Assembly (NCBI RefSeq): GCF_044704955.1
Contig: NC_091999.1
Coordinates: forward strand, 28,830,001-28,894,000
DNA length: 64,000 bases
Origin: Pristiophorus japonicus
Lineage: Eukaryota
Direction of reading: 5' to 3'
Under the pieces are notes generated by a model. That model had not been told where the DNA came from, did not search any database, and worked only from the letters and a program-made list of their open reading frames with translations. The stretch's first letter is position 1. Each line of letters starts with the position of its first letter. The position numbers were made by a program, and so were the translations under genes. Below, one piece after another: positions 1-64,000 of the stretch.

Positions 1-159
1 GGCCGTTACACACCAGCCGCCACGCGGGCTTGACAGAGCTAGGTCTTATTCCAGTGGCAAGGGTTATCCTAGATGTGCTCTGCTGCACGGACCTAGTGTG
101 CACACTTATCACTGTGTGGTCTGGCCCGCGCTGCCCAATGGCCCCGAACTCACGCCTCT

Positions 160-800
160 GTAAGCTACAAGGCTACGGACTAAGAGCTGGAAAGTGGGAT
201 TAGAATGGATAGCTCTCTATCAGTCTGCACAAACAAGATGGGCCTAAATGGCCTCCTTCCGTGCTGTAAATTTGTATGGTTATATAATGAGAAATAATTT
301 ACAGTTTCGGGGGTCGATAACAAGGTGTTTAAAGGCCATTCATTTCTCTCTTTCCATTTCGCTGTTAGTTAAAGATACACAGATTGATTTCCCCTCATTA
401 TGCATCTTTAGTTGTGAAACAAAAATCCTTCCTGTTAATAGAGAGCCACATTCTGCACTGGGGGAGACGGCGGGTAGCTTCAGCCTTTAAAATTCTCCTC
501 CTCTTGTTCAAATCCCGCCAAAACCTCGCCACTCCCGATCTCTGTAACCTCCTCCAGCCCACCAACCCTCTTAATGAGGGAAAACATTTTCAGTGTCAGA
601 CGGCTCGGTAGCCAGAGGACACTTATTTAAGATGATTGGCAAATGAACCAGATGCCACACGAGCGAAAAACATTCAGTAGCGAAATGTTATGGCCTGGAA
701 CGCACTGCCTGTAAGGGTGGTGGAGGCAGATTCACTCTTTAAGTGCAAAAGAGATAAATATTTGAGTTGCAAAGATTTGCAGGGTTATGAGGCAGAGCAG
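160..800 (+). mobile_element. Degraded CR1 LINE 3'-end fragments (about 160-275 and 570-800)
   Basis: ORF 690 begins AWNALPVRVVEADS...DKYL...LQGY, like the CR1 ORF2 C-terminus. 160-275 resembles a CR1 3' UTR (GGCTACGGAC...GATGGGCCTAAATGGCCTCCTTCCGTGCTGTAAAT). Confidence 0.6.
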
Positions 801-890
801 TGGAGTGGACTAATTATACAGTTTAGGATGAGCAAGAGAGGAAAAAATGTTCCAGAGAAACTAGAACTGTCTGTAGAGAATGTATATCTT

Positions 891-1140
891 GGGCAGGCAG
901 CTCAGTCCCATGGAATGCACATCCTGGGCAGGCAGCTCAGTCCCATGGAATGCACATCCTGGGCAGGCAGATCAGTCCCATGGAATGTACATACTGGGCA
1001 GGGAAGCTCAGTCCCACGGAATGCACATCCTGGGCAGGCAGCTCAGTCCCATGGAATGCGCATCCTGGGCAGGCAGCTCAGTCCCATGGAATGTACATCC
1101 TGGTCAGGCAGCAAAGTCCCATGGAATACACATACTGGGC
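891..1140. repeat. 35-bp minisatellite (GGGCAGGCAGCTCAGTCCCATGGAATGCACATCCT), about 7 copies
   Basis: Unit visible directly at 891, 926, 961, 996 and onward; explains the repetitive ORFs between 690 and 1315. Confidence 0.95.
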
Positions 1141-2260
1141 CATGTGGGAACATCTGGATGACCACGTTGCGGGAAGTGTCGCCAGCTCCCTAATTACCTG
1201 TAAGATGCCCTCCCCAACATCACTACTACGGTTTATATGTCTGTACAAAACTCCCACTAACGTGTATTGCCATTTGGTGTTCTGCAGCTCTACCCATATC
1301 GATTCCATATCATAAGGGTGCATTTTGAGCTCCGGGTTTCGCAGCTTGACCGGTTGCTAGCGTCAATGCAGTCTATCCGTGAAGCTGAGAGCTTTGAGGA
1401 CACCACATTTCAGGAGGTAGTCACCCAGCAGTTTAAATTGTGCAGGCATAGAGGGAATGGAAGATCGTCAGACAGGCAAGGAGGAACTGACATGTAGGAC
1501 AGGAATCCCCTGACTCATTAACCGCTTTTCAGTTCTGGTTAATGAGGAGCAGGATGATTGCTCTGGGGAGTGAAGCCAGTGCCAAGTCCACGGAACCATG
1601 TTTGGCTCAGCTGCACAGAAGGGAAGGAACAAGAGTGGAAGAGCAATAGTGGTAGGTCACTTGATACATGGGGAATAGACAGACATAGAAACATAGAAAA
1701 TAGGTGCAGGACTAGGCCATTCGGCCCTTCTAGCCTGCACCGCCATTCAATGAGTTAATAGCTGAACATGCAACTTCAGTACCCCATTCCTGCGTTCTCG
1801 CCATACACCTTGATCCCCCTAGTAATAAGGACGTTTGGCGGCTGCAGACGTGACTCCAAGATAGTTATTGCCTCCCTGGTGCCAGGGTCAAGGTTTGTCG
1901 TTAAAAGGTTGCAGGACATTGTGAGGGAACCGGGGGGAGGGGTGTGAATAGCCAGAAGTCGTGGTCTATATTGTCAGCAATGACAAAGGTCGAAAGAGGG
2001 ATGACGTCCTTCAGGCAGTTTTAAGGGAGCTGGGAAGGAGACTAAAAAACAGGACCTCAAAAGTAGTAATCGCCAGATTACTCCCAGTACCACGTGCTAG
2101 TGAGTATAGAAATAGGAGGATCGAGCAGGTGAATATGTGGCTTGAGACGATGCAGGAGGGAAGACTTTAAATTTATGTGGTATTGCGACTGTTTCTGGGG
2201 GCGGTGGGACCTGGACAAGCCAGTCGGGTTGCACCTGAACAAAGCTGGGACCTAGTTCCT
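1140..2260 (+). mobile_element. CR1 LINE ORF1 remnant (SGNH/esterase-type domain), interrupted by another CR1 3' end
   Basis: Translations CLPGARV and PEVVVYIVSNDKGRKR...LGRRLKNRTSKVVIARLLPVPRASEYRNRRIEQVNMWLE are typical of vertebrate CR1 ORF1 esterase; frameshifted. Confidence 0.8.
1681..1830 (-). mobile_element. 5'-truncated CR1 3' end with (CATAGAAA)n tail inserted in the ORF1 remnant
   Basis: ACATAGAAACATAGAAAATAGGTGCAGGACTAGGCCATTCGGCCC is the reverse complement of a CR1 3' UTR with an octamer tail; the same end occurs at 60695-60760. Confidence 0.85.
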
Positions 2261-2269
2261 CTACAAGCT

Positions 2270-3553
2270 GGGGAGAGCCTCAGCTCGTTGGTGGGAACAT
2301 TTTTGGACAAAATGCTGAGGGATAGGATAAATCTTCATTTGGGAAGACACGGATTAATCAAGGACATTCAGCATGGATTTGTTAAGGGAAAGTCGGGTCT
2401 GTCTACCGATTGACTCTCCTGTATATCCCCTCAAAAAATTTAATGAGGGCAGTGCATTTGATGTAGCGTATATGAATTCTAGCAACGATTTTGATAAAGT
2501 CCCACAAGGCAGACTGGTCACAAAATTATAAGCAATTGGGATACAAGGCAAAGTGGCAAGTTGGATCCAAAATTGGCTCAGAGTCAGGAAGCAAAGGTTA
2601 ATGGTTGATGGGTGTTTTTGAGACTGGAAGGCTGTCTCCAGTGGGGAATCCATAGGGCTCACTACCAGGTCCCTTTTTTATCAATAATTTGGACTTGAAT
2701 CTATAGGGTATGATTAGGAAGTATGCAGATGACACACAAATTGGCCTTGTGGTTGATAATGAAGAAGAAAGCTCTAGACTGCAGGAAGATAGCAATGGAC
2801 TGATCAGGTGGGCAGAATAGTAGCAAGTGGACTTCAATCCGCGGTAGTGTGAGGTCTTGCATTTGGGGAGGGCTAACAAGGCAAGGGAATACATAATGAA
2901 TCCTAGGATACTGAGAAGTGTAGATGAATAAAGAGACCTAGGAGTGCATATCCACAGACCCATGAAGGTTTCAGGACAGGTAGACATTATAAATACCTTA
3001 AGAGGATAACTAGAGAAAGAATGCGGCCTATTAGAGACCACAAAGGAAATCTGTGTGGAAGCAGAAGATGTGACTATCATTCTTAATCAATACCCTGCAT
3101 TTGTTTTCACAAAAGAGAGGGGCGTTGCAGATTTTGCAATGAGGGAGGAGTGTGAAATATTGGACGAGGTAAACATAGTTAGAGAAGAAGTATTAAGGGA
3201 CTTAGCAGCTTTGAAAGTGGATAAATCCCCAGGCCCAGATGAAATGTATTTCAGGCTGTTAAGAGAAGCAAAAGAGGAAATAGCAGAGGCTCTGACCATC
3301 ATTTTCCAATCCGCACTGGCTACAGGTGTGGTGCCAGAGGACTGGAGGACCTCTAATGTTTAACCTTTGTTTAAAAAGGGAGCAAGGATGGATCGATTTA
3401 TTAAAGGCCTGTCAGCCTAACCTCAGTGGTGGGAATTTGTTTTGGAAAAATCCTGAATGACAGGAAAAATCTTCATTTGGAAAGACATGGATTAATCAGG
3501 AACAGTCCGCGCGGATTTGTTAAGGGAAGGTCATGTCTGACTAACTTGATTGA
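2270..3553 (+). mobile_element. CR1 ORF2 (RT) fragments, degraded
   Basis: QHGFVKGKS, FDKVPQ, YADDTQ (2722), LKVDKSPGPDEMY, VPEDWRTSNV motifs with stops and frameshifts. Confidence 0.9.
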
Positions 3554-4820
3554 ATCTGTCCCCTCTTCCAGGTCATCTATGTATATTGTAAACAGTTGTG
3601 GTCCCAGCACCGATCCCTGTGGCACATCACTAACCACCGGTTTCCAACGCGAAAAGGACCCATTTATCCCGACTCTCTGCTTTCTGTTATCCAGCCAATT
3701 CTCTATCCATGCTAATACATTTCCTCTGACCCCACGTACCTTTATCTTCTGCAGTAACCTTTTGTGTGGCACCTTATCGAATGCCTTTTGGAAATCTAAA
3801 TACACCACATTCATCGGTATATCTCTATCCACCATGCTCATTATATCCTCAAAGAATTCCAGTAAATTAGTTAAACATGATTTCCCCTTCATGAATCCAT
3901 GTTGCGTCTGCTTTATTGCACTATTCCTATCTAGATGTCCCGCTATTTCTTCCTTAATGATAGCTTCAAGCATTTTCCCCACTACAGATGTTAAACTAAC
4001 CGGCCTATAGTTATTTGCCTTTTGTCTGCCCCCTTTGTTAAACAGAGGCGTTACATTAGCTGCTTTCCAATCCGCTGGACCTCACCAGAGTCCAGAGAAT
4101 TTTGGTAGATAATAACGAATGCATATGCTATAACTTCCGCCATGTCTTTTAATACCCTGGGATGCATTTTATCAGGACATGGGGACTTGTCTACCTTGAG
4201 TCCCATTAGCCTATCCAGCACTATCCCCGTTGTGATAGTGATTATCTCAAGGTCCTCCCTTCTCACATTCCCGTGACCAGTAATTTCTGCAATGATTTTT
4301 GTGTCTTCCACTGAGACGACCGAAGCAAAATAATTGTTTAGGGTCTCAGCCATTTCCACATTTCCCATTATTAAATCCACCTTCTCATCGTCTGAGGGAC
4401 CAACATTTACTTTAGTCATTCTTTTCCGTTTTATATATCGGTAAAAGCTTTTACTATCTGTTTTTATGTGTTGCACAAATTTACTTTCGTAATCTACCTT
4501 TCCTTTCTTTATTGCTCTCTTAATCATTCTTTGCTGTCGATTAAAATTTTCGCAATCTTCTAGTTTCCCACTAACATTGGCCACCTTACACGCATTGGTT
4601 TTTAATTTGATACTCTCCTTTATTTCCTTGGTTATCCACGGCTGGTTATCCCTTCTCTTACCGCCCTTAATTTTCACTGGAATATATTTTTGTTGAGCAT
4701 TATGAAATAGCTCCTTAAAAGTCCTCCACTGTTCCTCAATTGTGCCACCGTTTAGTCTGCCTTTCCAGTGTACTTTAGACAACTTTGCCATCATCCCACT
4801 GTAGTCCCCTTTGTTTAAGC
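3554..4820 (-). mobile_element. CR1 ORF2 fragment, same family as the copy at 34869-36098
   Basis: ORFs 3473-3982 and 4051-4794 ([50 protein letters not shown]); closely matches 35125-36098. Confidence 0.95.
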
Positions 4821-4821
4821 G

Positions 4822-4965
4822 ACTGTAATATAAATAGAGACAGGGTCTCGTGTAATGAAAATAGGGACAGGGTCTCGTGTAATATAAACAGAGACAGGGT
4901 CTAGTGCAATGTAAGCAGGGACAGGGTCGATTGTAATCTCAGCAGAGACAGGGTCTAGTGCAGTA
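4822..4965. repeat. Short 27-bp satellite array (AGAGACAGGGTCTAGTGTAATATAAAC)
   Basis: About 5 degenerate units; same monomer as 7325-11000. Confidence 0.85.
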
Positions 4966-5339
4966 ATACATTTTAAATCTCTGGCTTGTGGTTACTGTCC
5001 GTCCTACCAGTGGTAAAGGTTTCTAACTATTTACTTGATTAAAACTCCTCATAATTTTGATCGCCACTATTAAATCTGCCTTAACATTCTCGGATATAAG
5101 GAGCACCGTCCCAGTTTCCAGCTGTTCTACTGATGCACCTCATGAACATCCAGATGAGGAGTCGCTAAGATTTGATCCCATTTTACAACAGTGCCAGAAT
5201 ATCATCCCAGGCAAGATAAGAGCATTATCCCCGGGAATTAAACCGATTGTGTAAGACTCGTCTCAGGCACTAAACTTTGGACACTCTGAACTAAATGACA
5301 AAGTCTACAAAATTAAGCTGTGACGTGCTAAAGCCCCGG

Positions 5340-5770
5340 TACAATGGGATCACTCTCACCTCTGAGTGAGAAGGCTGTGGGTTCTCAACACCTCTCCAGA
5401 GGCTGAGCACCTAATCTCGGCTGGCACTCCCGGTACCAGTACCGAAGGAGAAGGGGAGGGGGGGCTATATTGACGGTGGAGCAGTCTTTCGGATGAGACG
5501 TTACATCTGCTGAGTCTTCACTCACAGTTGGATGTAAGAGATTGAATGGCACTATTTTAAATAGCAGGGGAGTTCACCCCAAGTCCATTACACATATTTA
5601 TCCATTAACCAGCATCGCTAAAGCACAGATTCTGTGGTTATTATCACATTATGTTTGTGGGAGCTTGCTGTGTGCAATTTGACTCCATGTTTCCTACATT
5701 ATAAAAGTGACTACACTTCAAACATACTTCATTATAAAGCACTTTTGGACATTCTGAGGACGTGAAAGTC
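5340..5770 (+). mobile_element. DeuSINE-family SINE (SacSINE1-like)
   Basis: tRNA-like head followed by Deu-domain-like GTCTTTCGGATGAGACGTTA...GGCACTATTTT...GCAGGGGAGTTC; a homologous inverted copy lies at 23410-23840. Confidence 0.7.
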
Positions 5771-6594
5771 GTGAAAGTTATTTCTAAACGTCAACATTTA
5801 AAATACACGTTGCAATGGGTGACTCCTCTGGTCGCTGTTTTAACTTGTTTAGTTTAAGTGGCTGGATTCTTAAGCTAAATGGACATTCAGTGAATTACTG
5901 ATCTGTTCAGCGAGGTTCCATTGACATTGGTAGCAGAATTTTCAGAATTGAATTATTAATTTTAATATGTTCCCTTTGATATAAATCACATCTCTTCTAA
6001 TTGAACAAACCAAAAACCGATGTCACAGCTGGAGATATTTCCATTTCTTTGTACCAACTACCAATATTCATAAAATAAACCCGTGCTGTGAGTTAAAACT
6101 AATCAATAAATGACTTTGTGGATCTGCTTTTGCTGCCATGAACACTTCATGGAAACCTGTGAGGTGTTTATGTAAATAAACGCAGAAATAGAAGACCCAT
6201 ATTAGAATAGTGAACGACAGAATAGAAATAAACAGATAAAGAAACGCTAATGTCTCAACGGATTCCAGCAACAATTGATGTTTGTGATATTTTTTTCAGT
6301 TATTGGTGAACAAATCAACGATGTTATCTGCGGCCAGAATGGGGCAAGATTCTAGTCACCGTATATAGTAACAGCTCAAATGTATTCGTGGCAATTCTCT
6401 GTATCCCCTCCCTCTCTGCCTCTCTCTACTATCCCCACCTTTTGACTTGCCTCTAAAGAATGCGTCATTATTTTTACCTCACAATAAGAAGTCAATGTCT
6501 AACAAAAATGTTCTCTAAGGTCTATTTCCAGGCCTCAAACCAAATTGGTGGGTGTGCGGAGAGGCAGCTTTATAATAAAATATGTCGTGTGAAC

Positions 6595-7095
6595 TCAATG
6601 ATCTTGGGTGTTTGATGTGACTCTGTAGCGGGAACTTTACTCTGCATCTAACTCCGTGCTGTACCTGCCCTGTGAGTGTTTAATGGGACTGTTTCGATGG
6701 AGCTTTGCTCTGCATAGACGAGTGATGTACCTGCTCTGGAAGAGTTTGATGGGACGGTGTAGAGGGTGCTTTACTCCATAGCTTACCCGTGCTGTACCTG
6801 CCCTGGGAGTCTTTGCTGGGACAGTGTGGAGGGAGCTTTACTCTGCATAGACCAGAGCTGTACCTGCCCTGGGAGAGTTTGATGGGACGGTGTAGAGCAA
6901 GATTTACTCTCTATCTAAACCGTGCTGTACCTGCCCTGGGAGTGTTTGATGTGACGGTGTAGAGGGAGCTTTATTGTTTTTCGACTCGTGCTGTACCTGA
7001 GCTGGGAGTGTTTGATGGGACAGCATCGACGGAGCTTTTCTTTGCATAGGCCCGCGCTGTACCTGCCCTGGGAATATTTGATGGCACAGTGTGAC
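6595..7095. repeat. About 67-bp minisatellite (CTTTACTCTG..CCGTGCTGTACCTGCCCTGGGAGTGTTTGATGGGAC..)
   Basis: About 7 tandem units; degenerate copies of the same unit at 19275-19800. Confidence 0.9.
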
Positions 7096-7324
7096 ATCAC
7101 TATCGCAGAAAATTGATTTTGTCAGTGCAACTTCCTGTATATTGCATTTCGTGTTTACCTGTTTGACATCATCACGTCAGCAACACGTAAACAATGGGTG
7201 ACGTAATTGTTTACAACAAAGCAACGTCATCAACGTGATTTGGTCGCCATAGCTACATCAGTGCGACGTCTGACCCTCAGCCAAATGGATTGCTCGATTT
7301 AACCTATATAGACACATCTATACC

Positions 7325-8230
7325 CCAGGGTCGAGTGCAGTAATAACCGAGACACGTCCAAGTGTAACATAGACAGAGAGATGATATAGTGTAATATCTA
7401 CAATGACAGGGACCAGTGTAAAATAAAAAGACACAGCGGCTAGTGTAATATAAACAGAGACAGGGCCTAGTGTAATATAAACAGAGACAGTGTCTAGTGT
7501 AATATAGAAAATAAAGGCTCTAGTGTAATATAAACAGAGACAATGTCTAGTGTAATATAAAAAATACAGGGTCTAGTGTAATATAAACAGAGACAGTGTC
7601 TAGTGTAATATAAACAGAGACCGTGTCTAGTGTAATGTAAAAAATACAGAGTCTAGTATAATATAAACAGAGACAGGGTCGAGTGTAATATAAACAGAGA
7701 CAGGGTCTAGTGTAATATAACCAGAGACAGGACCAATCTATTATAAAGAGACAGGGGATAGTATAATATAAATAGTGACAGGGTCCAACATAATATAACA
7801 AAGAATAACGTGCTCTAATACTAACTAATACATGAGCTCTTTAGTAGAAACATTGACATTTTCTATTGCAATATAAACTGGGACATGTCGAGTGTAATAT
7901 AAAGAGAGACAGGAACTAGTGAAATATTGACAAAAACATGGTGTACGGTCATATAAACAGAGACAGCGTCTAGTTCAGTAGTAACTGAGAATGGGTCTAA
8001 TGTAATATAACGGAGGGTCCAGTACTGTGATAACTGATACAGAGCCGAGAATAATATAAACAGAGACAGGGTCTAGTGCAGTGTAACTGAGACAGTATCC
8101 ACAGAAATAAAATTGATCCCGAGACTAGTGCAGTAATAACTGAGACAGGGCCTTGTGCAATCCGAAAAGAGAGATGATCAGATGTAGTTATAATTAAACA
8201 GGGTCCAGAGTAATTTAAACATATAGAATG
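7325..8230 (-). repeat. 27-bp satellite array, reverse orientation
   Basis: AGAGACAGGGTCTAGTGTAATATAAAC units, the reverse complement of the array at 8380-11000. Confidence 0.95.
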
Positions 8231-8379
8231 CCTGGAATAATTTGATAGTAACATTCCAGCCATGCGAATCTTCATGTCTGTCTGACTGTCTATCTGTCTG
8301 TCATTCGGTCGGTCGGTCCATTCGTCTGTCCGTCCGACCGTCGATTCGTACTTCTATCCATCTATCTGTACTTCTATCT

Positions 8380-11000
8380 AATATTACACTAGAACCTGTC
8401 TCTCTTAAGACCCTGTCCCTGTTAATATTACACGAGACGCTGTCTCTGTTTATATTACCCGTGTCCCTGTCTCTGCTTATATTGTACTAGACCCTGTCTC
8501 TGTTTATATTACACTCAACTCTGTCCCAGTTTATATTACACTAGACACTGTCTCTGTTATATTAGTCTACACCCTGTCTCTGTTTGTATTATAATGGACC
8601 CTGTCTGTGTTTATATTATACTGGACCCTGTCCCAGTTTATATTGCACTCGACCTGTCTCTGTTTATATTACAGTAGACACTGTCTCTGTTTTTATTACA
8701 CTGGACCCTGTCTCTGTTTCTATTACACTAGACCCTGTCCCAGTTTATATTACACTAGACCCTGTCTCTGTTTATATTGTACTAGACCCTGTCTCTGTTT
8801 ATATTATACTAGACCCTGCCTCTGTTTACATTACGTTAGACCCGCTCCCAGTTCATATAACACTAGAGACTGTCTCTGTTTATATTAGTCTAGACCCTGT
8901 CTCTGTTTATATTCTACTAGACCCTGTCTCTGTTTATATTACACTGGACCCTGTTTCTGTTTATATTAAACTAGACCCTGTCTCTGTTTATATTACACTA
9001 GACACTGTCTCTGTTTATATTCTTCCAGACACTATCCCTGTTTATATTACACTAGACTCTGTCTCTGTTTATATTACACTAGACCCTGTCTCTGTTTATT
9101 TTGTACAAGACACTGTCTCTGTTTATATTAAACTAGACCTTGCCTCTGTTTACATTACACTAGACCCTCTTCCAGTTCATATTATATTGGACCCTGTCTC
9201 TGTTTATATTAAACTGGATCCTGTCTCTGTTTATTTTACACTAGACCCTGTCTCTCTTCATATTACACTAGACACTGACTCTGTCTATATTCTTCTTAAC
9301 ACTATCCCTGTTTATATTGGACTCGAACCAGTCTCTGTTTATATTAAACAAGACCCTGTCTCTGTTTTTATTACACTAGACCATGTCGCTGTTTATATTA
9401 CACCAGACACTGCCTCTGTTTATATTCTTTCTGACACTATCCCTGTTTATATTACACTAGACCCTGTCTCTGTTTGCATTACACAAGACCCTGTCTCTGT
9501 TTATATTACACTAGACCCTGTCTTTGTTTATATTCTTCCAGACACTATCCCTGTTTATATTACACTACACCTTGTCTCTGTTTATAATACACTAGACCCT
9601 GTCTCTGTTTATATTACACTAGGCACTGTCTCTGTCTATATTCTTCTTAACACTATCCCTGTTTTTATTGGACTCGACCCTATATCTCTGTTTATATTAA
9701 ACTAGACCCTGTCTCTGTTTATATTACACTAGACCATGTCTCTGTTTATATTACACCAGACATTGCCTCTGTTTATATTCTTTCTGACACTATCCCTGTT
9801 TAAATTACACTAGACCCTGTCTCTGTTTGTATTACACTAGACCCTGTCTATGTTTATATTACACTAGACCATGTCTCTGTTTATATTACACCAGACACTG
9901 CCTCTTTTTATATTCTTTCTGACACTATCCGTCTTTATATTAAACTAGACCCTGTCTCTATTTATATTACACTGGACCCTGTCTCTGTTCATATCACACA
10001 AGACCCTGTCGCTGTTTATATTCTTCCAGACACTATCCCTGTTTATATTACACTAGACGCTGTCTCTGTTTATAATACACTAGACCTTGTCTCTTTTTAT
10101 AATATACTAGACACTATCCCTGTTTATATTACACTACACCCTGTCTCTGTTTATAATACACTAGACCCTGTCTCTGTTTATATTACACTAGGCACTGTCT
10201 CTGTCTATATTCTTCTTAACACTATCCCTGTTTATATTGGACTCGACCCTATATCTCTGTTTATATTAAACTAGACCCTGTCTCTGTTTATATTACACTA
10301 GACCATGTCTCTGTTTATATTACACCAGACATTGCATCTGTTTATATTCTTTCTGACACTATCCCTGTTTATATTACACTAGACCCTGTCTCTGTTTGTA
10401 TTACACTAGATCCTGTCTATGTTTATATTACACTAGACCATGTCTCTGTTTATATTGCACCAGACACTGCCTCTTTTTATATTCTTTCTGACACTATCCG
10501 TCTTTATATTAAACTAGACCCTGTCTCTATTTATATTACACTGGACCCTGTCTCTGTTCATATCACACAAGACCCAGTCGCTGTTTATATTCTTCCAGAC
10601 ACTATCCCTGTTTATATTACACTAGACGCTGTCTCTGTTTATAATACACTAGACCTTGTCTCTTTTTATAAAATACTAGACACTGTCTCTGTTTATACTA
10701 CATTAGACCCTCTCTATGTTTATATTACACTAGACCCTGTCTCTGTTTATATTACACTAGACCATGTCTCTGTTTACATTACACCAGACACTATCTTTGT
10801 TTATATTCCTTCTGACACTATCCCTGTTTATATTACACTAGACCCTGTCTTTGTTTGTATTACACTAGACCCTGTCTCTGTTTATATTCCAGTAGACACT
10901 GTCTCAGTTTATGTCACACGACACCCTGTCTCTTTTTATAATACGCCAGGCATTGTCACTGTTTATATTATCCTCGACACTGTCTCTCTCTTTATTACAC
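8380..11000 (+). repeat. 27-bp satellite array (GTTTATATTACACTAGACCCTGTCTCT) with a 569-bp higher-order duplication
   Basis: Roughly 95 monomers; 9541-10109 is repeated at 10110-10678. Confidence 0.97.
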
Positions 11001-11009
11001 CAGATCATC

Positions 11010-12760
11010 TTTCCTTTTCAAATATATATTGATTTCCCTATTTGAAAGTTATAATTAAATTTGCTGCCATCACCCTTTCAGAGAGTACATTCCAGGTTAT
11101 TACAACTCGCTGCATAAAAAATCTCCTTATCTCCCGTCTGGATTTATTTTTTCATTCATCTTAATCTTTGTGTTCTGGTTACCGATAGACCTGCCGATAG
11201 AATCCCCACCTTACTATCAACTCAATGAAACCCCTTCACAATTTTGAAAACATCTGTTAATTCTCCCCTAAGCATTCCCTGCTATAATAAGAATGAACCC
11301 ATCCTCTCTCGTCTCCACAAAACTGAACTCCCTCATGCCTTGCACCAATCTCCTCTGCATCCTCGACAAGAGGCTGACAATCTTCTTAAAATGTGGATTG
11401 AAAAAAATGCAATCTTTATTTGCCCTTCAGATTATTTCTAAGGATACATGCTCCCTTTAAATTTGACTGACTGAGAAGCATTAATTATATTGTTTTACTT
11501 GTTTTGACAAAACGGACGGTGACTGAAATGCTCAGCAATATCCGTCTCCACATGACTCATGTATCAATATGATCACTGTCGCCACCTTCTGATAAAAGAC
11601 ATCTACTGCAAGCTCCAGAGCTTACTTTAAACATGATTCATAACACCCACTACAATAACTTGTTTGAACGTTTACCCAGAGGATTTTTTAGAACAAACCA
11701 CAAGAGGTGCAGATGATCAGGAAGTATCAAGGGCGGAATTAGCAAAATTATTATTGCAAATTCACCTTCAGCTCATCATACAGAGCCGTCAGATTAGATA
11801 AACTTCCACAATGAATAAAAACCTCACAGGAACAATGGTGCAACCGTGGCTAACAAGGGAAGTTAAAGATAGTATTAGATTAAATTAACAGCCATGGAAT
11901 GTTGACAAAAAGAGTAGTAAGCCCGAAAATTGGGAAGATTTTGGAATTCTGCAAAAGATGCACATGCAACTGATAATATGGGAGAAAATATAAAATTAAA
12001 TAAGCTATCAAAAATCTACAAACAGATTGTTAGAGCTTCTACACGTGTATAGAAAGATGACTTAAATTAGCGTAATTTACAATACAAAGGTAGGTGGGAC
12101 AGTAAACAGTGAGGAAGAAGTAAGGAGGCTGCAAAGGGATATTGACAGGTTAAGTGAGTGGGCATGAACATGGCAGATTGAGTATAATAGGAGAAGTGTG
12201 AAGTTCCGCACCTTGGTAGGACAAATAGAGATGCAGAATATTTTTTGAATGCTGAGAAACTGGGTAATGTTCTTATTCAGAAAGACCTGGATGGCCTTGT
12301 GCACGAATCACAGAAAGCTAACATGGAGCCAAAGTGAGCAATTAGGAAAGCAAATGGAAAGCAACATTTTATTGCAAAGGGATTGGAGTATTAGTAAAAA
12401 GAAGCCTTCATGCACTTATATAGGGCTCTGCTGAGACTACACCTGGTGTATCGTGTACAGTTTTGTTCTACTTATCTAAGGAAGGATATACTTGCCTTGG
12501 ACGGAGTGCATCTAAGGTTCATCAGACTGATCTGATTCCTGGGACGGCGGCGGGGGCGGGGGGCTGTTCTATCAGGAGAGATTGAGTATCTTATGTCCAT
12601 ATTTCCTCGGAAATCACAACATAAGAACATAAGAATTGGGAGCAGGAATAGGCCATATGGTTCAGCGAGCCTGTTCCGTCATTCAATCTAAATTGTTAAT
12701 ATAAGTTGTGAACAATAGTGGACCCAGCACTAATCTTTGTGGGGTCCCTCTTTCTATCTC
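11010..12760. mobile_element. Mosaic of degraded CR1 fragments in both orientations
   Basis: Minus 3'-end remnant 11010-11400; plus ORF2 remnants 11835-12600 (PWLTREVKD, DTKVGGTVNSEEEVRRLQRDIDRLSEWA); minus end with CATAAGAA tail at about 12615. Confidence 0.75.
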
Positions 12761-12969
12761 NNNNNNNNNNNNNNNNNNNNNNNNNNNNNNNNNNNNNNNN
12801 NNNNNNNNNNNNNNNNNNNNNNNNNNNNNNNNNNNNNNNNNNNNNNNNNNNNNNNNNNNNNNNNNNNNNNNNNNNNNNNNNNNNNNNNNNNNNNNNNNNN
12901 NNNNNNNNNNNNNNNNNNNNNNNNNNNNNNNNNNNNNNNNNNNNNNNNNNNNNNNNNNNNNNNNNNNNN
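12761..12969. other. Assembly gap (N run)
   Basis: 209 N characters; ORFs spanning it are artefacts. Confidence 1.
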
Positions 12970-14469
12970 GTACTGATACTCCAGCTGACTGCTGCGACTG
13001 ACATGGTGTCTGAGACTTTGCATATATTTCCTTTCCTGCAATATGTGAACAGTTACACACATTTACACAACGAAATAATTTAACTTAACACCAGTTCTGT
13101 TATTGGGTAGATGTGTATATAAATAGGTCTTTTGTCAATGTAAATGTTTTGAAGTTGGCTTCCAGGCATGCGGTCAGTAGTGAGAAAACTGGCCTTTGAT
13201 GGAGTGCACAGAACCCCAGATGCTTCCTGAAAATGACACTGGTGTTCGTGGCTCGCTGACGGCAGTCGGTTGGGTTACTGCCAAATATTGTGCGGGTCAG
13301 ATTAGCGTGAACAAGAATGAGAGAAATATGGTATTTAACTATTTAAATATTACATTATTCAGTCGAACTTTTAAAATAAGAAACATTTTCCATAGTATAA
13401 CATCTCAAGAATGATTTTACGTAAATTGCATGCTCACAATATTACAAAACAGGATCTGAAAATAATGAATTGATCCACACGGTACCTAATGAAAACTATT
13501 TCCAAATAAAGACCATTCTAAATCTTTCAATCGATTTATTCAGTACAGCATGAAGTGCTGGAGAGACGTTTAATGTCCTCACCCCACACTGTAATGAGAT
13601 GAGTGGGATTCGCAAAGTAACTAAAACAGGTTGAATTGCCTTGAATATTCTCACAGAGAAGTGCCAGCTGCACTTCTTTAATATTCTCACAGAATTTTGA
13701 GCCTGGTCTAAACACATGTCTCCATTATTCGTGATCAGTAGCCGCGCAGGGTGCGGTGTAACTTGAACTGATTTGGATCCCTGAACAAGCCCTCTCATAG
13801 CCCGGCTACCAGTGGGTGGTGAAAGGCCCAGATTGAAATCTCTGTTTCTGCTGGAGATGAAGCATTTATTCCTGTGATATTCTGTAAGATACCACTATGT
13901 CCTGATACACCGTGTTCCTGTTACCCGTGTCTGTTACACATTCGGTCGCTATTAAAGTTAGCGGCAAGGATTTGGATGTCAAGGTTTGCTGATCACATTA
14001 TCGATTCTGATTCACCAGCTTCTCTCATAAAACGCTGGTCTGAAGCGGGCGGCCCCCACTTTCTTATGTGTCTTCGTCAACTCACTCCTTAATCATCAGA
14101 CAAGCAGACTTATTTTACAGCTAAATTTACAAACGGCTGTCTTAGAGTCACAGACTCAGGGGCAGTTAGTGAAATGCAGTGAGAGACAATTGTATAATGT
14201 GAGGAGTATGATCTCATCTCCAGAACAAAAGTGTAGCTTCAGCCAAGTACACTGTAAATAGAATCACATTACCCATCTACCGCACTCGGTTACATAGAGT
14301 GATATCAATTCAGATTATAGGGGATACTTTATTGGTACAGTTGCATTGATAGATAGCGGGAGATGTAAAAGCACAAACTGGCCGTGTCATTAGATCCTGA
14401 TAATGTAATTCAATCTCAAAGATTTACATCCCCTGTGAAAGAGTGAGGAATAAAGGGATTTAATTTACA

Positions 14470-14590
14470 GTCCAGATGTGAGTCCATTCTGTTGGTGATG
14501 TGGAAGGAGTGACGTGGATCCAGAAACCGCTTCTATCAGGGAAGCAATGGGTGGCGCCTTTAACCTCGCCCCCATCTCCCAGGTATTTAG
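14470..14590 (+). promoter_or_regulatory. Putative IgH V promoter: E-box, CRE-like AGTGACGTGG, TATA-like TATTTA
   Basis: CAGATG 14473, AGTGACGTGG 14508-14517, TATTTA 14584-14589 about 100 bp upstream of the leader ATG; no ATGCAAAT octamer seen. Confidence 0.55.
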
Positions 14591-14682
14591 CTGCCGGCCA
14601 CTGGGAGCGCAATACAACAGTCTGGGAGTGGGTTTGCTCAGTGAGTTCTTGCTGGAACCAGTCACCACACATTGCCAGGAGG

Positions 14683-14728
14683 ATGAGGTCGGCGATTGCT
14701 TTCGTTCTGTTGCTGGCTTTACTTTCCC
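14683..14728 (+). pseudogene. IgH leader exon MRSAIAFVLLLALLS
   Basis: 46-nt hydrophobic exon, donor GTGAGT at 14729, acceptor TTACAG ending 14856. Confidence 0.95.
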
Positions 14729-14856
14729 GTGAGTAGTTTTTATTGTCCAATTATCTCATTGTTACTGTCTCAGTGCGAGTCTCTCTCTGAAATTTTACAG
14801 AGTCAGGAATCATTTCCCGAGGATTGATCCTCGGGATATTTTGATTATTTTTACAG

Positions 14857-15176
14857 GTGTCCAGTCGGATGTGGTGTTGACTCAGCCCGAGGCAAAGACC
14901 AGGATTTCCTGAGTCTCCCTGAGACTGACCTGTAAACCAGCGGGTTCGATTTTGGCGGCTATGGCATGAACTGGGTCCGCCAGGTTCCCGGTCAGGGGCT
15001 GGAGTGGCTGGTTTACTACTACACTCCATCGAGCAAGAATAACGTCCCAGGGATCGACAGCCGATTTACTGCATCCAAAGACACTTCAAACAACATCTTC
15101 ATGTTGGACATAAAGAACAAGAGGAGCGAAGACACCACCATCTATTACTGTGCAAGGAAGGACTACGGGAGTGGGT
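14857..15176 (+). pseudogene. IGHV: IgM VH exon fused in the germline to a D segment (VD)
   Basis: VQSDVVLTQPEA...SLRLTCK / [24 protein letters not shown]...[13 protein letters not shown]...[10 protein letters not shown] then KDYGSG. In-frame TGA in FR1 and a 1-nt deletion after the first Cys. No RSS between YYCAR and GGACTACGGGAGTGGGT. Confidence 0.93.
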
Positions 15177-15214
15177 CACGGTGCAATACAGAGTGAGCTC
15201 TCCATACAAATACC
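15177..15214 (+). other. Recombination signal sequence, 22-bp spacer
   Basis: CACGGTG (15177-15183), 22 nt, ACAAATACC (15206-15214). Confidence 0.92.
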
Positions 15215-15305
15215 CCAGACAGGGAGTTTGCTAAAACCTGCGACCATTACCACGCCAGGAGCGTCGAAGGAACTGAGGCTTAAATAAAAATAATTAGAAA
15301 TAAGT

Positions 15306-15332
15306 TATATATATATATATATATATATATAT
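15306..15332. repeat. (TA)n microsatellite between the two RSSs
   Basis: Visible directly. Confidence 0.95.
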
Positions 15333-15541
15333 TTAAATGTATAACAGTTTTCTTCTTTATTAATATTGATTGCCATGTTGAACATGCACAGATGCTTGAG
15401 AAGTATTCCAATCATTTTTGTAAATATAATGAACGCTACAAAATGAAATATCTCGCTGATTCACTCTTACGACAGTCAGAATCGGGTTTTTAGAGCTGGG
15501 TGGAATTTAATCTCTGTATTTTACAGTTAACAGTCCGCCTG

Positions 15542-15569
15542 AGTATTTGACACAACGTGTCTCACTGTG
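15542..15569 (-). other. Recombination signal sequence, 12-bp spacer
   Basis: AGTATTTGA (15542-15550), CACAACGTGTCT (12 nt), CACTGTG (15563-15569). The position 23 nt upstream of the heptamer (CAGTCCGCC) is not a nonamer. Confidence 0.85.
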
Positions 15570-15619
15570 TTACGCAATGGGCTACTGGGGACAAGGGACC
15601 ATGGTGACGGTGACTGCAG
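15570..15619 (+). pseudogene. IGHJ: JH segment, probably germline D-J fused (YAMGYWGQGTMVTVTA)
   Basis: WGQG motif and donor GTAAGG at 15620; preceded by a 12-RSS instead of the 22/23-RSS expected for JH. Confidence 0.9.
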
Positions 15620-15711
15620 GTAAGGAGCATTCACTGATTCAGTAACACTTTTATTTGTGTCTTTATTTTATATTTTTGTTTATTTTAATAATTATTTCGT
15701 TCACTGAAACT

Positions 15712-16885
15712 TGGGTTCGGTGGATTTTGTTTTGAGATTTTTTGCAATTATCAATGTGATTCTGCTGCAAAGTGATTATAGAATTCAACTGTTTCTCCAC
15801 AGAAAATGTTGTTGATGTGATTTGGTATTTATTTGCTGCCGAGACTGTGTGTCTAGGTTACTTTAAATACTTTATGATTATTACACTGTTTGACGTTTCT
15901 GCAATGTTTAATCTTGGTGACCTCTGATTGCTGCAGTTTTTCTGATCGAATGCAAACATTGTGTTTGAATGTGTTTAAAAGAACATTGTAGGCACAAAAC
16001 AGAAAGCTTAGCGATCAGTAAATAACCTAAAGGACTTTTAGTTTTTTCATGAAAATTACATTGTCATCTACTGACCGAATGTTCCCAAATGATCAGATTC
16101 AATACGTGAGCTGTAATTAAGAACTGAAAAATTAACATATTTCCAGCTGGAACACATTTAAATTAACATTATTATAACGTAGTAATATCACCAATTATTA
16201 TTGAAATACGCTATAATATCAAAATTAACGTATTTAACATAATCCGTCGAATCACAATTCTCTGTCAGTATTTTATATTTCTGTTGAATTCAATCATTAG
16301 ATATCTCAGTGTGAGGCGGGTTCGGTGATTGTGTAATGAGATTTTTTTGCAATGATACATTTGATTCTGCTGAAAGGGTTTATAGAATTACGGATCTGCT
16401 CCATGAAAGGTTCTGTCGATGGATTCCGCCCCTCAGCGATGTGATTTAGTATTGATCTGCTGAGGAGAGTTTGTGCCTGTGTTACTCAGAATACCTAGAA
16501 TTAGTGAAGCTGTTTGGCGTTTCTACAATGTTTAATATCGGTGACAGCGGGCAGCAGCAGGTTTCTGATCGAATCCAAACAAGATATGTATTTTGAAACT
16601 GTTTTTAAACAGTAGGTAGGCAAAGAACAGGACGGGTTTAGACATCAGAAGTCATTGAAAGGTATTTTAACATCACAATTATTGAAGTGATAATTATATA
16701 TTCAACTATTAATCTATTTTGACGATGCTGGTATATTAATATGTGAAATGTAACTAGTTGCCATCTACATAATTAACTTATTCAGGTTGTAGTTGAATTA
16801 AATTACTATTAACCAACCGATTATAATGCAATAATATCACCGAATGTTATTAAAATATGCTATTTGTCCAATGTTCATGTTCTGA
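15712..16885. repeat. Old tandem duplication of about 600 bp in the J-C intron
   Basis: GGGTTCGGTG..GAGATTTTTTGCAAT..GATTCTGCTG at 15713 and 16318; TCTGATCGAAT.CAAACA at 15941 and 16564; TAATATCACC at 16182 and 16832. Confidence 0.75.
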
Positions 16886-19274
16886 ATATTATTCGCCTTC
16901 AAAAATCCTGCTGTACACTGGGCACCATTAAGGGAAGCAGAAACTTTTAGAGGCTGGATACAGTTATTAATTATGCCTGCAATTATTTCATTAACAACAT
17001 ACTGATTCCACCGCTGTGTTCAGTTTGAGTCGGGAGTTCAATTACTTGCTACCTCCTCTTTACACAGATGAATGACTGAGTGCAATTAATTATAACTTAA
17101 AGCCGTGTTGCAAATTGCATTTTGTCAATTTAATCTATCTGCCGGGGTATGACATTCTCACTGTGTAGCCGAAATTTGTTATTGAATCAATATTGTGTGT
17201 TGTTTGATAGAATTATCACTAAGTTAACCTTGAACACTTTGCAAGAACAAAAGCTGAGAGACAGGCATCGCTGGCAGTCAAAGAATTGTTCAAGTAATTA
17301 TATTGAAATTCAAGGCAGATTCCGAATGCGTATGGCTGGAGACAGCAAGTAATCCATTGAAATTCAAGCAGATTAATTTACTTACAAAAGGTTCATCTTA
17401 CTTTGTATTTGAAACAAAATCCTATCTCCCAAAACGCTGCTGTATGCGGAATAGAAGGTAGACAAAGCACAAACCATATCTGAGAGCTATGTTTAATTTT
17501 TATTAATATTAAATTGATGAACAAAGTCTCTCCTCCATTTGCACATTCAGTTTCAGTGCCCCAGATGGTCTGAATGAATTGTTATCCTCTAGTTTTACAC
17601 TGACCATTCTGGAAACTATTTTCAAGAAGTAGCAGAATATATTTAATCATTAACTTACGGGCATTTTGTGAATAACTGGAGTCTTCAGCCAGGAACTCAT
17701 TGAATGGCGGTGCAGGCTCGAAGGGCCTAATGGCCTACTCCTGCAGCTATTTTCTATGTTTCTATGAACTTTAAAAGATTGTCTGTGTTATTAAGTAGTG
17801 GAGGCTCTGCTACTGACTGCAAACTGCAAGGATGGATTTTAATTAATAAAACCATTTTTGGGGTTTAAGATTGAGGAGAATATTTCAGCTCGAGATTCCA
17901 GCATTAGTAAACAAGCGGTTTACAGCCCATCGGAGTTGTGACCCTGGCTGGACAGAGAACTATTTAAATTAGTCCACACCCAAATCCATAATGTGAAATG
18001 CTCTCTGCAAATAGACGCAGTTTATGCTATATTAGAAACATGCAGAGTTTAAAAAGGTGTCGGTCGAGAACGGGACAATAGTAGAACTGCGTGATTATTG
18101 TCAATTATTCAAATTTGATTCCATTTAAGTAAAAATAAGGTATATTTCAGAGTAGTCATGTATTAATATGCAGCTTAATATTTTAATATTGATTAATTGT
18201 TGTGGTAAGTTAAGTAAACCATAATATATCACAAGTTATCAGGCAGAAAAGGTTTTAAAAAGTTTAATAATTACTTCTATTTGTATGGCTGAAATTCAAG
18301 CACGTTAATTTAATTTCAAAAGTTCCAGGTAGGTATGCTTCTGAGGAGGAAGGGCCAGAATGGCACTCAGATTATTTTCAATATTCAGCTAACATGAACA
18401 TTAAATTAGAATGTAACATCAGTGCTAATTCATTAAAACATAAGCGAGCACTTACAATTGTGTTGCATACTGGTCAGTATTACAATTATTGCAAAATTTC
18501 AAGCGTTGGAGATAATGTTTAATTCATTCATGAATTAATTTAGAAAACAATGCATTGATAACTCGGCTGTGCTGAGTTCGACAATGTGTCGCTGCAGATT
18601 TTAGTGAATTAATTTCCTGTTTTGCCGCGATGATTTTACAGGTTATATTTACTGATGAAAACATATAAAATCAGTGGATGATTAGGTATCGCTGTATATG
18701 TCTCCTGGATTGTGACATTCTTACTCTGTCACCGAGTCCCGTGTGACGGGCAGCAAATTCCCGTGGAATGTGAATTATTTCCAGCTACTTGCTTTCAGGG
18801 AAGTAAATTTTTACACGGTTTACAAGATAGTTGACAGAGATGGGGAAATGGCTGGATGTTGAAGAGTCTCTCAAATTAATATCAGATTAATTTCAAAGAA
18901 TCTGCAGCGTTGAGGTGGTTGGAAATTGACAAGAAATAAACTAGAAATCTAACATCTTCATTGAAATTAACAGATTGAACTGGTCTCTCTCTGCCTAGAG
19001 CACCCTTCTTGCACCGTTTGTGTCTGTTCTGTTTCTGTGCGCCTGCTCACTGTGTGAGCATCAGGAGTCCTCCTGACGGGTTGTAAACCTTCTGGGTTGT
19101 GATCCTGTATTGCGGGGAGTGTCATTTAATTCAGTTATTTAAGAAATTGGTATCTGTGAGAAACGTGAAAGATTGACTTTAAGGTTGAGGATTCGCCGTA
19201 GAAATGAGATCAGTAACCCAGATTGTGACAGTCAGAAGGAGCAGTTCCGAAACACCACGAGGAGACAGTCGAAG

Positions 19275-19800
19275 AGGCTTTAATCAGTTTCTAACCCGGT
19301 TGTACCTGCCCTGACAGTGTTTGATATGACTGCTTTACTCTGCAACTAACCCGTGCGTTATCTTACCTGGCAGTGCATGATGGGACATTGCAGAGATAGC
19401 TTTAATCAGTATTTAACCTTTTCTTTACAAGGACGTGGAACTTAATTGGGTCCTTCAATATAGAATGTCTTCTATTTAATCAGAGCTTTGGAGGGGTGGT
19501 GCGCTTTAATGGGACAGTGTATTGGAAGATTTTCATTGTACTCGTAATAATTGTGCTGAATTAATCGGTAAATTTGATAACGCATTTTATGGGGAGACAT
19601 TTCGTAGCACATCTCTGCAGTACCTGAGCTGGGAATGTTTGACGGGATAGTATAGATAACATATTACTCTGTGTGCAACACTTGCTATACCTGTCCTGAC
19701 CCACACGGCAGCATAGCGGGAGCTTTGCTCTCTTATCCGTGCTGTGTCTGACCTGAGAGTGCTTGGTCAGGCAATGTTCTAGGCACCGTTATCTGCGTCT
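19275..19800. repeat. Degenerate array of the about 67-bp minisatellite
   Basis: TGTACCTGCCCTGACAGTGTTTGATATGAC and similar units matching 6595-7095. Confidence 0.65.
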
Positions 19801-20489
19801 AACAGATAGCAGATAAACTGCTCGTGCCAGATATATACAATAATTCGTCCCATTGCACAGATTAAAAAGCGCACATTCTTTGATGTTTATATTCTTTCTG
19901 AAAAAATGCCCAATTTTTTATGAGTTATTAATGTTTGAACATTTTGAGCATCAGATTACTAAAGAACATGATTGGCCTGATCCTCAGCTCACTTTCAGAA
20001 CAAACAGTTTCAGGAAGTGAATAACGCTCCAGAAAGCAGCGCCTGTTCTGATCTGATGGGAGGTTACAAGTTATTTCCACAATTAAAATAGAGAATATCG
20101 AGACTCCCACTTCAAATAACCATCATGGGGACCTCATGTTTAGAAAAATTACGTTGTCCAATTCTTCCTGTGAAGGTTAAAGGCAGCGACAAACTGTGAG
20201 GAGATGCAGCTATTGGCCTGGGTCACAACACAAGGCACACAGTCACTGAGCTGCAATTCTGTGAAACATTTAAAGAGAGAGAGTCAACCTGCAATAAGTC
20301 ATCATTCGCAATGAATTTAAGCTTTTCTAACAGCAAGCGATTGATCAATTTGCGTCAGATTTATAAGATCCCTTTATTTTAAATATTCTCTTTCATTATA
20401 ACGAACAATAAAAATAGATCTGGTAGAGGTGTCCAAAATATGAAGTGTTTCCTTCCATGAAATCTAGAAGAACTATTCCCACTGACTTG

Positions 20490-21410
20490 TGTAGACTCAT
20501 AGCATCACACAGCATTGGAAGAGGCCATTCAGGCATCGTGCCTGTGCCGGCTCTGAAAGAGCTGTCCAATTTAGTCCAACTCCCCAGAGTTTACATTGTA
20601 AACGTGCAAATGAGTCCTCCTGACGTACAGGAGATACTGCCTGGAGCATTCCTAAAATTAGCAAACCTCTGTGTGAATAAAATCACCTGAATTTCACCTT
20701 CTGATCTTTTCACAATTATTTTAAAACTGCGACATTTGGTTACCCACCTACTTTCCAGCGGAACATTTTCTCCCGACTTAGTATACTTAACCTGACATAA
20801 TGTTGAATATCTCTCTTAGGTCTCCTCTTAACCTCTGCTCTAAGGAGAATATTCCAGCTTCTCCAATCTCTCCGCATAACTGAAGACCCCATCCCTGGCA
20901 TCATCCAGGTAAAAGCCTCCCCTCTACACTCCCCAAGGGCTTGACATCCTTCCTACATTGTGGTGACAAAATTGTAAGCAATAGTCCAGCTGAGGCCTAA
21001 CACGTGATCTGTATGTTTAGCATAACCGCCTTGTTTTTGTATTCAATGCCCCATTTACAAAGTCAAGTATCCCATACGCTTTCCTAACAGCCTTACCAGT
21101 TTGCCCTGCCCTCTTCAAAGATTTGTGAATATGTACATCCAGATCTCTCTATTCGTGCATCCGCTCAAAACAATACTATTTAGATTATATGCCTCTCCAA
21201 CTTCCACCCAATGTGCATTGCTTCTCAATGATTCGCATTGAATTGCAATTGCCATGTCCCAGCCTATTTCACTGGTCCATCTGTCTCCTCATGGAGTCTG
21301 CTGCTATCATGCTCACTATTGGCTACGTTGCCAGGTTTTGCATCATTTTTGAACTTCGAAATTGTATTCCCTGTAACCAAGTCGATGTCATTTTTATATA
21401 ACAAGAACAA
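20490..21410 (-). mobile_element. Degraded CR1 3' portion
   Basis: Reverse complement gives CR1 ORF2 C-terminal remnants (DDAKPG, DLDVHIHKSL, VRPQLDYC.QF) and a 3' UTR near 20500. Confidence 0.7.
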
Positions 21411-22172
21411 CAATGGGAATTGAAACGGGCCATTTAAGGAGTAACTTCAAATTAACCGGATTTTGGAATGGTATTTTATTCGGATTATTAATTGAGTTGC
21501 AGGAAGCAGGCTACTCAAGAGACATGCATATAATAGGATGGAATAGAGCTCAGATCACAGTTCGCTGAAGGACATCGCTCTCCCTCAAATGCTGAGAAAA
21601 TAAGGAAGAAATTCGACTCAATCGCGGTTCATTTACAACTTGCATCTTAGAAACTAGACTATGGAAACGCTACCTGTTGAATTATGTGGTAGGCAAGTTT
21701 GCAGGGTTTTTTGATAACGTCCTAAGCCGGAATTCCGCTGTTACTTTGAAGTGCAGTCACTGTTGCTTTGTACGGATACACCGCAGGCAACGTGCACAGA
21801 GCAAATTTTCCCAAACTGCAATTAAATAAAGGACAAGAAATGGTGCTGATTGAGAAATAAATGCAGGCCGAAATAACAGGAAAAACGTCTCTGTTCTGCT
21901 ATTGTATGATCCAATGAAGGCTTCTTTATTGACGAGTTGTGTAAAGGTTCTTGTTGTGTAATGTGATAGAGCTCGGTGATAGAGAGGTGCGTTCCTGACC
22001 AGCGCATTGACAGGTGCTTACGATAGAACTGACAGAAGCTCAAATGCCCGTGTAGTCTTTGATGGAGAAATGGTGGAATTAGTTTATTCTGCAATCAAAT
22101 TTCGATTTGTTTATTTCTTTTGTAAGCACGGATTACAGAGTCTAACTTGTTCAATGGGCCATTCCTTCCCAG

Positions 22173-22472
22173 TAACACCGTCTCCCCCCACCCTCTGCGC
22201 CCTGCTCTCCTCCTGTGAACAACCCAGCACCGATGGCTCCATCACGTAGGGCTGTTTGGTGATGGACTACTCCCCTGACATCATCAGCCTTTTCTGGAAG
22301 GAAGATAAAGAGCCGATCACCACTGGATTGAAGACCTACCCGTCATTGCTCAAAAATAATTGAACCTGCACCCTGAGCAGCCAGTTAACCATCACCGAGT
22401 CGGAGGTGGGGAGCAGCACAATCTGCTGCGAGGTTCGACGTGATGTGTCGGTGTGGAACATCACAATGTCAG
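22173..22472 (+). pseudogene. IGHM: IgM CH1 exon with two premature stops
   Basis: [34 protein letters not shown]...[19 protein letters not shown]...[24 protein letters not shown]; AG at 22171-22172, GT at 22473; TAG 22247, TGA 22361. Confidence 0.95.
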
Positions 22473-22551
22473 GTTAATGATGTGGGATACAGGGCAATCT
22501 GTGATAAGGTGAGAAGTTATGTTGAACTTGTATAGAAACTTGGTTAGACAA

Positions 22552-22840
22552 CACTTAGAGTACTGTGCATAGTTCTGGTCTCCATATAATACTTAGAATA
22601 CTGTGCACAGTTCTAGTTTCCTTATCACATTTAGAATATTGTTTACAATTCTGGTTTCCATCTCATACTTAGAATACTGTGTAAAGTTCTGGTCTCCATA
22701 TCGTACTTAGAATAGTATGCACAGCTCTGGTCTCCATATCACACTTAGAATACTGTGCATGGTTCTGATCCCCATATCGCACTTAGAATATTATGCACAG
22801 TTCTGGTCTGCATATTACACTGAGTATACTGTGCACAATT
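22552..22840. repeat. 38-bp minisatellite derived from CR1 ORF2 (HLEYCAQFWSPY segment)
   Basis: CACTTAGAATACTGTGCACAGTTCTGGTCTCCATATCA, about 7.5 copies, continuous with a CR1 fragment at 22490-22590. Confidence 0.9.
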
Positions 22841-22963
22841 TTGCTCTCTGCAAATGCCAGGTTGGTGTGAATCTGACAGCAAAGAACTTGTTAAAATATA
22901 AGGACACTTTGCATTTCTTAATCATTTATTTTGCAAGCAATGTCAATAAAATGCCTTCTCGTG

Positions 22964-23284
22964 AACGTCGTGAACGGATCATTGTTCCTCCAATTGTTCT
23001 CCTCTTGCCATGTTCCACTGAACAAATCATCAGCAGCAGATATGCAAGCGCCATGTGTTCAATCATCGAATTAAGGCCAAAGTCACTGACCATGAATTGG
23101 CTGAAGAGTGGACAACTCCTGGATTCGGGCTTCATCACCTCTCCCGCCTTTGAGATGAACGGAAACGTTTTGACGGCCAGTCGGCTGACACTCCCCGCCA
23201 GGGAATGGTTCACCGGCTCGGTCGACACCTGCCAGGTCACTCATGAAGGGGGCACACAAAGCCGTAACTTCAGCAGATCTCAGG
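22964..23284 (+). pseudogene. IGHM: IgM CH2 exon; frame open, splice acceptor apparently mutated
   Basis: IVPPIVLL...ASAMCSII...WLKSGQLLDSGFITSP...SRLTLPAREWF...TCQVTHEG..QSRNF; donor GTAAGA at 23285; no AG at the expected start, so the start is approximate. Confidence 0.9.
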
Positions 23285-23409
23285 GTAAGAGGCACAATCC
23301 AGGGAGGTTCCAGACCATTCTGAGCGCTGATCTCAGTCAGGACTTTAATTGAAATTAGTAGAAACAGAGGAATATTCCTAATTCCCAATCATGCAGTTTG
23401 TGTATTCTT

Positions 23410-23840
23410 GCGATACAATTTTGACTTTATACAGCGCCTTCAGCGACCACAGACTGAACCAAAGCGCTTGCCAGGCAATGAATTAAGTTGTGAAATGTGG
23501 TCACAGTTGTAATGTACAAAGTGCGGCAGTCACCTAGTGCACAGCAAGCTCCCACAAACAGCAGTGTGATAACGACCATTTTTTTTGTTTAGTGTTATTT
23601 CTTGAGGGATTAATATTCACAGGCCACAAGGGAGAACTCCTCTGCTTTTCATTGAAATAATTCCAGGGGAACTTTTACCTCCACCTGAGAGGCTAGATGG
23701 ATTCTTGGTTTAACACATGATCCGAAATACGGCACCTCCGACAATGCACCAGGCCCCCAGCACTGCACTGAGAGACTCTGCTTACATATTGTGATCAAAT
23801 ATCTGGAGTGGGACTTCAACCCACGATCTTCTGGTTCAGG
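23410..23840 (-). mobile_element. DeuSINE-family SINE
   Basis: Reverse-complement homology to 5340-5770 (GCACAGCAAGCTCCCACAAACA, GAACTCCTCTGCT, CATGATCCGAAATAC, GAGTGGGACTTCAACCCAC). Confidence 0.7.
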
Positions 23841-24029
23841 ATTCCTCATTGCTCAGGATTTATTAACCTCGCCAAAGAAGTTTTCCCCTTGCTCTGGTGT
23901 CAGGCAGTGAGTGACGTGTCCTTAGTCTAAGGTATATCCTGAGTTGGCTGATCATATACGCAACGGCAATAGGAGTCTGGAATCCTTTACTGCTAACTGT
24001 CCAGGAACCCACTGCAAGAATGGGCATCT

Positions 24030-24546
24030 ACCCTATTCAGAGTACTGAGCCCAATTCTGGGCTCTGCACCTGAGGAAGGATATACGTGGAGGTGCTAAAC
24101 TGCATGTTTACCCGAATTATACCGGGGCTAATAATGTAAAATGATCAGGTGGCGAGTATGGAACGTTAAGAGATGATCCAATTGACGTGTTTAAGTTGAT
24201 AAATGGAATTGATCGAGTTGATATAGAAACATTGATTTAGTTTGATGGGAGAGTCCAGAACAAGTAGCAGAACCTTAACATTAGAGTTAGGCCGTGCACA
24301 GGTGATGTCAGAAAGGAATTTCTCAAAGGAAGAATAGTGCAAGTCGGGATTTCCCTCCCCAAAAGCTGCTGACACTTGCTTTCTATTGAAAAGTTGAAAA
24401 CTGAGATTGATAGATTTTTGTTCGGCAAGGTTATCATGGGTTACATAGCCAAGGCGTGAAGATGGTGTTGAGTGTTGATCAGCCATGATCTAACTGGATG
24501 GCGGGACAGGATGGATGGGCTGAATGGCCTTCTCCTATTCCTATGT
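24030..24546 (+). mobile_element. Degraded CR1 3' portion
   Basis: LRDDPIDVFKL-like remnant; 3' UTR ends GGGCTGAATGGCCTTCTCCTATTCCTATG. Confidence 0.75.
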
Positions 24547-25254
24547 TGATATTAATGCCCTGAGGTCATAGTGCTTTCTGAATCTCTCTCACCAGACATG
24601 ATAAATGTTCAGTAATTACAGATATTAACAAACTACCTCACCTCATTACAAATGATGCCCCACCACAAAAGATTCCTTGCAACTCCATTCTCCGGACCTT
24701 GCACTTCTCCTCTGACGTGGGATGTGACTGGTTCCTGCACATTTTCATCGCAACAAAAATAGCAGCAAAAGACTAGAAACTTAACTTTGCTTCCTGTTGT
24801 CCCATAAATCCTGCAATTAATTTGACACTGGTTTTGAACCAGTATAATGCTGGTGTCGACCTCTTGAACTTGGGGATATTCGGGCATCAGCTATTATACG
24901 CAGTGGAGATGCGTTTGGGTGCAAGAATCTATAGACGGGCGTAAAGGAGCAAGGGATTGCAGGGAGAGCGCCATTCAGTGCCTATCACAATTGTGTCCCA
25001 ATGTATTCCCATTGTAGGCCAGGTATTTGCTTCACAGCCCATTACAGGTGGCTCTGGCTCAAATACACAGGAAATATTACAGACCTCCCAGAATCGTTGC
25101 CAATTCATTGCCCTTCCATAACGAAAGTGTTCAAGCAATAGCGAGAGGTTGATATCTCAAAAGTGAGTTATTCCCCTTGAAAGAGTTAAGGCTAATTATT
25201 GGTGTCCTGATTCTGAAGATGCGGCTTTTCCTTACTTTCATTCCTGTTTCGCAG

Positions 25255-25562
25255 TGGATGTCCCATGCAGCGATTAAAAATCACTCTTCGCCCACCGTCA
25301 CTGGAACAGGTTTTACTGGAGGCCACGGTGACCTTAACGTACGTCGTGTCTGACGTTCCTTACGGGCTCACCGTGACCTGGACCCGAAAAAACGAGACTT
25401 TGAAATCAGAGATTGCCGTCCATCCCGGAGAGGATCCCAACAGTGTGATCAGCAACTTAAACATCTCGACAGAAGACTGGCTGAGTGGGGATAGGTTCTA
25501 CTGCGTGGTGAGCCATCAGGATATGTCGACTCCTCTCAGAGATTCCATCCACAAGGAAAAGG
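25255..25562 (+). pseudogene. IGHM: IgM CH3 exon; 1-nt deletion near the start and first Cys changed to Tyr
   Basis: [20 protein letters not shown]...[47 protein letters not shown]. The spliced frame reaches TAA after VDVPCSD. Donor GTGAGC at 25563. Confidence 0.95.
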
Positions 25563-26480
25563 GTGAGCGGGGAAATTGTTGCAATAATTGAGACACTGCG
25601 ACAATTTCGATGCGTGTGCAAGGGCCAATTGATTATATAAAGTGTTTAATGGCTACTCTGATCATTCAGGTTGGTAAATCCACCAACTCAGCACTCTGGG
25701 ACCTGACATTATGTATTTTAGGGGAAACTGGATAAGTCCATGAGCGAGAAAAAAATAGAAGGGTATATTATTAGGTTTAGATGAAGTGGGCTCGTAGGAG
25801 GCTTGTGTGGATCATAAACACCGGCATAGACCAGTTAGCCAAATCTCATCGTTCTGTGCATTAAATTCTTTGTCATTTTCCAGTCCAATGCTTCAAGATT
25901 TCAGAGAGAAAGATTACATTCCCTCGGATAAGGGATGGAAAACCAGAGAGGCAACAGAGGGGAAAAGGAAAAGCGTAAAAAATTAAACGCAGTGTCCATT
26001 TCTCTCACATCTAACCACCGGAAATTGGCTGAATTTAAATGAGGAAGGCGAGTTGTGGGCGTTGATCTCACAGGCCACCAGTGAAAACGGGAGGATTGGA
26101 AGCCGAGTGAGGAGGTCGCGGATCGCGGGGGGTGGGTTAGGCAGGGACCCTGGATTCAGGAGGTAGGTGTAAGGGCAATTACCACCTGGGAGCAGCAATC
26201 TCCACCTTGCTGTAACTGCTGAGATTTACAAAGTGTGTCAAACCGGACCAGCGACTGTTAAACACCAAATGGTGGTTAAAATAGAGGATTCAAGTCTCAT
26301 TTAAATATATTACTGAAATATAATATTACAACCGGAAGTGAGCGAGTTGAGGTAGGGATTCTAATTTTTACCAATTTAACAACCACCACGCCCAAAATGC
26401 GCCCGCTGTATTGGGTTGAAATTCCCCCATTGTCTCTGGAACTAACCAGTTCATTGGCCTTTGTTGTAACTGTTCTACAG

Positions 26481-26844
26481 CGAAAGATCCGCGGGAAGCG
26501 GCCGTGTCTGTCCTCCTGCCCTCAGCAGAAGAAGTCTCTGCTCAGAGGTTGGTCAGCCTCACCTGCTTAGTGAGAGGTTTCCCCCCCGAGAGATCTTCAT
26601 CAAATGGACCGTCAATGACAAGCCCGTGGATTCCGGCAACTCCATGAACACCGAGTTGATGGCGGAGAACGGCAGCAGCTCCTTCTTCATGTACAGCCTG
26701 CTATCCATTGCAGCCGAGGAGTGGGCGAGCGGCGCCTCTCACTCCTGTGTGGTGGGACATGAAGCGATCCCATTGATAATCACCAACAGAACCGTCAATA
26801 AATCCAGTGGTAAAGCATTTCCCTTGTTCTGATGGACACCTTCA
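26481..26844 (+). pseudogene. IGHM: IgM CH4 exon plus 5' part of the secretory tail
   Basis: [33 protein letters not shown] / [12 protein letters not shown]...[38 protein letters not shown]; frameshift in the C7 run at 26581; tail frame ISLVLMDTF follows a short deletion; internal TM donor G/GTAAA at 26809-26810. Confidence 0.95.
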
Positions 26845-27539
26845 TAAGAACATAAGAACATAAGAATTAGTAACAGAAGTAGGGCATCTTGCATCTCGAG
26901 CCTGCTCCGCCATTCAACAAGATCATGGCTGATCTGGCCGTGGACTCAGCTCCACTTACCCGCCCGCTCCCCATAACCCTTAACTCCCTTATTGGTTAAA
27001 AATCTATCTTTCTGTGAATTGAATACATTCAATGAGCTATCCTCAATTCCTCCCCTTTGCAGTAAATTCCACAGATTCACAACTCTGTGGGAGAAGAAAT
27101 TCCTTCTCAACTGAGTTTTAAATTGGCTCCCCCGTATTTTGAGGCTGGGCCCCCTAGTTCTAGTCTCCCCGACCAGTGGAAACAACCTCTCTGCCTCTAT
27201 TTTGTCTATGCCTTTCATTGTTTTAAATGTTTCTATCGATCATCCCTCATCCTTCTGAATTTCAACGAGTAAAGACCCAGTCTACTCAGTCTATCATCAT
27301 AAGGTAACCCTCTCATCTCCTGAATCAGCCTCGTGAATCGTCTCTGTACCCCCTCCAAAGCTAGTATATCCTTCCTTAAGTAAGGTGACCAAAACTGCAC
27401 GCAGTACTCCAGGTGCGGCCTCACCAATACCCTATACAGTTGCAGAAGGACCTCCCTGCTATTGTACTCCATCTCTCTGGCAATGAAGGTCAACATTCCA
27501 TTCGCCTTCCTGATTACCTGTTGCACCTGCAAACTAACA

Positions 27540-27730
27540 TTAATTGCCGGTGCTTTTAGTGTCCCCCTCCCCTTTTATAGGGGGCACTTGGAAAAAAATA
27601 TGTTTCTGTGCCCAAAAAACCCCCCCAAAAAATACCACAAAAAAATAAAAGGGCCTGTAAATGTGTGGTATTTCCCCCAGATCGGGGGGAGGTTACGGTT
27701 TAATGTTTTTTGTTTACTCCCAAAAAGAGT
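27540..27730 (+). mobile_element. Tx1-clade element 3'-UTR fragment (upstream tandem copy)
   Basis: Homologous to 34714-34868 (TTAATTGCCGGTGCTTTTAGTGTCCCCCTCCCCTTTTATAGGGGGCACTTGG...AAAAGAGT) with indel differences. Confidence 0.93.
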
Positions 27731-27746
27731 TTCATGCACAAGGACC
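27731..27746. repeat. 16-bp target-site duplication TTCATGCACAAGGACC (left copy; right copy 34869-34884)
   Basis: Exact duplicate of CR1 sequence on both sides of the full-length Tx1. Confidence 0.95.
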
Positions 27747-28670
27747 AATGGTGGAGCTTTGGAGGCGTGGCCTATGCACTTGGAGCCTAGCTGCTGTGAG
27801 AGAAGAAACTCCCTGCTTTAGCTCCCGTCTGGAAGGCCTGGAGTGAGCCCTGAGACCAGCCCAGGAACTGGAGGAAGGAAGGGGCTTCATTACCATTCAT
27901 CTAGAGTGAGAGGAGGAGAGCAGAAGACTGCAACACCTTCATTATTTCAACAAAGATTTGGAGAGAGGGGGGAAAAAGAACAACAACTTGCCAATGTGGA
28001 AGGAGGGAAAGACTTCTTCAGCCAAAGGTGGGTGTGTTTTGGTGCATTCACCAAAAAGACTTTGTTGTATCGGTGGGGGGAGGAAAGATGACCAATCGAG
28101 GGCCAGAACATCGCGGGGGGTGTGTGTGTGTGTGGAAGTGTATGTGGGGGTCTTGACTACAGCTAGGCCCACACACCACTGAAGCACCCCTCCCCCATTG
28201 CCTAGCCTGGGATAGCTGGAGCTACCAGGCTGAAGAAACTAAATCACCCTAATTAACATCGTTGGGAGTGTGTACCTGTGTGGCTCCAGCTGCCCCAGGT
28301 GAAGACATCTTCTGCCCCACCCGAAGTCAACCCCAAAGACTGTTTTGTTTGCCATCTGGGGAGTGCACCCACCCATTACTGTGAGGGGAGATCTGCCCTT
28401 GCAGCCTCCCTCTTTCCCACAACCCCTCACTCTATCTCTCTCTCTGTCTCTCCCCTCTCTCTCTGAGAGCCCTTCCTCCCAATTGGAAAAAAAAAAGACA
28501 AGAACAATTTAGACAACTGAGCAGAGGGAGCAAGGCCCCTCCCCAAATGCCAACTAGGGGAGAGGAGTGCCTCTTTCAGAGCTCCCGCTGTTAAATATTT
28601 AAACGAGGCCACTTAAGACAATTAAGGCATGTGACTTTGGGGTGGGTGTAGCCCTGAAAGGGACCCCGTG

Positions 28671-30797
28671 ATGGCGACCCCATCCACGCCGGTGGCAGGG
28701 CCAGCTAGGACTTATGCGCAGGTGGCATCCACATCCACGGCACCTCCTGCGCCTCCTTCTGCCCTGCCACCATTCAGACTGATAACTAAAAAACACGGGG
28801 TCAAGGGCTACACTAAACCCGCAATGAGCATTGAGGAGTGCGTGCGGGCGATGGCTGGGGTAGTCGGCCCCTCGGCCATTGTCGAAGTCTCCAAGATGTC
28901 TGGGAAGGCCGTGTTCTTCCTGGGGTCAGAGCGGGCGATGTCCCTGGCCATTGAAAAGGGGCTCATGGTGGGCGGGGTGTTCCTGCCGGAGGACCCTCTC
29001 GAGGCCACCGCGCAGAGGGTCATCATTTCAAACGTCCCGCCCTTTGATCCCGCTGAGCTCCTCCTCCCTCATCTACACCAAATGGGGGAGGTAAGGTCGG
29101 GGATCAACCCTATACCGCTCGGCCTCAGGGAGAACAGCCTGCGCCATGTGTTCTCCTTCCGCCGCCAGCTCTTTGTCCGGCTGGCGCGGGAGGAGACGAC
29201 GGAGGGCAATTTCAATGTGGTGCACGATTGGACTGCCTACCACGTCTTCTGGACGTCGAACGGCTTGCGGTGCCATGCCTGCAGTGATGTGGGGCACGTT
29301 CGCAAGAACTGCCCCGCCTCCAAAGCCGCCAAACCACCGAGGGTGGCCAAGGCTTGCGCCGCCGCCACCCCTCCCCCTAGTAGCGTCCACGTGCCGGGAG
29401 CCGTAGGTGCGCGGGCATCGTCGGAGGCCATTGTTTTCACGGCCTCCGGCGGGGGGGGAGGGACAGCGTCCGACCGGAAAGAAGGCACGGAAGAAGGCGA
29501 AACATCTAGAGGCGGGACCCCACAGTGCGCCAGACAATCTGTTTACCGCGCTCGGGCCAACCCCGTCACCGGCGAGCGCGGGATGCCCTGAGCCCGTGCC
29601 TGAGCCCTTGACCAGTATCACAGAGGCGCTCGGGCGCGGGCAAGAAAAGAAAAAGGGGGTGGGTGGAGCGGGAGGCCTCGGCAGACATGGAGGTCTCCCT
29701 GCCTCCACGCCCTCCCAGGAACAAAAGGAGGCGCCGCTCCAATGAGGCGGAGGGGGAACAACATCCCTCCGCGGAGGAGTCGGTGCCCGCCGCGTGTCCC
29801 GCGTCCCCCACCAGCGCCCCCAAATTGCGCTGCAGGCGTGAGGAATCTGTCCCCGGGGAGGGTGAGGCAGTCGAGGCTGCCCGGCCTCTGCCTCCCGGGG
29901 ATGGTGTGAATGATCTGCCTGACGAGGGGGGCGACGGGCCAGCGGTGGAATGCGTAGCCGCCGGGTCGAGCGTCCCCGGGACTGAGGCAGGCGGGGCCGA
30001 ACAGTCCGAACCTGAGCCCGCCCAGGTATTAATTATCTGCCCCCTAGAGTCGCTCGGCCCGGAAGAAACTGAAAATGGATTAATTTTAACGATTCTGTAC
30101 ACGCTGGGCCGGGGGGTGGCGGCGGGGAGGGGGAAGAACAACAACCTTCGCCACCTACTTTGGAGCTGGGGTACTTGGAGGACCTGGAACATTACTTTGA
30201 CCAGGTCTCTCCGTGTTCCGCGGTTCCTGGGGCGGAGGAGGAAACCCTTCCGCTGTTGGTTCCCGACCCAGTACCAATTTTAAAAGAGCTCAGTGGGGAC
30301 TCCTCTGCCGACGATCCTGGGGTGGGATTGGGGCAGAGCCAGGGCCAGATGGAGCGGCCGGGCCGTTTGCCATACCTCGTGCGGTCGACGAGCCGGCTGC
30401 TAGCGGCGACCTCCCGGAGGAGGACGGGGACTCGGTGGAGGACGCGGGTGAAGATCTCGAGTCCATCGCCAGTGAGGCGGTAGATCTCCTCGTGACCGCC
30501 GCTGAATCCCCCCTCATTCCCGTCGAGGAACTCCGGGACTTTTTGGTCCAGCGCCAGGGTCGCCGCAACCGAACCCATCTGGCCCGGGAAAGATGGTCTG
30601 AGCCGGGGCTGCTCATCGCTTCCGTCCGCGCCGCCGCTAAAACCATGGCCGTGGGCGGGCCCTTATCAAAGGCGCAAGGCCTTGAGCTGCGCCGGCTCAA
30701 AAGTTTCCTCACTGGGCTGCTGAAGGAGTGGAGGTCAACAAACGACTCCACTCCCACCCCCCACAATAGGTTAGGTAGAGGTTGCACTATGCTCTAG
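28671..30797 (+). pseudogene. Tx1 ORF1 (nucleic-acid binding, zinc knuckle), frameshifted
   Basis: TYAQVA, KHGVK, SKMSGKAVFFL, RVIISNVPPF, HVFSFRRQLF, CHACSDVGHVRKNCP, then a long low-complexity tail split over several frames; end approximate. Confidence 0.85.
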
Positions 30798-30799
30798 TC

Positions 30800-33700
30800 A
30801 TGAAGATAACCATAGCCAGCCTCAACATCAACGGCAGCAGAGAGGCACGACGTAGATTTAACAATTTTTCGCTCCTGCAGGAGGGGAAATATGCAGCGTG
30901 CTTCCTGCAAGAAACCCACACCGTTCCGGGAGACGAAGCCACGTGGATCCTGGAATGGCAAGGAGAGGTCCGCATGAGCCACCTCACTGCCACTTCTAGT
31001 GGGGTGGCCATCTTGCTGGCCCCGCATTTTCAGCCGGAGATCTTGGGGGTCGAGGAGCCCGTGCCAGGCCGCTTGCTGCACGGAACGGTTCGCCTGGGGG
31101 CGTGCCGCTCCACCTCGTGAACGTGTACGACCCTCAGCCCGGCCCGCAGCAAACGCGCTTCTTCGAAGAGGTGTCCGCTCTTCTTGGCTCCGTCGACGTC
31201 GGCGACTGCATTGTCCTCGGGGGGGATTTTAACTGCACCCTCGAGGCCAGGGACCCCTCCGGTGCCCCGCAGAGCATGACGGCGATGGAGAAGTTGTGGG
31301 ACCTGGTCGGGTCCTTCGACTTGGTGGACGTCTGGCGAAATCTCCACCCAGACTCCAGCGCCTTTACTTGGGTGAGGCCTGGAGTTGGATGGTCCACAGT
31401 CGACCGCCTTTACCTGTCTTGGGCGTACGTTTCCTGCGTCCCGGCAGCCTCCATGCGGCAGGTACCCTGTTTGGACCACCACCTGCTGCGGGCAGAGCTG
31501 GCTTCGCTCCGCGCGAGGACGGGGTCCGCGTACTGGCATTTTAACAACCAGCTGCTGGAGGACGTGCGGTTCCAGGACTCGTTCCGTCGTTTCTGGGCCG
31601 ACTGGAGAAGGAAGCAGGGGGGCGTCCCCTCCTTGAGGCTATGGTGGGACGTGGGCAAGGCTCACGTCCGCGTCTTCTATCAAGAGTACGCGAGGGGGTC
31701 GACCAAGAGGCGGGCGGCCAGGGTCGGGCATCTAGAAAAGGAGGTGCTCGACCTGGAGCAAGTCGTCGGGGACCCGGCCCTGCGGACGGTGTACGAAGCG
31801 AAGAAGGACACGCTGAAGGACCTGCAGCTCGTAGGGTCCCGAGACGTGTTCGTGAGGTCACAGATCCAGTTCCTGCGGGATCTGGACCGCGGCTCCGCCT
31901 TTCTTCTACTCGCTGGAAAAAAGACAGAGTGTCCGTAAGCAGCTCTTGACGCTGCTGGCCGACGACGGCTCTCTCGTCTCGGATCCGGAGGACGTCAACA
32001 ACAGGGCCATTGAATATTACGGGGCCCTGTTCTCTCTGGAGCCGTCCAGCGAAGAAGTGCATAGAGTTTTGTGGGAGGACCTGCCGAAGGTCAGCCCGGA
32101 GGGCGCCGAAAATCTGGAAGCTCCGCTAATCCTGGCGGAGCTGACCGGCGCCCTCGACCGGCTCTCGAGGGGAATATCCCCGGGTCTGGACGGGCTGACC
32201 GTGGAGTTCCACAGGGCGTTCTGGGAAGTCCTGGGGGGCGACTACGCGCGGGTCCTGTGGGAAAGTCTGGTGACCGGGGAGATGCCCCTCTGTTGGCGCA
32301 GGGCAGTCATTGTCCTGCTCCATAAGAAGGGCGATCTCCGCCTCCTTAATATCTGGCGCCCAGTATCCCTCCTCAGCACGGACTACATAATCATCGCCAG
32401 GGCGATGTCTGTTCGCCTTGGTGCCGTGCTGGACCACATGATCCAACCCGACCAGTCCTACACGGTCCCGGGCCGGACAATCCACGATAACATCCATCTG
32501 GTCCGGGACCTCATCCATTATTCCCCAGGAGGCTGGTCTGCCGGTCGCCTTCCTATCCCTCGACCAAGAGAAGGCGTTCGACAGGGTGAATGACGACTAT
32601 CTGCTTGGAACTCTGCGCGCTTTCGGGTTTGGGATGCATTTCGTCGCCTGGATCCGACTTTTATACGCCGCCGCAGAGTGTCTGATTAATGTTAACGGGT
32701 CCTTGACGGCGCCCCTTCGCTTTGGGAGAGGGGTGCGCCAGGGATGCCCCATGTCCGGCCATTTATATGCCGTCTGCGTGCAGACTTTCCTGCGCCTCCT
32801 GCGGACGAGGTTGACGGGACTGGCTCTGCAAGGGCCGGGCGTGGAGGTCGTCCTCTCGGCTTACGCCGATGACGTGCTCCTCACGGTAGAGGATCCCGCT
32901 GACCTGCGGAGGATGTGTGAGTGCCAGGAGATTTACTCAGCCGCATCCTCCGCCAGAATCAACTGGGAGAAATGTTCCGGACTCCTGGTGGGTCAGTGGC
33001 GGGTGGACTCCCTGCCGGAGGAGCTCACGCCTTTTGCCTGGAGCACGACCCATCTCCTCAATCTGGGAGTCTACCTTAGCCCCGACGAGGAAGTGTGGGT
33101 GGCGAACTGGCAAGAGCTGGGGGCCAAGGTCGCCGCTCGCCTAGGGCGCTGGACAGGACTGCTCCGAGTGCTGTCCTGCAGGGGTCGAGCGCTAGTCATA
33201 AACCAGCTTGTGGCCGCCATGTTGTGGTACCGGCTGGTCACTTTGACCCCTCCACCTGAGTTTGTCGCCAAGATACAGAAGAAGCTGGTGGACTTCTTCT
33301 GGAACAACAGGAAGCACTGGGTCTCTGCCACGGTCTTGAGTCTCCCGCTTGGGGAGGGCGGTCAGTTGTTGGTGTGCGTCAGCGCCCAGCTCGCGACTTT
33401 CCATCTTCAGACCCTGCAGAGATACCTTTACGTTGACCCCCCTCCCAGGTGGTGTGCTCTGGCGATGTCTTTCTTCCGCCAGCAGCATGGCCGCAACTAC
33501 GACACGCAGCTCCTGTTTGTGAGTGTGGGGGTCGTCAGGACCGCCCTCCGGGAGCTGCCTGTCTTTTACAAGGAACTCATCAGGGTCTGGAACAAAGTCT
33601 CCACCAAGCGGAGCTCTCCACCGGCTGGAGTGGCGGCCGTCCTGCAGGAGCCGCTGCTCGGGAATCCGTACCTCCACGACCGAGGTTTTAGGTGGCGATC

Positions 33701-34688
33701 GGATGAGCGTGCTTTGGCTGGTGAGGTGACCAGGGTCAGGGACCTGCTCGATGGCGGAGGAGCGGGTTGGATGGTGCCAGACACGCTGGCGCGGCGCCTA
33801 AATTCCGCCAACGTCCGCCGCGCGGCTGATGCCATCGAGTCGATAAAAACAGCTCTGGGCCCCGACACCATTAGGTGCATCGAGGAGGCTCAAGCACGCG
33901 GGGAGATCCCATCCGAACTGACCCCCGTCCGGACGGAATTCCTCATCGGCGCCAAACCCCGGAACCTCCCTCGGGGGCCGACGCCTCACAACTTGAGCCG
34001 CCTCGTGGAAATCCCCTCCGTGCCTTTCAGTTCTGCGCGGAGGGGTTTCCTGTACGGGCTGCTGCTGCACACTCTCAACTTTGCCATCCTTGCCTGCCGT
34101 CTGGACACGCCATGGCGTACCATCTTGCCGTCCAGAGGAGGCGGGGGTCCCCGATGGAGGGCACTCTACGCAGGGGTCCTCCCACTATTTGCCGGGGACT
34201 TGGCCTGGAGGGTGATGCACGGAGCAGTGCCGTGCAATAAATTTTTAAGCCGGTTCACGGGCTCCCAGGCCGCCTGCAATTTCTGCGGTCTGGAAGAGTC
34301 CGTGTTCCATGTTTTTATTGAGTGCACGAGGTTGCTGCCCCTGTTTTGTTATTTAAAGGAGCTGCTCCTGAAATTCTGGCTGCACTTCAGTCCCACACTC
34401 CTGATCTTCGGGCACCCTGTGCGGAGGGGAGCGGGTAGGTCCGAAGGCCTCCTCGTAGGACTGCTCCTGGGCACGGCCAAGGGGGCCCTCAGCCGGTCCA
34501 GGCAGCAGGCGATCGAGGGGGTCGTTCAGCCAGACTGCCTGCCTCTCTTCCGCGCATACATCCGGTCAAGGGTGTCCCTGGAGATGGAGCATGCGGTGTC
34601 CACCGGTACGCTCGTGGCCTTCTGCAAGAGATGGGCACCGGAGGGACTGGAGTGCATCATCACGCCCGGCAACCAAATTTTAACTTGA
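30800..34688 (+). pseudogene. Tx1 ORF2 (AP endonuclease, reverse transcriptase, C-terminal zinc finger) with three 1-nt frameshifts
   Basis: MKITIASLNING, FLQETH, LGGDFN, DHH, YWHFN, SPGLDGL, WRPVSLL, LDQEKAFDRV, GVRQGCPMS, AYADD, CNFCGLEESVFHVFIEC; shifts near 31100, 31900 and 32525. Confidence 0.93.
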
Positions 34689-36092
34689 TTTCATATTTTT
34701 AAGTTAATTTGTTTTAATTGCCGGTGCTTTTAGTGTCCCCCTCCCCTTTTATAGGGGGCACTTGGAGAAAAAATATATTTTTGTGCCAAAAATAAACCTT
34801 GTAAATGTTGGTGTTTCCCCCAGATCGGGGGGCACGGGTTAATGTTTTTTGTTTGCTCCTAAAAGAGTTTCATGCACAAGGACCCCCAGGTCCCTCTGCA
34901 TCGCAGCATGTTATAATTTCTCCCCATTCAAACAATGTTCCCTTTTGCTGTTTTTTTTTCCCTCAAGATGCATGACCTCACACTTTCCGACATTGTATTC
35001 CATCTGCCAAATCTTAGCCCATTCTCTAACCAATCTAAATTTCTTTGCAGCCTCTCTGTGTCCTCTGCACAACCCGTTTTCCCACTAATCTTTGTGTCAT
35101 CTGCAAATTTTGTTACACTATACTCTGTCCCCTCTTCCAGGTCATCTATATATATTGTAAACAGTTGTAGTCCCAGCCCCGATCCCTGTGGCACACCACT
35201 AACCACCGATTTCCAACCCAAAAAGGACCCATTTATCGCGATTCTCTGCTTTCTGTTTGCCAGCCAATTCTCTATCCATGCTAATACTTTTCCTCTGACT
35301 CCACGTGCCTTTATCTTCTGCAGTAACCTTTTGTGTGGCACCTAATCGAATGCCTTTTGAAAATCTGAATACAGCACCTCCATCGGTACACCTGTATCCA
35401 CCATGCTCGTTATATCCTCAAAGAATTCCAGTAAATTAGTTAAACATGATTTCCCCTTCATGAATCCATGCTGCGTCTGCTTGATTGCACTATTCCAATC
35501 TAGATATCCCGCTCTTTCTTCCTTAATGATAGTTTCAAGCATTTTCCCCACTACAGATGTTAAACTAACCGGCCTTTAGTTACCTGCCTTTTGCCTGCCC
35601 TCTTTTTTAAACAGAGGTGTTACATTAGCTGCTTTCCAATCCGCTGGTACCTCCCCAGAGTCCAGAGAGTTTTGGTGGATTTTAACGAATGCATCTGCTA
35701 TAACTTCTGCCATCTCTTTATCCCTGCGATGCATTTCATCAGGACCGGGGGACTTTTCTACCTTGAGTCCCATTAGCCTGTCCAGCACTACCCCCCTAGT
35801 GATAGTGATTGTCTCAAGGTCCTCCCTTCCCACATTCCTTTGACCAGCAATTTCTGGCATGGTTTTTGTGTCTTCCACTGTGAAGACCGAAGCAAAATAA
35901 TTGTTTAAGCTCTCAGCAATTTCTACATTTCCCATTATTAAATCCCCTTTCTCATCTTCTAAGGGACCAACATTTACTTTAGTCACTCTTTTCCGTTTTA
36001 CATATCGGTAAAAGCTTTTACTATCCGTTTTCATGTTTTGCGCAAGTTTACCTTTGTAATCTATCTTTCCTTCCTTTATTGCTTTCTTAGTC

Positions 36093-36150
36093 ATTCTTGT
36101 CAATGAGAATGTCTCGATTGCATTTCAGTTCTTAAATAAAAAACAATAAA
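36093..36150 (+). pseudogene. IGHM: 3' end of the IgM secretory tail (N)SCQ* with two AATAAA signals
   Basis: AT TCT TGT CAA TGA at 36093-36106 completes DTF-N-S-C-Q-stop when joined to 26844; AATAAA at 36135 and 36145. Confidence 0.9.
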
Positions 36151-36779
36151 AGGCTTTTCTTCCATCGTGAGTTAAACACACAGCCACTCAATTAATTATG
36201 TTTCCTATTTTGGCCAATGTGAGGGCTGTTTATCTGAAGTAGGGTGTTTGCGGATCTCGGTCCCAAGGCTTGTACAGCCAGCGCTCCCAGCTCAGATACA
36301 GCATGAGTTAGGAACTGCGTGGAGTTCTCTCATTACAGGATTCCTGAAGGTAACTTCAGCTGAGAGGGAGTAAATGGTAATTTTAACTCACTATACCTCT
36401 CACACGCACCAGCGAGAGGAGAAAGGGAAACGTATAATTCATGTAACCCCCACTGCCACTCCCGCAGGGAGATGGGAAGTGAACCACTCTCTTTTTAATG
36501 CACTAAGTTGCCATCGTACATTCTAACCCATGATCTAAAAATTTTAAATTTGCCATATGAGTATTATATTCTGAAATAACTATTTATTCCACATAATATT
36601 TTTAAATAGGCTTGGGGGTGCAACAGTCCCTGTTAATTGTAAACTAACATGTAGAATTCTAATGGGCCATGTCTAAACTGGTGACTGAATCCTCTCCGAG
36701 TTTCTCACAGTTGTGTCCCTGATGTTGCTGAAGCCCATCGGTTGAATTGTTGCATTCGTTCGGCTGATATCACATTGCG

Positions 36780-37745
36780 CCTCACACAGAACACATTTAC
36801 ACAGAGCGGAGGAGAATACATGTGAAAGTGAGTTTGTGTGTGTTCACATGTAAGTGTTTTGATGATTTTGTATATGTTTGTGTTTTTGTGTAAGTGCACA
36901 ATTACACATGAACGCACAAAGACTTACATATGAAGACATACTAACAACCTGAAACATAATATTATACATAACTAGAATCTAATGAAAACCACCATTGTCA
37001 AATCCAGTTATTGGTACTCTCTGAAACTTTGAACAAAACAATAATACACGTCAATCGAAACGTACACTAACACAACGGAATCTTTTACGCACTTACACAA
37101 GCATAGACACACATATCAATCCAGACACACACTTACAAAAAACACACTTACACACATTTACAAACATATCAACACATACATCAATCTACACACACATTTA
37201 CACAAAGCACACACACACTTACACACACATAAACACACACATTATTCCACGCACACACACTTACACAAAACACATTTATACACACTTACACACACATAAA
37301 CACACACATCTACCCACACACACACTTGCAAAAACACACTTACACACACATCAATCCACACACACACTTACACAAAACACAGAAACAGACTTACACACAG
37401 GTAAATACACACGTCAATCCACACACAGACTTGCACAAAACACACACACACTCGTAAACAAATGCATCAAATCAAATACAGATTTACACAAAACACACAC
37501 ACACAAACACTCACCAAACATGAACAACATTGAGACATAACCATACACTTATTGGAAAACACATACCTCAACACACTTACACAAGCATGGACATGCCTAT
37601 AAATCCAAACACAAACTAACACAAAACACACACACACACACACTTACATGTGAACACAATGTTACACGAAAACTCACACACACTTACACCTCAACATAAA
37701 CAAACATTTCGACATAACCACACATATACATTTACAAACATGAAC
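36780..37745. repeat. CA-rich low-complexity degenerate tandem repeat
   Basis: ACACACTTACAC-type units. Confidence 0.85.
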
Positions 37746-37789
37746 AAAGCAAAATTTTAAAATTGAGTCATTATTATTTTATCCATTTT

Positions 37790-39160
37790 TGTAACTGCTG
37801 ATAAAGCTTCATTTAGAAATAGAAAGATCAAGGCCAAAATTATTAATCAATAACATAAAGGTATACATTGCGTACCAGTTCTAGTCATATTTTTGTAAAG
37901 CCAAGCTCAGTAATGAATTCTGTGTGACCATGGTCTGTATAATTGTTCTCAGAGAACTGATTCCTGCCACAGAGAGGGAGGGAGATAGAGATAACATGGA
38001 AAGTCAAAGGCAGTAGATAATATGATCTACTGTAAGGCTACAACAGCTGTAAATTTTCACAGCTTTTGAATGGGAGAAAAATGGTATAAAGTAACAGCTC
38101 TTCTACTCAGAAGGCAGTGCGAATCAAGCGAACAGGAGATAAGGAGTCGGCACCACGGTCAGCTCGAGAGGACGCTATCGAGAATTAGGCTGAGACTATA
38201 ATTTGTTAAGTATTACTTTTGTAACAGAATGTAATTTACTTGATAAAACACTGTTTTTACTCACTATACCTGTATTAAAAGTATTTGGTATGATGTGAAC
38301 AAGAGTCTCCCAGTTTGAATTAAGTATATACCCTGGAAATAGCTGAATTGCTATAGTTAGCAAAGCGGCAAAAAGCTGCTCATTGGTTAAAAACTACATC
38401 TGGCGACCACGAAGGAACAAAACAAAGAGATATTGAACAAAATGCAATATACTCAATAATCAAGTTAATTGGGAACTCTTTTAATTTTTTCTGTCTATTT
38501 GAAAACAAGTTCTTGTGTGTCACCAGCAGATGCAAGGCAGATCAAATCTTGTGTAAGGTTGATTTACGTCAACTGCTAGTGACTGTTATCTTCATTAAGG
38601 AAGCTTACTTAAAAATATTTAATTTTCAGATGCCGGAGGAGTGTCTCTTGGAAGAGTATCAGAAAAAGTTAGAAAAAATATGTGACAAAACGCAAGTGCA
38701 GACACTGTTGCTAGATTGCCTAGGGAAGAATCCGAATGTATCCCTTAAGGATACGGTCACTTTTATTGATGAACAGATTAAAGCTAAGAAATGGAAGCTG
38801 GGTAAGGCGATGAGTCTAGTCACCTGTGCAGCTTCGTACTTCGCAGGACGTCAATCAAAGGTCAAGAAAGAATTAGGGGATAAAATATCAGAACTGGAAA
38901 AAAGAATTCGGCTAAGAATGAAGAATTGCAGAAAATAGATTCAGACATTAAACAGAAAATTGTGAATTTGCAGAGTCAATTTGCCTCAGCTACTGCAGTA
39001 ATGCAACAGCAGAGTATCAATGCAATTCACGTAGGGGCTGCAATGTAAACAATTAGGAAATCTTGAGATTTAAAAAGAAGATCTAAGCAGAGAGAATAAA
39101 CGTCTCACCAAACAATTAGAGGACTCATGGGGAACAATGATGGAGGCTTTGCATCGACCC
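37790..39160 (+). mobile_element. Truncated LTR element/ERV: LTR, tRNA-Arg-type PBS and 5' gag-like sequence
   Basis: LTR-like segment ends CTACA at 38398 (TATAAA about 38085, ATTAAA about 38275); PBS TGGCGACCACGAAGGAAC at 38401; coiled-coil-like ORF MPEECLLEEYQKKLE...KISELEKRI. Left boundary approximate. Confidence 0.6.
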
Positions 39161-39162
39161 CT

Positions 39163-39760
39163 TCAAGGGATAAATTATAAGGTTGCAAATAGGAGCTCAG
39201 AATTATGATGAAGGTCTTGAACTTATAATTGCTACGTAGGTAACACTTGCTTATGTAGGTACAGCGCAAATGTATAACGCATTGAACTGAATCCGTAATC
39301 TCTGTAATACTTAAACAGCCGGTCAGCAGTTTTTTTACGTCCATGAGGAAGAGATAAATAAGCAAGTACAGCCACTCTAACCGTCGGATAGACTGGGGTA
39401 GAGGGAAAAATGGAACAAAACAATGATGAGAGATGGACTGTTGCATTTACCACTCAGAGACCGTCGGATAAGAGTCGACAAATCAATGTAACTCCGCTGA
39501 TATCAATAGACCTATCGATGATTTTGCAGGAGGACAGCTCCTCTCCAAAACCTGTATAAGTTATGCTTGAAAACTCTTGTATTTCGGAGGTTCCACGACT
39601 GAACCTTCCCTTGTAATTGCTCGTAATAAAAGCGAGTTGATCCTGGGATTTCGTGTGTTCACTTCCGTGGTCGTTATACAGTGGGAGAAAGGTGAGGTGT
39701 CGATGAACTATATCAGTTAGTCCACGTGGAAGAAGAGAAGCCTCCTTTTTAAACCCAACA
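39163..39760 (+). repeat. ERV 5' LTR
   Basis: Direct repeat of 46856-47454; TATAA at about 39555, AATAAA at about 39626; followed by the PBS. Confidence 0.9.
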
Positions 39761-41099
39761 TTTGGCGTCATGAACCGGATGCAGACCTTCCGACCTGGAT
39801 CACGTGACTGCTAAATGGTAGTGAGCATGTTTTTTACCACATGCAGCTGTAGCATTTACGGGGAAGGAACTAATTTGTATGAAGAATTTGAAGGGGTCAG
39901 CTGTCGGACAACTTATAACAAACCACAGATGGTTGAAAACCAAGGGTGGGATAGGTGTATGCCTGAGAAAGAAGGAATGCAACCGCATGGGGAGTGGACC
40001 CCAGCGATCGTTATGGGAAATATAAGGTGTATGTCCTGAAGCATGACGTGGTAATCACACAGTGAAGCTGGTATTGATCGTGTGCGGTGCAAACAAGAAG
40101 GAATACAACCTAAACCGTGGGGTGGGACCCCAGGATCCTAGGAAAACTGGCCAGTGGGATAAAATGCGAGCTGAGATAAATGGAAAATTAATAAAAGAAA
40201 AGAAAAATGTTGGATATCAAATTGAATTTACAAAGGACAGTCTGTTTTTATCAAAAGATAGAAATTTGACCTTGAAAGCTGCAGAGAAACAAAGATGTTG
40301 AGCAAAATGGACTGGAGGAAGATCATCAAAATACAAAACCTAATTTGAAGAAACGAGATTTAAATTGGCTGTGAAAAGGATATTGGTTGAAATATAAAAA
40401 CTTATGAGTTAAACGCGACAACACTTTGTGCCGAGGAAGAGAAACAAAGATGTTTAACTATGGACTGAAGTAAGGTCATCAAAAAATTATTAAGTTCAGA
40501 TTCAAAAGGGGGAAACGATCTAAGCTATGTGAACTCAGCACAGAAAGAAAAAACTGGGAATTACAGGATTCTTAAAAAGATGGACTGGCACCGAAGTTTA
40601 GATTTTGTGCCGAGAGAAAATAAAACACAAGATTTGCTCAGTGAACGGGACCATAAAAAAACAAAATGCTGGAATGTATATAGCTTGCGTGGAAATTGGA
40701 TTTCTGTAAACAAAATAGCTATTAAAATGTGTGGTCTCGCTTTAAATCAATGAAAAACTCGTTGGCACGTATTTGAATTGGGTGTGTAGAGAAATTGGAG
40801 TTTAATCTAAAATGCTGCCTTTCCCGCTGAGAAAGTTTTATTTTGACAACTTTACCAATAATTTCTGCTATTTTAACGGATTCCTAATTTCTTATCAAGC
40901 TTTGAAAGCACAAAGACTTGGGGTAATATTTTCAGATGGATACCCGAAGTCACGTAATGACGCCAGACCTTCTTACAAACCTGTAGTGGAGTTAACCCTT
41001 TCCATTGAAAGATATTTTATACTGGACATTATTAGTTTGGATTTCTTAATAAAAGAAAAAAGACTCACCTGACAGACAGAAGAAATGTGGGGATATTCA

Positions 41100-42200
41100 G
41101 AATGAAAACAAAACGAAGAAAGCCTATGTAATAATACTCACCTGCTACAGAGGACACATAGATACTTAAACACATCAAATTCAAGAGTTAGAAGCTAAGA
41201 TAAATAAGCTGGCAGAGAAAAAGACAGGACCAGATAGATAGTGCAGAGCACAGCCACAGCACCATCACCTACGGTAATAGAGATAATGTACCCCAAGTTG
41301 GGTAAGTGCAGTCCACAACCCCAACCTAACAGTCAATCAGACAGGGATAATGAGTTTGGAGTAGAGGTGGCCCCGGCACATGATAATGGCTATTTATCAG
41401 TGGCACTGATACGCACGACCACCATTCGCTCCAGCGGATGTAGAGCAGCCCACATTGCCATATAGGAGGTGCCCCTCAGCCCACAGGAGACAAATTCTAT
41501 TGAATAAGTTACCACCCGCTAAAGCAAAATAGTAGAGATACAGAACTCTGACAAAAGACTGGAGTAGAATACTGTGACTCAAAAGGCAGGGAAAAGGTTT
41601 GGGGAGTACGGGGAACGAAAGTGGATTGAATACAAAAACCACTCTGGGGCTGATGACCGCAACAGAAATGATGCAGCATTCTTGAAAATGTTTAAGGATG
41701 GACTAGGAAAGGCACATCAAAAGATAATTAAGTGAGTATTTAAGACAGGAGATGATTATGATAAAACTTTGGAATGGGCAGAACATGTAGAGTGGTTAAA
41801 GTTAGAACAAGGGATAAATGAGCAAAAATAGCAGCAACAGCGTTAGCAGCAGAGACGAAGGAGGAAGAGACAGACTCCCGCGCAGCTCCACTGATATGTT
41901 TAAACTGCAATCAGGAAGGTAACTTCAGTAGGGATTGCCTGCAGAAAAGCAGACGTTACAGCAATTCTAAAGGGACATGTCAAAATTGTGGTAAACTTGG
42001 ACATTTGGCCAAAGATTGCTGGAGTTATGAGGAAGGCGCTGGATGGCGAGACCACAACAGGCAAAGAAGGGAATACCATTAACCAGGGAAGATCTGATGG
42101 ACATGCTCAGACAGGTACCAGCACCACTGGTACCACTGCCACCACAGCCCCAACCCGAGAACACCCAATAACCAACTTAGATTTGCCCCTGACCCATAGG
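41100..42200 (+). pseudogene. gag: ERV gag remnant with two zinc knuckles
   Basis: CLNCNQEGNFSRDC (about 41897, His lost) and CQNCGKLGHLAKDCW (about 41978). Confidence 0.8.
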
Positions 42201-42239
42201 ACCATCAACATACAAGGAGAGAGTGGGGGATATCAGAAA

Positions 42240-44740
42240 GCGACCCGAAGTGAGATGGTGTTGTCGAAGTACAGGGGTAATGCTACCTGCTCAGTTTTGG
42301 TGCTGTCAGAATACAGAAGACAACATAAAGAAGGCATACAGAAGGCAGCGATACATTAAGGGAGATAGGGGTACTGATAGCTCTTCAGCGTAATCGGATA
42401 ATTTTGGGAGATAAGCACGAAACCGAATTAAGTTCGAAAACCCGGGACACCAGCAGCAACGAGTGGTAGGAACAACCATAATCCAACCCGAGTGGGAAAC
42501 AAAGCGTGTATGGGCTAGCGTGTGCCAATTATACCCGACTCTGTGGGCACAATGCAAACAAGATTATGGATTAGCAGAGATATCACCCATCAAAATTCCT
42601 GGACCCGAACACAAAGCTCACCGACAGTTCCAATTAACACCAGAAGCTGAGGAAGCGGGCTGTTAGATAGTGCATGAATTAGAGGAGCAAAGTATATTGA
42701 AACATGTAATAGCCTCCATTAATTCACCTGTGTGGCTGATGAGGAAACCCGACAGGTCTTACCGATTGACTATCGATTACACCACCTTGAATAAGGTGAC
42801 TTCCGGAGAACACCCAATATTGGCAAGTCCAGCCACAATTTTTAATGGCCTGGATCCAGATCATAAGATATTCACCATGCTGGATATAGTGAATGGAACT
42901 TGGACTATTCCCTTAGCCAAAGAGTCTCAAGGAAAATTTGTCTTCAAGGTAAATGGATAACAAAACACATGGGCGAAGGTACCACTGGGATTCAATAACA
43001 GCTGGAGCATCTTTCATCGAATATTGTCAGGAGAAAGAAGGAGCGAAGTAACATATCTGGGATACATAATATCGTAAGGGAAGAGACAGATGCCCGAGGA
43101 CAGTAAGGAACAATTCAATCAATCCCCAGATCAGGAACCGTGAAAGGGGTCAGGCAGGTACTCGGGCTATTCAACTACTGCAGAAATGTTATTCCCGAAT
43201 ATGCCAAGATGACCTAACCTATTCAGAAACAGGTCAAAGGATGGGAACCCTCCTAAGAGCCAGTAAACTGGGGTCCAGATCAAGAAACTGCATGTGTGCG
43301 GTTAAAACAAACTCTCACAAGTGCTCCAGCCCTGGGACTACCAGACCAGAATAGGCCCTTTCACGTCTATACCTACCATATTAACCATCATTATAACGCG
43401 GTGGTGATTCAATTACATGGAGACAGGCATAGACCAGTGGCATATTACTCAGATAAACCGCAACCTATAGCTGCAGGACTGTCCAGGTGCGTTGCTGCCC
43501 ACGACTGTGCGGCTTGGGCCATCAGATTTAACGAACCAATAATAATGTCAGGGTGCATTATTCTACAAACCCAGCGTACCTCAGTAGAATTACTTAAAAC
43601 TGGAAGGCTAAAAATGTATTCGATGCACAAATGGCGAGGTGGTAAATAATGTTCTCCCCTCTCCTCTCCCGCCACCCCCCACCCCCCGCCCCGCCCCACT
43701 CAACGGGACGGTAACAATAATAAAAGACGCCTGCAGGGTGGATCATTACAAAGGGAGAGGAGCATCATTGTAGCACAACAGAAGATGAGGGAAGTAGTCA
43801 GGCAAGTGAAACCCTGCTTGAGGAGGCAGACATGGATCGAAATGTAGAAGAGTTTCGGCGCTATATCAATGGGACACCACAGACTGGATGGGTCGTGGTA
43901 GATAGCAGCGGTCAGGTCAAAGGGGAAGGACGGTTAGTAGAGAATCTATCAGCTCAAGTGGTTGAACTAGTGGTTCTCACTGAGGCTCTGAGGCTTGCGA
44001 GGGGAAAATGAGTAAATATCTATACAGACAGTCGATATGCTTTCGGAGTAGAGCATGATTATATGATAGCCTGGAGCAGACGGTGATACACGACCTCAGG
44101 AGGAGGACCGATTAAACATGAAGAGATTGGGAAACATCTAGTGGAAGCCTCCTTCCTACCCCAGGAGTGTGCGATAATAAAGATCAAAGCACACGTAAAA
44201 AATAATGATCAGTATGAACAGGGGAATGCATGGACAGATGAAGCAGCCAAGCGAGTGGCAGGTACACTGGCCGGGGAAGCCCAAGGCGGAGCATGTACAA
44301 TTGGGCCTGAGGAAGTAAATATGCTTGAGGTACAGGGAGAGGCCACTCCGCAGGAACAGGAGGAGTGGAAGCAGAGAGGGCCAAACAAGGGACCGACGGG
44401 ATATGGAGAAAAGATGGGAATGTGGTGGCCCCGGAATGCATCCACGGGAGCCTATTAAATTTATACCACGGGTATGTGCATACAGGTAGAACCAACATGA
44501 TAAACTTGATGTCCAGATGCTGGTGATGGATTTAGAGAACGACACTAAGAAACAGAAGTTCCAAACACCCCAAATAGGCAGTCAAGAGATTACCCCAGAG
44601 AGGTTCGGGATCGCATCCAAATGGATCGGCCTCTATCACGTAATCATGGTAAGTTATGGTACTTATAAGGAGTATCGGCAAGTGGAAACACTGGATCCAG
44701 TTAAAAAAGCATGGTCACTAACTAACCAGTGACGACTGGA
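42240..44740 (+). pseudogene. pol: ERV pro-pol remnant
   Basis: ATCSVL (protease), NSPVWLMRKPDRSYRLTIDY, LDIVNG, LTSAPALGLPD, RPVAYYS, NIYTDSRYAFG, KIKAH..GNAWTDEAAK, YHGYVHTG, KWIGLYHVI. Confidence 0.9.
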
Positions 44741-44759
44741 AAATATTGCTTTTTGCAGG

Positions 44760-46650
44760 ACTCAAGAGCTCGTGGAAATAACGTGGAGTAACGCAGCCTC
44801 ATATCAGGGACAACAGACTGAGGGATGGCAAGGCCTGTATTACAGGGACTTGGGCGACATTAGTTTAATAAAACATCAAAAACACTGATGGTGACGGACG
44901 GAACAACAGTAGAGTTAAATAACGGGCATAAAACAACGTAACAAGGAAACGAAACAACATTGGGGATGTGTCAATAATACGGGACCATAATTAGTGGGAA
45001 TAAGACCGCGGTGTGTTTTATAATCAGGAGGGTCAAACATACTGCACCCGGGGAAGGGGGTGCAGATTTCACTAAAATCTATGAATGGTGGTGGAGGGAT
45101 ATCTCCAGAGATAGACCCACCAACACGGCCCCATCCACTAGTTTAGCAACAGTGAGCATTACCAGGACCTCGACCATCACACCCCTAGCGCCACAAACCT
45201 GTCCAACTGTGAACACTGGGGCAAAAGAGAAATTGCTATGGCAGACCAAGGATAAGATACACTTCAGGGTACGTCAGCGAATAATTACTGTATTCGTAAA
45301 TTTAAACAATATAACTAACACCAACACCTGCAGGTTAAACAGTATAAGCCTGTATAGAAACCTGACCCTGCGAGCACTTAAAGGCCCTCAATCAAAAGCC
45401 ATGAAATTTATTGTCGAAAGAGGGTCAGGTAAAAAACGGGACAGGGGAAAAAGAGGGATGCTAGAAATGGTACACGGTGGGATACAATGCGGGAGTTGGA
45501 ACACTATCGAGCCAGACACGATAGATGATCGAGTTAACGCCCAAACACAAACCTTACAGGGATTGCTGGAAAGGGATGAGGATCATGAAAAGTTACAGAC
45601 ACAACTCGGTAATGGCGCAGAAAGGGAATTATTAAAGTGGCCCACACATTGCGAGATCACGCCAGAACTAAAAATGAAAAGAGCAGAAACGAACTTAAGT
45701 AAAACCATACAGACAGAACTATTATGTATAGGATATGGAGTATGGTTGCTGAATGGAATACAACATAACATTGAACAGCTTCAGAATAGAAAGGTGCCGG
45801 ATTGGAAAATACTCGATATATTTACCAACTGGACCTTAGAAAAAACATGACTCATGCCTGCGAGGTGCAGAGAAACAGTCATGCTTGGGTTTCAAAGGCC
45901 TGCTGTGTAACCGCACATTAAATAGATTTTTTATTATCTATATGACAGTATGATGTGACAATCGTAGATACTCTACACCAAACAATGTAGGAGTAAAAAG
46001 TTGCTTTATTTCGAGATCTACTACGAATGTTCAAAGATGACTGTGGATATAACCAAGTGGACGGGTGCACCTTGAGCATCACCCCCACTAACACAGGACT
46101 ACAAAATTATCGCTGTTTCACGAGGATATGGAGATTCATGTGTGAGCATCACGGCAACTGAAATGAAGAAAGGAACACGTCATGCACCATTATGGATATT
46201 GACTTCTGCTTTACTCCACTTGACGAGACAGATATAAATGGGTTTATTACAACCCCTGAGCTAAAGGAGGAAAGATCGACGGGGCAATGATGGACATTAC
46301 CTAAGGAGGTTATGCGAAGGCCATCGGACAACAAGGAAAACCAATACTCCAACTGAAAGAGAAACAAACTGGACTGAATTGTACACCATTCGTCAACATA
46401 GAGGATACCCCAGGCAGGGCAGGAATTCGGTACAATAGAGAAGACCCCAAGTGGAAGAAAAATGGAAGAAAGAGAGGATACCCCAGGCGGGGCATAATTC
46501 TAACACCGAGAAAATATTGGCTAGAAAGGACTTATACACGAACTATGCTGGACTCATTGTACTGGTTGTAGTGCAAGGGAACTCACCTTGCTAGTATTAT
46601 CCTTTAAAAAGCTGCAACCGACGTAAGAGGCAGGCCCTAGTCCGTACTAT
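44760..46650 (+). pseudogene. env: ERV env remnant
   Basis: ORF 45011-45850 has a Thr-rich stretch, N-glycosylation sequons, furin-like RDRGKR/GMLE and a downstream heptad-like region; lies between pol and the 3' LTR. Confidence 0.75.
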
Positions 46651-46855
46651 GGATAAAACATTGAACAAAGGGAAATCAGACTGTCCGGCAGAAAGGACAT
46701 ACATAGTACAACCTTGATGGGCAAACCAACAGATAGGTCCAGGAGCTCGGGAAGTAGCACTACCCAGTAAAAGGTCACCCCTGGAAGCTCACCCATGTGG
46801 AATTAATTGCGAAATTGCCTATCTTGGGCATATAGCCAAGGGCCATTAGGGGGAA

Positions 46856-47454
46856 TCGTAAAGGATAAATAATAAGGTTGTAGATATGGGGTCAGAATTA
46901 TGCTGAAGGTTGTGAACTTATCAATTACCTATGTATGTAACACTTGCTTATAAAGGTATAACACGCTTATACGCAGCATATTATAGCTTAACCTTAGTAA
47001 GACTTAAGCAGCCAAAATCAGCAGTTTTCTTTACAAGTCCCTGAGAAGAGATAAAGAAGCCAGGACAACCGTACCAGACATCGGATATACTGGGGTAGAG
47101 GGCAAAATGGAACAAAACAAAGATGAGAGATGGGCTGTTGCATGTACCACTCAGAGCCCATCTGGTAAGAGTCAATAAATCAATGTAACTTCGCTAATAG
47201 CAATAGAACTATCGATGATTTTGCAGGAGGAAAGCTCCTCTCCAACACCTGTATAAATTATGCTTGAAAACCCTTCTATTTCAGAGGTTCCAAGATTGAA
47301 CCTTCCCGTGCATTGCTCGTAATAAAACCAATAAACCTGAGGTTTCGTTTGTTTACTTCCTTGGTCGTTATACAGTGGGAAGCTGGGCGAGATGTCGTTT
47401 AGCTCCATCAGTTAGTCCACGTTAAAGGAGAGAAGCCTCCTTTTTACCCCAACA
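46856..47454 (+). repeat. ERV 3' LTR
   Basis: Direct repeat of the 5' LTR, preceded by a purine-rich tract. Confidence 0.9.
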
Positions 47455-49530
47455 CCTCCCCTCCTCACCCCTCCCCTCTCCTCTCTCCTCACATCTCTCC
47501 TATGCTCGTCTCCTCTCCTCTCCCCTGCCTTCTTCCCTCCTCTACTCTATTCTCCTCTCCTATCCTCGCCCCTACCCTCTCCTGTCCCCTGCCCAGTCCT
47601 CCCCTCTAATCCCCTCCCTTCTTCACTCCAATTACCTCTCCTCTCCTCTCATCACATCTACTCTCCATTCCTCTACTCTCCCCTGCTCTGCTTTCTTCTC
47701 ACCTCTCCTCCCCTACACTCTCGTCCCCTCCCTGCTCATCTCTACCCTCCTCTCTCCGCTCGTCCCTCTTTTCCTGCCCTCTCCACAACTCTCCGCCTCT
47801 CGCCTCCCCTCTCCTCCACACTCCTCTCATCTCCTCTCTCCTCTGCTCACCTCCTTTTCCTTTCATCTTCTCTCCTCCTCTCCCCTCTCCTCCTCTATCC
47901 GCTCCACTCGGCTCATCCCTTCTCCCATCTGCTCCTCTCTCCTCTCCACTTCTCTCCTCACCTGTTTTCCCGTTCTCTCCTCTCTCCTCTCCCATCTCCC
48001 CGCCTTTCCACAATTCTCCTCCCCATTCAGCTGTTCTCCTCAACTCTCTTATGTCCTCATTTTCTCCCCTCTCGCCTACCTTCTCCATGCCTCTATTCCA
48101 TTCTCCCCTCACCCCGACCAATTTCTCCTCCCCTTTCCTCTCCTCCATTCTCCTCTCATCTCCTCTCATCTCCTCTCCTCTGCTCTCTCATCTCCAATCA
48201 TCTCCTCTCCTCCCCTATCCTCTCCTCCCCCCTGTTTTCAAGTCGCTTCTATCTCTACTCTCTTCTCCACTCCAATCATCTCTACTCCGCTCCCCTAAAT
48301 TCTCCCCTCTTCTCCTCTCCCCTCTCCCCTCCGTCTCCCCTCTTCTCCCCTTTCATTTTAACTCCTCTCCTCAACTTGTGTCCTCTGATGTTCTCCCCTC
48401 TCTTCTCCTTCCCGCTCCTCTCGTTCACTCTGTTCTCCTGTACCCTCTCCACTCCTCTCTTCTCCACTCCTCTCCTTGCCCTCCTACCCTCTCCTCCCAT
48501 CTGCTCTCCTTTCCTCTACCCTCTTTTCACCTCCTCCTCTCATTCATTGTCTTCTCTCTCCTCTCCTCTCCCCTAACTTCACCACCCCTCTTTTCCATTC
48601 ACCTCTACTCACCTCTCCACTACCCACTCTTCTTTCCTCTCCTGCCTTCTTTTCTACTCTCCTCTCTTGTCCCATGTCTCATCCTCTCCTCTCCTCTAAT
48701 CTACTACCCTCCTCTCTCCTTTTCATCTTTTCTCTCCTCTCCTCTCATCTCCTCTACTCTCCTCTCCGTTGCTCGACTCTCCACAGCTCTTCTCCCCTCC
48801 ATTCTCCTCCCCACTTCCCCTCTCTTCTCCCCTCTCCTCCCCTCCCTTCTCATCTCTTCTCGCCCCTGCTCTCCCCACTCTATTCCTCTCTTCTCCTCTG
48901 ATGGTCTCTCCTCTACTCTCCCGCCGCCCTTCCCCTCTCCTCTGCTCTACTCTGCTTCCCTCGCATCCTCTCTCCTCTCTCCACTTCACTCCATTCCTCC
49001 CTTCTACGTTCCGCTCCTCTCCTCCTCTCCCCTCTCATCTCTCTTCTCTCCCCTACCTTCTCCCCACCTCTATTCCACTCTCCTCTCCTGCCATCTCCCC
49101 TACACTCTCATCTCCATTCCGCTCCTCTCCTCTCTTCCCCTCTCCTATCTTCTCCTCTGCCCTCTTTTCTCCTCTCTTGTCCTCTCCTTACCTCTTATCA
49201 ACTTTTCTCTACTCATCTCTGCTCTGCTCTCCTCTCTACTTCCCCTCTCCTCTATCCTCTCCTCCACTAAACCCTCCTCCCCTTCCTGCTCATCTTCTCT
49301 CTTTCCTCCTCCAACCTCTCCTCTCACCTCCTATCCTCTACTCTGCTCTGCTGTCTTCTCCACTCCACTCATCTCCTCCCCTCACCTCTGCTCTCCTATT
49401 CCCCTCCTCTCCTCTCCTCCACACTCATCTCCTTTCGCCTACTCCCCTCCCGCCTCCTGTCCTCTCTCTTCTCCCCACCTCACCTCTCTGCTCCTTTCAT
49501 CGCATTTCCTCACCTCCAGTCTCTCCATTT
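47455..49530. repeat. About 2.1-kb polypyrimidine (CTCCT/CTCT)n low-complexity tract
   Basis: Plus strand is almost entirely C/T. Confidence 0.97.
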
Positions 49531-49594
49531 CATGCTCTGAGTAAAATAAACGATAGCATGGCGTGTGACTATCTGCATGGCATAGGTCGCCATG

Positions 49595-50590
49595 AATCCT
49601 TACTGACCATTGTATTAACAGCACACATGTATCCTTACTGACCATTGTATTATCTGTCCCCATGTACCCTTATTGACCAATATGTTATCTGCCCCCATAT
49701 GCCCTTACGGACCACTGTATTATCTGTCCCCATGAACCATTACTGACCAATATATTATATGCCCCATGTCCCCTTCGTGACCACTGTATTATCTGTCCCC
49801 ATGTATCCTTACTGACCTCTGTATTATCTGTCCACATGTATCCTTACTCACCATTATATTAACAGTCACCATCTACCCTTACTCACCATTTTATTATCCT
49901 TCCCAATGTACCCTTACTGACCATTGTATTATCTGTCCCCATGTATCCTAATTGACGACTGTATTATCCATCCGCATGTTCACTTAGTGACCACTGTATT
50001 ATCAGTCCCATGTATCCTTACTCGCCATTATATTAACAGTCACCATGTACCCTTACTGACCATTGTATTATCAATCCCCATGTACCCTTACTGACCACTG
50101 TATTATCAGTCCCCATGTACCCTTCCTGACCACTGTATTATCAGTCCCCATTTACCCTTACTGACCATTGTATTATCTGTCCCCATGTATCCTAATTGAC
50201 GACTGTATTATCCATCCGCATGTACACTTAGTGAGCACTGTATTATCAGTCCCATGTATCCTTACTCGCCATTATATTAACAGTCATCATGTACCCTTAC
50301 TGACCATTGTATTATTAGTCCTCATGTACCCTTACTGACCACTGTATTATCAGTCCCCATGTACCCATACTGACCATTGTATTATCAGTCCTCATGTACC
50401 CTTACTGACCACTGTATTATCAGTCCCCATGTATACTTACTGACCATTGTATTATCAGTCCTCATGTATCATTACTGACCAGTGTGTGATCAGTCGTCAT
50501 ATATCTTTACTGACCATTGTATTATCAGTGCCAATGTATCCTTACTTAGCACTGTACTGTCAGTCCCCATGTATGTTACTGACCTTTACT
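49595..50590. repeat. 35-bp minisatellite (CCTTACTGACCATTGTATTATCAGTCCCCATGTAC) with an internal 244-bp duplication
   Basis: About 28 units; a variant block at 49921 recurs at 50165. Confidence 0.95.
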
Positions 50591-51038
50591 TAGAAATCTA
50601 TCCTTCCATTTGTTTTATTTCACTTGTGTTAACGCCGAGAAGTGAATTGAAATTGTGAAATTACAGAGTTATTTTATTTCTCAGTAATAATATAAACTCC
50701 CTAAATGAAGCTGCTCCCTTCACATGCATGCTGTGATTCTGTGGACTTAACTATTTCTGCTTTTACCAATAGTGCTTGGTTTTGGATAAAGTTATTTGAT
50801 CTGAAAGCCACGTTGCTTTTAAGATATTTTGCAATTGAAAGTGATGCAAAGAAAAGGTTCGGAAAACTTGTTTATTCAGTGACTGTGATTAATATCCTTC
50901 AGTGTGCAGTTTAATTGTCTCACTGGAGAGATCACTCAGCCTATTAATTGGGATTATTTTCAGCCTGTATAGCAATGTTTGACTGAAGTTGTTTTCTAAA
51001 ACGAACAGTTCTCATTGGAGGTCACAGAAAGTCAAGTC

Positions 51039-54000
51039 ATGTTCTGGGAGATTCCAACTGAGCTTAGGATCCTGTTGGCACTTTTAAATGTGGAACGTAT
51101 TTATTACCCGCTCCTCGCTGCAGTTGGTGTTCCTGGTGAGTCCTTCATCTACAATTAATTATGTAACCCATGTTTCCCTGTATTTTCTGTCCTTGTCCTT
51201 TAGTTCTAGTTATTAATTGTATTCAATTTAAACCTCTTGTTCTGTGTCTGGCAATGCAAAGAAGTTTCTGTCATGTAATGTTTGATCATTTGTTAATTTG
51301 CTGCTCCCAGTTCAATGAACAGTATGTTGTTTTCACAATTTAAACCTATTTTCTGTGTCTGGCAATGCACGGAAGTTTCTGTCATGTAATGTTTGATGAT
51401 TTGCTGATTCGCTGATCCCAGTTCAATGAACAGTATGTTGTTTTCACAATTTAAACCTCTTGTTCTGTGTCAGGCAATGCACGGAAGTTTCTGTCATGTA
51501 ATGTTTGATCATTTGCTGACTCACTGCTCCCAGTTCAATAAACAGTGTGTTGTTTCCGCAAATTGTTTCCAGTGATAGTGGTTTACAGGATTTGACAGAA
51601 ATTTGATTTTATTGACACAAGATATGTTAGTGAACGATTAGATTATTGAACAGCTTGCAGTCAGCTTTCTGCACTGATGCCCAGTGTTGGATAATAAATA
51701 TGTGTTCAGCGGTAATACGTGTTTTAAGGACCGCTGGTTATTGTTAATGACACTGCTCTGTGGAAATCAGCGTTGAGAGATCCTTCACAAATACACTGAG
51801 ATATGAGACATTATCCACTAATGATTCAGCTATAGACAGTTGTCGTAATTTCCACCGCCTCCCGCTCTGCCTCATAGTCACTAATTCCAGATGATCAGGA
51901 CCGGGTTAAAACTGCAATGCGTCTTCCAGTAAAATGTTTATTCAGTTGTGCTTGAATTGATTTATTTCCCTTGTTCAGCCACAGTTCAGGAGATCTCGGT
52001 GTGGGCCGCACGGTAGCAACTATTCAAAATGTAGCACTATATTGTGAAATATTTTGATATTTCCAGTCTCAAACTCTCTCTGTCAACTGGAAGTCTGTAA
52101 CTTTCTCACACCAGGTGAAAGGCAGCAGGTTGACACAGTTCCAGCTGTAAACAGACACGTTCGAAAATCCTCTGTGACATCATACAACATGGGTCATCAT
52201 TAGTCTATTGTAAAGCGACAGTCCCTTCTTTAAAGATTATTTGCAATATTCCTGGAAAGTCAGCTTAAGCCAGTTACAAAGTGTACTTTCAATACAATGG
52301 TTGGAAAGGTTCTGATTTCGATACATAATGCAATTCAAGTCATCTTCTTCAGCCTTCGACACAACCGCCATAATCTCGCCAAAGACTCCATTCCCCTCTC
52401 TGGCAACAAATTTCATTCCCCACCTTGGCCACAGACTCCATTCCCCTCCCTGTACAGACTCCATTCCTTTTCTTGGCCACAGACTCCATTCCTCCCTTGG
52501 CCCACAACTCCATTCTCCTCCCTGGACACAGATTCCATTCCCCTCGCTGTCCCCAGACTACATTCCCATCCCTGGACAATGACTCTATTCCCCTCAATGG
52601 ACACAGGTTATTGACAAACTCGCGGCTTCTTGTGCTGAATTATTGCTCACTCTGACTTGGATATGGCGTTATATATTAGTCTCATTCAGCGCTTTAACAT
52701 CCCGGCAAAAGTCCAACACATTAACTCTTTCAGTCATGACCCAGCAACCACACATCACATCCACCGCTTCACTCACTCCCTGTCACAACACCCAAACATC
52801 CCATCCACTGGTACATTCAGTCCAGAGCCAACGCCCACACGTTCCATCCATTGGTACATTCAGTCCTTGCCCCGACACCCACACGTCCCATATATTGGTT
52901 CTTTCAATACCTGTGCCAAACACCACACGACCCATCCGCTGGTGTAATCAGTCCTGACCCAAACACCTCACGTCCCATCCGCTGGTGTAATCAGTTCTGA
53001 CCCAAACACCACACGTCCCATCCGCTGGTGTAATCAGTCCTGACCCAAACACCACACGTCCCATTGTATAGTTCATTTAATCCTGACACATTTCACACAT
53101 AATTCTTTGAGACAGCTGATGTTGCTCTCAATCTGAAATATAAATTCCCTGTTTTTCTCTTTCTTGCAGTGAACTTAGTGACGATAATGATCCTGTCTCG
53201 AGGAAGGTGCGGTCTCTCCAAGTGTGTCAGCCGTTACCTGGTGGCAATGGCAGCGGCAGATCTACTGGTCGTTATCCTCGACCTGATATCCAGGCAGATT
53301 CCTATTCTTTATTCAACCGCGTTTGATTTCAAGTGGAAGAGCAAAGTGTGTAATATCCATGCCATCCTGCTTTACGCAGTCACTGACTGTTCCGTCTGGT
53401 TCACAGTTGCTTTTACCTTTGATCGATGTATAGCCATTTGTTGTCAGAAGCTCAAAACCAAATATTGCACCGAGAAAACGGCGACTGTGGCTATGGGAAC
53501 ACTGAGTGCGCTATTCTGTGTAAAGAACACTTTCTGGTACTTTATGTATGGAGGTATGTATCAGATTTCCAATGGTAGCTGGTTTTGTTTTGTTACATGG
53601 GAAGTCTCTGAGTCACTATCATGGGCAGTAATTGAATTCCTTCATTATATTATCACACCGTTTATTCCATTTGTTCTGATCCTTCTGCTCAATACTTTAA
53701 CTGTCAGACAGGTTTTAGTATCGAGCAGAGCCCGCAGGAGACTCAGGGCCCACAGCAGTGGGGAGATTCCCAGTGACCCAGAGATGGAGAAGCGAAGGAA
53801 ATCCATCATTTTACTGTTTGTTATATCCGGCAATTTTATCCTGCTATGGGCAGTGTTTCTCTTATATTCTGTGGTTGAACGATTGTATTTGTTAAACTTT
53901 ATTCCTGTATATCTACCTCAATATGAACAGGAAATTGGATTTATGCTTCAGCTCCTGAGTTGCTGCACCAACACATGTATTTATGCCGTGACCCAGTCGA

Positions 54001-54068
54001 AATTCAGAGAGGAGTTGAAGAATGTGGTGAAATATCCCTTTACTGTAATTTTTAAATGTATTAAATAA
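51039..54068 (+). CDS. Class A orphan GPCR, GPR139/GPR142-like; exons 51039-51135 and 53170-54068, 331 aa
   Basis: Exon 1 MFWEIPTELRILLALLNVERIYYPLLAAVGVP, donor GTGAG 51136; acceptor TTGCAG 53169, phase 1. Exon 2 has YLVAMAAADLL, SVWFTVAFTFDRC, KYCT, LLSCCTNTCIY; no stops. Start codon is the first in-frame ATG after an upstream TAA. Confidence 0.88.
51224..51556. repeat. 111-112-bp tandem repeat, 3 copies, in the GPCR intron
   Basis: CAATTTAAACCT at 51224, 51336, 51447. Confidence 0.95.
52370..53085. repeat. Two minisatellites in the GPCR intron (about 23-26-bp CACAGACTCCATTCCCCT.. and 43-bp CCACACGTCCCATCCGCTGGTGTAATCAGTCCTGACCCAAACA)
   Basis: Tandem units at 52370-52605 and 52730-53085. 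Confidence 0.85.
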
Positions 54069-54321
54069 TAAGAATCACACAATGTTTTGGGCGGGTGTTC
54101 TGCCCAATTCGCTCATCTCTGTTATACACACACAGTGAGGCCTGTTTTCATCTTTCACCGCGCGGATTCAGCGACTAACAAAAATGATAGAGGTGGGGAA
54201 GTCCACGGAGATCAGTCCCGCTGGACTCCTGCAGATGTTATCCCCGCTAAGATGTCTGCTGCGGCCTGGGACGGATTTATATAGCTACCGACAGCCAGGC
54301 TCGTGTCGGATGTGTTTACCC

Positions 54322-55138
54322 AAAGGGAGCGGCGCGGGGAAGGTGGCTCTGTTACATTTCAGTCCACGGGCGGGCCGCTCAGTCCCCAGCACTCCCAGGG
54401 AAAGCTGGGGGGAAATGGCCTGGGACCAAACAACAGCCAGGGAGGGAAGGTTTCAAAGGCTCAAAGGTCAGTGCTTTCATCCTTTTACAGGCTCCTTGTG
54501 TTTTTCTCCCAGTGGGGTTTAACGTGAGCAGCCCCAGCGCCCGGAGACAGTGACGTATCCTTGTTTCAGATAATCTACCTTTGGGATTAAAGGGTCTCCT
54601 GCAGACGGAGTATATCCCAGTGACATTCACCACTATAACGTTCCTTTGTAAGTTTGCCTGAACAATGCGGTGATCTGCAGGATGAAGTGTTCCCCGCACA
54701 CACTCGACACACATTAAACTCAGCTCCTCCTCACTCTCTGTAAAATCTCCGTGCTAAACATAGCCCATAATATGCAGTGTTCAGGGAGGGTGGTAACGAG
54801 CTTTGTTGCTAGGTATTGCAGTATGTGTGATGTAATAAAGCGGGGAAACTCGCATGACACTGTGCCTGAGCATTGTGCCATCACAGACCTGCCCTTCTGA
54901 CCACGCCCTGGTCTGTGGTTGACCCAGAATCGCATTTCAGACATCCCTTCTCCTTCACACCTCACTTTACAAAGAGTTACTTAATGTCTGCAGCACAGAA
55001 ATAGGCCATTCGTTGCTCGCGGCTACAAACTGGTCTGAGGCGGTTGCCCTGAGGTTTCCCTGGGGGTGCTGGGACTTAGCAGCCCATCTGCTTGTGGACT
55101 GCAAATTTACAGAGCGACCTTCCCCACCCGGACCCTTT
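54322..55138. mobile_element. Degenerate inverted-repeat pair, probable MITE or non-autonomous DNA transposon
   Basis: 54322-54444 (GGGGAAGGTGGCTCTGT..CAGTCCAC..CCCAGCACTCCCAGGGAAA) matches the reverse complement of 55016-55138. Confidence 0.65.
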
Positions 55139-55299
55139 CGGCCCAGCAAAGCATGTCAGAGCTTACTCTATCATCACATCCTGATCTTAAACGGAGTGCA
55201 CAAAGAGAGTGCTAAACTTGGGAACGGAGAGAAAGTGAGATTCCGTGGTAAGTCCGTGGTGAGTCTGGCTGAGTATTAGCTGTAAAAAGGGACATTTGG

Positions 55300-56745
55300 A
55301 TTAACGTTTTGAATTGAACTTAGAACTTTAAAAACAGAAGTTAGCAGAAACTGCCTGTTACTGGTAGTTAACTATCAGTCAGCTGTAAGTGTTAGTCTTA
55401 AATATGTGCTAATTACTGCGAGCAATGGGCATGGAGCTGAGACAGCACTTGTAACTTGTGTGTGGCTCCAAAGGTATAAAACTAAAGACTAACTGCTGAT
55501 GCACAGTGTGTTCTGCACAGTGATATTAAACGGAATTTGGTGAGAGTTTGAATGGGAACAATGGTTGAAGGAGGTGCTGCTTTGGCCTCCAAAATACAGC
55601 AGGTAGATGAACGTTTGGTGAGTTTTACCTTTTTTCTCGAAGTTTGGTCCACACTAAGACCTGGGAGCAATAACAATACTTTATTAAATTAATAATTTAA
55701 CTATAATTACTAATTACTTAATATAATTATAAATAACCATTTGAATAAAAACAAAGTAATTAAATTAATTCAGTGTGTAAATAAGCAAATAAATTTATAA
55801 AAAATAACAAAAGATGGCAGGGCAGGCAATAAGTCGAGACTGTAATGTGTGTGAGTTTGTGGACATCAAATCTGTCCCACATTCCTACATCTGCAGGAAA
55901 TGTCTCTGCTTTATTCTCTCTGGCTCAGGATAATTGGGCTGGAGTGCAAGTTCGACACACTCTGAAACACACAGGAGAAGTGATTTAATCCAGAAAACAG
56001 TCACATCCCACAGAAAAGCGCAGGCTCAGTAAAGTCCGTGGCTGATTGGGTGCCGTGAAGCGAGAAATGAGAAGAGGCTGAGAATGAGACACTGCTCCTG
56101 CCCAACGATAAGGATAAAGATTGCGTGGAGGACATCCACAATACATACCAAGGTACGTGGCTCAGAAGGTTGTCCACAGGCAGAGATAGGAAGAAATATT
56201 AAACAATTACTTTGAATCAGTATTTATCAGGGAGTGAACACAGGTGGACATGACATTGGATGATATTAGAAATGAAATAACTGCATTTAAAATAACAAGA
56301 GGAAAATATTATATCAACTAATCAAACCGAAAATGGATAAAATGCCGGCTTCGGACAAATTACATCTAGAAAAGAGATAGCAGAGGCATTAATAAACATA
56401 TTTAATATTTCGTTAGAATAAGGTGCAGTGCTGGAGGATTGGCAGATACCTAATGTAATACCTATTTTTAAGAAGGGAGGTAGAACGTTTCTGAGGAACT
56501 ATAGTCCAGTCAACTTAACATCGTTGGGAGGAAAAATAATGGATTCCCTACTAAAGGAGAAAGTGGAAGAACAACTAGAAACCAAAAATGAATAGTCAGC
56601 ATGGATAAGAAAAGGAAAGTCTTGAATTGACCAAATTCTTTGAATTTTTCGAATAAGTAACAGATAGCGTAAACTAACGTAATGTAGTAGATGTAATTTA
56701 TCTAGATTTCGAAAGGCCTTCGATAAGATACCCCATAATAGACTG
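55300..56745 (+). mobile_element. Old, internally deleted CR1 (5' UTR, ORF1 and ORF2 remnants)
   Basis: ATGGCAGGGCAG..TACATCTGCAGGAAATGT zinc-finger start; EDWQIPNVIPIFKKG, NYSPVNLTS, LDFRKAFDKIPH remnants. Confidence 0.7.
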
Positions 56746-56851
56746 AAAGGGCAGATCACAAATTGTAATTACAATTAATAATAATAATTGTGATTTTTTA
56801 AAATGGAGTTAACATATTTTTTAAATGGATCCCACAGCCTGTTTTTCAGAA

Positions 56852-59800
56852 TGTGGGAAGCATGTGTGGGATGCCTTCCGCAGAGAGGCAAATGTTCCAA
56901 TTCATAGACCAGAGGCCTTGGGAGCTGGGCACAGACACAGATAACATAGAATTTGAATTCTATAATAAGATACAAGTTAAATAAAATAAATCATAACAAC
57001 ATGTATCCTGAATTACTAATTAAAGTATATAGAGGCCAGATTGGAGGAAGCAACCTACCAGATAATCATGTATTAATCAATCAGCACATATTAATTGTAA
57101 CTTGCGTAATTATATAAGACGATAATCTGAAACTGTATAAAATAAGATGTCTCTGGCAGTTTCTCTGAGCATTCATTCAAGGGTAGCTCACCTGCCAGCT
57201 TGTATCTCCGAGTGGTGGTTTGAAGTTAACTCTAACAACTTGGCGCAGTCAGCAGGATCTACTGGACGGGCAGATTTGACACAAAAAGCCAAACCAACCG
57301 AATAATGAGTGAGTAGAGAATTACCTTGAGAAATTCTCCTCGCAAAGTAACCAGAGATCCAACGAATCTGAGGTAGAGTCCATGCAGCCAGTAAATCCAG
57401 TTGAAGGGTGCGTCAGGACAATGTAAATAAGTACTGTAAGTGTTGGGACAATAAGTACATATACGAGATATCGGGGAAAAAGCCTCAGTGTAAGTAGTTA
57501 CGTATATGTAAAGGCGGAAAAACAGCACTAGGTGTAAAGCCTTGGTTTAAAAAGTTCTGCTTAAGTAAAGATGGTAAAACAGGAACTGGGGAAAAAGCCC
57601 CAATGTATGAAATGGCAAAGGAATCTGCCAAGCCCCTTGGAGGGCTGATGTATAAACTACCAGAAAAGTTTCTGAGAGATAAATCTGAAAAGGTCATGAA
57701 GATGGTTAAGGCAGGATATGATGAAGGGAAAAAGATAATTTTAACAGCCGGAAAGATGAATAGAAAGATAACCGAAGGTGAGATAGACAGAGAAAGTGAC
57801 AAAAGACAACAGGATGTAAGTATAAAAATAGATATAGATGACAGAAGGGAATGGACAGAGGAATTTGGCCCAAATTTGTATCCCCCACTAACAGGGTTAT
57901 GATTAGGACCTGATGAAAATGAAGGATTGATTGGGGGCCAGAAGGCTCGCTTAGTAGATATTTTTCGGAAGTCCATAACAAAAACTGTTAGTGACTTTCT
58001 TAAGTGAAGTATGGATACAAAAATAGAGCCGGCCAAACAATAAGCTTTGTTGAATGAAGAGAGATTTTTGTGAATGTCTGTCTTTGAATGAAAGTGCTTG
58101 TGTGATTTTTAACTTCGGAATATTTGAGGTGGGAATTAATGAATTTTTCAGGTGTCTGAAAGCATGCTTCAGAAGTGGTAGAGGTGTCTGTTGTTTTGGC
58201 CCCACCCACTTTTTCAGACAGAGTGAATTTGTTTTAACCCTTTGCAGTGTTGTCCTGTATGAGGAAAGTTTTAATAAAATGTGAACCTAGAATTGAATTA
58301 CTTTTTAATTTAGAAACCCAGGTGTAGATTTATTCAGATGATATGATATGGAGCTAGGAAATGCACAAAGGATAGGTTTGTTGAGCAAAAGATAAAAAAT
58401 GTGTGGTCCCGATGGTTTTAAAAAAAATGTTTTGACACGCTCACTTGTCAAAAGAAAACATGTAATCATTGATTACATTTGTTTGAAAGACAATACATTT
58501 AGTCTAGGAATGAGATAAAGAATGGAGAAGGGAAATTGTAATGCCTTAAAAAAAGAATCCTGCGTGGGTGTCTCAAGGCTGCGGGCTTGGGAAGTACGCC
58601 CCCATATTTCTTTGTGTACAATCTTGATGTGAAAGCTTCGAGCTCAGTAAACAGATTTTTAAATAAAAGATTGGCAGTACAATATTTGAATTGGGATTTT
58701 GAGATATTTCTGGTGATTCTCCTTGATAAACATTTTGGTTGTATTGGAAAATCTTGGGTTTGGAAGACTTTTAATAAAAGTAAACATACTGCGTCAGAAG
58801 CTGAACTTAAAAAGATTAAATTTATGAGATACTGTATCACAAAATTGAAGTTACAGTGCAAAAGATTAGAGTTTTTGATGTTCAGCTTCTAAAACAGAAG
58901 TCAGGCAAATAATTATAAAACAAGTACTTTGCATTCTGTGATCTATGAATCACTATAAGCATAAATGATAAGTCCGATTAAAAAACAGTATTACCATATT
59001 TGACATTTCATAATCCAACAATGAATACAAATACTGCAAAAGGGGAGCAGAAATTAGGATGGGAGCAGTGAAGAGTTAATCTTGTTGTGAAGATTTCAAG
59101 TACCACTGTTTAAGAAAATACACAACAAAATGAAATACATTTAACATAAAAATTTAAATCTGATCTCTTAAAAAAAAGAAATAAAACTATAATGTTTGGA
59201 AACAATGTAGAAATACCTTCAGTGATCAGGTCAAACTCCTGGGCAAGTGGGGAGCTATCTGCGAAAGTGTAAAAGGAATTTTGAAAAAAATTAAATGTTA
59301 AAACGGCAGGCTTTAGCAGTTTAGAACAAAGGAAAATATAAGTTGAACTTGTGACTTAAGATACAGTGGTTGAAGAACCATAGAAACTGAGACGTAAAGG
59401 CTTTGAAACTGGAACATTTGAGATAACAGAAAGCAGCTATCAAAGCCTACGTGCTAGACTATGTTCTAGTTATGAAAAAGACATTTGAGATAACGGAAAG
59501 CATGATTTAAAGTAAATCCCAAACAGGCACAAATAGGACAACCTGTGGTACAGTACCTGGGACACGAAATATCTCAAGGAACTCGGACCATGTCCAATGT
59601 CAGGAAGGAGGACATTAGGATTATGCCACGACCAAAACCAGCCTGAGGGGTTCGTAAGGTACTGGGGTTCTTTAGCTATTGCAGGAATTTTGTGCCTAAC
59701 CAAAGCAATTGCAGAACCAATACAGTGGCGAGTGAAAGGAAAATCCGGTTGAAATGGAAATGGTAAGAGTCTAACTAAAACCTGGAATATCCAAGATGTG

Positions 59801-60695
59801 TTTTATCAACAGAATATAAATGTGATCATCACCGTCCTTCCGATTCTACAAGGACAAGCTACAAGGCCGCCCCGAGGGGGCCAGGAAACATTTAACCACA
59901 GCGGAGGGTACAACAACTACGTAAAGCAGCCTCTAGGGGGCGGCATCTAAGTGTCCGGAGCGTTTGTCTTGAAGCCATAAGATAAGTGTGTAAAAAATGT
60001 TACCTGAATATTGTAAACCAGGGGAATTAACCTTGGGAAATTGCGTGGTAATTAAACCTGGAACAGAAGTAATGTTGTTATTTGACAATGTCCAGCATGA
60101 AATGTGACCTGTGAGCATAAATTAATCAGCCCTATACCTGCCAGAAAAAAATAGCCACAAGACTAAAGCGTTGTAAATAGGATTGCTAGACACAATCCTG
60201 AGAATAGCTAGTGACACATCAGGAGCAAGGGAGTAACACAAGAAGCTGAGACACAAAGAAGGAAGACAGAGGAGATTTACAGCGAATGACGTATTAACTT
60301 TACAGGGACATCTCTAGTAGATGCACCAGATATACAGGCGATCCAGGCAGGTGTAGATAGTTTGAGGGGAACAACGGAGTTACTAATCAGGAAACAGATC
60401 AGGATTGAGATACCATCTTCAGAGTTAGGATCTAAAACATCCAAAAAAATGCTAGAGGGTGTATCCGTATTGGAAGGCCATGCACGAACAACTAACGAGC
60501 AAAATAAGCAGGAATTGAGAGGACGATGCCGAGGACAGGAAAAGCGACACATGTCATGCCTATGGGAGATGGATGATTGGTCAGGTGAGACACAATATGG
60601 ATCAGATACAAACCGGGCGAGTTACAGGTTCAATAAATAGTACCCAGTTGAAAGAAATGGCACAACACACTGGGCTATTAGATGCATGCACCCTG
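56852..60695 (+). mobile_element. Second heavily deleted ERV (5' LTR, tRNA-Ser-type PBS, gag/RT/env remnants), truncated by CR1
   Basis: LTR-like segment ends TAACA at 57237; PBS TGGCGCAGTCAGCAGGAT at 57241; RT remnant AQIGQPVVQYLGHEISQG...GVRKVLGFFSYCRNFVP at about 59527-59700; env-like remnant 60000-60695. Left boundary approximate. Confidence 0.75.
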
Positions 60696-63600
60696 AAACA
60701 CAGAAACATAGAAACATAGAAAAAGGTTGCAGGAATAGGCCATTCGCCCCTTCGAGCCTGCACCAACATTCAATAAGATCATGGGTGATCATTCACCTCA
60801 GTACCCCTTTCCTGCTTTCGCTCCACACCTCTTGATCCCTTTACCTTAAGGGCTATATCCAACTCCCTCTTGAATATATCTGATGAACTGGCATCAACAA
60901 CATTCTGCGGAAGAGAAATCGACAGGTTAACAACTCTCTGAGTGAAGACGTTTCTCCTCATCTCGGTCCTAAATGGCTTATCCCTTGTCCTCAGACTGTG
61001 ACCACTGGTTCTGGACTTCCCCAACATCGGGAACATTCTTCGTGCATCTAACCTGCCCAGTCCCGTCAGAATGTTTCTGAGGTCCCCTCTCATTCTTCTA
61101 AACTCCAGTGAATACAGGCCCAGTCGATCCTATCTCTCCTCATATGTCCTCCCATCCCGGAAATCAGTCTGGTGAACCTTCGCTGCACTCCCTCAATAGC
61201 AAGAACGTCCTTCCTCAGATTAGAACAAAACTGAACACAGTATTGCAGGTGAGGCCTCACCAAAGCCCTATACAGCTGCAGCAAGACCGCCCTGCTGCTA
61301 TATTCAAATCTCCAAGATATGGGGCCAACATGCTATTTGCCTTCTTTCTGTCTGCTGCACCTGCATGCCAACCTTCAATGACTGATGTACCATGACACCC
61401 GGATCTCGTTGCACTTCCCCTTTGCCTAATCTGCCGCCATTCAGATAATATTCTGCCTTCGTGTTTTTGCCACCAAAGTGCATAACCTCACATTTATCGT
61501 TATTACACGACATCTGCCATGCAATTGCCCACTCACCTTACCTATCCAGGTCACCCTGCAGCCTCTTAGCATCCTCCTCACATTTCACACCGCCATCCAG
61601 CATAATGTCAGCTGCAAAATTAGAGATATTATACACAATTCCTTCATCTAAGTCACTGATGTATATTGTAAATTGCTGGGGTCCCAGCATTGAGCCCTGC
61701 GGCACCCAACTAGTCACTGCCTGCCATTGTGAAAAGGACCCGTTTATCCCGACTCTGTCAACCAGTTCTCTATCCACATCAGTACATTACCTCCAATGCC
61801 ATGTGCTTTAATTTTGCACACCAACCTCTTGTGTGGGACCTTGTCAAAAGTCTTTTGAAAGTCCCACTACACCACATCCATTAGTTCTCCCTTGTCCGCT
61901 CTACTAGTTACATCCTCACAAAATTCTCAAAGATTCGTCAAGCATGATTTCACTTTCATAAATCCATGCTGATTTGGACCAATCCTGTTATTGCTTTCCA
62001 AATGTGCTGCTATTTCATCTTTAATAATTGATTCCAATATTTTCGCCACCACTGATGTCAGGCTAACTGGTCTGTAATTACCTGGTTTCTCTCTCCCTCA
62101 TTTTTCAAAATGTGGTGTTACATTCGCTACACTCCAGTCCATACGAACTGATCCAGAGTCGATGGACTGTTAGCAAATGATAACCAATGCATCCATTATT
62201 TCTAGGGCCACTTCCTTAAGTATTCTGGGATGCAGACCATCAGGCCCCGGGGATTTATCGGCCTTTAGTCCCATCCATTTTCCGAACAGAATTTCCGACA
62301 AATAAGGATTTCCTTCAGTTCCTCCTTCTCACTAGCCCCTCGGTCACGTACTATTTCCAGAAGGTTATGCGTGTCTTCCTTCATGAATGCAGAGCCAAAG
62401 TATTTGTTCAACTGGTCTACCATTTCTTTGTTCCCCATTATAAGTTCATCTGAATCTGACTGCAAGGGACCTACGTTTCCCTTCACTAATCTTTTTCTCT
62501 TCACATATCTATAGAAGTTTGTATGTTCCCAGCAAGCTTCCTCTCCTACTCTATTTTCCACCTCCGAATTAAACCCTTTGTCCTCCTCTGCTGAATTCTA
62601 CATTTCTCCCCGTCCTCGGGTTGATGCTTTTTCCTGACCAGTTGAAATGCCTCTTCCTTGGATTCAACGCTATTCTTACTTTCCCTTGTTAGTCACGGTT
62701 AAGCCACCTTTCCCATTTTATTTTTTACTCCAGACAGGGATGTCCAATTGTTGAAGTTCATCCATGTGATATTTAAATGTTTTCCATTGCCTATCTGCCG
62801 TCAACCCTTTAAGTATTATTTCCCAGTCTATTCTCGCCAAGTCATGTCTCATACCTTCGAAGTTACCTTTCCTTAAGTTCAGGACCCCAGTCTCAGAATT
62901 AATTGTTTCACTCTCCACCTTAATAAAGAATTCAACCTTATTGTGGTTACTCTTTCCCAAGGGGCCTCGAACAACAAGATTGCTAATTAGTCCTTTCTCA
63001 TTACACATCAACCAGTCTAGGATGGCCAGCCCTCTAGATGGTTCCTCGACATATTGGTCAAGTAAACCATCCCGAATACACTCCAGCAAATCCTCCTCCA
63101 ACGTATTGCTACCAGTTTGGTTCGCCCAATCTATATGTAGATTAAAGTCTCCCATGATAACTTCTGTACCTATGTTGCACACATCCCGACTTTCTTGTTT
63201 GATGCTGTCCCCAAACTAACTACGATTGTTTGGTGATACACAACTCCCACTAGCGTTTTCTTCCCTTTGATATTCTGCAGCTCCAGCCACACAGAATCCA
63301 CGCGAATGTCCTTCCTTACTATTGCGTTAATTTTCTCTTCAACCAGCAATGCCACCCCACCTCCTTTTCCTTTCTGTCTATCCTTCCTGAATGGTGAATC
63401 TCCCTGGATGTTGCGTTCCTAGCCTTCGTCACCCAGGAGCCATTTCTCCGTGATGCCAATTACATCATATTCATTAATTGCTGCCTGTGCAGTTAATTTG
63501 TCCACGTTATTACGAATACTCCTTGCATTGAGGCACAGTACCTTCAGGCTTGTTACCTTAACACACCTTGTCCCTTTAGAATTTGGCTGCAATGTGGCCC

Positions 63601-63975
63601 TTTTTGATTTTTGCCTTGTGTTTCTCTGCCCTCCACCTTTACTTTTCAGCCCCCATTTTACTTCCCTCTGTCTCACTGCATAGTTTCCCATCCCACTGTC
63701 ATATTAGTTTAACCCCTCCCCAACAACACGAGCAAACTCTCCCCTGTGGACATTGGTTCTGCACAGGTACAAAGCGTCCGGTTTGCACTGGTCCCAGCTC
63801 CCCCAGAACAGGTTCCAATGTCCCAGGTAATTGAAGCCCTCCCTTCTGCACCACACATTCATCTGAGCTATCCTGCGATTCCTACTCTGACTAGCAGTTG
63901 GCAGTGGTAGCTATCCTGAAATTGCTACCTTTGAGGTCCTATTTGTTAATTTTGCTCCCAGCTCCCGAAATTCAG
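60695..63975 (-). mobile_element. CR1 LINE with near-complete ORF2 and part of ORF1, degraded
   Basis: (GAAACATA)n tail at 60695-60722; ORFs with LCLNARSIRN, IGITE.WL, IMGDFN, VPQGSMLGP, VRPHLQYCVQF. Confidence 0.93.
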
Positions 63976-64000
63976 CTTGTAATTCCTCAGACAGAGTGAG

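Follow-up and report, generated by a model that had tools for sequence, protein, structure and literature searches.

A dead IgM cluster with an inherited V-D1 join, in a shark VH family that has lost D2

Introduction

In the 64-kb stretch of DNA analysed here (hereafter the window; C23:28830001-28894000 of the 5.92-Gb genome of Pristiophorus japonicus), an immunoglobulin V segment runs directly into a D segment, and a J segment carries a 12-spacer RSS at its 5' border. The original prediction read this as two joins, V to D1 and D2 to J, each made by RAG in the germline, leaving a heavy chain with one light-chain-like junction. The locus therefore raises the question of whether these joins are inherited, whether each is what it appears to be, and whether the cluster can make a heavy chain.

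Harding 1990 and Kokubu 1988 are reportedly the primary papers on partial germline joining of IgM clusters in horn shark and little skate. In the excerpts of the literature used here and throughout, the germline clusters listed for horn shark and skate include V DD-J, VDJ and V D1-D2J types (PMC2193153), VD-J, VD-DJ and VDJ are listed as germline-joined types (PMC5192425), VD-DJ is given as a somatic intermediate (PMC2435157), and RAG activity in shark germ cells is argued for (PMC2193156). The VD1-D2J configuration has been known for decades, and the only new angle here is the loss of D2 across a whole VH family, with graded germline joins around it. A literature search, with most subscription papers outside its reach, returned nothing on family-wide single-D shark IgM.

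Results

Layout of the window cluster

The window contains an elasmobranch IgM minicluster, in which leader, VH, D and JH lie close together ahead of four Cmu exons and a secretory tail. Its assignment to IgM, already made in the original prediction, is borne out by PDB searches with the last exon and tail of a relative, whose best full-length matches (query 4-127) are mu chains; over the domain alone, an IgG hybrid outscores the mu chains. The elements from leader to J are as follows.

14683..14728, + strand: leader exon (MRSAIAFVLLLALLS), GT donor intact
14857..15157, + strand: VH exon, pseudogene, V-set match at E 6.5e-12
15143-15157, + strand: YYCAR, V 3' end, no RSS between it and D1
15158..15159, + strand: V-D1 germline junction, two bases, AA in the window and GA in the sister copy L026
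15160..15176, + strand: D1, full length (17 nt), 14/17 bases the same as the free D1 of unjoined clusters
15177..15214, + strand: D1 3' RSS, 22 spacer
15215..15541, + strand: former D1-D2 interval, 327 bp, homologous to the interval of canonical two-D clusters
15542..15569, - strand: 12-spacer RSS, now on J, orthologous to the D2 5' RSS
15570..15571, + strand: two extra bases, TT, separating J from the heptamer, either N addition or D2 remnant
15572..15619, + strand: full-length JH that keeps its first base, with 14 nt ahead of WGQG as in 12/12 canonical J segments, donor intact

This agrees with the predicted order, in which YYCAR enters D1 with no RSS, a 22-spacer RSS follows (15143-15214) and a 12-spacer RSS precedes J some 330 bp further on. 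A facing pair of 22/23- and 12-spacer RSS, 200-500 bp apart, arose in none of 500 shuffles of positions 14001-17000. Both the V 23-RSS and the D1 5' RSS are gone, V being fused to D1. The two junction bases may be N addition or the end of V itself, and a TdT origin is uncertain given the GA of L026. The window VH is 86.8% identical to the intact VH of an unjoined cluster (L077); its D1 3' RSS has an A-to-T change in the nonamer that intact relatives do not share, and the interval contains a TA microsatellite.

Lesions of the window cluster

Both fixed joins had been predicted to lie in open frames. The V exon is in fact broken, and the CARKDYGSG of the V-D1 join is out of frame with the leader because of an in-frame stop and a 1-nt deletion upstream; YAMGYWGQG is merely the frame of J itself. 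Further lesions affect the constant region.

14910..14912, + strand: in-frame TGA in FR1, common to 25 of 26 copies of the window's join (family A, below)
14934..14936, + strand: A run short by one base, frameshift past the first Cys
22175..22477, + strand: Cmu1, two in-frame stops
22981..23289, + strand: Cmu2, frame open, acceptor AC where intact relatives have AG
25260..25567, + strand: Cmu3, 1-nt deletion at 25276
26488..26844, + strand: Cmu4 and secretory tail, deletions of 1 nt at 26582 and 13 nt at 26814
26845..36092, no strand assigned: 9.2-kb insertion in the last tail codons, with a reverse-transcriptase ORF at 32442-34685

The window cluster is a dead IgM heavy-chain gene: since V and Cmu are both broken it makes no heavy chain, and the anticipated product with a single light-chain-like junction does not arise from this copy. 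Contigs of a DNA-like run, X1, cover the stop and the deletion gapless and unchanged, as well as both junctions; this run is likely the genome's own sample, and so not independent. The two RSS of the copy may still be cuttable by RAG.

No TM exon was found downstream in the rest of the 64-kb window. Within the insertion, a GC-rich retroelement with a reverse-transcriptase ORF occupies 28635-34685, and beyond it lie an RT/RNase H fragment (43257-43646) and a 321-codon open frame (53103-54065) with a 7tm_1 match (rhodopsin-family GPCR) at E 3.3e-18. The Cmu3 deletion at 25276 is also present in L091 (C23:34.63 Mb), a cluster of another clade, which suggests exchange between clusters.

Inheritance of the V-D1 join

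In a genome DNA search, in which 40 of 89 candidates were scored and copy counts are thus lower bounds, the identical V-D1 join was found at at least 26 dispersed loci, with divergence of up to 9.8% (family A). Mutations common among these copies follow a tree-like pattern. According to the excerpted part of PMC2435157, nurse shark lymphocytes normally pass through VD-DJ as a somatic intermediate, and the window might on that ground be read as a somatic rearrangement from a B or T cell, or else as an assembly artefact; three near-identical copies at 140-kb spacing, perhaps over-assembled, would fit the latter. However, one junction at 26 loci up to 9.8% apart cannot stem from one cell, and this explanation is refuted, with a negligible residual probability. 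The V-D1 join is inherited and germline. That part of the original claim stands on the 26 diverged paralogues, and the agency of RAG in making the join I infer.

The three copies in question (L004, L003 and L002, at C23:26636131, 26776387 and 26916646) are spaced by 140,256 and 140,259 bp, and might represent recent tandem duplication or over-assembly.

V is broken in 26/26 family-A copies, and 25 of them have the TGA and a net loss of one or two bases. The remaining copy, L026, is sister to all the others, has neither the TGA nor the deletion, and carries lesions of its own. The join therefore came first, the death of the gene next, and the dead gene was then amplified.

A dead gene amplified to 25 copies has expanded widely, and one could imagine that these copies persist because they serve as gene-conversion donors or RAG decoys, like the chicken VD pseudogenes; the chicken precedent for donors is discussed in the excerpted part of PMC2193156, and the traces of exchange between clusters would agree with such a role. 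However, the RSS of family A decay freely (J heptamer dead in 10/26 copies, D1 heptamer in 2/26), and intact families have been amplified on the same contig as well, so that neutral segmental duplication is explanation enough. I consider retention as donors or decoys highly improbable.

Absence of D2 from the VH family of the window

Searches with patterns for J, for V ends and for Cmu4 gave a catalogue of 80 IgM clusters, which is a lower bound: at seven of the 11 orphan Cmu4 sites the 10 kb examined contained no V, and some unplaced contigs are perhaps duplicates. The VH type of the window is found in 65 of the 80, and a second VH type in 15.

Window-type VH, 65 clusters: VD-J, 26 (family A); VD-J with another junction, 9 (family B); unjoined, 9; V-DJ, 7, 9 and 1; VDJ, 4
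Second VH type, 15 clusters: canonical V23-12D1 22-12D2 12-23J, 12; D1-D2 fused, 2; D-J fused, 1

The second VH family, about 36-40% distant from that of the window, includes the canonical two-D clusters (L127-L141 and L154, on C27 and unplaced contigs) and has germline D1-D2 and D-J fusions of its own (L126, L131 and L132). Its FR1 presumably resembles that of IgW. Four Cmu exons and a tail are present in both VH types, as judged from one canonical cluster on the second-family side. The nine unjoined clusters of the window's family have open V frames and the layout V23-12D22-12J, and of two such one-D clusters checked for Cmu, one is intact and the other has a Cmu3 frameshift.

Two further groups of V segments were encountered. 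A third VH-like family, with an AIELRQS start (L099, L137, L138, L142 and L143), possesses a 23-RSS and no J within the 1.5-3.3 kb examined, and some of the contigs that carry it have 12/12 D segments; it is possibly IgW. By eye, L101-L106 (C23:10.1-11.6 Mb) look like V segments of the TCR alpha/delta type and share their contig with the IgM array, a placement that fits the linkage reported in the excerpted part of PMC12227049.

A 12-RSS precedes J in 44/44 window-type clusters that retain the D-J interval, including the nine with unjoined V. In the 40 bases 5' of the window J heptamer, 29-32 match the D2 5' flank of each of the 12 canonical clusters, and only 9-11 match the J flank of each. 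Homology between the window and the canonical D1-D2 interval (79% over 146 bp) stops at the D2 5' heptamer and picks up again with the first base of J, and the canonical D2-J interval, which matches 14/15 second-family loci, has no match at any of the 65 window-type loci or in the window. A free 12/12 D pattern gave 20 matches, none of them on contig C23, and all 14 that were inspected lie in second-family clusters; a free 12/22 D pattern gave 24, and the 21 inspected comprise nine on C23, exactly the unjoined clusters, and 12 in the second family. A strict 23-RSS J pattern gave three unrelated matches and is uninformative, as the nonamer of the real 23-RSS J departs from the consensus.

The 12-RSS on J throughout the family, together with the break in homology at the D2 heptamer, implies that D2 is gone from the whole window-type family, the layout of which is a TCR-beta-like V23-12D22-12J. 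Alignment with unrearranged clusters, the check proposed with the original prediction, thus confirmed the 22-RSS as the D1 3' flank and the 12-RSS as the D2 5' flank, but the D2-J join placed in this one cluster proved to be a D2-less J common to the whole VH family, clusters with unjoined V included. Two other candidates were rejected: a D-less V-J cluster, since the RSS pair corresponds to the D1 3' and D2 5' flanks and not to V 3' and J 5', and 'TTACGCAATGGGC' as D2, which is J coding sequence plus two bases (J follows from its first base, after 0 or 2 extra).

Between the heptamer and J there are no bases in 12 of the 44 clusters and two in 32, and the part of J before WGQG, 14 bases in canonical clusters, measures 14 and 16 bases respectively. 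What may be retained of D2 in the window's family is 0-2 bases, or at most 4 counting overlap; the family's own D2 sequence no longer exists, and the comparison rests on the VH family about 36-40% distant. There, D2 (13 bases) starts with GTAC and J with AC, and the 16-nt ends of the window's family are TT or TA, then AC, where an ordinary coding join could have left a D2 remnant of 2-4 nt.

The possibility that ordinary coding joins in the germline made both V-D1 and D2-J, in a cluster that makes a one-rearrangement heavy chain, is consistent with the identity of the 12-RSS as the D2 5' flank, with the GT/AC overlap that permits such a remnant, with the VD1-D2J clusters known in horn shark and skate, and with an intact VD-J layout in the sister family B, where V is open in nine copies. 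Against this, V is broken in the window copy and in all 26 family-A members, the D2-less J is family-wide, and the 12 clusters in which J abuts the heptamer would need trimming to have removed the entire 13-base D2 without touching J. I regard this explanation as improbable, and for function it is refuted: the window copy gives no one-rearrangement heavy chain.

Pre-joined clusters elsewhere in the genome

Family B (VD-J; L027-L030 and L036-L040) has an open V in 9/9 clusters, which are no more than 1.5% apart, and Cmu1-4 are intact in the one tested; from its sequence, it is a real candidate for a one-step heavy chain. In the V-DJ families V is open in 7/7 and 8/9 clusters, and one cluster was tested in each: a stop interrupts Cmu1 in that of the first family, and that of the second is intact. 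Four clusters (L071, L146, L151 and L152) are fully joined VDJ; in L071, Cmu1-4 are gapless and the junction is in frame, which would make it a possible non-rearranging IgM.

Spliced contigs were found in three runs whose type is not on record. In run X6, one contig with a spliced leader has a V that agrees with family B at 14/14 sites over 2316-2462, another matches the unrearranged 12-RSS-J of family B, and one contig carries a V end fused to the V-DJ_1 segment, with bases added at the junction and the frame off by one. The last looks chimeric, with a family-B V up to 2462 and a different V after 2505, and, being also out of frame, it shows only that the junction and a spliced leader-V exist. 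Rearranged contigs of the second family, in which J is spliced to Cmu1, occur in runs X5 and X7. The X5-X7 contigs are single contigs from one study, and are hints; they meet the V of family A only in short conserved pieces and are uninformative on its expression. Of the paralogues and rearranged cDNAs that the original prediction suggested seeking, VD-J paralogues with an open V exist (family B, 9/9), and the V-to-DJ junction in X6 is out of frame.

Discussion

The best explanation of the window, to which I assign a probability of about 0.82, is that of a dead IgM cluster with a V-D1 join carried in inherited DNA and a J that had received the 12-RSS of D2 in an earlier, family-wide loss of D2, likely through a RAG hybrid joint in germ cells. 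When a hybrid joint forms between a D2 12-RSS and a J 23-RSS that face the same way, D2 and the RSS of J are deleted, and the 12-RSS is left flush on J, with a few bases lost or added. In the proposed order of events, an ancestral V23-12D1 22-12D2 12-23J cluster would have lost D2, the D2-J interval and the J 23-RSS in this way, RAG pairing the D2 5' 12-RSS with the J 23-RSS. The product, V23-12D22-12J, persists in the nine unjoined clusters with open V. V was then joined to D1 in one such cluster, in the germline as demonstrated above and presumably by RAG; the tree shows that L026 next split off, after which the stop and frameshift arose and the broken cluster was copied to 25 places.

The J of the window is compatible with a hybrid joint, with the heptamer flush, J untrimmed and 0-2 added bases, but a fully trimmed coding join or a heptamer deletion looks alike. 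Nine V-DJ clusters have D1 joined directly to a full J, which is what a working 12-RSS on J would produce. A germline precedent for hybrid joints, which exchange 12 and 23 RSS, is described in horn shark in the excerpted part of PMC2193153. On its own, the hybrid joint as the cause of D2 loss falls somewhat short of an even chance; a coding joint with near-total trimming is a tentative but serious possibility.

Loss of D2 without RAG, through deletion between repeated heptamers, has in its favor that in canonical clusters D2 and J are preceded by identical 7-base heptamers in the same orientation, and that the 12 clusters with no extra bases are its exact product. The 32 clusters with two extra bases, present in both deep clades, are left unexplained by it, and many other joins in the genome sit at RSS borders. 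As an account of the locus I hold such a deletion to be very improbable, and unlikely when considered solely as the route by which D2 was lost.

Two observations complicate the history. The 0-base and 2-base J ends do not sort on the tree of the interval, 2-base ends occurring in both deep clades, which points to several events or to gene conversion and blurs the record. In addition, eight bases at the V-DJ_1 junction match the start of one of three canonical D2 variants. This could mean that D2 was once still present inside the family, and counts against a single early loss, although P plus N bases also account for it.

Compared with the V D1-D2J//C clusters of horn shark and little skate, as excerpted, the window is alike in that V and D1 are joined, the D1-D2 interval is kept with its facing 22 and 12 RSS, J is fused to the D2 side, and the cluster sits among joined and unjoined ones. 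It differs in that D2 is essentially absent rather than joined, a comparison made by description and not by junction sequence, in that the D2-less J is fixed across the VH family, and in that the window copy is dead. The horn shark D1/D2 case (PMC2193153, in the excerpted part) is likewise a germline swap of RSS type with a proposed RAG hybrid joint, but there the D1-D2 interval is inverted, whereas in the window's family the event would have deleted D2, given J a 12-RSS and spread to a large family. The joined NS4 light-chain and IgM1gj genes of nurse shark, in the excerpts of PMC2193156 and PMC4279169, similarly occur among split relatives, stem from several independent events and include pseudogenes; unlike the partly joined and broken window cluster, they are fully joined and expressed in pups.

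TCR beta and delta loci have the RSS layout V23-12D23-12J, in which direct V-to-J joining is permitted by the 12/23 rule. The unjoined window-type clusters share this spacer order. They are nonetheless IgM genes that have four Cmu exons and end in a secretory tail, and their layout was derived by D2 loss, with no sign of TCR ancestry.

It is conceivable, though I advance it tentatively, that one germline RAG hybrid joint created this TCR-beta-like V23-12D22-12J arrangement and founded the larger IgM VH family (65/80 catalogued clusters), which was later rejoined in germ cells on at least six further occasions. The working members of this family would be one- or two-step genes with a short CDR3 and optional D skipping, beside the two-D family. 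The genome holds canonical two-D, one-D, VD-J, V-DJ, V-DD-J and VDJ IgM clusters that are similar enough for events to be ordered, which for heavy chains is described as hard in the excerpted part of PMC2193156. If the loss of D2 was a hybrid joint, RSS swapping would have reshaped a whole antibody family, an idea that otherwise rests on one case (PMC2193153, as excerpted). With one-, two- and three-step IgM genes in one animal, it may be tested whether genes with fewer rearrangements prevail in heavy-chain exclusion or in early life.
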